Shown in pieces: positions 1 through 64,000 of a stretch of DNA of 64,000 nucleotides. The stretch lies in the NCBI GenBank assembly GCA_965222155.1, contig CBDCTH010000004.1, positions 320,001 to 384,000 on the forward strand, read 5' to 3'. This DNA comes from Gammaproteobacteria bacterium (lineage in GTDB: Bacteria > Pseudomonadota > Gammaproteobacteria > Eutrophobiales > Eutrophobiaceae). Made by a program: the position numbers and the translations under genes. Under the pieces are notes generated by a model, which saw only the letters and a list, made by a program, of their open reading frames with translations, did no database searches and was not told where the DNA came from. Every line of letters starts with the position of its first letter. Within the stretch, counting starts at the first letter, position 1.

Positions 1-830
1 ATGGATACCATGACCCCCGCCTCCATGAGTTTGCGTAGAGGGTGTGCGCGGATGGATGGAACAGAGTTGGTGAGCCGGTTGCTGGTGGGGCAGAGTTCGA
101 GCAATACATTTTTCCGTTTAATAAAATTCATTACCTCAGGGTCGCGATATATGTAAATGCCGTGCCCAATTCGCTCGGCACCCAGTTCTTCAACGGCGAC
201 CCGCACATGCTGCGGCGCCTCAGGTACGTTTTCCTCTCCCGAATGCAGGGTAACGTGCAGGCCGGCTTGCTTTGCCTTTAGCATCAGCGGCGCAAAGCGC
301 CGGATGCCGAAACCGATATCCATGTCGGCCATGTCGATACCGACAAACGCCTCTTTGTGGTTAATAATAAAGTCGGTGGTGTAGGCGGCATCCTCCAGGG
401 ACAGGGTTTTCTGCACGATGCCGATGAGGCCGACGGCAAAATCCGGGCGCTTCGCCCGCGCAACACCACTGGTAATAGCCTCGTGGATCTTCTCGAAGCT
501 CAAGCGGGGATTGGCGGCGCGGATAAAGTCCGGCGAATAGCGCAGTTCAAAGATCCTGATATTCTGCTCCACGCCGTACTCGCAGGCCTCGTAAGCCAGG
601 CGTTCGATGGTTTCCTCCGAACCCCACAGCTTCTGAATATTGGCAAATTTCTTCAGCGCCAGTTCCAGGTTGTCCACCGGTTCGGTGATCAACCATTCCT
701 GTCTGAATACGCCGGGGTCGTCAGGGATATCCAGGCGCAGCGTCTGTCCGATCTCTTTCACGGTTTGCGGCTGAAAACAGGCTTCCAGGTGACAATGGAG
801 TTCTACTTTCGGGATGTTTTTGCTGTCCAT
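1..830 (-). CDS. add: Adenosine deaminase (partial, runs off the window edge)
   Basis: Manual minus-strand translation from ATG 830: MDSKNIPKVELHCHLEA...ELRYSP...TLHSGE...AERIGHG...ELCPTSN. Missing from the ORF track because its stop lies outside the window. Confidence 0.9.
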   Translation of the reverse strand, partial: MDSKNIPKVELHCHLEACFQPQTVKEIGQTLRLDIPDDPGVFRQEWLITEPVDNLELALKKFANIQKLWGSEETIERLAYEACEYGVEQNIRIFELRYSPDFIRAANPRLSFEKIHEAITSGVARAKRPDFAVGLIGIVQKTLSLEDAAYTTDFIINHKEAFVGIDMADMDIGFGIRRFAPLMLKAKQAGLHVTLHSGEENVPEAPQHVRVAVEELGAERIGHGIYIYRDPEVMNFIKRKNVLLELCPTSNRLTNSVPSIRAHPLRKLMEAGVMVS

Positions 831-891
831 GATTGAATACTAATAGCTCAACCGGATTGCTACAACAGCGGGTTTTGTTAAACTACTTCCA

Positions 892-1755
892 ATGCACGAG
901 ATCATTGCCATCATCTTCGATTTTGACGACACCCTGGCGCCGGACAGCACCTCGGGTTACCTGGGCCGGTGCGGCATCGACGTGCCCCGTTTCTGGAAGG
1001 AAGAAATAAAGGCGTTGACGGAAACAAAGTCCGCCGCGGAAGAATGGGACCCGGTGCCCGCGTATCTCTACAAGATGATTGAGAAATCCGCCACCGGACA
1101 GGTTGAACCCATAACCCGGGAAAGCCTGGCCCGCTGGGGCAGGGAACTCCCCCTGTATCCGGGGGTTGAAACGATATTCGATCGTTTGCGAAGTGTTGCC
1201 GCCGCGGTGAACCCCCGGGTCACGCTGGAATACTACGTGGTCAGTTCCGGTATCGGCGAGGTGTTGCGGAATACGTCCATCGCCCATGAATTCAGGGAGA
1301 TCTGGGCCTCGGATTTTGCCTACGATGACGGGGGGTGGATTAAATTTCCCCGCAAGATAATCAGTTTCACCGATAAGACCCGGTATATTTTTCATGTCCA
1401 GAAAGGGATTTTCGGTCCGGAGTTCATCGGCAAACCGTTTGAAGTCAACCGCAAGGTCGATCCCGCAAAGGTAAGGGTGCCGCTCAACCGGATGATCATG
1501 GTGGGAGACGGTTTTACCGATATACCCTGTTTCTCCCTGGTGCGCCAGGGGCAGGGTATCGCCATCGGCGTGTACGGTGATTCTGAAGATCGTGAAAAAC
1601 GCAGCAAAGCCTGGGGGTTTATCGAAGATGGCCGCGTGTCGAACCTGGTGCGGGCGGACTATTCCGAAAAATCCGCGCTCAGTGATTCCCTGGTCATGGC
1701 GGTGGAGCACCTGGCAAATCGCATCTCACTGTACGACCACATCTACCAGGGGTGA
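892..1755 (+). CDS. HAD-superfamily hydrolase
   Basis: IFDFDDTL motif I, VVSSG motif II, VGDGFTDIP motif IV. Confidence 0.85.
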   Translation: MHEIIAIIFDFDDTLAPDSTSGYLGRCGIDVPRFWKEEIKALTETKSAAEEWDPVPAYLYKMIEKSATGQVEPITRESLARWGRELPLYPGVETIFDRLRSVAAAVNPRVTLEYYVVSSGIGEVLRNTSIAHEFREIWASDFAYDDGGWIKFPRKIISFTDKTRYIFHVQKGIFGPEFIGKPFEVNRKVDPAKVRVPLNRMIMVGDGFTDIPCFSLVRQGQGIAIGVYGDSEDREKRSKAWGFIEDGRVSNLVRADYSEKSALSDSLVMAVEHLANRISLYDHIYQG

Positions 1756-1821
1756 AGCAGAGGCAGGCTCCGGCGCCGTTCCGGCGAAAGCCTGCCGCCT
1801 TCATGCCGGCGCAACGCGTTT

Positions 1822-2712
1822 CACCATACTGGGCTTGACCCGGTATCCATAGCGATACCCCCCCATCACCATTCCGGGCCTGACCCGGTATCCATAGCGA
1901 TACCCCCCCATCACCATTCCGGGCCTGACCCGGCATCCATAGCGATACCACCCCCCCTCACCATTCCGGGCCTGACCCGGTATCCATAGCGATACCACCC
2001 CCCCTCACCATTCCGGGCCTGACCCGGAATCCATAGCGATACCACCCCCCCTCACCATTCCGGGCCTGACCCGGAATCCATAGCGATACCACCCCCCCTC
2101 ACCATTCCGGGCCTGACCCGGAATCCATAGCGATACCACCCCCCCTCACCATTCCGGGCTTGACCCGGTATCCATAGCGATACCACCCCCCCTCACCATT
2201 CCGGGCTTGACCCGGAATCCATAGCGATACCACCCCCCCTCACCATTCCGGGCTTAACCCGGAATCCATGGCGATATCACCCCCCCCCTCACCATTCCGG
2301 GCTTGACCCGGAATCCATAGCGATACCACCCCCCATCACCATTCCGGGCTTGACCCGGTATCCATAGCGATACCACCCCCCATCACCATTCCGGGCTTGA
2401 CCCGGAATCCATAGCGATACCACCCCCCCTCACTATTCCGGGCTTGACCCGGAATCCATGGCGATACCACCCCCGACTGGATTCCTGCCCCTGCTCAACA
2501 GCATACAGGGGTAAACTTTCGCAGGAGGTGAGAGGAACACGCCTGGCATATCAGGAGTTATCCCCCTCACCATTCCGGGCTTGACCCGGAATCCATGACG
2601 ATATCACCCCCCATCACCATTCCGGGCTTGACCCGGAATCCATGGCGATATCACCTCCGACTGGATTCCTGCCCCTGCTCAACAGCATACAGGGGTAAAC
2701 TTTCGCAGGAAT
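1822..2712. repeat. Tandem array of ~16 REP-like ~47-bp units plus two copies of a composite tail
   Basis: Unit CACCATTCCGGGC(C/T)TGACCCGG(A/T)ATCCATAGCGATACCACCCCCCCT, with internal hairpin ATTCCGGG..CCCGGAAT; lies between convergent genes. Confidence 0.95.
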
Positions 2713-2787
2713 GGTATGTCGAATTTCAGGGCTGGCTCACAGTCCTACGGGGTAGAATCCGAAAGTATGATCTTGCTCTGGCTGCTT

Positions 2788-4872
2788 TTATTTCAGGGCC
2801 TGCTGCAACTCACCCAGCTCCGAGATCGGTTCCAGGCAGGTAAAGCCCGTGCAGACAAACGCCGTGGCCGCCTGGTCCGTCCTTTTCTCGTTGATCAGGT
2901 CCGGCAGGCCCTGTTCCGTGGACGGGATGGCGAAGACCAGGGAGCGCAGGTCCAGCAAGGGTTCCACCTGTCTTTGCCAGGCGCCGATGGTCTCCTCATC
3001 GCCGCGCAGGATAATCACCCGCCTGGGATCGTCGTATTCCAGTAACGCCGTCAGCAGGGCTGCACAGGCATGGGGCATGCGTTGCAGCAGGCCCCAGGCA
3101 GCCTTCAGGGTTTTCTCTGCGGCCTCCAGGTAATCCTGCCTGCCGGTCAGGTGTCCGAGGTTGAGCAGGGCCAGCGCCGCCATGCCGTTGCCGGAGGGCA
3201 ACGAGTCATCCGTGAAGTCCTTACGCCGTTGCAGCAGAGTCTCGTGGTCGTGTGAGGTGAAAAAGAAACCGCCGCCGTCGGCATCATAAAACTGCTCAAG
3301 CAGAGTATCGGCCAGTTGCATGGCGAAGCCCAGCCACTTGCCCGACCACCGGTACGAAAGTATGTGGATAATAGCGTCGATCAGGAAGGCGTAGTCATCC
3401 AGGTAGGCGTTCAGGTGTGCCCTGCCGTCCTTGCAGGTAGCCGCCAGCCTGTTCCCGTCCCAGAGCCGGGCGTGGATGAACTCAAGACAGCGCAGCGCCG
3501 ACCGGTAATAGTCAGGTTCTTCCAGGCGCATTGCCGCGATGCTCATACCCTTCAGCATCAGGGCATTCCAGGACGTCAGGATTTTATCATCGAGGCCGGG
3601 GTGTATCCGTTGTTCCCTCTCCCGGAACAGTTTTTCCCTGGCGCTTTGCAGGTGTTGTTGTATTTCGCCGGGGTCCCGGCCGTCGGCGCGGGCGATCTCT
3701 TCCGGGCTTTGCGCCACGTAGAGATGCCAGCGGCCTTCAAAGTTATCGGGTTTATCCAGGCCGGAATAGCGCGCGAAATCATCGAATTCGGCCTCGTTCA
3801 ACAGCCGATGCACCTCACCCGGCTCCCAGGTGTAAAACTTCCCTTCTTCCCCCTCCGAATCCGCGTCCAGGGAAGAGAAAAAGCCGCCTTCCCCGGATTG
3901 CATCTCGCGCATCACCCAGGCAGCCGTGCCCCGGGCAGCCTGCCTGAAAAGCTCGCGCCGGCTGATGCGCCAGGCATTGGCGTATAACCCCAGCAAAGGG
4001 CCGTTGTCGTACAGCATTTTTTCAAAATGCGGGATGTTCCAGCGGGAGTCCACGGAATAACGGCAAAAACCACCGCCGACATGATCGTAAATGCCGCCTT
4101 CAGCCATCTTCTCCAGGGTAAAACATGCCATATCAAGAGGGTCGGTATCCGCCGTCCGGGCATACTGGTGGAGCAATAACTCCAGGTTGACCGGGTGGGG
4201 AAATTTCGGCGCCCCGCCGAAGCCGCCATCACGCCGGTCAAAGGAGCCCGCCAGTTGCTCGACGCAATGATCCACCGGACCGGTGTCGAGGGTCGTTCCC
4301 GCAGCGGCAGGTCCGCTTGTTTGAGTCTGTTCCAACGCCTTGATGAATGCCGTGTTCTGCTCCGTCAGGGCAGGCTTCTCTTCCTGGTAAACCTGGTGAA
4401 TCCTGGCCAGCAGGGTCCTGAAACCGGGTAGGCCGTGGCGTGGTTCCGGCGGGAAGTAGGTGCCGCCGAAGAACGGCGTCTGATCTTCGGGCATCAGGAA
4501 CATCGTCAGCGGCCAGCCGCCGGTACGCCCCGACAGCAGTTGTTGCGCGGTCTGGTAGATCTTGTCGATATCGGGCCGCTCTTCCCGATCCACCTTGATA
4601 TTGATGAAATAGCAGTTCATCAAGTCTGCGGTTTCCTGGTCTTCAAAAGACTCGTGCGCCATGACGTGACACCAGTGGCAGGCCGAATAACCGACGGACA
4701 GCAATATGGGTTTCCCCTCAGTCCTGGCAAGCTCCAGCGCCTCATCGTTCCAGGGATGCCAGTCAACCGGATTGTTGGCATGCTGCAACAGGTAAGGACT
4801 GGTTTCGTCAGCAAGCGCGTTGGGCTGAAAGGACTTATCGGTCATCCAAACATTATCCGCCAATATCCACAA
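2788..4872 (-). CDS. Thioredoxin-domain protein, YyaL/SSP411 (DUF255) family
   Basis: [53 protein letters not shown]. Confidence 0.92.
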
Positions 4873-4895
4873 AGAGGACAGACCTAATTTGGCCT

Positions 4896-5011
4896 AATTT
4901 GGGACACCCATAAATTAGTAACCCAATTTGGGACACCCATAAATTAGTAACCCAATTTGGGACACCCATAAATCTGAAGGACCTAGATTTAATTTAGGAC
5001 ATCCATAAATC
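4896..5011. repeat. 29-bp tandem repeat (~2.7 copies plus one degenerate) carrying the GGGACACCCATAAAT motif
   Basis: AATTTGGGACACCCATAAATTAGTAACCC at 4896 and 4925, partial at 4954; same core as the 59834-60434 array. Confidence 0.85.
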
Positions 5012-5075
5012 TCGATTGGATTCCCGCTCCTCCTCATCTCGCGTGGAATTACTGTTATAATTCAAAAGTTAATAA

Positions 5076-5152
5076 GCGCCTGTAGCTCAGTTGGATAGAG
5101 TGCTGCCCTCCGAAGGCAGAAGTCACAGGTTCGAATCCTGTCAGGCGCGCCA
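5076..5152 (+). tRNA. tRNA-Arg (CCG)
   Basis: GCGCCTG acceptor stem, TAGCTCAGTTGGATAGAG D arm, CTGCC-CTCCGAA-GGCAG anticodon arm, GGTTCGAATCC T loop, 3' CCA. Confidence 0.97.
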
Positions 5153-5285
5153 TTTTTACAAGGGGCCGTAGCGAGGACATCGTTTACAGTTTATACCGGG
5201 GACATAGGGTGCTTTGCTGCAGGTTGATTTGGAATTGTTATGCTAAAATGAGACAGGTTTTTTTCTGAAATACAGGAATATTCAT

Positions 5286-5507
5286 ATGCAAATACAATTT
5301 GCGACACGCATCGAGAGCAAAATCAAACGAGCGGTAGAGAAGGTATGTGAGTCGCGGGGGCTGAAGATAAACCGATTTATCGAAGATGCACTTATCGATA
5401 AGCTGGAGGAACTGGAGGATATTGAGGATCTGAAAAGAATCCGGCGCGAGCCAAGCAAACCATTTGAAAAAGTTTTAAAGGACTTAAAACTCAGTGGCGA
5501 ACTATAA
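5286..5507 (+). CDS. Putative antitoxin (RHH-like) of a type II TA pair
   Basis: 73 aa, acidic C-terminus, overlaps the downstream RelE-like gene. Confidence 0.7.
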   Translation: MQIQFATRIESKIKRAVEKVCESRGLKINRFIEDALIDKLEELEDIEDLKRIRREPSKPFEKVLKDLKLSGEL

Positions 5508-5754
5508 GATTGAAATATCAGCAACTGCAGAGAAACAGATTCGGAAGTTAAAAAAACAGGATCAACTCCGCGTTCTACGTACCATTCGAAACCTCGCACA
5601 GACACCTTACCCTGAAGGTTGCCGCAAATTACACGGATATCAAAATGTGTTTCGTCTCAGGGAAGGAAGTTACCGTATCATCTATGGTGTAGAAACAAAC
5701 CGGCTTTTGGTCATTATACTTAAGGTTGGACATAGGAAAGATGTGTACAGATAA
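5494..5754 (+). CDS. RelE/ParE-family toxin
   Basis: YKIEISATAEKQIRKL...GCRKLHG...FRLREGSYRIIY...KVGHRKDVYR. Confidence 0.88.
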   Translation: MANYKIEISATAEKQIRKLKKQDQLRVLRTIRNLAQTPYPEGCRKLHGYQNVFRLREGSYRIIYGVETNRLLVIILKVGHRKDVYR

Positions 5755-5903
5755 AAGATTTAGTGAAGGAAAGATTATTGTGAAACCCATAATCCAGAGT
5801 GCGGAGACGATATAATTTGAAAGAACTGGTCTCCAAGATACCGGAAAGATACCAGGTTAAGGAAACAGACTGGGGACCGCCGGTTGGCAAGGAAGTATGG
5901 TAG

Positions 5904-6689
5904 ATGTTGACTTTCCCGAATATAGACCCCGTTGCCGTAGACCTGGGTTTCCTGCAGATCCGCTGGTACGGGATCAGCTATATCGCAGGCATCCTGGGGG
6001 CCTGGGCGCTGTTGCATTACCGGGCGAAGTCGGGGCGCTTCGGCTGGACAACCGAACAGGTTGCAGACCTCATTTTTTACGGGATCCTGGGAGTCATCCT
6101 GGGCGGCCGGCTGGGTTCGGTGCTGTTTTACAACCTGCCCTACTACCTGGATCACCCGCTCGACGTAATCAAGGTCTGGCAGGGCGGCATGTCGTTCCAC
6201 GGCGGGCTGCTCGGGGTCATCATCGCCGTCTGGCTCTATGGCCGCAAGATCAATAAGGCATTCTTCGAGGCCACCGATTTCCTGGCGCCCGTGGTACCCG
6301 TTGGTCTGGTTACCGGCCGCATCGGCAATTTTATCAATGCGGAACTGTGGGGCAAACCGGCAGACCTGCCTTGGGCAATGGTATTCCCCAATGCCGGCGC
6401 ACTGCCGAGACACCCGTCCCAGTTATATGAGGCATTCCTGGAGGGGCTGTGCCTGTTCATTATCCTCTGGTGGTTCTCCACCCGCCCCCGCCCTCTGATG
6501 GCCGTCTCCGCGCTGTTCCTGCTGTTCTACGGCCTGTTCCGCTTTGCCGTGGAATTCATGCGTGAGCCGGACGCCCATCTCGGCTACCTCGGTTTCGGCT
6601 GGCTGACCATGGGGCAGGTTTTATCGTTGCCTATGATACTGACAGGTATAGTATTATGCGGCATAGCGTATGGCAGGTTCAGAACATGA
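5904..6689 (+). CDS. lgt: Prolipoprotein diacylglyceryl transferase
   Basis: [39 protein letters not shown]; stop overlaps the thyA start (ATGA). Confidence 0.97.
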
Positions 6690-7207
6690 AACAATACCTG
6701 GACCTGTTACGCCACGTGCGCAATGAAGGCGCACCGAAATCCGACCGTACCGGCACCGGCACCCTCAGCGTTTTCGGCTACCAGATGCGCTTCGACCTGG
6801 GCCGGAATTTCCCGGCGCTGACCACCAAGAAACTGCATTTCAAATCCATCATCCATGAGTTGCTATGGTTTCTGCGAGGGGAATCGAACATCCGTTACCT
6901 GCGCGACAACGGCGTCACCATCTGGGATGAGTGGGCTGATGAAAACGGCGAACTGGGGCCGGTCTACGGCGTACAATGGCGCTCCTGGCCCACGGCCGAC
7001 GGCGCAGCCATAGACCAGATTGCCGACGTGGTGGAACAGCTCAAGGCCAACCCCGACTCGCGGCGCCTGATCGTCAGCGCCTGGAACCCGGGAGAGATAG
7101 ACAAAATGGCCCTTGCGCCCTGTCATGCCTTCTTCCAGTTCTACGTGAATGACGGCGCTCTGTCCTGCCAGATGTACCAGCGCAGCGCAGACGTTTTCCT
7201 GGGGGTC
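6686..7207 (+). pseudogene. thyA: Host thymidylate synthase, 5' part (codons 1-174), interrupted by the integrative element
   Basis: MKQYLDLL...DRTGTGT...GPVYGVQWR...MALAPCH...[11 protein letters not shown], then an abrupt switch to AT-rich non-ThyA sequence. Confidence 0.95.
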
Positions 7208-7317
7208 TCCCTTTTTAGTAACTATATGATCGCTTCGATAACTCGTTTTGTTAACTATTACTTATTGAAAACACTAAGATTTTTTACAAAGCATTTTGTG
7301 CTACTTAATTTGTATCA

Positions 7318-7379
7318 CTTCGCGCAATAAAAAGACGCGCTTTCAACACGAAATTCCCGACTTTGATTTGGGGAAAACA
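7318..7379 (+). repeat. 62-bp left-end segment, copy 1 (identical to 12534-12595)
   Basis: CTTCGCGCAATAAAAAGACGCGCTTTCAACACGAAATTCCCGACTTTGATTTGGGGAAAACA. Confidence 0.92.
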
Positions 7380-7389
7380 TGTAGGTGAA

Positions 7390-7528
7390 CAAATAGGTTT
7401 GTAACTAAGTGAGCTTGTAACCAGCACTCTGCTGTTTCCTACGCGCGCTTTTCAAGAATTAAGTTTGTAACCAATTCATCTTTGTGCGTTTCTAGCGACG
7501 AAATAATAACCAAATAAGTTTGTAACTA
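7390..7528 (+). repeat. Iteron-like direct repeats (TTGTAAC core x4)
   Basis: CAAATA(G/A)GTTTGTAACTA at 7390 and 7511; GCTTGTAACC at 7413; AAGTTTGTAACC at 7461. Confidence 0.55.
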
Positions 7529-7570
7529 GAGAACGACTTCAATAACGCTCAGGCGATTGCTGAAACCGTC

Positions 7571-7728
7571 GGGCAGCATGCCTTGTCTTTGAACATCGTC
7601 GCCTGCTGGAACCCATTTGTAAAGTGCCATCGGCCGAGTTTGAAAATATGTACTACGATAAGATTGACATTTACTGCAAATCTGAATGACTCAAACTAAC
7701 GGGCCTCCGGAATTCCCGGGGCGGTTCA
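7571..7728 (+). mobile_element. IS3-family remnant (right end of an internally deleted element)
   Basis: Ends CCGGGGCGGTTCA; homologous to the 3' part of 28489-28757. Confidence 0.75.
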
Positions 7729-8588
7729 CCGATCTCGTCAGGATTCAGGTCCGGCAGTAGACACCGATCCGTTTGCCTGTTGTCTGGAAGCCTGGGTAAC
7801 CAACACGCGAGGCGTGTCCAGGCATGCCGGGCCCAGGAGGAGAGCGCCAACGCATCCTCGGGCTTTAGAGCCTCGCCTATTGCCACCTCCAGCTCGTACC
7901 AGGACAGGCCAGTCCGTTCGTCCAGTGAGGGGGACCCACTAAATCAATCCACCCGTTAAGTGAATTTCTGGCAAGTGTAACCCCTGAGACGCCATCACGA
8001 AACGAGACGTCAACCGCGTATGCCGAGTTTTTATCCAGCAGACGGCAAACGTGGCTGCAGGTTCGAATACACTGATAATCGGCCGTGGCGGTGGCAAGCC
8101 TCTGAGAAGACTGACGGAAAAAGAGGAAGAGGAAAGCTGGATAAGGTAAGTGCCGTCATCTCCGGCCGGCGCCGTTCCAGTGCCGACGCCGGCTTCGTTT
8201 TTCCTTGCCAAACTCGATTTTTCCTAATCCTTATTTTTTCCGGAGTTCTAGTCTCTACTAGTCTCCACATACTTGACCGCTTCCAGCCAATCATCGGCCG
8301 TGATTCACTGTTTATCGCCTTTTGTCTTTGCAGGCTTATCTGCTGTTGCATTGTTTTCGACCAGCGCTTGCGTCGTCACTGGTTATTCTGCCGGTTCATC
8401 GTCTCTAGTAACGTCCGGTCTTGATTACGCTTCCCAGATAAAACCTTTATCCCTGAGCTCGGGGCGCAATAAGGCAAACTCTTTCCGGATGCACTTGAGC
8501 ATGTCAGCAATGTCCAACCCGTTATTTCGTCCCGTGTTTCAAATACTCCGTCCTTGGATGTTTCACTTCTTCATTGTCCGGGTTAATG

Positions 8589-9524
8589 CTATTGGGGCAA
8601 CAATACAAGACGATCATGTAGCAATTTAGAATTCAGCCCAGGCATGACAGCCTGAACTTGCTTAAATGCACGCCCAAATGCCTGCTGGAATTTATGACGG
8701 TCTTTTTTGTTATTCATATAGCCGAAGCCGAACTGTAACTGGAGATGCTCCCAAGTGATATATGTCTCTTTTTGAAGATAACTCAAGCGGTGGTTTATCC
8801 AGAGGTAGATATCAATAGCCAGGGAGGACGTTGATAACGCGCGCAAAGCACATATATCAATGGGAACATGATGCTGTATCACCTCGTTGTATAGAGTATC
8901 TTCGATTGTAATTGTGGATATATCTTTGTCGTCATCGTCAAATTCAAACAAATCGCGAAAATCACCAAAAACCGGGTCATCAATAGGAATAGGTATGACA
9001 TTTGATGTACTTGTGTCACCAACCACGCCTTTTTGCAGCAACCTAATCCTTGAACATACCTTGCTAAATTGCGTCATACGTTTATCAAATGGGCCGTGAT
9101 AACACATTCCGATGGTCACCCGGAATAAACCCACAGCCTGTCTCCTTACCGGTATATACGTATCCCATTGTTCTGTGGCCGGCAATACGCCAAGCGTGCA
9201 AAGAAAATCAGACAGGCCATCCCCCAATTCAAGTTTACGATTACGGGTCATGGCTGCTTCATGTATCATCCATGCGAACACAAGACGAGGAATCGGCCCA
9301 TAAGGCGGGCTGCAACCGGGTGTATCAAGAATGGAAATCTGGTATTTTCCAAATTTCCGCTGATATCTGATATCTTCTTGTTTGCATGCAGGCAGCGCCG
9401 CTAGGACCAGTGCGCGGATTGCAAATGAATTTCCGGCATCTTCCCTGGTTTCAAAATCAAGAATCCGCTCACCCCCTCGTATGAGTTTCATTTGCTCCAG
9501 TGGCCGGGGTTGAATTGTCATCAT
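8589..9524 (-). CDS. Plasmid-type replication initiator, RepA (RepA_C-like)
   Basis: PYGPIPRLVFAW..EA...LELGDGLSDFL..LG and VPIDICALRAL..SSLAIDIYLWINHRL match the RepA_C pattern. Confidence 0.7.
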   Translation of the reverse strand: MMTIQPRPLEQMKLIRGGERILDFETREDAGNSFAIRALVLAALPACKQEDIRYQRKFGKYQISILDTPGCSPPYGPIPRLVFAWMIHEAAMTRNRKLELGDGLSDFLCTLGVLPATEQWDTYIPVRRQAVGLFRVTIGMCYHGPFDKRMTQFSKVCSRIRLLQKGVVGDTSTSNVIPIPIDDPVFGDFRDLFEFDDDDKDISTITIEDTLYNEVIQHHVPIDICALRALSTSSLAIDIYLWINHRLSYLQKETYITWEHLQLQFGFGYMNNKKDRHKFQQAFGRAFKQVQAVMPGLNSKLLHDRLVLLPQ

Positions 9525-10138
9525 AGTTATCCGATGAATGTCACATTACTATTGCGTATCGAATGACTGGGCCCATTCGTCTTTTTGACAACAAATTCCT
9601 AAAGACGTGAAGAAATTTTCCAGGAAACTACCCGTAAAAACGATTTTGCCTTTTCTCATTGTTCATCCCCTTCACATGTTTTTCCGGCAAAAAGGTGCCG
9701 GGCCATGTGACCATCACACAAAGAAAAGGTGAAGTCCTGCCTATTCGCCAGGACTCAGGGAGCTACCCCAAGTTAGGTTACAGGCTATTTTATTTAGCAG
9801 GGAACCCGACAGGGCAGGTTCTCTGTTGATGGCCACTGGTCGAAGTATAACAAAATGTCTGACTATAGTTTTGACATTTTGACATTGCAGATTAAAGAGT
9901 CAGTGATAAACGGTATCAGTAAAAAAATAGTTGTCATACTGGAATTCGTAATCGGATTACTACACTTCAAGACAGACTTATGCAGAAAAGACGAGATCCG
10001 ATATCTGTTTTCCAGCTCCTGCCTTACAAAATGTCCGGGAACGTTTCGACGAAAAGAAGGGGACAGACAGCTAAATTCCCGTTTTTTTCCAGAAATCTCT
10101 AAGTTAGATTGGCCCAGTTTTGTAGGACAAGGTTATTT

Positions 10139-11668
10139 TCAGTAATCCAATTCATCCATAAATTTTACAATTTTACTTTCCAGCACAGTTAGTTGAGCCA
10201 TTAAATGTTTACGTTCTGCAAGTTCATCCATCAAGTCAATTTGTTCCTTCTCCTTATAAGAATCGACATAAAGCGGAATATTTAAGTTATATTCATTCTC
10301 ATCGAGCTCTTCAAGGCTGGCTAGGTAAGCATATTTATGCGTGCTTACGCGGTCCCGGTAAGTAGCCACGATTTTAGCTATGTTCTCATCAGTTAGCTGG
10401 TTTTGGTATTTACCTCCTTTGAATTCATGGCTAGCGTCAATGAATAGCACAGAATTATCCGTTTTCGCCATTTTAAGAACCAGGATAACGACTGGAATGC
10501 TCGTGCCATAGAAAAGCTTTGCCGGTAGGCCTATTACCGCATCTAGTAGATTATCCTCGATCAGTTTCTTCCTAATCCTGCCTTCACGTAAGCCCCTGAA
10601 AAGAACACCGTGTGGCACCACTACACCAATACGTCCGGTTTTGGGCTTCAATGTTGCTAACATATGTAAGATAAATGCATAAATGCCCTTGGACTTGGGG
10701 GGAAGGCCTCGATGGAAGCGGCCATAATTGTCATCTTTGGCCTCATCGTATCCCCATTTGTTTAGCGAAAACGGCAGGCTGGCGGCCACGACATCAAACA
10801 ATAATAAGCCACCATTTTTATCCAACAGTTTGGGATTTTGTATTGTATCGCCCCATTCGATAGTATGGTTATTCTCCCCGTGCAGGAGCAAATTCATCTT
10901 GGCTATCGACCAGATGCCACCCAAAACTTCCTGACCATACAAAGCATATTCTTTACTTTTGTGGTTGGTGATTACTTTTTTTCCAAACTCTAGCAACAGC
11001 GAACCGGAGCCGCAGGCAGGGTCACAAATTCTGTCACCTGGTTGTGGGTCCAACAGTTCAGCGAGCAAATTACTGACCTCTGGTGGCGTATAAAAATCAC
11101 CGTCCTTCCGTTCACCACTGGCGGCAAAATTATTCATCAAAAATTCAAAAGCATTGCCGATCACATCCGGGGCGCCAACGCGGCTTGGTTTTAAATTTAG
11201 GTCTGGTTTGGCAAAGTCCTCCAGTAAGTGGCATAGGATGGCATTTTTCTGATTTTCTTCGCCAAGTTCATCGGAATTAAACGATAGGTATTGGAACACG
11301 CTATTACCGTCACCTTTGAGTTGAGTGCTGTTAACTTCTTCAAGGACGTGAAGGGCCTGGTTTATGCGCTCTCCATTACCCGGTTCGTGACGGTGCTGGC
11401 ACAGGTTGTAGAAGTTGGCGTCGAAGGGTATGGAAAAGCTTACATTTCTTATCTCGTCTTCGATTAATTCCTGTTTGCTGTCGTATTCTGCTTCGTAATC
11501 TCCATAACGATCCCGCCAGACATCAGAGAGGTACTTGAGAAACAATATAGAAAGGATAAGACCTTTGTACGTGTCGACACTAACGATTCCACGAAAGGAA
11601 TTGCAAGCAGCCCATAGAGCACTGTTAATGCTGTCTTGATAATTTAATCCTTTATCTAATCCATTCAT
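10139..11668 (-). CDS. hsdM: Type I R-M methyltransferase subunit with altered catalytic motif
   Basis: LWAACNSFRG, FLKYLSD, GDFYTP, DPACGSGSLL, VVVPHGVLFRG; SLPF at the NPPF position. Confidence 0.9.
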   Translation of the reverse strand: MNGLDKGLNYQDSINSALWAACNSFRGIVSVDTYKGLILSILFLKYLSDVWRDRYGDYEAEYDSKQELIEDEIRNVSFSIPFDANFYNLCQHRHEPGNGERINQALHVLEEVNSTQLKGDGNSVFQYLSFNSDELGEENQKNAILCHLLEDFAKPDLNLKPSRVGAPDVIGNAFEFLMNNFAASGERKDGDFYTPPEVSNLLAELLDPQPGDRICDPACGSGSLLLEFGKKVITNHKSKEYALYGQEVLGGIWSIAKMNLLLHGENNHTIEWGDTIQNPKLLDKNGGLLLFDVVAASLPFSLNKWGYDEAKDDNYGRFHRGLPPKSKGIYAFILHMLATLKPKTGRIGVVVPHGVLFRGLREGRIRKKLIEDNLLDAVIGLPAKLFYGTSIPVVILVLKMAKTDNSVLFIDASHEFKGGKYQNQLTDENIAKIVATYRDRVSTHKYAYLASLEELDENEYNLNIPLYVDSYKEKEQIDLMDELAERKHLMAQLTVLESKIVKFMDELDY

Positions 11669-11718
11669 GTTTCACTGTTAATTTGCAATTTACAATGTAG
11701 TGCTTCGCTGGTTTATTC

Positions 11719-12327
11719 TTATTGTTGTTTTAGTGTTGCCAATAAGTCGCTGGCAATGGTGTTCATCAACCGTTCACTATTACGTAACATTTGCTCAACA
11801 ATCTTCTTTTCCTGCCTCAGGGTGTTGGCCAGGTCAATGATGGCGCGCTGCTTAGCGAGCTTAGGCAACGCTACGGTTACATCTTCCAGCACACTGCGAC
11901 GTATGCTTTTTGTCAAGGTGCCTTCGGCATTTTGTTCTAAGTAGCTTTGGCAGGGGCGTTGATTTAAGAACCACGCCAAGTACCCGGGGATAACGTCATT
12001 GGACCTCAGTCTGATTACAAAGAAGTGTGGTGCGGCAACGGCCTGGATCCTTGCTTGAAACATCTCCTCATGTATGAGCACAGCATAGTAATGATTTCCA
12101 CGCGCTGCTACCAATATATCGCCAGGTTGCAGGTAGTTAGGTTCACGCTTGCCGGTCAACTCTGTATGAATGCAACTGGCCCAGTGAATTTCGTTCTGAG
12201 CAGTAATATCTTTCATCTGAACCGCGACAACGCCTGAGCCAGCCACTTCAGGAATTTTTCCCCGAAACGGATAACCAGCATTGATATCCGCAATTTGTTT
12301 CAGTTTTATCACACTTACTTGTTTCAT
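11719..12327 (-). CDS. Half-size type I R-M specificity-subunit-like protein
   Basis: KLKQIADINAGYPFRG, LQPGDIL, YLAWFLN, VALPKLAKQRAI; directly upstream of hsdM. Confidence 0.78.
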   Translation of the reverse strand: MKQVSVIKLKQIADINAGYPFRGKIPEVAGSGVVAVQMKDITAQNEIHWASCIHTELTGKREPNYLQPGDILVAARGNHYYAVLIHEEMFQARIQAVAAPHFFVIRLRSNDVIPGYLAWFLNQRPCQSYLEQNAEGTLTKSIRRSVLEDVTVALPKLAKQRAIIDLANTLRQEKKIVEQMLRNSERLMNTIASDLLATLKQQ

Positions 12328-12533
12328 AGATAATGATGCAATAAATATATGTTGACTCGAGACAAATGTCAATTTATGATTGTTTCATCGACGATGATGC
12401 ATTGTGCGAGATATGTATGGAGATTAGTATTCTTCAAGAGTTTCACCTAGAACAATGAAAGTAACTGTTGAAATCACCCGCCGGTTGGATTGTTACGAAC
12501 CGACTACTGAACAGGCAGAAGGTCACATAACAG

Positions 12534-12595
12534 CTTCGCGCAATAAAAAGACGCGCTTTCAACACGAAATTCCCGACTTTGATTTGGGGAAAACA
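12534..12595 (+). repeat. 62-bp left-end segment, copy 2
   Basis: Perfect direct repeat of 7318-7379. Confidence 0.92.
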
Positions 12596-12911
12596 ATCTA
12601 GTGAACATCTGATTAAGTCCCCATAATATGAGATCATGGACCAAGGTAAACCAACAAGGTGAATTCATGCAGCAGGAATCTTTTCAGAATTGGCCCAAGT
12701 CAGTGACGCTCATCGTCTGGATGGGTCGCCTGGAGTATTGGCTGACTAATATCAGTATCACCGTAATCTCGTGTCGACCTTTTTTCAGGTAGTGGTGGGT
12801 TTGTTAAAGGTGCTTAACAAAGATACAAAATAGTATTAAATGAGACTACATAATCCGGCATTGCCAAAATTATGACACATTTTAAGAGCGGGACTTAACT
12901 GGAGGTTCCCT

Positions 12912-13808
12912 ATGATCCACCCTGAATATCAGTATCTAAACCTGCTAAAACTTCTCGTTGAAAACGGTGATGAAAGAGAGGACCGAACTGGGGTGGGAAC
13001 CCGTGCAGTTTTTGGTTACGAAATGCGCTTCAACCTGGAGGATGGATTTCCTATATTCACAACAAAAAGAGTATTTTGGAAAACGGCATTTAAAGAGATG
13101 CTTTGGATGCTTTCAGGTGGGACAAACATTCGCGAGCTGTTGGAGCAGAATGTGAGAATTTGGACTGCGTGGCCACTGGAAAAATATCGGAAGACCACTG
13201 GCGAAAATATATCTCAGGATGAATTTGAAAAACGAATCCTGGATGATGAGATGTTCGCTAAAAAGTGGGGAGACCTGGGACCGGTTTATGGCAAGCAGTG
13301 GCGTCGATGGGTCACACGTGATGGGAGAGAAATTGATCAAGTTCAACTCGTCATTGACAAGATCAGAAACGAACCATACGGACGACGGATTCTCTGGGAT
13401 GGATGGAACGTCGGAGAAATTGGGGAGATGGCGCTTCCACCATGCCATAAACACTATCAATTTTTTGTAAAGCCTAAAGACAGCAAACTTTGTGGAGCTT
13501 TAATCCAGAGGAGCGCGGACTCTTTTTTAGGTTTAGCATGGAACGTTGCCAACTTAGCACTCGTGACGACACTGTTGGCAGAACAGACCAATTTACAGCC
13601 AGGGGAGATCGTCTGGTACGGCCTCGATGTCCACCTATACCTGAACCACATCTCCCAGGCTAAAGAACAAGTGTTGCGAGAACCCCGTCCATTCCCGACA
13701 CTCAAAATCAAACGTCGTGCGACAACCCTGTTTGACTACCGAATAGAGGATTTTGATTTGGAAAACTACGATCCACATCCCCATATATCAGCACCAATGG
13801 CAGTTTAA
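12912..13808 (+). CDS. thyA: Element-encoded complete thymidylate synthase (long type with small-domain insert)
   Basis: DRTGVGT, GDLGPVYGKQWR, MALPPCH (catalytic Cys), QRSADSFLGLAWN, DVHLYLNH, C-terminal PMAV; GGAGG RBS. Confidence 0.95.
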   Translation: MIHPEYQYLNLLKLLVENGDEREDRTGVGTRAVFGYEMRFNLEDGFPIFTTKRVFWKTAFKEMLWMLSGGTNIRELLEQNVRIWTAWPLEKYRKTTGENISQDEFEKRILDDEMFAKKWGDLGPVYGKQWRRWVTRDGREIDQVQLVIDKIRNEPYGRRILWDGWNVGEIGEMALPPCHKHYQFFVKPKDSKLCGALIQRSADSFLGLAWNVANLALVTTLLAEQTNLQPGEIVWYGLDVHLYLNHISQAKEQVLREPRPFPTLKIKRRATTLFDYRIEDFDLENYDPHPHISAPMAV

Positions 13809-13816
13809 TAAAATCA

Positions 13817-16558
13817 GTGACCACCAAACAAAACATAATAGGCGGTGAATGCCCAGAAAACACACCAGGTTGCATATGCAGAGAGATACGGCAACTCTAT
13901 GAAAATCGCGAGTTAAGACTCTATCGTGGGAAAATTTCTCAGAGGGATCTTCAACGCATTCTAGGGTCACCAGTCCACTCACTTTATTCATCTTCGAAAA
14001 ATAGGTTATATGAACAGGCTCGTCGATGTATTGCAAATTTCGATAAGTACTTATACAGCTGCGGTCATGGTACAGTCTGGGAAGAAAAAATTCCCCAAAT
14101 CGAGGCCTATTTAGAAATACAAAAAAAGGCCAAGACTCTACCGGTTAATCCAAGTGGGGATCTCGGCAGAACTACGGTATTAAAGCAATTTGGTATGGGC
14201 AAAAACGATACAAGCACCATACAAAATCGCGCCCCCCGTCTTAAGGCACTATTGGATAGATACGACATTACAGCAAAAGATCCCGCGTATTCACAGTATA
14301 AATATACAAAGTTCAATAAGGAATTAAAGCTACTACTCGAAGATCCAGACCTGAGTCTAACTCATGATCGAGTTGTAAATCTCAAATGGTTAAGCGAGAG
14401 GCTAGGAATTCCGGTACATGCGTTACAGAAAACACCTCAGTTAAAAGCCTTAGTTGCGGACAAGCAACGTGAAATTGATCGCCTTAGCCGTAAAGGGGAG
14501 ACACAACAATACTTCAGAATAAACGGAGTTTACCACCTAAACGTTGGTGCTAAGCCTTACTCAGATAAGCACAAACGAATATTTAACTTCAGTCGTCTAA
14601 TTGACTGCTATGGGCTCAATTTCACAGAAAAAGCCGCAACAGTTTTTGTGTCATTGATTTCAAATCTTGTATCGCCAGAGGCACAATACCGTCGAATTAT
14701 TCACTTTCTATTGTGGCTTGCAAAAGAGTCCCATCTGCATGGTGAAATAGTAGAGCGTCTCAAGAATAATAAACAGATCGATGGAACGATGTTTGAGCGG
14801 GCAATATTTTATTATAAGGAAGCAATTCTGTTTGATTTAAGTAAAAATGACATAAGCTGGAAATCTTCAAAATTCGAACTAGTCGTACTTCAGAAATTTG
14901 CAGATGCTGGAGTATTCCCGCAGATTAGAATTCCTGGAAAAAAAAGGGGGAATGTTCCTCGTGCCATCCGACCTAGGTCGTCTTTGGCCGAGGCTAAAAC
15001 AAAGACTGATGGTCTGAAGAATATTGCCCAGCTAATGGACACCACTAGCGCCCATTTTAATGTCAAGTTTGATATGGGCGAGGATACTATCGATTTTGCA
15101 GAAAATCTGGCAAGAGAGATAAATCAACGGGAGGACCTTCCAAAGGACCTGTCGCAAGCGGTTTGTGTCTTATGTGATGAGAGATTAACAGCTCTGCGAG
15201 TGTCCGCTTCAAAAATATTTGAAAGTTGGCGAGAACAGTATGAGTTAGGCCGGCAGTTGATTAGCCGTTCTCATGGAGAAGGTCATGCTATCTATCGTAA
15301 GCTACAAAATGCGGGAACAAACAAAAGTTCTTATAAATGGAAAAACACCGTCGCGGTTCTGTTTCCAAAACAAAATATTGAGATCGCACTGTGTAACCTG
15401 CTATCACTTGTCGATGAGTGTTTCAACGCAATATGTCCGTTAGTGACTACACATGAGTGGGGTCATTCTTGGACAAAGTTATACAATAAGATCGGCGGCA
15501 AGAATAGGGTGCAGTCGTTCTTATCTCCCACTAGTCTAGTGGCCTCTGCTGTAATTTGTCTCTATTTGTGTGAGACGGGAGCAAATGAGGCTGTTGCGAT
15601 ATCAATGGAGTCTGGTGCTATAAGACCATCGAATGTACCCAATCATCTGACTATAGTTGGAAACAAGGCCCGATCAAAAGGTAAGGCAATTTACGAAGAC
15701 CTTCCGCTTAAAAGTACGATTGATGGTTGTACCAGTGCCGCTGAGGCAATGTCATATTATCAGAGTGCGACTGATCGTTATCGCACAACAGATACTGAGC
15801 AGACTAAGCGACTATTTCTCTACATCGATCGTAGTAAAGTCAGACATATCACAGAATGGAAGCTACGGGAAGACATTTTGAAGATTTCCACTGACTCAAA
15901 AGAGCTATCAACTCTAAAGATTACTCCTTCCATGATTCGTCCGACCGTGCTACTCATGGAACATCTGAAAAATCCAATGAATCTGGGCGTGACACAGCTT
16001 CGTGCGAGGCATGAAAAAGACGGAACGACGCTCGGGTACGTTGGCAAGTTGCCATTAAGGCTAATTCTCACTGAAAAAATTCGCGAGTTCCAAGACACGA
16101 TACAGGTTATTGCAGTTAGCGGTCTTAAAGATGCACGGAATAAGCTAAGTATAGATCAAAACGACTGGGATGCTGCGAGTGATCGTGTCCAGCGCACCGG
16201 ATTGGGAACATTCTGTTTTGACCCAGAGGCAGGCGCTCAGCCTGACTACCCAAAGGGGAATAAATGCCAAGCACTTGATCGATGCCTGACCTACCCCTTA
16301 AAAATCGTCGTCGCGGAACCACAATCCATAGCAGATATGATTATTTGGAAAAAGGCGTTTGAATCTGCTGAAGGCAGATTTCTTGATGAGCGATATGAAC
16401 GTTGGGAGACAGTCTGGATGCCATGGCAAGTATTTATCCAGGTGGTTTTGGACGAGAAGATGACACGAGGGGAGCTTGCGAATATAAAAATGGAAGCGCA
16501 GAAAATTGCAAATTTGCGCATGCAATCGAAAGACTTCAAGTTACCCATGCCATGGTAA
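13817..16558 (+). CDS. Large protein with a degenerate C-terminal tyrosine-recombinase-like region
   Basis: ETGANEA / PSMIR / RARH / TLGY positions align loosely with the R..HxxR..H..Y layout; Cys-rich tail; starts 8 nt after the element thyA. Confidence 0.55.
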   Translation: MTTKQNIIGGECPENTPGCICREIRQLYENRELRLYRGKISQRDLQRILGSPVHSLYSSSKNRLYEQARRCIANFDKYLYSCGHGTVWEEKIPQIEAYLEIQKKAKTLPVNPSGDLGRTTVLKQFGMGKNDTSTIQNRAPRLKALLDRYDITAKDPAYSQYKYTKFNKELKLLLEDPDLSLTHDRVVNLKWLSERLGIPVHALQKTPQLKALVADKQREIDRLSRKGETQQYFRINGVYHLNVGAKPYSDKHKRIFNFSRLIDCYGLNFTEKAATVFVSLISNLVSPEAQYRRIIHFLLWLAKESHLHGEIVERLKNNKQIDGTMFERAIFYYKEAILFDLSKNDISWKSSKFELVVLQKFADAGVFPQIRIPGKKRGNVPRAIRPRSSLAEAKTKTDGLKNIAQLMDTTSAHFNVKFDMGEDTIDFAENLAREINQREDLPKDLSQAVCVLCDERLTALRVSASKIFESWREQYELGRQLISRSHGEGHAIYRKLQNAGTNKSSYKWKNTVAVLFPKQNIEIALCNLLSLVDECFNAICPLVTTHEWGHSWTKLYNKIGGKNRVQSFLSPTSLVASAVICLYLCETGANEAVAISMESGAIRPSNVPNHLTIVGNKARSKGKAIYEDLPLKSTIDGCTSAAEAMSYYQSATDRYRTTDTEQTKRLFLYIDRSKVRHITEWKLREDILKISTDSKELSTLKITPSMIRPTVLLMEHLKNPMNLGVTQLRARHEKDGTTLGYVGKLPLRLILTEKIREFQDTIQVIAVSGLKDARNKLSIDQNDWDAASDRVQRTGLGTFCFDPEAGAQPDYPKGNKCQALDRCLTYPLKIVVAEPQSIADMIIWKKAFESAEGRFLDERYERWETVWMPWQVFIQVVLDEKMTRGELANIKMEAQKIANLRMQSKDFKLPMPW

Positions 16559-18630
16559 TGAATGATCATTTAATACAAACACAGTTTACTGATAGTGAGA
16601 ATTTGATATCAGGGATTTTCGCTAACGCAAATACAGATAGATGGTTGGCATCCGTTTCGAGTGACCTTAGCCAATGGCAGATCTTCGATCTGGCGGGAAA
16701 CACCAGGCGAGAGTCACTGATAGACCTAAAATTTAAACTGGCGGACGGTAGTATGCTAACGGACGCACAGAATCGTGATTTGTTTATTATTGCAGTCGAA
16801 TATCTGGTGCTAATACGAATGTATTCGCCTGAAATGACCGCGAGTATACAAAGGAAACGGGTTAGGGATTTGCTGACATTCTACTTTTGGTTAAGTCAGC
16901 GTAGAGTCCGTTCGCTCCAGGCGGTCTCTCGTGACCACATTGATCTCTACACAGAAGCAAGTGTTTATGGCCAGGAATGGGCGACAGAAGCTCCTCAACG
17001 GCTTGTAAAGTATCTGCAGCACTGTCGTGAAAATGACGAAGAATTACCGAAGGAAAAACGCTGTCTAACTCGAGTATCGCGAAGCCGTCTTTATCGGGCG
17101 GCGGGGATCAGTTGGCCTACTGCTGAGCACTTGCACATCTGTTCACATATTATGAAGAGAGTAGAGAAAATAGGCCTGAATGAAGAACTGAGACTGCCAA
17201 TTCGCGATATATTGAGACTGTGTGGATATACGTTACAACCAAATACACAGGTACGCTTGAACGCAACGCTGCTACCTTTAGAAGAACTGTGGGAATGGAG
17301 ACACCAATTTTCCAAACCTACCCTAACAATTTGTCCCTATCCACATGGTGCATCGATGAGAGCGAAGCAGCTTGGGCGCGCTTCCGAACGACATAAGACT
17401 ATCCCGCCCCAGATTGCAATGCGGTATCTGAACGAAGCACTGAAATGGGTCATCGAATATTCTCCAGTCATTTTGCGCGGCATTGCCCAAAACTGGGACT
17501 GTCTTTATTTTACAAATTCCTTGTCGGCAATTGGGCTCAACATCACGGTATGTGATCATGAAAAACCTGCTATTTCTACTCGTAAGCGGAGCGTTAATCG
17601 CTATGGGCTAATTCGACTTCTTGGAGTTGCCTGCTTTATCGTTATTGCAAGCTTATCGGCGCGTAGACGTGGAGAGATATTGGAGCTTGGTGCTGGCCGT
17701 TGCAAGCAGGATTCAAGAGGTAAATATTGGTTAAAGCCCTATATTGAAAAGACATATCAACAATATGATGAGATCCCTGTTCCGAATTGCGTTTATGAAA
17801 GCATTCACCTTATGGAAACGCTCAGCGAAACTGCGCGTCAGGAGACAAATAGAGATTATATCTGGAAATTTCGACAGCCCTGGGATGGAAAATGTCGCGA
17901 TTTTCGCCCACAGAATTATCTCAATCAGTTCCGTCAATTATGTTCGTCCCTCTCAGGAACAGAATGGAGATTTTCATCACATCAGTTTCGTAGATTTTTT
18001 GCGATTGCTTACTTTAATTTTTTTGAAAAAGGGGATGTTGTAGCGCTGTCGTATCATCTTCGTCATCGTGAACTGGAAGATACCAAACATTATGTGACCG
18101 ACACTGAATTCGGAAAGCTATTGAAAGATGTATTCGGCGAATGGCAAGCATATTTTCTCAGGGATGTAGTACTTGGAACACGAAGCGTAGGCGGGAAAGC
18201 CGGACAGTGGTTAAACCAAAAGATTCATAAACTGCGACAACGTTTCCGAAAAGATGTCGAGGTTGTTAGCGTTGATCGTGTTGTCGATAGAATTCTGAGG
18301 TTAGTACGCAAGCTAGGAGTTCCACTTAAACTCCACATATGGGGAACTGTATGTGCATGTCCGCGGAAAACCTCATTTTCTAAGTATGCAAGTTGTAAAG
18401 GTTCAGCCGCCACTGGACCAAACTTTGCCAATGCGACGGAAGAGCTATGTGGCGTATGTCCTTTTGCGATTCAAACTTCTACCTACAAATCAAATGCTAA
18501 ATCGGCGTTAACGAACAGACGAAATCTGGCAAACGGATTAACCCAGGGCTCTTTGATACAGGAATTCGCAGCAACGAGTTCCGAGAGGTTGGAAAGTATC
18601 ATTGAAAAAGGAGAACCCTTTCCGCTTTAG
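16558..18630 (+). CDS. Large tyrosine recombinase/integrase
   Basis: SARRRGEI, SSHQFRRFF, HLRH, TKHY catalytic set; Cys-rich tail; TAATG coupling to the upstream gene. Confidence 0.85.
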   Translation: MNDHLIQTQFTDSENLISGIFANANTDRWLASVSSDLSQWQIFDLAGNTRRESLIDLKFKLADGSMLTDAQNRDLFIIAVEYLVLIRMYSPEMTASIQRKRVRDLLTFYFWLSQRRVRSLQAVSRDHIDLYTEASVYGQEWATEAPQRLVKYLQHCRENDEELPKEKRCLTRVSRSRLYRAAGISWPTAEHLHICSHIMKRVEKIGLNEELRLPIRDILRLCGYTLQPNTQVRLNATLLPLEELWEWRHQFSKPTLTICPYPHGASMRAKQLGRASERHKTIPPQIAMRYLNEALKWVIEYSPVILRGIAQNWDCLYFTNSLSAIGLNITVCDHEKPAISTRKRSVNRYGLIRLLGVACFIVIASLSARRRGEILELGAGRCKQDSRGKYWLKPYIEKTYQQYDEIPVPNCVYESIHLMETLSETARQETNRDYIWKFRQPWDGKCRDFRPQNYLNQFRQLCSSLSGTEWRFSSHQFRRFFAIAYFNFFEKGDVVALSYHLRHRELEDTKHYVTDTEFGKLLKDVFGEWQAYFLRDVVLGTRSVGGKAGQWLNQKIHKLRQRFRKDVEVVSVDRVVDRILRLVRKLGVPLKLHIWGTVCACPRKTSFSKYASCKGSAATGPNFANATEELCGVCPFAIQTSTYKSNAKSALTNRRNLANGLTQGSLIQEFAATSSERLESIIEKGEPFPL

Positions 18631-18640
18631 TCTTAGGTGA

Positions 18641-19171
18641 ATGATGAATAATACCAAGCGAGCAGGAGCACTGAGGCAGCAAATTCAAGTCCGTTTAGAA
18701 ATATTGGGGCGTTGGCAGGATAATGGTATCCCGGAAGGTTACAAGGTACCCGACTCCCTAAACAAGGTACGTACCTGGGAGGATGATTCACTTGGAATCC
18801 AGCGGATCGGCAGCCCATCGTCTTTTACCACCAGTCATTCTAGGTATGGTGGACAGGTAAAAAAGATTGCCAAGATCCTTGAGGAGTTAAATCGATCGAA
18901 GAGGAAAAAGCCTCGAAAAAACTCCAGTACTCAGCTACTTCACCAAGAAAGGGAGAAACTAGAGCACTACGAAAAAGCTCTCGTAGAAGCGGCTAATCAA
19001 TACGCAGTAATCACTGTTAATCTGAAAGAAGCCCAGCGTGATCTCCGTATTGACAGACAGAGTCTTGAATCGGCAAATAATGAGATTAAGCAGCTCAAGT
19101 CTCAATTGGCAAGGACGGAAAGTAGCAAACGGGTTGTCAGGTTTCCAGGAAGCGATGTTACATCAAATTAG
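18641..19171 (+). CDS. Small coiled-coil accessory protein of the recombinase module
   Basis: 176 aa, basic, heptad-rich C-terminal half; lies between two integrases. Confidence 0.6.
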   Translation: MMNNTKRAGALRQQIQVRLEILGRWQDNGIPEGYKVPDSLNKVRTWEDDSLGIQRIGSPSSFTTSHSRYGGQVKKIAKILEELNRSKRKKPRKNSSTQLLHQEREKLEHYEKALVEAANQYAVITVNLKEAQRDLRIDRQSLESANNEIKQLKSQLARTESSKRVVRFPGSDVTSN

Positions 19172-19213
19172 AACCAGGTGGGGCAACCATACCATATATA
19201 ACTTTTCTCGTTA

Positions 19214-20491
19214 TTGAGTAGCGCAGTGGGATCAATAGTTCCTTTTTTTATTAAGACAGATTCGCGTTGTGAGATAAATGGTATCTCGTACGCCGGTATC
19301 CCGATTTTCTTTGATGACAACGGTGTTATTTGGCCGTTATCAGATTATATGATTTCGCTTGTTTACCAGTGTCGAAAGCCTGCGAGCACCGTAGAAACCT
19401 ATGCGTACTATCTCCAAAAGTTTTTAAAGCACATCAACGAACAGGAAATAATTTGGTCTGATGTAACGGACGCTGATCTAATTAGATGGCGTGATCAGAT
19501 GATAGATATTGAATGTCTAAGGCCAGCGACAGCGTTTGCATGCTTGTTGAAAGTATTTCATTTTTATCAATGGGCTGAGGAATCTGGCATTTTGAAGTAT
19601 TCCGTCGCGACATATGATGAATGTAACAAGGCATCTTGCTCTTGCCATAACCGAATCTATCAAATTTCCGCTGTTAGGAGAGGTAGAAGCAACTACTATA
19701 CTTGGCCGTACCTCCCAAGGATAAATCAACAGGCAAATAGGCATACTCCGGTTAACGAAGAAATTGAAAAGCTACATGTAGCAGCCTTCAATTCATCGAC
19801 CGGGCAAAGGGATTCGCTATTACTCAGCTTATATGAAGACCTTTGCCTGCGTCGTATGGAAGCACTAAGCATAACAATAAAGGATATTCCGCCATGGGAT
19901 GAGATAGAGGAATATATTGAATCTGATAAAGTCTTTACACTTACGATTTTAGGCAAGAGAAACAGAGTTCGACATGTACCTGTGCTTCCTGAACTAATGG
20001 TTAGAGCACGTGAATATATTGAAGGGCAGCGCAGGGTAGTAATTAAGAGGGCAAAAAGTAGAAACTCAACTTTTAAGCCCCCTGACGAGTTATTTTTAGG
20101 TGCGACTACGGCTTTGCCTCTGACGAAAGGGTATGTTTCCAGACATGTATCAGGGTTGATGCAGTCCACCATAGATATCAAGCAAGCCTCAGGACACCGT
20201 CTTCGGGCATCCGGACTTACAGCATTGGCTGAAGCCTATGATGGTTTTGATGAAACAGGTAGACCATTTTCCGCGGAACAAGTTCTCTGGAAAGTGGCAG
20301 ATCATGCGGGTCACGCTAATCCATCATCTCTGCAACCATATCTCAACAGCGCACGAAGTCCGAAGCATGGGTCGAATGTAGAGAAAGGAATACGAGACGA
20401 TACGCGTTTACACCTGCTTAAACGAGAAAATGCGGAATTGAAAGCCAAGCTAAAAAAGCGTGGTAATTCTGATAACAAAACGGGATTATAA
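19214..20491 (+). CDS. Tyrosine recombinase/integrase
   Basis: TVETYAYYLQKF core-binding helix, LRRMEAL, GKR, GHRLR, HAGH, LQPY. Confidence 0.88.
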   Translation: MSSAVGSIVPFFIKTDSRCEINGISYAGIPIFFDDNGVIWPLSDYMISLVYQCRKPASTVETYAYYLQKFLKHINEQEIIWSDVTDADLIRWRDQMIDIECLRPATAFACLLKVFHFYQWAEESGILKYSVATYDECNKASCSCHNRIYQISAVRRGRSNYYTWPYLPRINQQANRHTPVNEEIEKLHVAAFNSSTGQRDSLLLSLYEDLCLRRMEALSITIKDIPPWDEIEEYIESDKVFTLTILGKRNRVRHVPVLPELMVRAREYIEGQRRVVIKRAKSRNSTFKPPDELFLGATTALPLTKGYVSRHVSGLMQSTIDIKQASGHRLRASGLTALAEAYDGFDETGRPFSAEQVLWKVADHAGHANPSSLQPYLNSARSPKHGSNVEKGIRDDTRLHLLKRENAELKAKLKKRGNSDNKTGL

Positions 20492-23400
20492 TCTACGGAT
20501 ATAGTAAAAATTAAATTTTCCTAAACGGTTCGTGGTACAAGAACGGGGAGAGGGTCATTACTAACATCCAGCATAATACAGTAGAGGTATAGACATGACT
20601 CAGTCTGGTGGTCCTGCAGCGATCAATGGATTTCTCTATCAGATAATTCACCACCTCGGATGGATGGCGAGCGTTACCTTGAAGGGAAAAGTAAATGGTC
20701 AAGCAATTTCGGAAGCATGCCTAGTATTGGAACCTCGTAACGGTGGGGATGCACGTGCCGAGAGCCATGGTGTTTATATTGTGGAGCAATATAAGACTCG
20801 CGAAAACCGTACTTGGCCACTAAACGACATAAAACCAGTCCTCCGTGATCTCTGGAAAGCGATTCCCCTTCCTTTACCTCTGAATGCCAGTTATCGTTTC
20901 GTAACAAACGGACGGCGTGGAAAACTCGATACATTTGAGACCTTTCTTGATGATGTAAAGAGGGTTAACAGTCCAGATGAACTCGATAATAGTAATCAGA
21001 AAAAATTTAGTAATAGTCTTATTTTGACAAACCGTGAGTTCTTCGATCATGTCAATGCTCTAGTCCAGAACAAAGATTCACAGCATATCACCGAAACTTT
21101 CACCACTTTTCATCTGTTAGCCCATTTTGAGATGGGGTTCTGTGTCAGTAGCAGTGACCACGTTGCTAAACTTGAAAGCCTCTTACGGCCCTATGCCCCT
21201 AATCTTGGTGATGAACAAGGGATTCGCGAGCATCTAGTTGGAATGCTGCTTGATAAATTGGCTGAAGGCGAAACAAGACTTGACACTAACGGAATAAATT
21301 CCTTATTCCGTAAGGCCAACCTCAATCCTGAACGGCTATACAGGTTGGCGACATTGCCAGATTCAATGTATGCGTTGACGCACCGCCGCCTCTCAAAGTT
21401 GCAATACGACCCAGGGAGAGACGTCCGTGGCATACCAGAATGGCCAGAGAATAAACAAATTCTGCTGATTGCAGGTGAAAGTGGCGTCGGTAAAACATGG
21501 CAACTCGGAAGACTATTGGAGACACATGGAAATAAGGGAGATATTGTAAACTTGGTACTTTCGGCGCGATCTCGCGAAGATTTACTGAGCTAAATATCTC
21601 GTGACCTATGGGAAACAGGACTCGGTGAAACATCAGACAAGTCCATAGTTGCAGTAACGCATTTCCTCCGCGAACTAGATAAGAACAATTCCAATCAGAC
21701 ATTGATCGTCGCACTTGACGATGTCCAGGACATAGACCTTGCCCGGGAACTAGTGCGCCAAGACTGGTCTGACTGGGAAATTCGCTTGGCACTAACGGTT
21801 CCGCGTAGCGTGGCGCGATCATTATCTATGACGGATAGCGATACTGTCCACGTACATCACGTTAGTGAATTTTCGGTAGAAGAACTCGATTTATTACTGA
21901 AACAGCATAATCAGCGATGGGCTGATCTTCCACCAGATCTGAAAATATTGCTGCGCACTCCTATTCTTGCTGGTCTTTATCTCAAACTTTCTTATCGATC
22001 ATTCCAAAGCGCACCGCGTAGCGAATATGAGATATTCGATCGGTTTTGGCAGAAGATTGTAGAAAAAGGAACAGTTGGGGATGAGGGTATTGTAACAGCG
22101 CTGGCTGCGCATACGCGTAAGGGGAAAGTTTATCCTCTTAAGCAAACGATGTGGCACAAGATTGGACTGATTAACGGGGAAACCCTAGAACGCCTTCTAT
22201 CAACTGGCTGGCTTCGATACTCTGATAACGGCGAAGTCGGATTTACACATGACAGACTTCTGAATTGGGCAGTCGCAAAATCCTTGGTGCAGGAATTTAA
22301 TCGCGGAGAATTATCGCTGGAAGATTTGGGAGCCTATCTTTCGGTCGAAAATAATAAACTAGACCAGCAGATGTCGTACAGACTAGGCTATGTTCCCTTG
22401 GATATGCTCTGGTTACTAGCTGAGAACCCACAGAACACCAAGACGATATGCCAACTCGTCGAATTAATGGAAGACAGAGGAAAATTTGGAATTCATGCTG
22501 AAGAGCTATACGCAGATCACCTGCCGACACTTGGTCAACGAGTTATTCCGATACTCCAAGAACGATTGCAGGCCATTATAACTAGTCCAGATAGGGAGTA
22601 CCAGATAGCTCTAATCGGTAAATCTTTTGCTGCTCTTGCAAAGCAAGAGAATATCACACTAAAAGATACTGTCGTTTCTCTATTGAACTCGCCATCCCGT
22701 GATCTTCAAAACGTAGCTCTCGCGGCTCTAACTGTAGCACCTAATGTAGAACAACTCGACCGCTTGTGGGAATTGCACCAATATCGATGCGATGCACTGG
22801 AGGACAAGGTCGAAAACTCAAGACATAAGGACTATACAACAAGCTTTACAGCTATGCGTGCAGCTATTTCCTTCGACCCCGCATGGCTTCGTAACAGAAT
22901 CCTGAAAACTGACACATTGAAGGAGAACGTCTCTGCACTTGGATATCTCCTTAACGCTATGGAAAACAACGAAGCACTGGAAATCTGGAAAGAGAGCGGA
23001 CATATATTGATGAAAAAGGTGCCTGCCAGTAAGCCTCGTTGTCTACTAAATTGCATTGCTCGTTTCAAAGATCAGAAGAATCGTGATTTCGTAATAAAGA
23101 ACCTATCGCACTCGGATGATTTTGCCGGCGCTATAGCACTCACTGCTCTCTCAGTCCTTGACCCTACTGCCGCCATTGATCGGCTAGTTCAGATAGATGA
23201 TGCTCAGCGCTACTTGTTCCGTAATCATTGGCTTCCAACACTCCTGTATGCACAACCGGAACTAACACAAAATCGTATCCTCGAACTAGCTAAAGTAGAT
23301 CAGTCTGGATATCGTTTAGTGATAGATCTATTCTGGGAGCGACCGAACCAAATAAACGGAGAAATGCTTTGTTTTATACTGCGTTCACTGGAAAACAGCT

Positions 23401-24540
23401 TATGTAAACATATGAATGAGGTCCTGGTCGGAGACCCATTATGGCTTAACAACCCGTTTGATTTTCTTGGGCGCATCAGCCGTCTTGACCTATTAGAAAT
23501 ATTGGCAGCCGAGGCCGATAGTCGATTAGAAGAGATGATTACCGAGGTTGCGTGTAGTCGACTACGTACAAACAGTAATTTTCGTGACAGCATCCGCGAA
23601 GATGCACGTCGAATCCTGATTCTCATCGGTGGAGAAGGCATCACAACCATGATTAATCGGGAATTAGATTCAGGACATTTTTGGGTGCGCCATGGTGGCT
23701 TGAAATGGGCAATGGTGCGGAACGATAACGGTATTGTGGAAAAACTCTGTGCAATTGCTTCACGTCAAGCTTCAAGAAATGAGGATGGAAGTATTGAGTC
23801 CAGTTTTCTGCAAGAGTTTGTACAGGCTACGAAAGCACTTGCAGCTTTGGGGTCTGATACAGCTTTAGTTGAAACTCTGAGAAATAGTGGCTTAGTGGAA
23901 GTGTCTATCGAGCTTACCCAGCTTCGTGCGCACCGTGGTTTGATGCCAAAAGCTATCACCGCTCAAACGCTACAAGTGTTGCAAAGTGAGGATTCATCTG
24001 AAGAATTGTTACTGACTGAGATTATGATTGCATGGCTCAGTCAAGACGCTGAGTTAATTTCACAGATGCGTTCGATATTAGAGCGCGCAGACATAGAAGG
24101 ACGAATTGCCACTTATGCCTGCATCGCACTTCAGGCACTTGGTGATAGCTCAGATGAGTTCGCACGGCTAGCTTATCGCCTTCTCTATACTGAATCTAAC
24201 ACGTCTAATGGGTTACAAGCACTGATCTGGTTGGGTAATCGAGGAGCAAAATTGCTCGCAAATTGGCTTCAGGATGCAAGTGCGCGGAAGAATGAGAGAC
24301 ATGATACATCCGCAATCTACACTTTATATGATTATCCCTCAACCAGGGACATAAGTATTAATGCTGCTCTCACAAAATGCCTGAGTAGAAGCTCGTATTT
24401 TGATAGTCCATTTGACATTGCTGCTGAAGCAGAAAACTGCGTATTTCACTGAATCCTGCCACCCGTTTCACGTGAAGGCTGCCACCCGGAACGCAGCAAA
24501 GCTGCCACCCCCAGGCGCGTGATGACGTGGGTGTTGGTCA

Positions 24541-25299
24541 TTATGACTCTGTTGGGGTCATCGTCGTCAATGTTTTTTTCTGTTTTCGCATGGATTCACC
24601 CTTGAGTTGTATTTTGTAAGCATTGTGCACCAGGCGGTCAAGGATGGCATCGGCGAGGGTGGGGTCGCCGATGCTGTGATGCCATTTTTCGGCCGGTAAT
24701 TGACTGGTAGCGAGGGTGGAGCGTGCGCCGTGGCGGTCTTCCAGGATTTCCAGCAGGTCACGGCGCTGCTCTGCGTTCAATTTGACCAGGCCCCAGTCAT
24801 CGAGGATGAGGGCCTGGGTTTTTGCCAGGGTGGTGAGGAGCTTGGGATAGCGTCCATCGCCCTTGGCGATGGACAGGTCCTGGAGGAGTCTGGGCAGGCG
24901 CAGGTAGAGGGCGGTGTAGCCGTGCCGGCAGGCGTTGTGTGCCAGGGCACAGGCGAGCCAGGTTTTGCCGACGCCGGTGGGGCCGGTGATGAGGATATTG
25001 AGGTGTTCGCGGACCCACTGGCAGGTGGCCAGTGATTGCATCAGGGATTTATCCAGTCCGCGCGGGTGGCGATAGTCGATATCCTCCAGGGTGGCATTGT
25101 GTTTGAGGCGGGCGCATCGCAGCCGGTTGGACAGGCGTCGGTTGTCCCGTTCGGTTATCTCCCGGTCGACGAGCAGGCCGAGGCGTTCCTCGAAGCTGAG
25201 GGTATCGATATCGGGCACGGACATCTGCTCGGTGAGGGCGGCAGCCATACCGGTGCATTTCAAGGTCTGGAGTTTGTCCAGGGTGGGATGTATCAACAT
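24541..25299 (-). CDS. istB: IS21 helper ATPase
   Basis: GPTGVGKT, LILDDWG, ADAILDRLVHNA, GESMRK. Confidence 0.95.
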   Translation of the reverse strand: MLIHPTLDKLQTLKCTGMAAALTEQMSVPDIDTLSFEERLGLLVDREITERDNRRLSNRLRCARLKHNATLEDIDYRHPRGLDKSLMQSLATCQWVREHLNILITGPTGVGKTWLACALAHNACRHGYTALYLRLPRLLQDLSIAKGDGRYPKLLTTLAKTQALILDDWGLVKLNAEQRRDLLEILEDRHGARSTLATSQLPAEKWHHSIGDPTLADAILDRLVHNAYKIQLKGESMRKQKKTLTTMTPTES

Positions 25300-25318
25300 A
25301 GCAGTCTCCTGTCGTGGG

Positions 25319-26860
25319 TCAGTGGTAGTAGGATGGGCCACGGATATTGTCGTGGTCATCAGGTAAGGCCGCCTCGGTCTGCTCGGCGAGGGGTTGCCGG
25401 TCCAGGCCGTGGCGGAGGATGGATTCGATACTTTTGTAACTGTGGCTGCCCAGGGTGAGGGCGCGTTGGCAGGCGGCCTCCAGCCGGTCGTCGCCGTAGG
25501 TTTTAGCCAGGCGCAGGATCCCTAAGCAACTGCGGTAGGCCTGCTGGGGGTGCTTGCGGGCAGACAGGACACGGAGGATAAGGGTTTCTGTGGCCGGCCC
25601 GACCGGCGCGGCCCAGCGGCCCAGGCGTTGCGGGGACCACTCGCCGGCCTGGCGGTGCGCCTCGGGCATGTGGGCCGGGACGGTGGTATGACGTGCCTTA
25701 TGATACGAGCGTCGATGGCTGGCGATGCGCTGGCCGCGATGAAAGCATTCAATGGTGTTGGCGGTGATGCGCACGTCCAGTTGTTTTTTGATGAGCGCGT
25801 GGGGCACGGAGTAGTAATGGCCATGGACCTCGATGTGATAGTCGATATGGACCCGCGCCTGCTTCCACTCGGCGTATTCGTACGCTTCGACGGGCAGGGG
25901 GCGCAGGGCCGGTTTATCCAGTTGCTCAAACAGCGCGCGCCGGGTGCCCGGCAGTTTCTTGAAGGGCCGGTTGTTGAGCGTCTCCAGCAACGCCCGGATG
26001 GCGCGGTTCAACTCGGCCAGGGAGAAGCACTGACGCTGGCGCAGGGCGGCGAGGATCCAGCGCTCTACCACCTGTACCGCGACCTCGGCTTTCGCTTTGT
26101 CACGGGGACGACGCACCCGTGCCGGAATGATGGCTACCCCGTAATGGGTGGCCAGGTCCTGGTAGGTGGGGTTGATGTCCGGCTCATAGCGATGCGCCTT
26201 GCTGACCCCGGCGCGTAAATTATCCGGCACCACCACTTCAGGCACACCGCCCAGGTAGGTAAAACAGCGCACGTGGGCGCCGATCCAATCTTCCAGGCCC
26301 TGGCTCCAGGTGGCCTCGGCATAGGTGTAGTTCGACGCGCCCAGCGCGCCCACAAACACCTCTGCCTCACGGACTTCCCCGGTTGCCGGGTTGATGACCT
26401 GAGCACGCATACCGGCATAATCCACGAACAGCTTCTCACCGGCCCGGTGCTCCTGGCGCATGACCAGATCCAGCTTGCCACGCCACGTCCGATAATGCTG
26501 GCAGAACCAGGTGTACTGATAGCCTTGCGGGTGAGTCTGGCGATACTCATGCCATAACAACTGCAAGGTGACGCCCGGGCGTTTCAACTCCCGATGAATG
26601 TGTGACCAATCGGGCACGCCGCGGGCCGCGGCGGGTACAGCTGGGGCGGGCGGAAACAGCAGACGCTCCAGCGCCCCGTCATCCAGCGCCGCAGGCAGCG
26701 GCCAACCCAGCCCGGCCGCCTCGGCCCGGCGCAGGTACTCATCCACCGCCGGACGGGAAATGCCACAACTCCTGGCTGTCTGGCGTTTGCTCAGGCCCTG
26801 GCTCCAGCACAGGCGTAATACGTCTTTTATCTTTCTCATGGACAACCTCTTTGCAGGCAT
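25319..26860 (-). CDS. istA: IS21 transposase
   Basis: N-terminal HTH, FVDYAG, VVPDN, RPRDKAKAE. Confidence 0.95.
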   Translation of the reverse strand: MPAKRLSMRKIKDVLRLCWSQGLSKRQTARSCGISRPAVDEYLRRAEAAGLGWPLPAALDDGALERLLFPPAPAVPAAARGVPDWSHIHRELKRPGVTLQLLWHEYRQTHPQGYQYTWFCQHYRTWRGKLDLVMRQEHRAGEKLFVDYAGMRAQVINPATGEVREAEVFVGALGASNYTYAEATWSQGLEDWIGAHVRCFTYLGGVPEVVVPDNLRAGVSKAHRYEPDINPTYQDLATHYGVAIIPARVRRPRDKAKAEVAVQVVERWILAALRQRQCFSLAELNRAIRALLETLNNRPFKKLPGTRRALFEQLDKPALRPLPVEAYEYAEWKQARVHIDYHIEVHGHYYSVPHALIKKQLDVRITANTIECFHRGQRIASHRRSYHKARHTTVPAHMPEAHRQAGEWSPQRLGRWAAPVGPATETLILRVLSARKHPQQAYRSCLGILRLAKTYGDDRLEAACQRALTLGSHSYKSIESILRHGLDRQPLAEQTEAALPDDHDNIRGPSYYH

Positions 26861-27767
26861 CTGTGTCTCCTCCTTTCAGTAGAAATAAGGACACAGGATA
26901 CCCTTGGTTATCCACGTCAAACGCGCCGGTTATCTACCTCCTTGGGGGTGGCAGCTTTGCCGTGTAATGGGTGGCAGCTTTGCTGTGAAATACGCAAAAA
27001 CCCTGTAATCCGTGAAAAGATTATCGATAAGGCCTTTACAACACATTCAATTGTGACAAATCAACCGCTCACTGCCATTAAAGGACTAGCAAAGTTTGAT
27101 GTAGAACGAGCAATTGAAGCAATTGAACTTGCATTGCAATTTCATCATAAGATTGAACGGCAGCTATGCCAACTCCTCGTCCGCATTTCACCAGAAACTG
27201 CAGCACACCAGTTAATAAAATCCGCATATTCAATTGATAGAAAGTCCTTACGAAGTACAGTAGGACGGGCATTAAGGAAACTAGATTCTGAAATCGTATC
27301 GAGTTTAATCGTCGATAGAATGAGTGGCTTGATGCCCAGACCTGAGATAGCCGCAGAACTTGCTGGTTGGTTACAGCCCACACCATCGATTTCGAAGGAA
27401 CTCGGTAATCTCGCTGATTACCATAGTACAAACGAAGTCAGGTATGCTGCCCTAACTGCACTGGAACGACAACATCAAGAGGCGAATGTTTGCTCTCTTC
27501 TTGCTACTTTCCCCACAGCAGCTAAGGAAAGGCAATGGAGCATATTAGTCGCAATATTGGAAGCAGGTGATCCTCATCTGCTTAGTGATAGTAAAGATTC
27601 TCTCTGGATTGGCAGCATTTTTTCCGAAGATACACCTAATGTATTCTTGCACCATGCCGACTCGGTTTTGTCCCAGCGAAAAAAGAAAATAGAGTGAATT
27701 GGATTACTTTTTTACACTTCAATCAAATGTGTGATTCATAGACATCCTTTCAATAAAATGGGTGTCT

Positions 27768-28089
27768 ATGAACAGAGAGATTCAACAACGATTACAGTGG
27801 GTGCGGCTGTATGAAGAAACAGGTAATGCCGGGCTTGTCTGTCGCCGGTGTGGCATATCCAGGCCCACGTTAAGGAAGTGGTGGAAACCTTACCAACAAG
27901 ACGGAGAAGGCGGCCTGGTTGACCTGAGCCGTCGTCCTCATCACTCCCCCAACACTAAGGTTGGCAAGCAAGAAGAACAGCTCATTCTTAAATTACGCAA
28001 GACACGCAACTTGGGCGCCAGGCGGATTCAGAGCGAACTGAAGCGCCTCCACGAGATTTCCCTGTCATTGGCGACTGTTCACAAGGTGC
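27768..28089 (+). pseudogene. IS481-like transposase, 5' fragment
   Basis: RLQWVRLY...VCRRCGISRPTLRKW...LSRRPHHSP...LGARRI; truncated at an IS21-type end. Confidence 0.75.
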
Positions 28090-28488
28090 TGCGTAATCCG
28101 GCTGATCGTGAACACTCATTCTGGTTGAACGTGAACACTGATTCCGGTTCATCGTGAACACCTGTTCCGGTTGAACGTGAACACTTTTCGGGTCATTTCC
28201 GGAATCACTGTTCACGTTCCCGGAATCACCGTTCACAATCAACCGGAATCACACTCAACGCATTGAACTTGTAACCCTTTGGTAGGCTCTCTCCTTTTTG
28301 GAGGAGCCCACCATGCCAGGCAAGAGGGCAACAATGCGTAAACTACGAGACGTACTCCGGCTCCGGCACGCAGCCGGTCTGTCCGTGACATCAGCCGCAG
28401 CACCAAACTGAGTGCCGGCGGCATCCAGAAGCTGCTCAGCCGGGCCCAGGACCTGCACCTGAGCTGGCCGCTTCCCGCGGACCTGGAT
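28090..28488 (+). mobile_element. IS21-family left end with GTGAACAC repeats and a frameshifted istA 5' remnant
   Basis: TGCGTAAT start, four ~23-bp direct repeats plus inverted copies; MPGKRATMRKLRDVLRL from 28313 and LSWPLPADLD resemble the istA at 26860. Confidence 0.75.
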
Positions 28489-28757
28489 TGAACCGCCCCG
28501 GATTTGCCGGAGACTCCATTTCTTGAGAGGATGATTATACCTCGGAGATTCAGGAACGGGCAGTGCGCCTGGTCTTTGAACATCAGTATGTATTAGGATC
28601 AGAATGGGTAGACTGTTTTGAACATCGCTGTCTGCTGGTACCCATTTGCAACGTGCCACCGGCTGAGTATGAAAAGATGTACTATGACGGGTTTAACCGG
28701 TCATGCAAAGCGGCATGACTCAAACTAACGGGTCTCCGGGATTCCCGGGGCGGTTCA
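28489..28757 (+). mobile_element. 269-bp internally deleted IS3-family element (MITE-like)
   Basis: IRs TGAACCGCCCCGG...CCGGGGCGGTTCA; keeps only the orfA start (ERAVRLVFEH) and orfB end (NVPPAEYE). Confidence 0.85.
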
Positions 28758-28830
28758 GTGTAAAACAAGATATTTGACGTAATGAATTTCACCTCAATCA
28801 AATTGGATAGAATGTAGTGAAAAGATTAAA

Positions 28831-30401
28831 TAGTCGATCCTGAAAAACCCATTTCAGGTTGCCATTATGGGTGCCGGTAGCGGAGCCAGACAAGCCAGCT
28901 TTCGGTTCAACTGTGTGCCGGCGCTTAATAGACGCGCTGCGGGCATCAACAAGCGGAGCCAAGCCAGTATAAGTATCCTTTTTTCGAGACAAAAAAACCT
29001 GAGCCGTCTCAGGATCAGGCGCAGGTTGTGACCGGCACAACTCAACAGGACATTTAATTGGTCGCCTTGTGTCCCTTTCAGGTAATTACGTCCCAACAGC
29101 CCGTCGGCTTTCAGGTGGCCGATAACCGGTTCAATCGTCTGACGGCGCTTGAGCGACCGTTTCAATCGTTGGGTTTTGATGCCGCGCTTCTGCCCGGAGA
29201 TATACACCGTACTCGCCGTTTCATCATGCCCCCGATAGCCCTTGTCCACAAACGCCTCATCAATATTCGTCCCGGTCAAGCGCCGCACCTGTGCCAGGGC
29301 TTTCTTCAAGGTGTGGCCGTCATACGGACTGCCCGGCAAGGCCATACCCCCCACCACGAAGTTGCTCTTGTTGGTCGTGGCAATACTCGCCTTCACCCCG
29401 AATTCATACCGTTTATGCACTTTACCTTTGCTGATACATTCCACCTCCGGGGCATGCAGGCTGTACAGCTTATTTTTATCCTGTTTCTGTTGCCCCAACA
29501 GTCGCTTGGCCAAGGCCAACTCGTCCGCATACACCGCCTGTCGGGCCGCATTGCCAGCGGTGTTACGCTCAATGTCACGCACCACCCGGCCCAGATACGT
29601 GCGTAACCGCTTCACTTCGCGCCGCAGCCGCCGATACTGTTTGGCGTGACCGTAGCGGTTCGCCTGTTGCAGCGCCCTGGGCCCCTTGCGGGCATAGCTC
29701 TGGCGTAACACCACCCCCTGGCGCCGGCATAACCGTACCAGGCGCTCACGCGACCGATTCAGCAGCTTGCTGTCGGTCGGATAACTCACCGCCTTCTCCT
29801 GCACCGTCGTATCCACCGTCACCCGCTTGAAATCTGTGGTTTTGACTGCGTTACTCTGCACCCCGGCCGCCACCGTCACCTGCAAAATCCGCTCACACCC
29901 CGACTGGCCAATGCGCCGCCGAAACCGCGTCAGACTGCTCGGATCTACCGGCGCCTCATGCTGAAAATACACCTCCCCGCAGAAATACTGCCAATACGGA
30001 TTCTCCACCCAGCCCGACACCACCGCCTCGTCCGACAACCCGTAACAATGCTTCAGATACTGCAAGCCCACCATCAACCGGGTCGGTTTCCCCGGACAAC
30101 CGTTATCCGGGCAATACAGTGACCCGAACTCGTTATCAAACACCGACCACTCTATCAGGTCGGCCAGGCGATATAAGGCATGGCGTTGGTTGAGCATATT
30201 GTCTAGTCGTTCGCGGAACAGGTCGGTTGCGGTGCGGGTCGCGGCGTCAGCTTGCCTGGGCGTCATGTTTGCCTCCGATATTGCAGGAAAATGGAGCATT
30301 ATGATACCAAAACAGGCAATTTCAGTCCAGGAATATTTACAACTTAAACAAATATAATCAATAGCTTAGAGTGTCTTTTAAGGGTTTTTCAGGGACGACT
30401 A
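28831..30401 (-). mobile_element. IS5-family element
   Basis: 20-bp imperfect IRs TAGTCGATCCTGAAAAACCC / GGGTTTTTCAGGGACGACTA flanking a transposase. Confidence 0.88.
28854..30266 (-). CDS. IS5-family transposase
   Basis: ENPYWQYFCG, VDTTVQEK, YEFGVK, VDKGYRG, IEPVIGHLK. Confidence 0.92.
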   Translation of the reverse strand: MTPRQADAATRTATDLFRERLDNMLNQRHALYRLADLIEWSVFDNEFGSLYCPDNGCPGKPTRLMVGLQYLKHCYGLSDEAVVSGWVENPYWQYFCGEVYFQHEAPVDPSSLTRFRRRIGQSGCERILQVTVAAGVQSNAVKTTDFKRVTVDTTVQEKAVSYPTDSKLLNRSRERLVRLCRRQGVVLRQSYARKGPRALQQANRYGHAKQYRRLRREVKRLRTYLGRVVRDIERNTAGNAARQAVYADELALAKRLLGQQKQDKNKLYSLHAPEVECISKGKVHKRYEFGVKASIATTNKSNFVVGGMALPGSPYDGHTLKKALAQVRRLTGTNIDEAFVDKGYRGHDETASTVYISGQKRGIKTQRLKRSLKRRQTIEPVIGHLKADGLLGRNYLKGTQGDQLNVLLSCAGHNLRLILRRLRFFCLEKRILILAWLRLLMPAARLLSAGTQLNRKLACLAPLPAPIMAT

Positions 30402-30494
30402 AATACGGTTTCATGTCAATATATATTTATATTTTATAATTATTTTTGAGTCAATTATAATTTGAAGAATACATAAATCACTACACAAATCTAT

Positions 30495-31142
30495 ATGGAA
30501 AAAACAAAGCGAAAAAATACAACATCCAAACACGGCTTCACACCACAGCAGGAAAGAAGTAAACAAACTGTAGAAAAGATATTAAAAGTTGCTACGAAAC
30601 TATTCATTAAACATGGTGTTGCTGCTGTTAACTTAGGTCAGATTGCACGTGATGCTAATATTCCTACAGCAACAATTTATAGATATTACCCCAATAAAGA
30701 AGAATTGATCGTACACCTAATGAGTGATGATTTGAACATCATGCTTAACAATGCCCAAGAAAAATTGGACAGAGCGAGGAATATAGAAGAATTTAATTCG
30801 GCATTGTTAGTGGTTCTTTGGGACACCTATGAAGAGATACAAGATCATCAATTCTTGCATGGGGCATTCGGAGCATTGCTTTCGGAACGAAGTCAGAAAC
30901 AAAGGTTATATGATGAAAATCAAAATTGGATAAATCTATTCCATATGACTGGGCGTCGATTTGTAGACAATATTTCTGATGAACACTTACGAACAAGGTT
31001 GACGGTTCTTAACGCTATGTGGAATGCTACAGTGAGAGTGGCGTATCTCACCACTAGAAACGAAGGTGATACACTGATGAAAGAAGCAATTTCGATTTTT
31101 TGTCGAGAGCTGGATCTACCCGTCCAAGAATTAAAAGTATAA
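30495..31142 (+). CDS. TetR-family regulator
   Basis: PQQERSKQTVEKIL...IARDANIPTATIYRYYPNKEEL. Confidence 0.9.
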   Translation: MEKTKRKNTTSKHGFTPQQERSKQTVEKILKVATKLFIKHGVAAVNLGQIARDANIPTATIYRYYPNKEELIVHLMSDDLNIMLNNAQEKLDRARNIEEFNSALLVVLWDTYEEIQDHQFLHGAFGALLSERSQKQRLYDENQNWINLFHMTGRRFVDNISDEHLRTRLTVLNAMWNATVRVAYLTTRNEGDTLMKEAISIFCRELDLPVQELKV

Positions 31143-31202
31143 TAAGTATTTACAGGTTACAATTTTTCGATGACAAGTGTTGAGAAAAGCACATACGATT
31201 AA

Positions 31203-32384
31203 TTAACTTTTTGATTCTGAACGGATAAAATAGGTAATATACTTTGCATGCGCCACTAAAACAGTAAAAGCAAGGCAGTATGAAAGTGAACCGGCATATA
31301 AGCCGGCGATAGGACTATCAAGCCATTGTACAATTACGCTGCTTGAAAAAGGTGCAATTGTTGCCGCAATCCCACTTGATACGATAATGAAGGATATGTG
31401 TTTATGTGAGGGCAGAGACACAAAATTTAACCCATAGACAACAAAAACATTATAAAGTACGGATACAGCCAAGCCAAACGTCGCCGCGATTAAAATAGTT
31501 ATTGCGTAACTATGAGCGACTGTAAATAGCAGACCGCTCAGAGCCCCTATCAATAATGCCGCGCAAATAAAATACAAAATCCTTACTTTAGCAACAATGT
31601 ATATTCCTGCTATAGATCCAATCAGAGCTGTACTAAAAACAGATGAGATAAGTTTGCCTGATTCTTCTGTCCCCAACGCCAATACATTTTGTGCATATTG
31701 AGGTAACCACAATATTATTGAATATTTACCATGTATAACTAAAAATAAACTAACTCCCGCAATTATAATGCCGCTATTCCATTCTACCTCTCCTTTTGAT
31801 GCTGACTTATCATAGTCAGAGTTTATGTTGGAGAAGCTGGATTGCAATGAAAGATACAGGATAATGACCGCAAAGGCGACGACGGCCAATAAACAGTAAG
31901 CCCATGGAAGTTGACGTAATAAAATATAAGAAGTTACAAACGGGAAAAATACGCCACCCAGGTTATAAGCTGCATCCAATCCGATAAAAAAAGATTCCCT
32001 TTTCTTGGCCTCCCATAGTTTTCCAATGACTATTCCTGCTATACATGTGCTTATTCCTGTCACAAGTCCGATTATCCCGAGAAATATTGGTAGAACGGAA
32101 TAATTTTCAATGAATAAGATGCTCAATACGGAAATAATAAGAACCAGACTATATCCGAGCACCATGGATTTTATTCTGATGTAATCAAAAAGGAAATACG
32201 CAGCTAAGGTACCTGCTAAAAAGCCGCCGGTAAGAAATGAAAAAATTGCCGTCGTGGAAGTGACTTCCTTATTATATGCACTTGCTATCGGACCCGTGAG
32301 CAAACCAATCTGTGTGACAAAACCGGCGATCACTACATATATTAAAATACAGATCAGCGAAAGCCTTAACTTTTCAGAAGTCAT
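31203..32384 (-). CDS. MFS transporter (TsgA-like)
   Basis: 393 aa with about 12 hydrophobic segments. Confidence 0.8.
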   Translation of the reverse strand: MTSEKLRLSLICILIYVVIAGFVTQIGLLTGPIASAYNKEVTSTTAIFSFLTGGFLAGTLAAYFLFDYIRIKSMVLGYSLVLIISVLSILFIENYSVLPIFLGIIGLVTGISTCIAGIVIGKLWEAKKRESFFIGLDAAYNLGGVFFPFVTSYILLRQLPWAYCLLAVVAFAVIILYLSLQSSFSNINSDYDKSASKGEVEWNSGIIIAGVSLFLVIHGKYSIILWLPQYAQNVLALGTEESGKLISSVFSTALIGSIAGIYIVAKVRILYFICAALLIGALSGLLFTVAHSYAITILIAATFGLAVSVLYNVFVVYGLNFVSLPSHKHISFIIVSSGIAATIAPFSSSVIVQWLDSPIAGLYAGSLSYCLAFTVLVAHAKYITYFIRSESKS

Positions 32385-32498
32385 CTAAGGTTTGTCTGTT
32401 TTTGCCGGCCAGATTATTTCAATTAAACGGAGTTTCCAAATACTAAAACCAATTTGTTTGATATCTCGTCCAGGATATATTCAGAGGTAAAACAACCT

Positions 32499-33575
32499 TT
32501 ATCGCATAAAATGATATGCAGGATGTGCCCTTGGATAAGTCTTGACAAATTGAAGAAATCTAACTACGGATGCATCAGCTTCGGTTAGTAAACCAGGATC
32601 ATAATGCTGATCGCGGAGTATAATATGATCCTCATCCAGCATGGTTTCCCACATATCTGTAATTTCTGCTACTAATTCTCGTGCTTCAGCTTCCTCCTTA
32701 TCTGAACCATTGCCTTTGTGAACCGCCGTCACATAATAATGCGAACTTGTCCCTGGTTTTGGTATTCCCAAGGCTGATAATAGAAAATGCCAGCGACCAT
32801 TGAACGTTCCATGATTATGCCATAATGTGGTGCCTGTAATTTGTGCTTTATATACCAGTTTATCTTCCACTCCACCTGGTAATTGTCGGTTAACCGGGGC
32901 ATCAAATTTTACAGTGTATTTATCATATTGATAGCTAGTCTCAGGATCAGGCCTATCGACATCTGCAATACTCATGTGGTGTACACAAGCGAAATGAGCC
33001 CAGTCCGGGGTGTTGCCTCTGATAGACCATGGGTCAACCGGCCAAGGGGGGCGGGGATCTTCGTGGGTAGAGATCAGGAGTTCATCGGGTGTATATTTTC
33101 CATCTTCAAAAAGATCGGGGAATGGATAGAGCGGAGACACTCCGTTAAAGGCAAAGATTATTCCGCAATGCTCTTCAGTGGGGAATGAGAATAACTTTGC
33201 TCTGGCGGGTGGCTTATCTCCAACACCTGTTCGAATACATTGTCCCAGCTCATCATATTCCCAATGGTGGAACGCGCATCTGAGTTCGTTGCCAATAACC
33301 TTTCCGTTGGCGAGATTAGCGCCCATATGTAAACAATAAGCACTGAATACCTTTGCTATTCCATCTTCTCCACGGAAGATTACAACCTGTCCATCAAGAA
33401 AATCTTTGCCGATCACACTTCCCACTGAGACCTCTGATGATAAACAGATGGGAAACCACGATTGAGTAAACAGGTTGTCCGTACCTTCTACTGGAATAGA
33501 AAATCTATTTCTTGGCCTTTCCAGATGTGGCGAACCTGAAGCTGTATCAACGTTTGTATCAGTCATCATGACCAC
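32499..33575 (-). CDS. Rieske non-heme iron oxygenase, alpha subunit
   Basis: CLH...CAFH Rieske ligands; DWAHFACVH mononuclear iron site. Confidence 0.88.
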   Translation of the reverse strand: MVMMTDTNVDTASGSPHLERPRNRFSIPVEGTDNLFTQSWFPICLSSEVSVGSVIGKDFLDGQVVIFRGEDGIAKVFSAYCLHMGANLANGKVIGNELRCAFHHWEYDELGQCIRTGVGDKPPARAKLFSFPTEEHCGIIFAFNGVSPLYPFPDLFEDGKYTPDELLISTHEDPRPPWPVDPWSIRGNTPDWAHFACVHHMSIADVDRPDPETSYQYDKYTVKFDAPVNRQLPGGVEDKLVYKAQITGTTLWHNHGTFNGRWHFLLSALGIPKPGTSSHYYVTAVHKGNGSDKEEAEARELVAEITDMWETMLDEDHIILRDQHYDPGLLTEADASVVRFLQFVKTYPRAHPAYHFMR

Positions 33576-33722
33576 TCCATCTAATTGTTTAATAAGATTT
33601 ATCCTTTGTTATACCTGTTCAAATGGATTTTATTGGATCCCATATTCAGAATTTTTGAGTGGGATATTTATAAAGTTATTTGCACTAGGTAAATAAATAT
33701 CACTATAATGGTATAACAATTT

Positions 33723-33755
33723 TATAAAATATAAAATATAAAATATAAAATATAA
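33723..33755. repeat. TATAAAA x ~4.7 microsatellite in a divergent promoter region
   Basis: Directly visible between the Rieske and TonB-dependent receptor genes. Confidence 0.8.
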
Positions 33756-33889
33756 TTTGTTTTATATTAATTTAGGATTTAAAATAGCAGCATCAGTTGT
33801 GAGTTATATCTTAATTTGGGGCGAGCAGGAGTTAAGTCTCAATGGTGTTCTCTACTATGAAGTTTGATCAAGGTTAAGGGGGGCAGAAT

Positions 33890-36295
33890 ATGAATAGTAA
33901 CAATACACTAGTAAATCGTTTCGTTAATTGGCAATCAATTATAATTTTTCTCGCGATTTTCACTAACGGAACATATTTACCTATGACTTATGCGCAAAGC
34001 TCCATATTGGAAGAAGTGGTAGTTACAGCACGTAAAAGAGGAGCAGAATCTCTGCAAGACATCGGTGGCAGCATACAAGCGATCAATGGTGATGACCTGG
34101 CGGCAAATGCTGCAACTGGATTTAACGATTATATGAGATTGGTACCTAGCTTAGCCTACAATAACTCAGGGCCTGGTCAGACCCAATTACAGTTGCGCGG
34201 TGTCAATACGACAAGATTGAACCGCTTTAACGCAAACGTACCTGCAACAGTTGGTGTCTTTTTTGATGAAACCCCTTTGACAACATCTGGTTATCAGCCC
34301 GATTCAGGATTGATTGATATAGACCGTGTCGAAGTGCTGCGCGGCCCTCAGGGAACATTATTCGGGGCCAGTTCCATGTCGGGTGCGATCCGCATCATTC
34401 CCAAAGCGCCTGACTTTGAAGAGTTCGCGGCTGAAGGAGGTGTTTCTGCCTCACATACGAAACATGGTGACCCCAATTATGCGGGACATGCGGTAGTCAA
34501 TCTACCTGTTGCAGATAATTTCGCCGCGCGTTTCGTGGGTTTTAGTCATTCTAATGGTGGATTCATTGATAATGTCTATCCTCTTGGCGGCGATGAGGAC
34601 TATAACAGTGACGATACCTGGGGCGGCCGTGTTTCCGGTCTCTGGGATGCCTCTGATGACCTAACCTTGAAAGGCACATTTGCCTACCAGAAGACTAAGG
34701 CGGATGGCCGACCGGATGAGTACGTCCCAAATGACCCGATGGCGGGTATAGCAGCAGTAATGCAAGTAAGTCATCTTATATCCAGCGAATCACTGTCGCA
34801 GTGGCAGGTAACAGATGAGTTACAAACAGCAAAACCCATTGATGAAACGTTTGATGATGAAATGTGGTTTGCTACATTGCAGGCTGACTGGACGGTGAAC
34901 GAACGCTTACAGGTAACGTCTGTGACTGCCTATTCAGAACGGGACATTCTGGATATTCTGGAGGATACCCCGCGTTTTCGCGATTTTGCTTTACAGGCCG
35001 GCGGCATGTGTGGGGCAGTTTCCGGAGCCTGTGTTGGCGCCAACAACGATATTCCGGTTGTGGGTGCAACAAACATCAATGATACAAGGATGGAGCGTTT
35101 CAGCCAGGACCTGCGTGCCAATTTTGAATTAACAGAAAATATCTCAGGCCTGTTGGGATTCTATTATGAAGATGAACAACGTCTTTTTATATCGGATCTG
35201 CCAATACCCGGGTGGGATGCCTGGACACTTACTCCGATTGGCAGCTTCTATGGTTTTGTGCCCCCCAGCGTAATAGCTGATTCTGAAGGTATTGACAACA
35301 CCTTTCACGGTGTATTCGATATAAAAACAGAACAATTTGCGTTTTACGGCGAAGCGTCACTTCGTTTTGGCGATATCGAAGTTACTGGAGGGTTCCGCTA
35401 CTTCGATTATACACAAGATACATTCCTGGACTGGGCAGGCTGGGCCGAGTTTGGCCGCGATATAGTTGATGAATCAATATCGGAAAATGGCGTCAATCCA
35501 AAAGGTGAAATTGTCTACCATGTAAACGATGACATGCTGTTTTACGCCTCTGTAACGAAAGGATTCCGCTTGGGCGCTGTATCGCAAGTTGTCAACCTGG
35601 GTTTTTGTGCGGATGAAATTGCGGGCCTGGGAATAACCGAACTTCCACCCTTCGTTGAAAGCGATTCACTTTGGAATTACGAAGGGGGTGTTAAAGCAAC
35701 ATTATTAGGTAATACCACAGTACGTGTTTCGGGATACCATATCGACTGGAAAGATGCGCGAAATACGGTGAATCTCCAGTGTGGATGGATCGTCGAATTA
35801 GGGGATCTCCAGGTAGACAGTGATGGTATGGAATTGGAAGTCGCAAGTCAACTCGGTGAAGGTTTGTCTGTAAATTTTGCACTGGGATATAACAAATCTG
35901 AATTGAGTAAGGATGCGGGCAACATTAACGCATTTGCAGGTGACAGGACGCCATATGTTCCGGAATGGACCGCCAATGTTGGTTTTAGTTACGTTAACCC
36001 CGAGGCTTTTTTAGGTTGGGATTGGTCACTTCGAGGAGATATGTCATACGTCGATGATCAGGTTACCGAGTTAGGGACCGGCGGTGCCGTGCCGCTTCGT
36101 ACTATTCCCAGTAGTACAACCTTCAACCTTTACACTGGTTTTGCCACCGATAAGTGGGAGTTAACCCTCTATGCTAAAAACTTGACGAATGAAAGAGTGG
36201 TCACAGGTGCAGATTTTGATCGTCGACAACCGTTACATTATACACGGGGTCGACCGCTTAACATTGGTGCATCCCTGCGCTTTTTTTTCAATTGA
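33890..36295 (+). CDS. TonB-dependent receptor
   Basis: Signal peptide, LEEVVVTARKR TonB box, DIDRVEVLRGPQGTLFG plug motif, aromatic C-terminus. Confidence 0.95.
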   Translation: MNSNNTLVNRFVNWQSIIIFLAIFTNGTYLPMTYAQSSILEEVVVTARKRGAESLQDIGGSIQAINGDDLAANAATGFNDYMRLVPSLAYNNSGPGQTQLQLRGVNTTRLNRFNANVPATVGVFFDETPLTTSGYQPDSGLIDIDRVEVLRGPQGTLFGASSMSGAIRIIPKAPDFEEFAAEGGVSASHTKHGDPNYAGHAVVNLPVADNFAARFVGFSHSNGGFIDNVYPLGGDEDYNSDDTWGGRVSGLWDASDDLTLKGTFAYQKTKADGRPDEYVPNDPMAGIAAVMQVSHLISSESLSQWQVTDELQTAKPIDETFDDEMWFATLQADWTVNERLQVTSVTAYSERDILDILEDTPRFRDFALQAGGMCGAVSGACVGANNDIPVVGATNINDTRMERFSQDLRANFELTENISGLLGFYYEDEQRLFISDLPIPGWDAWTLTPIGSFYGFVPPSVIADSEGIDNTFHGVFDIKTEQFAFYGEASLRFGDIEVTGGFRYFDYTQDTFLDWAGWAEFGRDIVDESISENGVNPKGEIVYHVNDDMLFYASVTKGFRLGAVSQVVNLGFCADEIAGLGITELPPFVESDSLWNYEGGVKATLLGNTTVRVSGYHIDWKDARNTVNLQCGWIVELGDLQVDSDGMELEVASQLGEGLSVNFALGYNKSELSKDAGNINAFAGDRTPYVPEWTANVGFSYVNPEAFLGWDWSLRGDMSYVDDQVTELGTGGAVPLRTIPSSTTFNLYTGFATDKWELTLYAKNLTNERVVTGADFDRRQPLHYTRGRPLNIGASLRFFFN

Positions 36296-36449
36296 TTGAA
36301 GATTGGAGCTTCGCTTAAACCCTGTTCAAGGCAGAGGGTCGGTCGGGTTAATAATATCTCAACTTTGACGCGAATGTTCGGGTTCATGGATGGGCATGTC
36401 ATTGGTTTTATAAAACTTGGCCTGATAGCTCGAAACGAGGGATGATATT

Positions 36450-37322
36450 ATGAAAGTGGCTTTTATTGGGCTCGGTATCATGGGCAGCCGAATGGCTCAA
36501 AATCTCCTAAGCGCAGGGCATGAATTAGTTGTACACAACCGGACCCATTCAAAAGCGGAGGGATTGCTTAGCAATGGTGCTGTTTTTGCCGAAGCACCTC
36601 CCATAGCAGCACAGGGTGCGGATGTATTGATCACGATGCTTGCTGAGCCTGCCACGGTTAATGCGGTGGCACGAGGCGAGCATGGTTTTCTCAATAGTTT
36701 GTCTCACGACACCGTATGGATGGATTGTAGTACCGTCGATCCAGCTTTCGCACGCGAAATAGCTGCCGAGTGCAAACAGCGAGGGCTTCGCTTTCTCGAA
36801 ACGCCGGTCTCGGGCACACGTGTGCATGCAGAAGAAGGTGCTTTAAAATTTAGTGTGGGAGGAGATAAGACCGATCTAGAGGTGGTTAGACCATTGATGG
36901 AAATTATGGGTAGTCAAATTGATTACTTAGGTCCATGCGGTAGCGCCTCTTCCATGAAATTGGTATTGAACCATATGATGGCATGCTCGGTTACGGCGTT
37001 CGCGGAAAGTGCTGTGCTAGGTCAGGCTCTGGGAATTGATCGCGATATGTTATTCGACCAAATAACAGGTAGTGTTGTTGCGGCACCTTTTTTAGTGACT
37101 GAAAAGGAAAAGATGAAGGGAATGGAATTCGAAATCGATTTCCCGCTGAACTTAATGACTAAGGACATGACGTTAATCTCCCAAGCCGCCTATGATGTGG
37201 GAGTCGTGATGCCGATAGCAAACTGTGTAAAAGAATCATATCAACTTGCAGAAGAGCATGGATATGGCGATGACGACTATACCGCTATTTATAAATTTTT
37301 AAATCATACGCAGTGTAAATAG
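36450..37322 (+). CDS. Beta-hydroxyacid dehydrogenase / imine-reductase-like NAD(P) oxidoreductase
   Basis: FIGLGIMGSRMA, DCSTV, PVSG, MKLVLN. Confidence 0.85.
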   Translation: MKVAFIGLGIMGSRMAQNLLSAGHELVVHNRTHSKAEGLLSNGAVFAEAPPIAAQGADVLITMLAEPATVNAVARGEHGFLNSLSHDTVWMDCSTVDPAFAREIAAECKQRGLRFLETPVSGTRVHAEEGALKFSVGGDKTDLEVVRPLMEIMGSQIDYLGPCGSASSMKLVLNHMMACSVTAFAESAVLGQALGIDRDMLFDQITGSVVAAPFLVTEKEKMKGMEFEIDFPLNLMTKDMTLISQAAYDVGVVMPIANCVKESYQLAEEHGYGDDDYTAIYKFLNHTQCK

Positions 37323-37400
37323 TATATTTGGGTTTGAAACTAAGGTGAGACATCACACCAGCGAAATAAATAGCCGAGGTTCTACCACGGAGAGAAGTTG

Positions 37401-38459
37401 ATGCAATTTTCCAATATGATTACTGCAGTAGATGCACATGCTTGTGGAGAGCCTGGGCGTGTCATTACAGCGGGAGTGTTAGATGTGCCCGGGCAGTCAA
37501 TGTTCGACAAGATGAAGTGGATGGAAGCCAATGCCGATTACATCCGTCTGCGGATGTTACGTGAGCCCAGGGGGTATCCGGTCCTGTGCTGCAATGTCAT
37601 CATGCCTCCAACTCACCCCGACGCAGATGCTGGTTATATCATCATGGAACAGACGGAATACCCACCCATGTCAGGAACCAATACCATCTGTGTGACTACA
37701 GTGCTTCTTGAGTGCGGAATGATCCCCATGGTTGAACCCGTGACAGAATTGACATTAGAAGCCCCTGCAGGGTTGATCAAGGTTAAGGCGGATTGTGAGA
37801 ATGGAAAGGTAAAACAAGTCACTTTTAAAAACGTACCGGCATTTGCCATGCATCTGGACGCTGAAATTGATGTACCCCATTTGGGACGGGTTGTCGTTGA
37901 TATTGCCTGGGGAGGAATGTTCTATGTCATTGCCGATGCACAAAAACTAGGGATTGAACTCAGTTCTGAAAATGGTGGAGAGATCGCACGTGTGAGTGAA
38001 ATGCTACGTGTCGCTACTTGTGAACAATTACCTGTCGTCCATCCTGAAAATGATCAGATTACGGGGCCCACGATCTCTCAAATCTCCGGTCCACCAACAC
38101 ATCCTGATGCGAGTCGTAAAAATGCTGTGACAGTCGCGACCGGAATACTTGATTGGAAGCGACCGTCAACTTGGACTGGGGTTTTAGATAGGTCTCCTTG
38201 TGGCACCGGCACGTGTGCCAAAATGGCCGTGATGTATGCTAAGGGTGAATTAGCTCTCAATGAAAGATTTTGCCACGAAGGGGTGTTGGGAACCCTTTTC
38301 AATGGTAGTTTAACCGAAGAAACCCAGGTTGGCGGGTATAAGGCTGTTGTACCTACAATCAGTGGCCAAGCCTGGATTACAGGATTTGCCAACTATGTAT
38401 TAGATCCTTCCGATCCCTTTCCCAGCGGTTATAGAGTAGGTGATATTTGGGCCGGTTAG
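37401..38459 (+). CDS. Proline racemase-family enzyme (Ser/Cys active-site pair)
   Basis: DAHACGEPGRV, LREPRG, YPPMSGTN, DRSPCGTG. Confidence 0.9.
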   Translation: MQFSNMITAVDAHACGEPGRVITAGVLDVPGQSMFDKMKWMEANADYIRLRMLREPRGYPVLCCNVIMPPTHPDADAGYIIMEQTEYPPMSGTNTICVTTVLLECGMIPMVEPVTELTLEAPAGLIKVKADCENGKVKQVTFKNVPAFAMHLDAEIDVPHLGRVVVDIAWGGMFYVIADAQKLGIELSSENGGEIARVSEMLRVATCEQLPVVHPENDQITGPTISQISGPPTHPDASRKNAVTVATGILDWKRPSTWTGVLDRSPCGTGTCAKMAVMYAKGELALNERFCHEGVLGTLFNGSLTEETQVGGYKAVVPTISGQAWITGFANYVLDPSDPFPSGYRVGDIWAG

Positions 38460-38530
38460 GAGCTGAATTCATTTTTCAACATAATTTCTGAGAACACTAA
38501 CCTGTATTCTCATTACGGGATAACAAATTT

Positions 38531-39025
38531 TTGATAAAACTTGTAAAAATAAGTTTCATGGTATCAATTGCACTTTGGGGCCTACTAGGTGGCATAGCTA
38601 ATTTGATGGCCTACCGGGATGGATATAATTCTGTTGCATTCGTTTTTTCTATGGAAGGAGCAATAAATGCTCCCGGCCTATGGCGTGCAATAGAAAGTCC
38701 GCCACTCATTCATATCGGGTTTGCTTTTATCTGGATTTCAAAATTAGCCATCGGATCGTTATGTTCGATTAGTGCCTTACAGCTTTGGAAGGTTCGTAAT
38801 ACAACTGTAGACGCCTTTAATTCGGCAAAAACTTTAGGCCTGGTGGGGGCTGGTATTTCCATGTTCATGCTTTTCTTTGGATTTGTCGTTATCTCTGGTA
38901 CTTATTTTGAGCTATGGCGGGACGTAGAAACAATGGGATACGAAGCGCATGTGTATGCATTCATATATTTTGGTTTTATTGGCATCCTGACCTTATTCAT
39001 CGCTCAACCAGAAATCGATAATTAG
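38531..39025 (+). CDS. Small membrane protein (DUF2165-like)
   Basis: Four hydrophobic segments, VFSME and WRAI..P motifs. Confidence 0.6.
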   Translation: MIKLVKISFMVSIALWGLLGGIANLMAYRDGYNSVAFVFSMEGAINAPGLWRAIESPPLIHIGFAFIWISKLAIGSLCSISALQLWKVRNTTVDAFNSAKTLGLVGAGISMFMLFFGFVVISGTYFELWRDVETMGYEAHVYAFIYFGFIGILTLFIAQPEIDN

Positions 39026-39096
39026 TGGAATTCATCAAAATAAATCTTTATTCAGTCTGTAGGCATCATTATGAACACCAATATGTGAGGTAGGAT

Positions 39097-39501
39097 ATGG
39101 TCAGTAATCGAAAGGTATTTCATTTGCATGAAGAAGCAGAAACCAATTTCGGATTTTCCCAGGCGGTCAAGGCAGGCAACTTGTTGTTTGTGTCAGGAAC
39201 GGTCTCAAGTAATGATGCCTTAGAGGCAGTGGAGACAGATAATATTGCTGGTCAATACCGTGTTATCTATGACAAGTTAAAGAGAACACTTGAAGCATTT
39301 AACTTAGGCTTCGGCCATGTGGTTAAAGAAAATATCTTCACGGAAGATTTAGCTGCTTTTTTTGAGAGCGGTAATGAAGTTCGGATGGAATATTATGACG
39401 GACTTGACTACTACCCTGCTGCTACAGCGGTTGAATCTTCACGAATCGCGTTTGATGGAAACCTGGTTGAAATCGAGTTAGTTGCAGTTTTTCCAGACTA
39501 A
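39097..39501 (+). CDS. RidA/YjgF-family imine deaminase
   Basis: FSQAVKAGNLLFVSG, VVKENIF, PAAT, LVEIE. Confidence 0.88.
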   Translation: MVSNRKVFHLHEEAETNFGFSQAVKAGNLLFVSGTVSSNDALEAVETDNIAGQYRVIYDKLKRTLEAFNLGFGHVVKENIFTEDLAAFFESGNEVRMEYYDGLDYYPAATAVESSRIAFDGNLVEIELVAVFPD

Positions 39502-39536
39502 CTTAAATGGGTCTGGATGCAATATCAGGAAAAATA

Positions 39537-40523
39537 ATGACTTTAAACGCTAACACGAAAATATGGATGTATGAGCAGATGCTCAAGAATCGTTACTTTG
39601 AAGCATGTATGACGGACGTCTATATGGAAGGGAAGAGTCCAAAGTTTGATTTAGCGAAAGGTATTTTTCCTGGAGAGTACCATGTGTCAGCCGGACAAGA
39701 ACCATGTGCAGCAGGTGTGATACCGCATTTACGCCATGATGACTGGTGCGGTACAGGCCACCGCTCACATCATATTGCTATAGCAAGAGGTGTTTCCGGC
39801 AAAGGAATGGCCGCGGAAATGCTGGGTAAAAAAACAGGACTTTGCAAAGGCTACGGTGGTCATATGCACTTATTTGATAAGAGTAAGAACTTTTCCACAA
39901 CAGGGATAGTTGCCGAAGGTATGCCAATGGCGCTAGGTGCAGCGCTGAGTTACAAAATGCGTGGCAGAGATAATGTTGCGGTCGTGTTTGTCGGCGAGGG
40001 TGCCGCAAATCAGGGAGCATTCCATGAAACGCTGAATATGGCTGGTTTATGGCGATTACCCTTAATTACCATTATAGAAGATAACTCATGGGGGGTATCC
40101 GTCTCAAAAAAAGAATCAACAGCCGTAGAGTCCAATGTTGCCAGGGCCGAGGGCTATAACATGCCGGGGATCCTGGTAGAAGATAATGATCCCTATCTGG
40201 TATATGAAGCAGCACGAGAGGCTGTAGGCAGGGCACGTGAAGGCGCTGGGCCGACGCTAATTGAGATTCAAACCGTACGGATGGAGGGGCATTTTAAAGG
40301 AGACGTCGAGCAGTATCGACCGGCCGAAGAAAAGAGTGCTTTGCCAGAAAACGATCCTATACCCAAACTACGCGCAAGACTATTAGACGAAAAAGTAACA
40401 ACAGAAGATGACCTGACGCGGCTGGAAGATGAAGTAAAAAAGGAAGTGGACTCATGGATAGTCTATGCACGTGAGAGTGAATATCCACGGCCTGAAGATG
40501 CATTAATTACTTCTTATGAATAA
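39537..40523 (+). CDS. TPP-dependent dehydrogenase E1 alpha (AcoA/PdhA-like)
   Basis: HVSAGQE, GYGGHMH, GEGAANQGAFHE. Confidence 0.9.
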   Translation: MTLNANTKIWMYEQMLKNRYFEACMTDVYMEGKSPKFDLAKGIFPGEYHVSAGQEPCAAGVIPHLRHDDWCGTGHRSHHIAIARGVSGKGMAAEMLGKKTGLCKGYGGHMHLFDKSKNFSTTGIVAEGMPMALGAALSYKMRGRDNVAVVFVGEGAANQGAFHETLNMAGLWRLPLITIIEDNSWGVSVSKKESTAVESNVARAEGYNMPGILVEDNDPYLVYEAAREAVGRAREGAGPTLIEIQTVRMEGHFKGDVEQYRPAEEKSALPENDPIPKLRARLLDEKVTTEDDLTRLEDEVKKEVDSWIVYARESEYPRPEDALITSYE

Positions 40524-40570
40524 ATAATAACACTCAGAGTTTACCAGGCAGATTAAAGAGAAGAATCGTA

Positions 40571-41584
40571 ATGACAAGCGTGAGTAATAGAAAGCTCAAC
40601 ATGGGGCGCGCCATCAGTGAGTCAATTGCTCAAGAAATGCGGCTTGATGATCGTGTGTTTTGTATGGGAGAGGACATTAGACACGTTGGTGGGATTTGGG
40701 GACATACCGCAGGTCTCTATGATGAATTCGGAGCAGAACGAATTATAGATACACCGATTTCAGAAACCGGATTCATTGGTGCCGGTGTTGGTGCGGCGAT
40801 TGAAGGTATGCGACCTATCGTTGATTTGATGTTTGTCGATTTCTTTGGTGTTTGTATGGGGCAAATCTACAGTGCTGCTGGCAAAACCCCTTACATGTCA
40901 GGAGGGCAAGTATCTGTACCGTTGGTTATCAATACTGCTGTTGGTGGAAGCTATGGTGACGCTGCACAGCATTCGCAGTGTTTGTACAGCACATTCGCCC
41001 ATTTACCTGGCCTCAAGGTAGTAATGCCCTCAAATTCCTATGATGCCAAAGGAATGATGACCTCTGCTATCAGAGATGATTCCCCGGTTGTATTCATGCT
41101 GCATAAAAATTGCCTGGGCGTTCCGTTTCTAGGGATCGAAGAACGAGCAACCGTAAATGTTCCCCGTGAACAGTATTGTACTCCCCTCAATAAAGCCAAT
41201 GTTATACGTGAAGGAACAGATGTGACTATCGTTAGCATGGGCATATGCCTTTATCATAGCCTCGACGCAGCAGATTCATTAGGAAAAGAGGGAATAAGTG
41301 CTGAGGTTATCGATATTCGTTCAATCGCACCGCTTGATCGTGAAACAATATTCAATTCAGTTGAAAAAACCGGGAGACTGGTCGCTGTAGATGATGATTA
41401 TCTAAGCTATGGCGTTGGTGCTGAAATTATATCGAGTGTCGTAGAAACCGATGTTCGAATTCTGAAATCCTCACCTCGACGAGTCGCCTATCCTGATATA
41501 TCAGTACCATTTTCTCCCCCTATGGAACAGTTCGCCTTGCCAAATGCGGAAAAAGTACTAGCAGCCATAAAAACAACTTTTTAA
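40571..41584 (+). CDS. Dehydrogenase E1 beta (AcoB/PdhB-like)
   Basis: MGEDI, DTPISE, AAQHSQ, PGLKVV, EVIDIRSIAPLD. Confidence 0.9.
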   Translation: MTSVSNRKLNMGRAISESIAQEMRLDDRVFCMGEDIRHVGGIWGHTAGLYDEFGAERIIDTPISETGFIGAGVGAAIEGMRPIVDLMFVDFFGVCMGQIYSAAGKTPYMSGGQVSVPLVINTAVGGSYGDAAQHSQCLYSTFAHLPGLKVVMPSNSYDAKGMMTSAIRDDSPVVFMLHKNCLGVPFLGIEERATVNVPREQYCTPLNKANVIREGTDVTIVSMGICLYHSLDAADSLGKEGISAEVIDIRSIAPLDRETIFNSVEKTGRLVAVDDDYLSYGVGAEIISSVVETDVRILKSSPRRVAYPDISVPFSPPMEQFALPNAEKVLAAIKTTF

Positions 41585-41594
41585 GAAATCTAAT

Positions 41595-41825
41595 ATGGAT
41601 AACACAACAAAATTAGTATGGGAAGGAGATGGCGGTAGCCTGTTATCCCAATGGTTTTTCGAAGATGGTGATGATGTTGAAAAAGGAGACTTATTATGCG
41701 AATTAATGCAGGAGAAGGTGGCAGTTGAGGTGGAAGCGCCCGTATCTGGAAAATTAAAAATTATTATTTCCGAACCCGATACGGAAATTGCGCCGGGCAC
41801 ATTAATCGGTGAAATTTCAAGTTGA
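41595..41825 (+). CDS. Stand-alone lipoyl-domain protein
   Basis: W..EDGDDVEKGD..CELMQEKVAVEVEAPVSG. Confidence 0.85.
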   Translation: MDNTTKLVWEGDGGSLLSQWFFEDGDDVEKGDLLCELMQEKVAVEVEAPVSGKLKIIISEPDTEIAPGTLIGEISS

Positions 41826-41849
41826 GTGTAATGTAGAGAAACATGATTT

Positions 41850-42824
41850 ATGAGTAACGATTCAGGAGTGTCATCATCGATACCCAAAATCATAAATGCA
41901 AATACAGTACTCGAAGCGACACCAATGGAAGTCCTGGTCGATGTAATTGATCATGCGTTTGCCCATCCTCCCGTTGCCCCTGAACGGCATCATCACACCA
42001 TGGAAGTCCATGAAAACGAACCTGATGCTACTTTACTGCTTATGCCAGCCTGGCGACCGGGCAAACATTTAGGCGTTAAAATAGCAACAGTTTTCCCAGG
42101 AGCCAATGCCATGGGCCTGCCCGCAGTGCAGGCTACTTATATACTGAGTCACGGCGAATCGGGTCAATTACTTGCCATTATTGATGGCAGCATGTTGACC
42201 GCACGTCGAACTGCAGCAGCTTCGGCTGTAGCCTCACGTTATTTGGCCGAAGAAGATGCCGAGACATTACTAATGGTTGGAACCGGAGCGCAAGCTCCTC
42301 ACTTGATTGAAGCGCATAGTTGTGTGCGTCCAATCAGAAAAGTATTAGTTTGGGGGAGACAAACGGAGAAAGCCAAAAACCTTATCGAACGTGTTAAAAA
42401 AGACAATATCGAATATGAGGTTGTATCTGATCTAGAATCGGCAGCCAAAATGGCAGATATAATTTCCTCTGCAACATTGTCTGAACAACCACTAATTCTA
42501 GGAGCCTGGCTAAAACCCGGTGTCCATGTGGATTTGGTAGGTAGCTTTAAACCCAATATGCGAGAAACCGATAATGAAGCGATTCAAATTGCCAAGGTGT
42601 TTGTGGATACACGCGCAGGCGCACTTTCCGAAGCTGGAGATCTCATTCAACCGATAGCCGCTAATCTATTTAGTGAGGAGTCAGTAATAGCTGAACTTTC
42701 TGAATTGTGTTCCGGCAAATGTGAAGGACGTACATCTTCCGATGAAATCACCCTTTTTAAGTCTGTTGGTGCGTCATTAGAAGACTTGGCAGCAGCTGAG
42801 ATGTTAATTAACTTAATTCAATAA
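41850..42824 (+). CDS. Ornithine cyclodeaminase/mu-crystallin family (probable delta1-pyrroline-2-carboxylate reductase)
   Basis: LLLMPAW, LTARRTAAASA, VGTGAQA, LFKSVGASLEDLAAA; context with racemase and AcnX. Confidence 0.85.
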   Translation: MSNDSGVSSSIPKIINANTVLEATPMEVLVDVIDHAFAHPPVAPERHHHTMEVHENEPDATLLLMPAWRPGKHLGVKIATVFPGANAMGLPAVQATYILSHGESGQLLAIIDGSMLTARRTAAASAVASRYLAEEDAETLLMVGTGAQAPHLIEAHSCVRPIRKVLVWGRQTEKAKNLIERVKKDNIEYEVVSDLESAAKMADIISSATLSEQPLILGAWLKPGVHVDLVGSFKPNMRETDNEAIQIAKVFVDTRAGALSEAGDLIQPIAANLFSEESVIAELSELCSGKCEGRTSSDEITLFKSVGASLEDLAAAEMLINLIQ

Positions 42825-42921
42825 TATTGAATTTTGTACTTATCTCCTTGGTTTTAGTTATTGCTTTTGCGTGTTCGCACTTCCGTAATCAAACCAGAGA
42901 ACGTAATTTGTAGGATAAATA

Positions 42922-44169
42922 ATGCAGATTCCCAAACTTGACGACAGAGAATCTGAGATGCTGGCCGGGGGACTGGGTGCTGATAAACAACGAGCAATGA
43001 ACCTTTTAGTAGATTATGCCAAAGTGGTCGGAGCAAAAAAATTTGTTCCCATTGCTTCCGCCCACATTGATAGTTGCCTCTATCATGGACAATCCAGCAT
43101 AGATTTTATTGATAGATTTGTATCTCTTAAAGCCCGTGTCAGCGTGCCTACTACTCTTAATGTTGGTGCGGTGGATACGAAAAGTCCGGAATTAAATGTA
43201 GGTGATGAGGCTAGAATAGCAAGTCAACGTAAGTTAACGGAAAAATACACGAGAATAGGCTGTGTCCCCACACTTACATGTGCCCCATACCAGCGGCAAC
43301 AACGCCCAAAATTCGGTGAACATGTTGCCTGGGCTGAATCCAACGCGATCGTTTTTGCCAATTCAGTATTAGGAGCTCGAACGGAACGCTATGGAGATTT
43401 TGTTGATGTATGTGCGGCGATAACCGGCAGAGTCCCCCTAACAGGTTTACATTGCGATCAGAACCGTCTGGCATCAGTAGTGGTTGAAGTGGCAGAAATT
43501 CAGGAAGCGAAATTAGGTCGAGATATTTATTTTGGCTGCGTCGGTTATTGCCTTGGTAAGCATATTGGTTCCGCTATTTCCGTGATTATTGGAGTACCAA
43601 GCGATGCGAATGAGAATGAATTAAAATTACTGGGTGCTGCGGCAGCAACTTCTGGATCTGTAGCCTTGTTTCATATTGCTGGTATAACGCCGGAAGCACC
43701 GACTTTAGAACAGGTATTGCGCAGTTCTGACAGTAAAAACAAAAATCTCAACATTACAGCAGATGACTTACGGGCTGCCGCAAAAATGCTCTGTCCTGTT
43801 AAGCCAGGAGAGATCGTATCAGCAATTTGTCTGGGGACGCCCCATTTCTCAGTATCAGAATTTCAACACCTGACTGCTTTAGTCAAAGGCAAAAGGGCAG
43901 TAGTTGAAGTATATATTTCTACCTCACGAGAAATAGCCGCGCAAATTAAAGCTCAAAACTGGTATCAAAACCTGGTGGATTTTGGCGCATGTATTGTAGT
44001 AGATACATGTACTTATCTTGCACCAGTAGTGCGTGATTGCAGGGGTGTCATACTTACCAATTCCGTTAAATGGGCGCACTACGGCCCGGGCAATCTAAAG
44101 CGACGGGCCGGATTGATGTCAATTGAAGACTGCATTCGTTCAGCAGAATCAGGATTTGTCTGTGATTAG
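42922..44169 (+). CDS. Aconitase X catalytic subunit (cis-3-hydroxy-L-proline dehydratase-like)
   Basis: SAHIDSC, TCAPY, AWAESNA..FANSVLGART, LFHIAGITPEA, LGTPH, VDTC, TNSVK. Confidence 0.88.
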   Translation: MQIPKLDDRESEMLAGGLGADKQRAMNLLVDYAKVVGAKKFVPIASAHIDSCLYHGQSSIDFIDRFVSLKARVSVPTTLNVGAVDTKSPELNVGDEARIASQRKLTEKYTRIGCVPTLTCAPYQRQQRPKFGEHVAWAESNAIVFANSVLGARTERYGDFVDVCAAITGRVPLTGLHCDQNRLASVVVEVAEIQEAKLGRDIYFGCVGYCLGKHIGSAISVIIGVPSDANENELKLLGAAAATSGSVALFHIAGITPEAPTLEQVLRSSDSKNKNLNITADDLRAAAKMLCPVKPGEIVSAICLGTPHFSVSEFQHLTALVKGKRAVVEVYISTSREIAAQIKAQNWYQNLVDFGACIVVDTCTYLAPVVRDCRGVILTNSVKWAHYGPGNLKRRAGLMSIEDCIRSAESGFVCD

Positions 44170-44254
44170 TTGTTCAAGAATATATGTAATCAATTAGAAA
44201 AAAAGAGTATTTGAATTTAAATGGTTGGAATTATCGTACGGTCGAGATTACAAA

Positions 44255-44731
44255 ATGTCTAATGGTATGGATTCGCAAAACGTTACTCATGATACTTTTG
44301 ACGCTGACCATATTATTATAGGTGACACAATTCACCACGGCACCGCCCAAGGTGACATATTACTGTTAAATGAACCACTGAGTTTCTGGGGAGGGATCGA
44401 ATTAGAGAGTGGAGAAATTTGTGACACATCCCACCCGCAGCACGGTTTGAATATTAAGGACCGTATTCTTGTTATGGTGTCCGGCCGAGGATCTTCGTCA
44501 TCTTCCAGTGCATTAGTTGAGAGTGTATATAGACGTACAGCGCCTTGTGCAATCGTAATGCAATGCATTGACAGCATACTCGCAATAGGTGCGTTCGTAG
44601 CAGCAGATTTGTACAACATAAAGATTCCTGTTGTTACCGTCAGCGCGCAGGAATGGTTAAAACTAGCGAACAGTAAATTTCTCTCTATTGAAGCGACAGA
44701 TGAATGTGCTCACATACGAATAACGCCGTGA
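44255..44731 (+). CDS. Aconitase X small (swivel, DUF126) subunit
   Basis: PLSFWGGI...GEICD..HPQ, GRGSSSSS. Confidence 0.85.
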   Translation: MSNGMDSQNVTHDTFDADHIIIGDTIHHGTAQGDILLLNEPLSFWGGIELESGEICDTSHPQHGLNIKDRILVMVSGRGSSSSSSALVESVYRRTAPCAIVMQCIDSILAIGAFVAADLYNIKIPVVTVSAQEWLKLANSKFLSIEATDECAHIRITP

Positions 44732-44903
44732 AAACTGGGACACAGATATGACGGAATAGGCTAGGGAGGTATTCTAAATCCGAGGATACAGGCGCTACGC
44801 CCGCTTCGAGTTTCGTCGTTCAGTCTGGCTTCAACCACAAGTGAAACGGAAGGGTCAACAGCTACCCTGCCGGCGTTACTTGATTGTCAATCGGAGATTT
44901 TAA

Positions 44904-45012
44904 ATTGTACTATTACACCTACAACGAAGTGATAAAATCAGTTTTTCATTTTGTGTAAGCGAATATAAGAGTTGTGCGAAGTGATTCAGTTAATAATACG
45001 GATGTCACTAAA
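44904..45012. repeat. Element right end, copy 1
   Basis: CGAAGTGAT at 44925 and 44977; terminal GGATGTCACTAAA; homologous to 46263-46371. Confidence 0.8.
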
Positions 45013-45285
45013 CCATTCAACATCGCCTCCTATTCCCTGCTGACCCTGATGATTGCCCAGGTCACCGGTCTTGCGCCGGGCGAGTTCGTGCATACGCTGG
45101 GAGATGCGCACCTGTATATGAACCACCTGGAGCAGGCGGACGTGCAGTTGACCAGAGATCCCCTGCCGCCGCCGCAGATGAAGATCAATCCCGAGGTAAA
45201 AAGTATTTTTGATTTCCGCTACGACGATTTTGAGCTAATCGAATACCAGGCGCATTCGTCCATCCCCGCACTTATCGCCGTTTAA
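45013..45285 (+). pseudogene. thyA: thyA 3' part, copy 1 (90 codons)
   Basis: [11 protein letters not shown]...GDAHLYMNH...LIAV*. Confidence 0.95.
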
Positions 45286-45402
45286 ATGATCATTTCGCTT
45301 ATAATTGCCATGGACCGCCAGGACCACTCGGCAGACGCGCACAACGAATATCCCTACAGCTTCTTGGTACTGGCAAGAAACAAAAAGGATGCTCACCGAT
45401 AA
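45286..45402 (+). pseudogene. folA: folA remnant with a large internal deletion
   Basis: MIISLIIAMDR fused to QDHSADAHNEYPYSFLVL, matching both ends of the intact folA at 48365. Confidence 0.85.
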
Positions 45403-45477
45403 ATTGACTATCTATAAAAGATGACGATATAAAACAAACCCGCTATACTCAAAGTCAACAATCCGGATAGATTTGTT

Positions 45478-45672
45478 ATGGGTAAAAAAATAAAAAATTG
45501 GTTGCGAGGCGCGTCATCCACTCTTGAACTGTGGCCGGATACCTCTTCGAGGATGAAGGAGGAATTTCTGCGCCGCTCCGATTCAGAAGCGTTGTCCCGT
45601 GATTGGCAACGCATCGGCAACGATATAAAAACCGCTATAGGGAAATACGAACATGGGAAGACCGCGACATAG
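45478..45672 (+). CDS. Small hypothetical protein (partner of the DUF2335-like gene)
   Basis: SDSEALSRDWQRIGNDIKTAI; overlaps the next gene. Confidence 0.55.
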   Translation: MGKKIKNWLRGASSTLELWPDTSSRMKEEFLRRSDSEALSRDWQRIGNDIKTAIGKYEHGKTAT

Positions 45673-46090
45673 CTCTCAGCGTAAAGCGCCTGTCAAAAAA
45701 CAACAGCTACCTACGCAACAACAAACCAGTCAACAAGTCGTTCAAGTTACGGAACAATTCAGTGGTCCCCTTCCTCCCCCGAACGTGCTCGAACGATATA
45801 ATCAGGTAGTGCCCGACGCTGCAAACCGTATCATTGCGGTGGCTGAGCAGGAAACAGGCCATCGCCGTAATATGGAGCGATTAATTATTTCTAACGAATA
45901 CCAGGAAGCAAAAATGGGACAGACCTGTGCGGTAATCATCGGTTCTTTGGCGATTATTTCCAGAGCGACCATATCAGTGCTGGGCGCACAGTTGGCAGGG
46001 GCGGCAATAGGAGGATGCGGCGTGATTGGCCTTGTTTCAGTATTTGTTCTCGGCAGAAAAGGTGATTTGCGACGTCAACAGGATAAGTAG
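45653..46090 (+). CDS. DUF2335-like membrane protein
   Basis: FSGPLPPP..L..Y....PDAANRII..AEQE..HR followed by hydrophobic helices. Confidence 0.75.
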   Translation: MGRPRHSSQRKAPVKKQQLPTQQQTSQQVVQVTEQFSGPLPPPNVLERYNQVVPDAANRIIAVAEQETGHRRNMERLIISNEYQEAKMGQTCAVIIGSLAIISRATISVLGAQLAGAAIGGCGVIGLVSVFVLGRKGDLRRQQDK

Positions 46091-46262
46091 AAATGGTGGG
46101 TATTTATCATTAATGAGAGCTGAATTTACAACCTTTTCCCCGCCGAACTAAAAAGTTTTCATCCCAGCCTTGCAGGCTACAGTTCTGTGGTGAGAAACGG
46201 GGACTGTTAATCTGATTTACTCTATCAGACGGAAGTCTTAGTTACTTATTTCCATATTTGTA

Positions 46263-46371
46263 ATCGTACTATCCTGTCTCCAGTGAGGTGATAAAATCAA
46301 CTCCTCATTTTGTGAAAGCGAATATCAGAATTGCGCGAAGTGATTTGGCTACATTTATGGATGTCACTAAA
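46263..46371. repeat. Element right end, copy 2
   Basis: ATTGCGCGAAGTGAT (46330-46344) is the perfect inverse of 7314-7328; terminal GGATGTCACTAAA. Confidence 0.8.
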
Positions 46372-46644
46372 CCGTTCAACATCACCTCCTATTCCCTGCT
46401 CACCCTGATGATAGCCCGGGTGACCGGTCTTGCGCCGGGTGAATTCGTCCATACGCTGGGAGACATGCACCTGTATATGAACCACCTGGAGCAGGCAGAT
46501 GAGCAGCTGAAAAGAGACCCCCTGCCACCACCGCAGATGAAGATCAATCCAGACGTTAACGATATATTTGACTTCCGTTACGAAGATTTCGAGCTGGTCG
46601 ATTACCAGGCGCACCCGTCCATAGCCGCCCCCATTGCCGTTTGA
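46372..46644 (+). pseudogene. thyA: thyA 3' part, copy 2 (90 codons)
   Basis: [11 protein letters not shown]...GDMHLYMNH...PIAV*. Confidence 0.95.
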
Positions 46645-46781
46645 TCAGCGCCAGCGCTGCCAGGACATCTTTTGTTCCGGCTATAGCGCGTGAAATACTT
46701 TGACAATATCCCGGTTTGGAATTAATTTGTAATATGTAAAGACCATAAAATGGGTAAATGGTCTATATATAAATCAATATA

Positions 46782-47120
46782 ATGTCAAAATCAGTCACAC
46801 ACAGCTATTCACGTTACAGTCGCGCGGCAGTCAGTCTCCTGGGCAAACTGATTCGCGCCGCACGCAAGCAACGCAAACTCACCGCCCAGGAAACAGCGGA
46901 CCGGGCCGGCATTTCCAGGGGGCTGCTGCAACGTATTGAGAGAGGTGACCCGAAATGCGGGATCGGTGCAGTGTTTGAAGTTGCCACTGTCGTTGACGTG
47001 AAACTGTTTGACGCTGATGAAACCGTGCTTGCCCGTCATATTCAGCAAACGGAAAACCACCTGGCGCTCCTCCCCAAGTCAGTGCGCAGGTCCCCACGGA
47101 CGGTAGATGATGATTTCTAG
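46782..47120 (+). CDS. XRE HTH antitoxin (HipB-like)
   Basis: IRAARKQRKLTAQETADRAGISRGLLQRIERGDP; overlaps the HipA-like gene. Confidence 0.85.
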   Translation: MSKSVTHSYSRYSRAAVSLLGKLIRAARKQRKLTAQETADRAGISRGLLQRIERGDPKCGIGAVFEVATVVDVKLFDADETVLARHIQQTENHLALLPKSVRRSPRTVDDDF

Positions 47121-48357
47121 AGAGGCCTTTGTCTGGATATGGCTGCCCGATCAAACAGAGCCTGTTGTTGCGGGCAGGCTCGAAGCTGACAACGACCTGG
47201 TTCTATTCAACTACGGGCGAAGTTATCTTGAGCGGATCAACGATTCAATGCCTGCTATCCCCATCTATGATCCGGAATTACCGTTAAGGGCCGGCGAGTT
47301 GCCCCTCACCAATGGCTTGAGTATGCCTGGTTGTATTCGTGACGCCTCGCCCGATGCATGGGGTCGGCGGGTGATTATTAATAAAAAACTGGGGCTGAAG
47401 GCTGAGGGGACGGATACGGGCGAACTGGATGAACTGACTTATCTTCTGGAATCCGGTTCTGACCGTGCCGGGGCGTTGGATTTTCAACAATCGCCTTCTG
47501 AATATGTGCCTCGTTCTGCAGGCAACGTGGAATTGGAAGAGTTGCTTCAATCTGCCGAGCGTGTAGAGCAAGGCATACCGCTGACGCCGGAACTGGACCT
47601 GGCGCTACTGCACGGCAGTTCAATTGGTGGCGCACGCCCCAAGGCATTGATCGAAGACAGGGGTGTAAAATACATCGCAAAGTTCTCATCCGGCAGTGAT
47701 CTTTACAACGTGATCAAAGCGGAATTTATCGCGATGAAACTCGCCGCTCTCGCGGGGATCAATGTGGCACCGGTGAAACTGGCAAGTGCAGCCGGTAAGG
47801 GTGTACTGCTGGTCAAGCGCTTTGACCGGAATTACTCCGGTGAAGGCTGGACACGTAAAGCAATGGTGTCAGCACTGACGCTGCTTGGTCTTGATGAGGT
47901 GATGGCGCGCTATGCCAGCTATGAGACCCTGGCCGAGATAATCCGCCATCGTTTCACCGATCCGAAGCAGACATTGAGAGAATTATTCTCGCGCCTGGTC
48001 TTTAACGTTCTGTGCGGCAATACGGATGATCATGCGCGTAACCACGCGGCATTCTGGGAGGGCAGGGAATTAACGCTCACGCCGGCTTATGATATCTGTC
48101 CGCAGGGTCGTACCGGCAATGAAGCCTCGCAGGCAATGCTGATATCGGAGAACAATAATTCCAGCCGGCTGACAACCTGCCTTGAGACTGCACACAACTA
48201 CCTGATAGCGGAAGCTGATGCGAGAGCCGTTATTGATAACCTGAAAGCGGCAATCGAAGAACACTGGGATGCAGTATGCGATGAAGCAAAGCTTGGTGAA
48301 ATCGATAAAAGATTACTCTGGGGCAGGCAATTCCTTAACCCCTATTCGATTACTTAA
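47107..48357 (+). CDS. HipA-family kinase toxin
   Basis: PDAWGR, SIGGARPKA, IAKF, VKRFDR, GNTDDHARNH, LTPAYDI. Confidence 0.92.
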   Translation: MMISREAFVWIWLPDQTEPVVAGRLEADNDLVLFNYGRSYLERINDSMPAIPIYDPELPLRAGELPLTNGLSMPGCIRDASPDAWGRRVIINKKLGLKAEGTDTGELDELTYLLESGSDRAGALDFQQSPSEYVPRSAGNVELEELLQSAERVEQGIPLTPELDLALLHGSSIGGARPKALIEDRGVKYIAKFSSGSDLYNVIKAEFIAMKLAALAGINVAPVKLASAAGKGVLLVKRFDRNYSGEGWTRKAMVSALTLLGLDEVMARYASYETLAEIIRHRFTDPKQTLRELFSRLVFNVLCGNTDDHARNHAAFWEGRELTLTPAYDICPQGRTGNEASQAMLISENNNSSRLTTCLETAHNYLIAEADARAVIDNLKAAIEEHWDAVCDEAKLGEIDKRLLWGRQFLNPYSIT

Positions 48358-48364
48358 GAACTCA

Positions 48365-48868
48365 ATGATCATTTCACTCATTGTCGCCATGGACCGCCGG
48401 GGCGTGATCGGCGCCGGCGGCGCCTTGCCCTGGCGCCTGTCCGGTGATTTGCGCCATTTCAAGGCGATCACCATGGGCAAACCCATTATCATGGGCAGGA
48501 AGACCCATGAATCCGTCGCCCGCCCGCTACCCGGACGGCAGAACATCGTTCTCACCCGGCAACCGGATTACACGGCGCCAGGCTGTGACGTTTTCCATGA
48601 CGCGGAAAGCGCACTGGCTGCCTGCGCCGGCCATGAGGAGGTCATGATCATGGGAGGAGCCGCGTTGTACGAACAGTTCCTGCCCCAGGCCATGCGTATC
48701 TACCTGACCCGGGTGGAGGCGGAAGTCAACGGCGATACCCGGTTCCCGCAGTTCGACGAGAGCGCCTGGAACGAGGTCGAACGCCGGGACCACCCGGCGG
48801 ACGAGCGCAACGAGTATCCCTACAGTTTGCTGCTCCTGGAAAGAAAGGGAATTTTGGGGTCAGAGTAA
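48365..48868 (+). CDS. folA: Dihydrofolate reductase
   Basis: ISLIVAMD, LPWRL..DLRHFK, IMGRKT, RPLPGRQNIV, MGGA, GDTRFP. Confidence 0.96.
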   Translation: MIISLIVAMDRRGVIGAGGALPWRLSGDLRHFKAITMGKPIIMGRKTHESVARPLPGRQNIVLTRQPDYTAPGCDVFHDAESALAACAGHEEVMIMGGAALYEQFLPQAMRIYLTRVEAEVNGDTRFPQFDESAWNEVERRDHPADERNEYPYSLLLLERKGILGSE

Positions 48869-48928
48869 AAATACGCAAGAACAAATCAACGCGTTTTGCC
48901 AACCAGACTGTATTTTTACTCTGACCCC
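48856..48928. repeat. Inverted-repeat element between convergent folA and apaH (possible terminator or MITE)
   Basis: GGGGTCAGAGTAAAAATAC ... GTATTTTTACTCTGACCCC. Confidence 0.7.
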
Positions 48929-48937
48929 AAATATCTG

Positions 48938-49759
48938 TCATCTCTGCCTTGACGGCGTCCTGAAATACGTTTCATCCTCCAGCCGCAGGGCGACCAGTTC
49001 GCCGCCCCAGACGCAGCCCATATCCAGGGGGTAGACGTTGAAGCGGCCGTAGTCCTGGCGGTAATCCCTGAGTGCGGCCCAGTGGCCGAACAGGATTTTG
49101 TCCGGCCGGCTTTTTCTGTCTGTCACCTCGAACCAGGGCAGCGCGGATTCTGCGCCGGGCGCGCCTTTCTCTTCCAGTTCCAGCACGCCGTCCCCGCTAC
49201 AGTAGCGGATACGCGTCAGGCAGTTGGTGATAAAACGCAGCCGCTCCCAGCCGTCCAGGTCGGCGGACCAGCGGGCCGGTTCGTTTCCGTACATATTGGC
49301 GAAGTAGTCTTTGTATTGCGGACCCCGTAATACCTGCTCCACTTCCTGCGCGTATTCCAGGGCCTGGTCAAGCCGCCACTGCGGCGGCAAGCCGGCGTGC
49401 AACAGCGTGAAGCCGGTTTGTTCATCGTGATGGATCAGGGGCAGGTGTCGTAACCAGTCCAGCAGCTCGGCGCAATCATCCGTCGCCAGTATCTCATCCA
49501 GGGTATCTGCGTCATGCTGGTACTGGGGCTGGCCGTTGCCGATCGCCAGCAAATGCAGTTCATGGTTGCCCAATACCGTGATGGCCGTATCCCCCAGGTC
49601 TTTGACAAAACGCAGACAGGCCAGTGATTGCGGGCCGCGGTTGACCAGGTCACCGGTAAACCAGAGCCGGTCACGACCGGGTTCGAACCGGACCTGCTCC
49701 AGCAGGTCCATCAGTTCATCGTAGCATCCCTGCAGGTCGCCAATGGCAAAGGTCGGCAT
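48938..49759 (-). CDS. apaH: Symmetrical bis(5'-nucleosyl)-tetraphosphatase
   Basis: AIGDLQGC, GDLVNRGPQS, LGNHE, FGHWAAL, CVWGG. Confidence 0.95.
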   Translation of the reverse strand: MPTFAIGDLQGCYDELMDLLEQVRFEPGRDRLWFTGDLVNRGPQSLACLRFVKDLGDTAITVLGNHELHLLAIGNGQPQYQHDADTLDEILATDDCAELLDWLRHLPLIHHDEQTGFTLLHAGLPPQWRLDQALEYAQEVEQVLRGPQYKDYFANMYGNEPARWSADLDGWERLRFITNCLTRIRYCSGDGVLELEEKGAPGAESALPWFEVTDRKSRPDKILFGHWAALRDYRQDYGRFNVYPLDMGCVWGGELVALRLEDETYFRTPSRQR

Positions 49760-49836
49760 CGATATGTGGTCAGAAGCGGTTGGATATCACCAAATCCTGC
49801 GTGATCATCGCATCCATTGGTAATGAGAAATCCGGG

Positions 49837-50220
49837 CTAATGCAGCGTGTGCGGTGTGGCCAGGTTAAAAATCGGGATTGGGGAAGCGAATTCAACGCCG
49901 TCTTCAGCCAGCATGTCGTAAGCGCCCTCCATGCAGCCCACCGGGGTCTCCAGAACGGCGCCACTGGTATATTGAAAAGTCTGGCCGGGAAGCAGGTGGG
50001 GCTGCTCGCCGACGACCCCGTCCCCATGGACTTCCTGTACCTTGTTATTCGCATCGGTGATGACCCAGTGCCGGCGCAGCAGGGTTGCGGATACGCTACC
50101 TGTATTGGTAATCGAAATGGTATAGGCAAATACAAACCGGTTGTCTTCAGGAAGAGATTGTTCCTGAATATAGGCGGTTTTTACCCTAACGGAAAATTCG
50201 TAACGTTCAGTGTCCATCAT
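49837..50220 (-). CDS. apaG: ApaG
   Basis: FAYTISITN, RRHWVITD, GDGVVGEQP, YTSGAVLETPVG. Confidence 0.95.
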   Translation of the reverse strand: MMDTERYEFSVRVKTAYIQEQSLPEDNRFVFAYTISITNTGSVSATLLRRHWVITDANNKVQEVHGDGVVGEQPHLLPGQTFQYTSGAVLETPVGCMEGAYDMLAEDGVEFASPIPIFNLATPHTLH

Positions 50221-50292
50221 AATGTATTTTACCTTATTGCCTGGCGTCAAACATGTCAATAATTACGGCCATGGTTTCGGTCGGCTGTCCTT

Positions 50293-51804
50293 TCAAACCC
50301 CGCCGGAACTATTGCGATAGGAAATCGCTTCGCTCAGGTGTTGCGGCATGATGGCATCGGATTCTGCCAGATCTGCCACAGTTCTTGCCACGCGTAACAT
50401 GCGATACATGCCGCGCGTGGATAAATTCAGTTGTTTTACGGCCTTGTGCAACAATTCAGTCAGTTGCTGGTCGAGGCAGCAGTATATTCCCAGTTCCTCA
50501 TTTTTCAACAGGTGGTTCTGCTTGCCGGCGCGCGCCTGTTGCCGGCGATAAGCCCGGATAACCCTGTGCCGCACCTGCGCGCTGGTCTCCGGCCGTTCAT
50601 CCTGCAGCCTCTCCAGGATGTCCGGTGAGACGTTCGCTACTTCGATATGGACGTCCACCCGGTCCAGCAACGGACCGGACACCTTACCCCGATAACGCCT
50701 GATCTGTTCTGAACTGCACTGGCAGCGCCCGCTGCGGTCACCAAAATGGCCGCAGGGGCAGGGGTTCATGGCGCCGATAAATTGAAACCTGGCAGGGTAT
50801 TCGGTTTGTCTTGCAGCCCGGGAAATGCTTATTTTCCCCGCCTCCAGCGGTTCCCGCAGGGCTTCGAGGACGGCGCGGTTGAACTCCGGCAACTCATCCA
50901 GGAACAGGACGCCGTTGTGCGCCAGCGATATCTCTCCCGGGCGCGGCTGACTGCCGCCACCCACCAGGGCGACAGACGAGGCCGAGTGGTGCGGCGAGCG
51001 CACCGGGCGCTGCTTCCAATCTTCAATGTTGAATCCCTGGGCGCTGACGGAATGAATCGCCGCCGTGGCCATGGCTTCCTCCTCACTCATGGGCGGCAGG
51101 ATGCCGGGCAAGCGCTCAGCCAGCATCGTTTTACCGCTGCCGGGGGGACCGACCATCATCAGGTTGTGGCCTCCCGCCGCACAGGTTTCCAGGGCGCGTT
51201 TGGCAAAATGATGGGAATGGACATCAGACAGGTCCGGGTATGTTGGAGTATCCAGGGGCAAATTCTTACTGTTGCTGAAGCGCGGCAACGAGCCGGGACC
51301 ATTGAGATGGGTGCAAACAGACAGCAAATGACTTGCCGCTAACACCGTCAACTTATTGATAAGTCCGGCTTCTGCGGCATTTTGCTCGGGCAGTATCAAA
51401 GCCCGTCCGGTTTTGTTGATGGCGTACGCACTGGGCAGTACGCCGACGACTGGTCTTAATTCGCCGGTGAGGGCCAGTTCACCGATAAATTCGTAGTGTT
51501 GCAGAGAGCCCCCGGCAACCTGGCCGGAGGCCACCAGAATCCCGATCGCGATAGCCAAATCATACCTTCCTCCTTCTTTAGGTAAATCCGCAGGAGCCAG
51601 GTTGACGGTGATCCGCTTCAATGGAAACTCGAAATGATTGGTTAAAATGGCGCTCCTGACGCGCTCCCGGCTCTCTTTAACCGCTGTTTCGGGCAAACCG
51701 ACTATATGAAATGTGGGCAGGCCCCGTGACAGGTGTATTTCGACCGTAACCTGGATTGAATCGATCCCTGCCAGGGCGCGTGAATAAGTCTTTGCAATCT
51801 CCAT
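50293..51804 (-). CDS. comM: YifB/ComM Mg-chelatase-like AAA+ ATPase
   Basis: VGLPETAVKESRERVR, GPPGSGKT, PHHSAS, PGEISLAHNGVLFLDELPEF, NPCPCG. Confidence 0.95.
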   Translation of the reverse strand: MEIAKTYSRALAGIDSIQVTVEIHLSRGLPTFHIVGLPETAVKESRERVRSAILTNHFEFPLKRITVNLAPADLPKEGGRYDLAIAIGILVASGQVAGGSLQHYEFIGELALTGELRPVVGVLPSAYAINKTGRALILPEQNAAEAGLINKLTVLAASHLLSVCTHLNGPGSLPRFSNSKNLPLDTPTYPDLSDVHSHHFAKRALETCAAGGHNLMMVGPPGSGKTMLAERLPGILPPMSEEEAMATAAIHSVSAQGFNIEDWKQRPVRSPHHSASSVALVGGGSQPRPGEISLAHNGVLFLDELPEFNRAVLEALREPLEAGKISISRAARQTEYPARFQFIGAMNPCPCGHFGDRSGRCQCSSEQIRRYRGKVSGPLLDRVDVHIEVANVSPDILERLQDERPETSAQVRHRVIRAYRRQQARAGKQNHLLKNEELGIYCCLDQQLTELLHKAVKQLNLSTRGMYRMLRVARTVADLAESDAIMPQHLSEAISYRNSSGGV

Positions 51805-51934
51805 TTGCCATCCTCAATGTGAATTGCGGCATGTCCGGGCATGCCGTATTCGTTGTACCAGGTTGTTAACGGGCCGGGGAAAATAGCGCTGCAAACCGGC
51901 CGCAATAGTTCACTGTCTTCAGACCGGACCTATT

Positions 51935-52204
51935 TTAACCGTCCGCTTGTTTTTCTGAAAGTGCTTTTTCCAGGGAGGTGATTTTTTTCTCCAGTTCATC
52001 CATCGCCGCACGGGTATTACTCAGTAATTGCGACTGGATGTCGAACTCTTCCCGGGTGACCAGGTTCATCCTGGAAAATGTCGCGTTCAGGGAGGCGCGC
52101 ACGACCTTCTCGAAATCCTCCCGCGAGCGACTCAGGTCCCTGGGCAGGAGGCGCAAGAACTGCTGAATGAAGTCTTCAATTTCCTGTGCCTTAATCATAT
52201 TCAT
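51935..52204 (-). CDS. ubiK: Ubiquinone biosynthesis accessory factor UbiK (YqiC)
   Basis: MNLVTREEFDIQSQLL..TR; upstream of comM, divergent from glnK-amtB. Confidence 0.88.
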   Translation of the reverse strand: MNMIKAQEIEDFIQQFLRLLPRDLSRSREDFEKVVRASLNATFSRMNLVTREEFDIQSQLLSNTRAAMDELEKKITSLEKALSEKQADG

Positions 52205-52688
52205 AATTGTCCGGTGGGCCGACCCCGTATCATAGACATTTCCCTGTACCGGGACAACTGCTTGCACTATCGTTGTGCAATCCACCTGTTTTCTGCACGT
52301 TATGGGTGCAACGACAACAAACGCCTGCGCCGACACATTACCAAAATGGATACCGGGTCAAGCCCGGTATGGTGACGGAGTTACCTGCCGGACAGGGCAA
52401 ACGCATACTTTTGAATTCAGATGTTTTTGCCCGATTCTGTCATTCTGGCGCAGGCCAGAATCCAGTGAATAACCCTTCATTACCCTGAGCCTGCGCTGTT
52501 GTTTGACTGGATGCTGGCATTCGCCAGCATGACGGGCGGTGTTGTCCGGTTGGTTTCCTGTCTTCTGCAACAGAATCCAAAAGTATGCGGTTGCCCTGAC
52601 CTGCCGGAGGATAAACCATGGTTTGGCATGATATATGCATACGATTACAGTAGATATGATTAACGCAAAATAGTCCGGAGTGAAAAAC

Positions 52689-53402
52689 ATGCGAAAAACG
52701 ATTATTAATTTGGGCATCCTCATACTTTCCATATGTTCTGCAAACGCATCGGCAGAAGATTCACCGCACCAGTTCAGCGGCAACGTGGCGCTGGTGACCG
52801 ATTATCTTTACCGGGGCATTTCCCAGACCAGTGAGAAAGCGGCTGTCCAGGGCGGCATGGATTATTCGCATGGGCCATCCGGGTTTTACCTGGGTACCTG
52901 GGCCTCCAACGTGGATTTTGCCGAGGATCTGGAAATCGACGTCTACGGCGGCATTTCGGGTGAACTCGCCGGCGGTCTCAGTTGGGACGTAGGGGGTCTC
53001 TATTATATTTACCCCAGTTCCGATGCCCAGCCGGAAGAGAACTTCGTAGAAGTATACGCCAGCACCGGCTACACCTTCCCCGGCGCACTGGAACCCACCG
53101 TGGGCGCCGGCATTGCCTATTCCCCGGACTTTTTTGGTGAAGACGGAGACGGCATCTATCTGAACGGCAGCCTGGACCTGTCGCTGCCTCACGGTTTCGG
53201 CCTGTCGTTTTACGTTGGCTGGCAGGACGTGGAAGGGGACCAGACCACGGGACCGGAAGGCTTCAACTACACCCACTACAGCGTCGGCATCAGTAAAAGC
53301 GTCGGTCCCCTGAGCCTGAGCGCATCCTGGAACGATGCAGATAACGATTGCGGCGGAGAGATATGTGAGGCGCTTGTGGGCAGTATTTCCATGAGTTTTT
53401 AA
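52689..53402 (+). CDS. TorF-family putative outer-membrane porin
   Basis: Signal peptide, DYLYRGISQT, AVQGG.D, YLGTWASNV, EID.YGG, C-terminal F. Confidence 0.88.
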   Translation: MRKTIINLGILILSICSANASAEDSPHQFSGNVALVTDYLYRGISQTSEKAAVQGGMDYSHGPSGFYLGTWASNVDFAEDLEIDVYGGISGELAGGLSWDVGGLYYIYPSSDAQPEENFVEVYASTGYTFPGALEPTVGAGIAYSPDFFGEDGDGIYLNGSLDLSLPHGFGLSFYVGWQDVEGDQTTGPEGFNYTHYSVGISKSVGPLSLSASWNDADNDCGGEICEALVGSISMSF

Positions 53403-53425
53403 GGTATTGCGTGTGGGGGGGAGAT

Positions 53426-53750
53426 ATGAAGTTCGTTTCGGCCATCATCCAGCCGTCAAAACGGAACAACCTGGAACAGGGCCTGGCTGAAATCGGCCTG
53501 CAAGGCATGACAGTCACGGAGGTCAGCGGTATAGGCCAGCAGAAAGGCCATACCGCGATCTATCAGGGAGCGGAATACGTGCTGGATTATTTACCGAAAC
53601 TGAAGATTGACATCGCCGCTGAAGACCGGTTGCTGGATGATGTGATTACGGTAATCATGGAGGCGTGTCAAACGAAAAGAACAGGTGACGGGAAGGTATT
53701 TATTAGCGAACTGGACCAAGTTGTCCGAATACGTACAGGAGAAACTGATA

Positions 53751-53764
<14 letters not shown>
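53426..53764 (+). CDS. glnK: P-II nitrogen regulator, divergent paralog
   Basis: GMTVTEV, GHTAIYQGAEY, GDGKVF, RIRTGE. Confidence 0.85.
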
Positions 53765-55455
<1,691 letters not shown>

Positions 55456-55540
55456 CAGGAAACACAGGCTGCTCCTGGGAATTTGGTAACAAAGGATCAG
55501 AGAGGAACCGGGAGATAAAAAAGAATTGCCGGAGGACTTT

Positions 55541-56836
55541 ATGAAACAACTTAAAATACGCTCGTTGATGGTTCTTGCCGGGCTCATCATCCCTGCAGTC
55601 AGCCTGGCCCAGGACGCACCTGAACTGAACGGCGCCAATACCGCCTGGATCCTGGTATCCACTGCCCTGGTGCTGTTCATGACACTGCCGGGGCTGGCCC
55701 TGTTCTATTCGGGCCTGGTGCGCAGCAAGAACGTCCTGTCCGTGCTCATGCAGTGCTTCACCATCGCCTGCCTGATGTCCATCCTGTGGTTGGTGCTGGC
55801 CTACGGTCTGGCCTTCGGTGACGGCGGCGGGATGAACTCGTTCATCGGAATGGGCAAGATTCTCCTCAGCGGGGTAGGTTGGGACAGCCTCAGCGGCGAT
55901 ATCCCCGAGACCGTATTTTTCATGTTCCAGATGACGTTCGCCATTATCACGCCCGCCCTGATCGTGGGCGGCTTCGCAGAGCGTATGAAATTTTCCGCGG
56001 TACTGTGGTTTTCATGCCTGTGGTTATTGCTGGTGTACGCCCCCGTGTGCCACTGGGTGTGGGGCGGCGGCTGGCTGGGCGATATGGGTTTCATGGACTT
56101 TGCCGGCGGTACGGTGGTGCATATCAACGCCGGTGTGGCTGCGATTGTCGCGGCGATAGTGCTGGGCAATCGCAAAGGTTTCCCCGGCACCGCGATGCCG
56201 CCACACAATATGACCCTGACCGTGGCCGGCGCCTCGATGTTGTGGGTAGGCTGGTTCGGCTTTAACGCCGGCAGCGCCCTGGCCGCCGACGGTAATGCCG
56301 GCATGGCCATGCTGGTCACGCATATCTCCGCGGCGGCAGGTTCCCTGGCCTGGGTTACCTGCGAATGGATCAAACACGGCAAGCCCAGCGTGCTGGGCAT
56401 CGTCACCGGTATGGTGGCGGGGCTGGGCACGATTACCCCGGCGTCGGGATTCGTCGGACCTCTTGGCGGGCTGCTGATTGGCATTTCGGCCGGTGTCGTC
56501 TGTTATTTCGCCACCCAGTACATCAAGCGCGGCCTCAAAATCGATGATTCCCTGGACGTCTTCCCGGTGCACGGGGTCGGCGGCGCACTCGGCACCTTGT
56601 TGACTGCGGTGTTTTTTGCGAGCAGCCTCGGCGGCCCGGCTGAGGCCGGCTACGCGATGGGATCACAGTTTGCGATCCAGGCCGTAGGCGTTGTCGCCAC
56701 CGTCGTGTGGTGCGGCGTAGTCAGCTACATCCTGTTGAAGGTCCTGGACAGCCTCGTCGGCCTGCGCGTGACCTCGGACGAAGAGACCGAGGGCCTGGAC
56801 CTGATATCACACGACGAGCGCGGGTATTCCTTCTAA
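55541..56836 (+). CDS. amtB: Ammonium transporter, second copy
   Basis: DFAGGTVVH, WFGFNAGS, DDSLDVFPVH. Confidence 0.95.
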   Translation: MKQLKIRSLMVLAGLIIPAVSLAQDAPELNGANTAWILVSTALVLFMTLPGLALFYSGLVRSKNVLSVLMQCFTIACLMSILWLVLAYGLAFGDGGGMNSFIGMGKILLSGVGWDSLSGDIPETVFFMFQMTFAIITPALIVGGFAERMKFSAVLWFSCLWLLLVYAPVCHWVWGGGWLGDMGFMDFAGGTVVHINAGVAAIVAAIVLGNRKGFPGTAMPPHNMTLTVAGASMLWVGWFGFNAGSALAADGNAGMAMLVTHISAAAGSLAWVTCEWIKHGKPSVLGIVTGMVAGLGTITPASGFVGPLGGLLIGISAGVVCYFATQYIKRGLKIDDSLDVFPVHGVGGALGTLLTAVFFASSLGGPAEAGYAMGSQFAIQAVGVVATVVWCGVVSYILLKVLDSLVGLRVTSDEETEGLDLISHDERGYSF

Positions 56837-56847
56837 TCCGCCTACGT

Positions 56848-56964
56848 CGTCATACCAGCGCATGCCGGTATCCAGTAAAATAAAGAGCCGCTTTAGCGGC
56901 ACATTATTCGACTGGATACCGGGACAAGCCCGGTATGACGGACAAGGGGGACAAGCCCGGTATG
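56848..56964 (+). repeat. 117-bp composite REP-like element, copy 1
   Basis: Differs from 57843-57959 at 2 positions. Confidence 0.85.
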
Positions 56965-56998
56965 GCGAACCCCGGCGTGACTGCCATATAATACCCCA

Positions 56999-57811
56999 AT
57001 GGATAATTACGCCGTCATCGGCAACCCGATAGCGCACAGCCTGTCGCCCCGGATCCACGGACTGTTCGCCGCGCAGACAGGGCAGGCGTTAAATTACCGC
57101 GCCATCCTCTCCCATTCCGACGACTTTACCGCCAGCGTCGAGGCATTCAGGCAGGCCGGCGGGCGCGGACTGAACGTCACCCTGCCGTTCAAGGAGCAGG
57201 CCTGGGAATACGTCAACGACAGCAGCGCCCGGGCGAACCGGGTGAGAGCCGTCAACCTGATACGCTTTGACGGCGCGGGCCAGGTTTACGGTGATTCCAC
57301 TGACGGGGCAGGACTGGTGCGCGATCTCGCCGTCAACCAGATGCAAATCAGGCAAAAACGCATCCTGCTGGTAGGCGCCGGCGGAGCAGTCAGAAGTGTA
57401 CTGGGGAGTCTCATAGACGAACAACCGGTGAGTATGACCATCATCAACCGCACCCGGTCCCGGGCGGAACAACTGCTGGAACTGTTTCCCGAAGCCCGGG
57501 GAATGCTCAATGCGCAGGGCTTTGACGAACCGGCAGGCGGCCCCTATGACCTGGTGGTCAACGGCACCTCAGCAGGCCTGGCCGGCCAGCCTTTACCGTT
57601 AGCGGATAGCATACTGGCAGATGGCGCTTGCTGCTATGACATGGCCTACGGCCAGGCGGCGCAGGTATTTCTGGACTGGGCCGCGAACAACGGCGCAGCA
57701 ATAATCAGCGACGGCCTGGGAATGCTGGTGGAACAGGCCGCCGAATCATTCTACCTCTGGCGCGGCATCCGCCCGGATGCGCAACCGGTCATACAAGCCC
57801 TCAGGTCATAA
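56999..57811 (+). CDS. aroE: Shikimate dehydrogenase
   Basis: VIGNPIAHSLSP, GLNVTLPFK, GAGGA, NRT, DGLGMLVEQA. Confidence 0.95.
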   Translation: MDNYAVIGNPIAHSLSPRIHGLFAAQTGQALNYRAILSHSDDFTASVEAFRQAGGRGLNVTLPFKEQAWEYVNDSSARANRVRAVNLIRFDGAGQVYGDSTDGAGLVRDLAVNQMQIRQKRILLVGAGGAVRSVLGSLIDEQPVSMTIINRTRSRAEQLLELFPEARGMLNAQGFDEPAGGPYDLVVNGTSAGLAGQPLPLADSILADGACCYDMAYGQAAQVFLDWAANNGAAIISDGLGMLVEQAAESFYLWRGIRPDAQPVIQALRS

Positions 57812-57842
57812 AGGCTTAATACACACACCATTGCGCCCCCGC

Positions 57843-57959
57843 CGTCATACCGGCGCATGCCGGTATCCAGTAAAATAAAGAGCCGCTTTAGCGGCACATT
57901 ATTCGACTGGATACCGGGACAAGCCCGGTATGACGGACGAGGGGGACAAGCCCGGTATG
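57843..57959 (+). repeat. 117-bp composite REP-like element, copy 2
   Basis: Direct repeat of 56848-56964. Confidence 0.85.
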
Positions 57960-57976
57960 ACGAGCCCTCAGTAGAA

Positions 57977-59290
57977 CTACAACCCCTGCATCCTGTCCAT
58001 CAGGTCAGGCAGCCAGGTGACCAGGATGGGGAACAGGCACAGCAGGATGATGGTAGCGACCTGTATCGATATGAAAGGAATGATCCCCTGGTAAATATGC
58101 TGGATACGGATCTCTTTCGGGGCCACCGCCTTCAGGTAAAACAGGGAAAAGCCGAAAGGCGGGGTCAGGAAAGACGTTTGCAGGTTGATGGCTATCAGTA
58201 CGGCAAGCCACAACAGGTCGACCCCCGTGGCAGCGGCGATGGGCGCCAGGATAGGAACGACGATAAAACATATCTGGAGAAAATCCAGGAAGAAGCCAAG
58301 GAAGAAGATCAGGAGCATGCTGGCGATGAGAAAGCCCAGTGTGCCGCCGGGCAGGTTGGTCATCACGTTCAGCACCAGGTCGTCGCCGCCCATACCCCGG
58401 AAAACCAACCCGAAAGCAGTGGCGCCGATCAGGATCATAAAGACCATACTGGTCAGGCGGGTGGTCAGCCGCATGGCCTCGCGCAGCCTGTCCAGGGTGA
58501 GTTGCCGGTGCATTGCCGCCAGAACCAGGGCGCCCAGAGCGCCGACCGCAGCCGATTCCGTAGGCGATGCAATACCGAAGAATATCGAGCCCAGCACACC
58601 GACGACCAGGATCAAGGGGGGCAGCAGAGTCAGGAAGACCTTGCGCAGTAAATTATCGTCTGTTTCGGCCTTGATCGTGGGCGCGACTTCCGGCCTGAGC
58701 CAGGCATACACGCTGATGTAGATCAGGAACAAGACCACGAGAAGCAATCCCGGCACAACGGCGCCGATGAACAACCGGCCTACGGGTACGCCAATCACGT
58801 CGCCCAGCAATATCAGGACGATACTCGGGGGGATGATCTGCCCCAGGGTGCCTGCCGCTGCGATAGTGCCGGTTGAAAGTTGCCTGGAATAATTACGTCG
58901 CAGCATGGTGGGCAGCGCAATGATCCCCATGGTGACTACCGTCGCTCCCACAACCCCGGTGGTAGCGGCCAGCAGTGCGCCGACGACAACGACGGAAATG
59001 GCCAACCCGCCGCGCAGCCGGCCGAACAGCAACCCCATCGTTTCCAGCAAGTCCTCCGCCAGTCCGGATTTATCCAGAACGATCCCCATGAAAATGAACA
59101 ACGGGACGGCCAGCAAGGTAAAATTGGTCATAACCCCCCAGATTCGCAGGGGCAGCAAGTGGAAAAAATCAAATCCAAGGAACACCCCGCCGAACAGCAG
59201 CGCAATCGCCCCCAGGGTAAAAGCGACCGGATAGCCCAGCATCAGCAAGACCATCAGGCTCAGGAACATCAGGGCGATCCAGACAGTCAT
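57977..59290 (-). CDS. dctM: TRAP transporter large permease
   Basis: LLAVPLFIFMG, GTLGQIIPPS, PTESAAVG, LTPPFG. Confidence 0.92.
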   Translation of the reverse strand: MTVWIALMFLSLMVLLMLGYPVAFTLGAIALLFGGVFLGFDFFHLLPLRIWGVMTNFTLLAVPLFIFMGIVLDKSGLAEDLLETMGLLFGRLRGGLAISVVVVGALLAATTGVVGATVVTMGIIALPTMLRRNYSRQLSTGTIAAAGTLGQIIPPSIVLILLGDVIGVPVGRLFIGAVVPGLLLVVLFLIYISVYAWLRPEVAPTIKAETDDNLLRKVFLTLLPPLILVVGVLGSIFFGIASPTESAAVGALGALVLAAMHRQLTLDRLREAMRLTTRLTSMVFMILIGATAFGLVFRGMGGDDLVLNVMTNLPGGTLGFLIASMLLIFFLGFFLDFLQICFIVVPILAPIAAATGVDLLWLAVLIAINLQTSFLTPPFGFSLFYLKAVAPKEIRIQHIYQGIIPFISIQVATIILLCLFPILVTWLPDLMDRMQGL

Positions 59291-59808
59291 CGGTGCTTAC
59301 GGAGGATCAGAGACAGACTTTTCAGGCTCTCACTGACGCCCTGGATGATCAACAGGAAAAAGCCCAGCGGTATCGTCGCCTTCAGGATCCAGCGCAACGG
59401 CAGTCCGCCGGGGTCGGGCGAGCCCTCGGAAAACTGGTAGGCCTGGATTACGAAAGGCCATGAGCTTATTATGATGAGGACACAGAACGGGATCAGGAAC
59501 AGCAGCGAACAGCCCAGGTTGACCCAGGCGCGGCGGTAGTCCGACATGAAACGGCTGCGGTAGACCAGGTCCAGCCGCACATGGTCATCGTGTTTCAGGG
59601 TATAGGCAGCGCCCAACAGGAATATGATCGAAAACAGGTGCCACTCCAACTCCTGGATCGCAATGGACCCGCTCAGAAAGAAATACCTCATCACGACGTC
59701 ATAGGAAACCAGCACCACCAACACCAGTACCAGCCACGCCAACCCCCTCCCGGAGAGTTCACTGAAGCGCTCAATCCTGTCCGACAAACCCTGTATCAGT
59801 TGTTGCAT
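59287..59808 (-). CDS. dctQ: TRAP transporter small permease
   Basis: DVVMRY, QELEW, HVRLD, EGSPDPGGLP. Confidence 0.9.
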   Translation of the reverse strand: MQQLIQGLSDRIERFSELSGRGLAWLVLVLVVLVSYDVVMRYFFLSGSIAIQELEWHLFSIIFLLGAAYTLKHDDHVRLDLVYRSRFMSDYRRAWVNLGCSLLFLIPFCVLIIISSWPFVIQAYQFSEGSPDPGGLPLRWILKATIPLGFFLLIIQGVSESLKSLSLILRKHR

Positions 59809-59833
59809 AACCAACCCATTTTAACCCTTTCTC

Positions 59834-60434
59834 AATTCAGGACACCCATAAATTTGAAGACTCAATCCAGGATAACTTAATTCGGGACACCCATAAATTA
59901 AAACCCTCAATTCAGGACACCCATAAATTAATGGGTGTCCCGGATTTCCATAAATTAATGGGTGTCCCGGATTTCCATAAATTAATGGGTGTCCCGGATT
60001 TCCATAAATTAATGGGTGTCCCGGATTTCCATAAATTAATGGGTGTCCCGGATTTCCATAAATTAATGGGTGTCCCGGATTTCCATAAATTAATGGGTGT
60101 CCCGGATTTCCATAAATTAATGGGTGTCCCGGATTTCCATAAATTAATGGGTGTCCCGGATTTCCATAAATTAATGGGTGTCCCGGATTTCCATAAATTA
60201 ATGGGTGTCCCGGATTTCCATAAATTAATGGGTGTCCCGGATTTCCATAAATTAATGGGTGTCCCGGATTTCCATAAATTAATGGGTGTCCCGGATTTCC
60301 ATAAATTAATGGGTGTCCCGGATTTCCATAAATTAATGGGTGTCCCGGATTTCCATAAATTAATGGGTGTCCCGGATTTCCATAAATTAATGGGTGTCCC
60401 GGATTTCCATAAATTAATGGGTGTCCCGGATTTC
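59834..60434. repeat. Perfect 27-bp tandem array (18 full copies plus one partial, 59931-60434) preceded by three inverted core copies
   Basis: Unit ATGGGTGTCCCGGATTTCCATAAATTA; upstream AATTC(A/G)GGACACCCATAAATT x3. Confidence 0.97.
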
Positions 60435-60441
60435 TTTGGGC

Positions 60442-61221
60442 TTATTCTAGGGAGTTGGACAGGTTTATGTAATTCGCGACGCTTAATTCGGCTGGTCTTG
60501 CGGAGGGGGGGATATCCAGGTCCTCCAGTTGTGTTGCGGTGAACCAGGGTTTCAGTCCGTTGCTGATTTTTTTACGGCGGGAGGAGAAGGCGGTGCGTAC
60601 CAGTTCGGTAAATTGGTCGAAATTTCGTATCCGGGTTGTTGCCTCGGGTATGACATTCAGCCGGACCATGGCTGAATCGACCTTCGGGCTGGGGCTGAAG
60701 GCTTCAGGTCCCACATCAAACAGTCTTTCCATGCGGCAGCGCGCCTGCACCATGACGCTGAGGCGGCCGTATTCGGGCGTGCCCGCATGGGCGCAGAGTC
60801 GGCCCACAACTTCTTTCTGCAACATGAACACCATCAGGCCGATCTGTTTGAAGCGCAGCAGGTGGAACAGCAGGGGAGTGGAAATGTTGTAGGGCAGGTT
60901 CCCCACCACTTTCAGGCGCTCCGCCGGGAACCTGGTAAAATCAAGCCGCAGCGCGTCCTGCCGAACCAGGTTCAAAGACCCTCTGTCCATGCACCTCTCG
61001 ATCAGGTCGGCAGCCAGGTCCCGATCAATCTCAACCACGTCAAGCCGGCCGATGCTGCTCAGCAGAGGTAGTGTCAGCGCGCCTTTCCCGGGGCCGATTT
61101 CCACGATTCTTTCACCGGGACGCGGGTCGATGGCTTGGATGATTCTCTCAACGACGGTCTCATCGACAAGAAAATGCTGGCCGAAGCGCCTGCGCGCTGG
61201 ATGCAGCCGGGTACTAGCCAT
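60442..61221 (-). CDS. rsmA: 16S rRNA dimethyladenosine transferase
   Basis: RRFGQHFL, VEIGPGKGALT, VGNLPYNISTP, MLQKEV, YGRLSV. Confidence 0.96.
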   Translation of the reverse strand: MASTRLHPARRRFGQHFLVDETVVERIIQAIDPRPGERIVEIGPGKGALTLPLLSSIGRLDVVEIDRDLAADLIERCMDRGSLNLVRQDALRLDFTRFPAERLKVVGNLPYNISTPLLFHLLRFKQIGLMVFMLQKEVVGRLCAHAGTPEYGRLSVMVQARCRMERLFDVGPEAFSPSPKVDSAMVRLNVIPEATTRIRNFDQFTELVRTAFSSRRKKISNGLKPWFTATQLEDLDIPPSARPAELSVANYINLSNSLE

Positions 61222-61235
61222 ATGATAGCGCGCCG

Positions 61236-61517
61236 CTGCCATTCCCGCGGAAGCAGGAATCCAGTGAAACAAGGAGTCGCCCCCGGCTTACGACATGCCG
61301 GGGCAGGCTCCGGCGATACAACATCAGACTGGATGCTGGGTCAAGCCCGGCATGGTGATGAGGGCAACGGCCAACATTCTTGCGCACACTCCCACTGCCA
61401 TTCCTGCGGAAGCAGGAATCCAGTGAAACAAAGAGTCGCCCCCGGCTTACGACATGCCGGGGCAGGCTCTGGCGATACAACATCAGACTGGATGCCGGGT
61501 CAAGCCCGGCATGGTGA
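61236..61517. repeat. Two 123-bp composite REP-like units (61236-61358, 61395-61517)
   Basis: Near-identical direct repeats containing GGATGCCGGGTCAAGCCCGGCATG. Confidence 0.85.
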
Positions 61518-61527
61518 CGCCTGACTC

Positions 61528-62520
61528 TCATCTGCGCAGCACCATGTCAACGGCATAGTCGATGGCAGCAACCAGGCTGGTTTCCTCGGCATGGCCGGTA
61601 CCGGCCATGCCGAAGGCCGTGCCGTGGTCGACCGACGTTCTTATGATGGGCAGTCCCAGTGTGATATTCACGGTTTTACCGAAGCCGTGGGATTTCAATA
61701 CCGGCAGGCCCTGGTCATGGTACATGGCGATCACGGCATCCACGTTTTCCAGGGAAGAGGTGGTAAAAGCGGTATCCGCCGGGACCGGGCCGACCAGGTC
61801 CAGACCCGCGCATCTCAATTCATTGATGACCGGGTTGACGATCTCAATCTCCTCAGTGCCCAGGTAGCCCTGCTCGCCGGCGTGGGGATTGATGCCGCAG
61901 ACCAGCAGCCGGGGGGATTCGATGTAGAATTTTGCCCGCATATCAGCGGCAACGACCTCGATGACCTCGCGCAGGCGCCGGCGGGTGATGCGCCCGCTCA
62001 CCTGGTTCAAGGGCAGGTGAGTGGTGACCAGGGCCACCCGCGCAAAGTCGTTTGCCAGCATCATCACCGGCACCGGGTCACCGCAAAGCCCGGCAATGAA
62101 TTCGGTATGCCCGCTGAACGCATGCCCCGCGTCGGCGATCACGGATTTACTGACCGGGCCGGTCACCATGGCGTCGAATTGCCCTGCCATACAAGCCCGA
62201 ACCGCCTGCTCGATGGACGCCAGGACACAATCCGCATTCGCCGGATCCGGCCTGCCGGGCTCGACCTGCTGCGCCAGCGCCTGCCGGATATAACAGCAGT
62301 GCCCCGGCGTATGCGGCGTCGGCTCCGAACCCGGAACGAATTCGGACAGTTCAATGGCCATACCGAGCCGCCGCGCCCGGTCTTCCAGCAGATCCGGATC
62401 ACCGATAACGACAACCTGCGCCGGCAACGGCTGCCGGGCGCTTTTCAGGACGATATCAGGACCGATACCGGCAGGCTCACCCAGAGTCAACACCAACCGG
62501 GGCGGGGGTGATTTCTTCAT
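61528..62520 (-). CDS. pdxA: 4-hydroxythreonine-4-phosphate dehydrogenase
   Basis: GEPAGIGPD, FSGHTEF, GINPHAGE, AMYHDQGL, RTSVDHGTA. Confidence 0.96.
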   Translation of the reverse strand: MKKSPPPRLVLTLGEPAGIGPDIVLKSARQPLPAQVVVIGDPDLLEDRARRLGMAIELSEFVPGSEPTPHTPGHCCYIRQALAQQVEPGRPDPANADCVLASIEQAVRACMAGQFDAMVTGPVSKSVIADAGHAFSGHTEFIAGLCGDPVPVMMLANDFARVALVTTHLPLNQVSGRITRRRLREVIEVVAADMRAKFYIESPRLLVCGINPHAGEQGYLGTEEIEIVNPVINELRCAGLDLVGPVPADTAFTTSSLENVDAVIAMYHDQGLPVLKSHGFGKTVNITLGLPIIRTSVDHGTAFGMAGTGHAEETSLVAAIDYAVDMVLRR

Positions 62521-62540
62521 TTCATCCGTAGATTTGTTAT

Positions 62541-62664
62541 GCCACAGAGGACACAGAGAAGAAATAATACGAATAACAGACAGGACGAATTGATGAACAT
62601 GCAGTCTGTCCACACATAAAAAAAGAATCCCGATTCACTCTGTGATCTCTGTGTCCTCTGTGGC
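62541..62664. repeat. 18-bp perfect inverted-repeat pair (MITE-like)
   Basis: GCCACAGAGGACACAGAG (62541) / CTCTGTGTCCTCTGTGGC (62647). Confidence 0.7.
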
Positions 62665-62694
62665 TTTCAAATTTTTCTGCAGTTGCATCTTGCT

Positions 62695-63975
62695 TCATGA
62701 ATCCAGTCGATATTCCACGTAAGCCTCATCGCGCATCTGGCGCAGCCAGTCAGTGCGCGCCTCATCCAGTTTGCGCCTGCGAATCGCTTCCCTGGCCCGC
62801 GCCCGCTTGAGATCTTCGGTGCTGTCATGCTCCCTCCGGTCCAGCACCTGGACGACGTGAAAACCGAACTGGGTCCTGAACGGTTCACTGGTAGCGCCGG
62901 GTTCAAGCGAATCCATCACCCGTTGGAACTCAGGTACCAGGTCGCCGGGGTTGACCCAGCCCAGGTCCCCGCCTTGCGCGGCGCTCATGGCATCCACGGA
63001 ATGGGCCTTGGCCAGTTCGGCAAAATCATCTCCACCCTCAATGCGTACTCTCAATTGCTGCAGCCGGCGTAGTGCATCCTCGGGCGTTGTCAACTCATCG
63101 GGCTGGATCAGGATATGCCTGGCATTGGTCTGGGTGACCACAACCTGCTCACTGCTGCGCTTGTCGAGCAGCTTGATGATATGGTAACCGCTGGGGCTCT
63201 TGATAATATCGCTGAGACCGCCTACTTCCATATCGGTGATAAAATCAGCAAACAGCGTCGGGACCTGTCCGGCCTTGCGCCAACCCAGATCACCGCCGTC
63301 CAGCGCCTGCTGGCCGTCGGAGTAAGTGGCAGCCATATTGCTGAAATCGGCGCCCCCTTGAAGCTCACTCAATACTTTATCGGCGGTCTCCCTGGTTTTC
63401 GTGACCTGACGGGTCGAAGCCCCCTCGGTTATCGCAATCAGTATATGGGCGATATGGAATTCAATGTCCGTTTCACCCTGGAATTCCCGGTTCGAAAGAA
63501 AATTTTCGATCTCCCTTTCGGTTACGATTATCCGGTTGTCGACCTGTCGTTGTTGCAGACGTGAAATGAGGATTTCATTGCGTATGTCGTTACGAAAGGT
63601 CTCGTATCCGTAACCGTCACCTTCCAGGATTTCCCTGAACTGGTTGAGATTCAGTTCGTTTTCCGCGGCAATATTGCTGATGGTGCGATTCAGGGTTTCA
63701 TCATCGACCCGTATCCCGGTGTTTTGCGCCGTCTGGATCTGCAACTTCGTCATGATCAGCCGGTCCAGGACCTGCTTTTCCAGGATAGCCTGCGGCGGCA
63801 GAGGAATATTCTGCTCTTGCATCTGCTTTGTCACCGTCTTGATCTTCTCGGCCAGCTCGCTGCGCATGATCACGTCATCATTGATGACCGCAACTATCCG
63901 GTCCAGGTCCTGCACAGCCATGCCCGGGGTGGACAGCAGGACACCGGCGAACAGTATCAGGGCCCGTAGTTTCAT
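62695..63975 (-). CDS. surA: Periplasmic chaperone / peptidyl-prolyl isomerase SurA
   Basis: LDRIVAVIN, two parvulin domains (HILI...GGDLGW); upstream of pdxA. Confidence 0.95.
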   Translation of the reverse strand: MKLRALILFAGVLLSTPGMAVQDLDRIVAVINDDVIMRSELAEKIKTVTKQMQEQNIPLPPQAILEKQVLDRLIMTKLQIQTAQNTGIRVDDETLNRTISNIAAENELNLNQFREILEGDGYGYETFRNDIRNEILISRLQQRQVDNRIIVTEREIENFLSNREFQGETDIEFHIAHILIAITEGASTRQVTKTRETADKVLSELQGGADFSNMAATYSDGQQALDGGDLGWRKAGQVPTLFADFITDMEVGGLSDIIKSPSGYHIIKLLDKRSSEQVVVTQTNARHILIQPDELTTPEDALRRLQQLRVRIEGGDDFAELAKAHSVDAMSAAQGGDLGWVNPGDLVPEFQRVMDSLEPGATSEPFRTQFGFHVVQVLDRREHDSTEDLKRARAREAIRRRKLDEARTDWLRQMRDEAYVEYRLDS

Positions 63976-64000
63976 GGTAGCAGCACGCTGTCCCCGTAGC

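Follow-up and report, generated by a model that had tools for sequence, protein, structure and literature searches.

A 5154-bp insert (positions 7380-12533, here called the block), which carries a plasmid-type replication gene and two type I restriction-modification (R-M) genes between perfect 62-bp direct repeats, is probably the stump of a Tn7-like transposon. On this reading an exact left end and an IS3 remnant have become joined to a repA of plasmid type and to an orphan hsdS-hsdM pair, with a 62-bp duplication of the target, and the two 62-mers are, with the same degree of confidence, a long target duplication and not attachment sites. All positions refer to a window of 64,000 nt, the whole stretch of DNA that was analysed, from a Gammaproteobacteria bacterium (GTDB placement Eutrophobiales; Eutrophobiaceae; assembly GCA_965222155.1, contig CBDCTH010000004.1, positions 320,001-384,000, forward strand). 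The assembly comprises 4,553,329 bases in 12 contigs, where the contig of the block is 622 kb long and the smallest has 11,381 bases.

Results

The block lies in an island of about 39 kb, which interrupts the host gene thyA and supplies a thyA of its own together with a multi-recombinase core. The features of the island given here are all on the plus strand. The 5' part of the host thyA (6656-7207) covers positions 1-177 of the 266 in the Pfam Thymidylat_synt profile, and its translation is cut after ...SADVFLGV, which is the identical residue at which the host gene is cut in all seven related loci that have a left flank. The outer part of the left arm (7208-7317), with the terminal TTTAGTAAC, the box ATCGCTTCG (7229-7237) and the first 4 bases of ATCACTTCG, aligns with the arm of a sister island in the congeneric genome G051, and so does the inner part (12596-12911), which lies upstream of the island thyA.

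The core (12912-20491) keeps its gene order in G051 and in 18 loci from metagenomes, and follows the second copy of the 62-mer, where the initial annotation had placed a thyA-recombinase core. Its first gene is the island thyA (12912-13808), and then come genes for proteins of 913 aa (13817-16558; long tyrosine-recombinase likeness, by language-model features only), 742 aa (16402-18630; Phage_integrase match in Pfam), 176 aa (18641-19171; weak matches of coiled-coil type) and 425 aa (19214-20491; Phage_integrase match in Pfam). These four are putative tyrosine-recombinase-type and auxiliary genes. A pattern scan of species-representative genomes returned no relatives of the 913-aa protein, its alignment against 400 scored genomes of the class matched the own genome alone, and PDB sequence searches with the 425-aa and 742-aa proteins and with a profile of the 913-aa protein gave no match. 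At the other side of the island, the inner right-end unit (44926-45285) has the boxes CGAAGTGAT and GGATGTCACTAAA followed by a thyA 3' remnant, and the outer unit, also with a thyA 3' remnant (46285-46644), is 83.6% identical to it. There are thus two right-end/thyA-3' units in this island; there are three in G051. The island is a candidate for the multi-tyrosine-recombinase islands (GInt/SE/Tn554-like), which combine site-specific insertion with an operon of several proteins of tyrosine-recombinase fold and a small coiled-coil auxiliary protein at one end. Its site, thyA, is fixed in all relatives; ginABCD and intA-tfp-intB-srap, compared by their descriptions in parts of PMC5385486 and PMC10214605, differ from its core in gene order and sizes.

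The repeat that brackets the block had been annotated as perfect and as starting inside a sequence box, and it has both properties: copy 1 (7318-7379, plus strand) and copy 2 (12534-12595, plus strand) are identical at 62 of 62 positions (self-BLAST E 1e-27), and the first base of the repeat is the fifth base of ATCACTTCG (7314-7322). Copy 1 ends with AAACA, and copy 2 runs on into the inner arm, as the corresponding sequence does in G051. In the own assembly of 4,553,329 bases the 62-mer occurs twice, both times at this block, and a dispersed genomic repeat is thereby ruled out. Outside the 62 bp the left flanks of the two copies are unrelated (p 0.39-0.87, 5000 shuffles) and the right flanks are related marginally at most (p 0.02-0.10, 5000 shuffles), so that a homology between insert and arm extending past the 62 bp was dropped as a candidate. 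Among five genomes tested for the 62-mer it is present in one, G051, which carries the island, and it is absent from the four that contain relatives of parts of the block (G050, G046, G057 and G036). By its sequence, the 62-mer is island-arm DNA.

The annotation had proposed to look for a related element with one 62-bp copy and no block, and the sister island in G051, with a single homologue of the 62-mer and nothing corresponding to 7380-12533, is such an element. Window positions 5905-7379 and 12523-20471 map to one continuous stretch of G051, and overlap there at its single copy. Here 5704 bp separate the cut host thyA from the thyA of the island; in 7 relatives that are more distant the two genes are about 204-869 bp apart. 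These alignments identify the block as an insertion in the left arm of the island. In the arm of locus L014, which has an extra gene, no long duplication flanks that gene.

Tn7 ends have a TGT terminus, and the left end has spaced direct repeats of the transposase-binding type. The block begins with a terminus of this kind, TGTAGGTGAAC..., and the first 153 nt (7380-7532, plus strand) are homologous to the left ends of Tn7-like transposons in G050, G057, G046 and contig C6 of G051, the match extending over nt 1-349 or 1-153 of the block at 83-87% identity. In all four genomes the homology starts precisely at the equivalent of 7380, with unrelated DNA outside. As 7380 is the first base past the 62-mer, the transposon terminus abuts the repeat directly. 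The end contains three good copies and one weak copy of AAGTTTGTAAC between 7392 and 7526. The initial annotation had called these repeats iteron-like, a view that fails, for they are the end repeats of a Tn7-like transposon and not iterons of RepA; as judged by homology, 7392-7526 belongs to the left end of such a transposon. The element on C6 of G051 encodes TnsA, a TnsB-like protein, TnsC, TnsD and TnsE, adjoins glmS and has a 5-bp duplication, CAAGT; the element in G050 likewise adjoins glmS, with the duplication TCCTA. Both complete elements of this transposon family accordingly have 5-bp duplications. Solo left ends occur in G046 and G057 as well.

The left end in the block is the sole such end in the own genome, and a second or right Tn7-like end was found neither in the window nor elsewhere in that genome. 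A profile search detected no tns genes in the block, and tblastn with the Tns proteins of G051 found no match in the own genome; the profiles PF18623 and PF08722 gave no match, in a search where their positive controls were silent as well. The inverted termini of the block align with a score of 16, the shuffle mean being 16.3, and the block was therefore dropped as a candidate transposon with inverted termini. Its right edge has neither an inverted copy of the left end nor a cluster of end repeats. The block is flanked by AAACA and GCTTC, and has the 62-bp duplication in place of a 5-bp one. Like tnsABCDE elements at glmS, to which it is 83-87% identical at this end, it begins with TGT and has spaced end repeats; unlike them, it lacks tns genes, a right end and a 5-bp duplication, and its site is not glmS. 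Its anatomy marks it as a transposon stump and not as a transposon.

The remaining contents agree with the annotation. The IS3 remnant (7588-7728, plus strand) is the 3'-terminal part of an IS3-family insertion sequence, since in G042 the same ~140 nt stand directly behind an orfA/orfB pair of IS3 type. Its sequence is dispersed across many genomes of the genus, it is 81% identical to 28614-28757 of the window, and in G050, too, it is contiguous with the Tn7-like end. Then comes a stretch without family match, partly of about 60% G+C (7729-8588), and behind it repA (8589-9524, minus strand), a full-length plasmid replication initiator gene of the RepA_C family (Pfam PF04796). The protein is intact, with 311 aa, the same as its relatives; it matches 848 plasmid records at about 30% identity and relatives on metagenome contigs at 84-95%. 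No repA was found in 125 other genomes of the order, no RepA alignment in viral contigs, and, the transposon-end repeats apart, no array of iterons was seen. A conserved non-coding element of 268 nt (9591-9857) is, with small indels, 86% identical to cargo of the G051 island; it has no match in Rfam, which over 7000-13000 gave one match at chance level (E 0.92).

The R-M part consists of hsdM, for a type I methyltransferase subunit (10139-11668, minus strand; Pfam N6_Mtase and HsdM_N; 244.4 bits with TIGR00497, whose cut-off is 242.75), and a half-size hsdS with one target-recognition domain (11719-12372, minus strand; Pfam Methylase_S), the gene previously listed as S-like. The block holds no hsdR and no recombinase gene. 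In its right edge (12373-12533), homology to the flank of an hsdS in G036 ends at 12524, and the last 9 bases, ACATAACAG, lie beyond the end of that homology. Here the block ends with ...ACA, like a transposon tip, then TAACA, a copy of AAACA in 4 of 5 positions, and then G. A plasmid collection contained no close match to the block, and a distant search returned only hsdM at about 69% and short pieces.

Reads were available from several runs; uncovered parts in runs X11, X12 and X1 were not counted, and sponge-metagenome runs with a share under 0.2 were left out. In the best-matching run the 31-mer contigs break exactly 30 nt inside each copy of the repeat (7350-12563 and 12566-20039), from which follows that the 62-bp repeat is a branching node. 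As contigs from 31-mers cannot phase a 62-bp repeat, it is the assembly that shows the block in its integrated state; among the contigs listed none joins across the block, which with 31-mers counts neither for nor against integration. The k-mer depth in a second data set from this sample group is 112.7 for the contig of the block and 94.4 for the island core, a ratio of about 1.2. Since the depth of the block is near that of the core, it is not a multicopy plasmid. Run X11 contains a piece (7350-7699) that spans the junction between 62-mer and block with zero mismatches.

Discussion

The anatomy shows that a Tn7-like element transposed into the left arm between ...GGGGAAAACA and ATCTAG... (AAACA/ATCTAG). 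The right part of this element, tns genes and right end included, would then have been lost, and the broken inner end (12533) would have rejoined the arm at a point 62 bp leftward of the insertion, so that these 62 bp of target came to stand on both sides. The rejoining may have happened later, by illegitimate exchange with, or repair from, a copy of the arm that is free of the transposon. The two events could also be one, if an aberrant or one-ended insertion let the free 3' end of the target re-copy 62 nt before joining; in its definite form, where the left end alone is joined, the target 3' end is re-copied over 62 nt by strand displacement and then sealed to the broken inner end, one-ended Tn7-like transposition is unlikely. 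The island may tolerate such an insertion in its arm, because the left copy of the 62-mer keeps the end boxes and the right copy keeps the region upstream of the thyA-recombinase operon.

Several observations count against the reading of the block as a stump. This transposon family makes 5-bp duplications, so that 62 bp would need the extra or abnormal step just described. Further, no more than 9 bp lie between the right edge and the end of the homology to the hsdS flank in G036, a hint that the hsdSM piece already had its boundary at 12524-12533 and was not broken there at random. The terminal ...ACA, TAACA and G, with their likeness to a transposon tip and a near copy of AAACA, do not follow from this reading, the intact RepA would suit a replicating circle, and the 31-mer contigs do not phase the repeat.

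The annotation had suggested a satellite or plasmid circle recombined into the left arm. What stands of this is that foreign DNA was inserted there; a circle with its own attachment site is unsupported, because the 62-mer is arm DNA (found in none of the four genomes with relatives of the parts), the presumed iterons are a Tn7-like end, and there is no recombinase. A circle may have come in as the second step: after the Tn7-like insertion the segment 7318-12533 would have looped out of one copy of the island as a repA circle of 5216 bp, persisted or been transferred, and re-entered an intact arm through its 62-bp fragment by a homologous or recombinase-assisted crossover, with the capacity to excise again likewise. 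A Campbell-type single crossover of this sort classically yields perfect direct repeats on both sides of a segment, here one with an intact Rep gene; the 311-aa RepA is compatible with a replicating circle; the block is about 1.2 times as deep as the core; and the junctions that a de Bruijn graph contains are identical for the integrated form and for a circle with an empty arm. Nonetheless this re-entry is rather doubtful, and the weaker rival to Tn7-like insertion with rejoining. It demands more steps (transposition, illegitimate excision, maintenance and recombination over only 62 bp), its presumed iterons are transposon-end repeats with no other array in sight, which leaves its origin putative, and the 62-mer is absent beside the relatives of block parts in all four genomes. 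Moreover, the block is single-copy, and the assembly, whose smallest contig has 11,381 bases, contains no separate contig of 5 kb. Far less probable is an assembly artefact, in which the contig of the chromosome wrongly took up a free 5.2-kb plasmid that has 62 bp in common with the island. The breaks of the short-word contigs inside both copies, which leave the phasing to the assembly, would permit it, but a 622-kb contig in an assembly of 12 suggests long reads spanning 5 kb, the depth of the block is close to that of the island, and X11 has the junction piece 7350-7699 without mismatch. Such a plasmid would, besides, still join arm DNA to a transposon tip, which is the same biology as in the re-entry of a circle.

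A second tandem element, paired with the second right end, was the other suggestion of the annotation, and it fares badly: only 62 bp are doubled, and the block contains no right-end or thyA sequence. In a fuller version, the outer of two tandem islands carried the transposon in its arm, a deletion that began within the transposon and reached box 2 in the arm of the inner island took out all that lay between, and the outer right end survives as the second unit. The locus has a history of accretion, with two right-end/thyA-3' units here and three in G051, and the scenario is still improbable. The right-end units have diverged by 16% while the 62-mers are identical, and the chance of an identical 62-bp run at that divergence is about 0.836^62 = 1.5e-5; G051 combines three right-end units with one left arm; the block has no remnant of a right end, thyA or recombinase; and the inner copy begins inside box 2, without the terminal ~110 bp that hold the end repeat and box 1. 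Least probable of all is that a mini Tn7-like element, complete but non-autonomous (7380-12527, TGT...ACA) and decayed at its right end, went in with a duplication AAACA/TAACA exactly between the copies of a prior tandem 62-bp duplication. The sequence ...GGTCACA-TAACA-G at 12521-12533 and a weak GTTCGTAAC 35 nt further inside would fit, but the inverted-repeat score of 16 does not exceed the shuffle mean of 16.3, there is no cluster of end repeats, and the reading requires a surplus G, a duplication with a mismatch and an insertion point that falls precisely on the joint of the earlier duplication.

With the block taken as a Tn7-like stump, the closest described pattern, within the portions of the literature considered, is the insertion with long target duplication of R-M genes (Nobusato et al. 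2000, as cited; Furuta, Abe and Kobayashi 2010, PMC2853133). The cases in the consulted parts of the latter are R-M inserts of a few kb, type I and orphan M included, with direct duplications above 30 bp; a related genome has one copy of the duplicated stretch at its empty site, the stretch recurs nowhere else in the genome, and in recent cases the repeats are perfect. In the same parts the mechanism is left open, and repeats that span gene ends are said possibly to leave the target functional. The class is defined there by 'no other mobile elements' and an insert below 20 kb, and the first screen required R and M (PMC2853133). Compared with these portions of the text, the block has a like repeat, which is longer than 30 bp, identical at 62 of 62 positions, single in G051 and unique in its own genome. 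Its insert has 5154 bp and contains hsdM and hsdS without hsdR, and thus agrees only with the less strict, orphan-M cases described in them. It departs from the class, as there defined, by its Tn7-like left end, IS3 remnant and repA, at odds with the absence of mobile elements, and by a target that is the arm of a mobile island and not a chromosomal gene end. As an insertion scar, the block is of a kind that has been described before but is poorly understood.

A second parallel, drawn from part of the source, is the Dup-IS-Dup structure of IS481 in Pseudomonas fluorescens, where an IS stands between target duplications and lacks the short duplication that is usual for it; the proposed origins are an insertion into a break that was already there and a duplication linked to the transposase (Ngan et al. 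2024, PMC11708052). The block likewise has mobile DNA between two target copies and no normal short duplication, but there, in the text consulted, an intact IS goes with a duplication of 60 kb, whereas here 62 bp flank a truncated transposon. Integrated plasmids and cis-mobilisable elements of the Campbell model share with the block direct repeats that bracket a rep-gene segment and could let it loop out; unlike them, the block lacks an integrase, a conserved att core and a complete island end at the inner copy, and its repeat is target DNA.

The annotation of this region is corrected in that the repeats next to repA form the end of a transposon and not a plasmid origin; it would therefore be wrong to take the block for a satellite that replicates itself and has attachment sites. 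The mechanism of the long target duplications around R-M genes in many bacteria has been open since 2000, and one junction here is a defined transposase substrate, which is unusual and gives a testable lead to mechanism. The arms of a little-known family of thyA-replacing islands are, moreover, able to take cargo. If one-ended transposition were true, abortive joining of transposon ends would be a concrete route to long, variable target duplications flanking R-M genes, and islands of the thyA type would gain arm cargo without losing end or promoter function.

A 16-mer from the 62-mer recurs at 58 loci in viral contigs, where no further DNA or protein similarity accompanies it, and these were set aside as chance matches. 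A dif-like or second recombinase box at the right edge of the repeat was dropped, its resemblance, judged by eye, being weak. Within the 62-mer there is a weak terminator-like hairpin of 6 pairs. A joint 20513>7686, present in three runs, has an IS3 end beside the end of the core in variants, and does not concern the block.

The 62-bp Repeat and the Empty Site

The block at 7380-12533, in the left arm of the thyA island, is best read as the stump of a transposon flanked by duplicated target DNA, and neither as an att-bounded satellite nor as a second island. It is bracketed by two copies of a 62-bp sequence (7318-7379 and 12534-12595), which are identical at 62 of 62 bases (self-BLAST E value 1e-27); the first copy starts at the fifth base of the ATCACTTCG box (7314-7322). 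When all 4,553,329 bases of the assembly are searched, these two copies at the block's edges are the only ones. The perfect duplication reported in the initial annotation stands, and the dispersed genomic repeat which it had named as a refuting case does not apply. The DNA outside the two copies is unrelated: in 5000 shuffles the left flanks show no kinship (p 0.39-0.87), and the values for the right flanks (p 0.02-0.10, 5000 shuffles) are accounted for by the GTGAACA that they have in common. From the identity, the limitation to two copies and the unrelated flanks follows that the repeat is real, sharply bounded and non-dispersed. By its distribution the 62-mer is island-arm DNA. It occurs in both genomes that carry the island, i.e., this one and the congeneric G051, and was not found in G050, G046, G057 and G036, which have sequences related to the left end of the block or to its hsdSM genes (one match in five genomes searched).

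The sister island of G051 lies within thyA. When the window is aligned to the reverse-complemented G051 stretch, 5905-7379 corresponds to 22400-23871 and 12523-20471 to 23801-31739, and the two matches share a single 62-mer, with 55 of 62 bases identical as counted by eye in the alignment. This copy, the only one that an 80-nt query finds in G051, runs directly into ATCGAGTG, the counterpart of the window from 12596 onward. The distance from the severed host thyA to the thyA of the island, in tblastn coordinates, is about 464 bp in G051 and about 270, 300, 366, 366, 869, 368, and 204 bp in seven metagenome loci, and in the window it is 5704 bp, or 488 bp when the 5216-bp unit is subtracted. 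These comparisons show the block to be an insertion in the island's left arm, and G051 is the kind of relative that the initial annotation had proposed to look for, with a single 62-mer and no block.

The Tn7-like Left End and the Contents of the Block

When the DNA of the block is searched in the 126 genomes of the family, 18 match some part of it. Nucleotides 1-349 are 87% identical to a sequence in G050, and nucleotides 1-153 or 1-150 are 83-84% identical to sequences in G057, in G046 and on another G051 contig. In four of four genomes the match starts at the base equivalent to 7380, with TGTAGG(T/C)GAACAAATA, and the DNA outside this point differs in each. Tn7-like elements thus sit at glmS within the genus. 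On the G051 contig C6 (loci L101 and L102), the left end belongs to a complete element (TnsABCDE) of ~23.5 kb, which adjoins glmS at its other end and has the 5-bp duplication CAAGT; its genes encode TnsE_C, TnsD, TnsC/TniB, Mu-transposase-C and TnsA domains, and its cargo is defence-type (NACHT/ATPase-type). The element with such an end in G050 (L098) also lies beside glmS; it has no tns genes, and it has the duplication TCCTA and a cargo of AAA_13, HD-CE, STAND and HD. The left ends in G046 (L100) and G057 (L099) are solo. Tn7 itself has left ends with separated TnsB sites, and it integrates downstream of glmS, where it makes 5-bp duplications. From the homology to Tn7-like left ends follows that the four AAGTTTGTAAC copies between 7392 and 7526, three of them good and the other weak, are spaced binding repeats of a transposon left end. 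They had been taken for iteron-like repeats; with homology that starts exactly at 7380, they are instead left-end repeats of the Tn7-like kind. This is the only Tn7-like end in its own genome, where the Tns proteins of G051 find no match. Searches with the families PF18623 and PF08722 gave nothing there either, and nothing in their controls.

The transposon tip abuts the last base of the first 62-mer copy, and the five bases preceding it are AAACA (7375-7379). The second copy also ends with AAACA and then continues with ATCTAG, like the uninterrupted arm of G051. Since the tip abuts AAACA on one side and the arm is resumed with ATCTAG on the other, these junctions bear the signature of a transposition into the arm between AAACA and ATCTAG.

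Apart from the iterons, the contents listed in the initial annotation are present. The IS3-family remnant (7588-7728) consists of the last ~140 nt of the element, and in G042 this sequence sits directly after an orfA/orfB pair with HTH_Tnp_1 and rve domains. The repA gene (8589-9524, minus strand) encodes a plasmid initiator of the RepA_C family. Matches to it came from 848 plasmid records, with an identity of about 30%, and its nearest relatives (84-95%) are on metagenome contigs of 15-47 kb. The other 125 genomes of the order lack it. After repA come, on the same strand, hsdM and a half-size, S-like hsdS, with no hsdR. There is also a conserved non-coding piece of 268 nt (9591-9857) that has a counterpart in the cargo of the G051 island, 86% identical with indels of 1-2 nt, and partial matches in G048 and G037; it matched no Rfam family. 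The contig depth summed over this piece is two to three times that of the block in three runs.

Origin of the Duplication

A normal product of transposition would have a right end, followed by AAACA. At 12533 there is neither an inverted tip nor end repeats, and the full 62 bases come next. Homology to the hsdS flank of G036 stops at 12524, and this position, only 9 bp inside the block's edge, counts against a random break. The last bases of the block (12521-12533) read GGTCACA, TAACA, G, i.e., an ACA tip and then a sequence with four of the five bases of the AAACA in front of the left end.

The doubling of 62 bp could have arisen by three routes. In route (a), the insertion would have been one-ended or aberrant: in the nicked target, 62 nt would have been copied again from the free 3' end before this end was joined to a broken inner end of the transposon. 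In route (b), the arm with the transposon would later have undergone illegitimate exchange with, or templated repair from, a copy without it, be it the sister chromosome, a second island copy or an excised circle, and 12533 would have been joined to the position of 7318. Routes (a) and (b) take the fewest steps, and together they probably account for the doubling. In route (c), 7318-12533 would loop out as a circle carrying repA and re-enter Campbell-wise through the 62 bp; this takes more steps, and we regard it as unlikely. That the duplication is an assembly artefact is very improbable when judged from the Logan contigs of four sequencing runs over 5000-21000. Run X9, the best-matching one (share of words 1.00), has a contig of 5214 nt equal to 7350-12563 at depth 112.7 and, next to it, one of 7474 nt equal to 12566-20039 at depth 94.4. 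Both end 30 nt inside a repeat copy, as a 31-mer graph predicts, and from this follows that all four junctions exist in the reads, phasing aside; what speaks for an artefact is that 31-mer contigs give the junctions without phasing across the 62-mer. Against it, the pieces in run X11, 7350-7699 among them, match without mismatches, and the assembly has the block as single-copy, with no separate small contig. Nor is the block multicopy; the depth of 207.8 on the host lgt-thyA contig of X9 reflects additional strains in the sample. In run X1, two contigs begin to match at 7380 with other DNA ahead, which is explained by solo or other Tn7-like left ends.

The initial annotation had proposed a satellite or plasmid-like circle, or the remnant of a second tandem element that pairs with the second right end. 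Its insertion into the arm is retained, and neither identity is supported. Against a satellite with att sites speak the 62-mer, which is arm DNA, and the start of the block at a Tn7-like tip. Against a second tandem island there are four counts: the doubling covers 62 inner bases of the arm only; right end, thyA and core sequence are all missing from the block; the right-end units diverge by 16% while the 62-mers are identical; and G051 has one arm with three right-end units. The five right-end units, two in the window and three in G051, all keep CGAAG(T/C)GAT, 17 nt, GGATGTCACTAAA and the 3' part of thyA, so the right side of the locus has accreted units.

Furuta et al. (2010) describe R-M units of every type, and likewise orphan M genes, between duplications of >30 bp whose sequence is present once at the empty site, with the mechanism of long target duplication given as unknown and a link to double-strand breaks suggested (PMC2853133). 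The present block fits this pattern, known as insertion with long target duplication, although its Tn7-like end, IS3 remnant and repA set it apart from the clause "no other mobile elements". In Ngan et al. (2024), an IS is central in a duplication, without the usual short duplication (PMC11708052).

The thyA Island Family

The host lgt-thyA operon, with a G+C of ~55-60%, is cut after ...SADVFLGV at ~7207, and from this break to ~46371 the G+C is ~44%. The left arm has a terminal TTTAGTAAC and the boxes ATCGCTTCG at 7229 and ATCACTTCG at 7314. The island thyA (12912-13808) is full-length and divergent, and the core genes encode products of 913, 742, 176, and 425 aa. Phage_integrase is matched by those of 742 and 425 aa, and the likeness of the 913-aa product to long tyrosine recombinases is limited to language-model features. 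The cargo lies beyond the core genes and before the right-end units (44926-45285 and 46285-46644), which are 83.6% identical; each has inverted boxes and GGATGTCACTAAA together with a remnant of the thyA 3' end.

The 913-aa protein is rare: it forms only 14 clusters in a large protein collection and occurs in two of the 126 family genomes, its own included, and in one of 400 scored genomes of the class, its own. Close relatives of the core reach 88% (P0002) and 96% (P0003). The order island thyA, 913, 742, 176, 425 aa is kept in 18 metagenome loci, and the match to host thyA stops at query residue 183-184 in all seven that have a left flank (L006, L008, L011, L014, L015, L016, L022; L011 and L016 seem to be one sequence filed twice). 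Members cut host thyA at one codon, after FLGV, and their own divergent thyA has an altered target motif, FLGLAWNVANL. With members at 6656-46644 here, in G051 (L023-L026) and in the metagenome loci L005-L022, this is a conserved and apparently undescribed island family. A full-text search of a limited collection found no thyA-targeting islands of such kind; the nearest published concept found is the Pseudomonas putida tmk island with its own dNMP kinase aboard (PMC10653934), and the nearest multi-recombinase elements are GInts, SEs and Tn554 (PMC5385486, PMC10214605).

In a distant relative (L014:8196-9065), the left arm holds a serine-recombinase (resolvase-type) gene with no duplication flanking it, so the arms of the family take up cargo elsewhere too. 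One X1 contig links 12596 to 20514 on opposite strands, and many contigs of X1 and X9 switch partner at 20513/20514; the thyA-recombinase cassette may, by that single contig with a shorter side of 41 nt, also exist in different surroundings or inverted. High-G+C patches of the cargo hold an IS21-type istA/istB pair (24541-26860) and a DDE_Tnp_1/DUF772 transposase (28854-30299), and an HTH (HipB-like) and HipA pair (46782-48357) adjoins the outer end of the island on its right side. Two arrays lie in host DNA: at 59921-60434 a 27-bp unit is repeated perfectly in tandem ~19 times, and at 1821-2474 the unit is 47 bp, with 88-95% identity.
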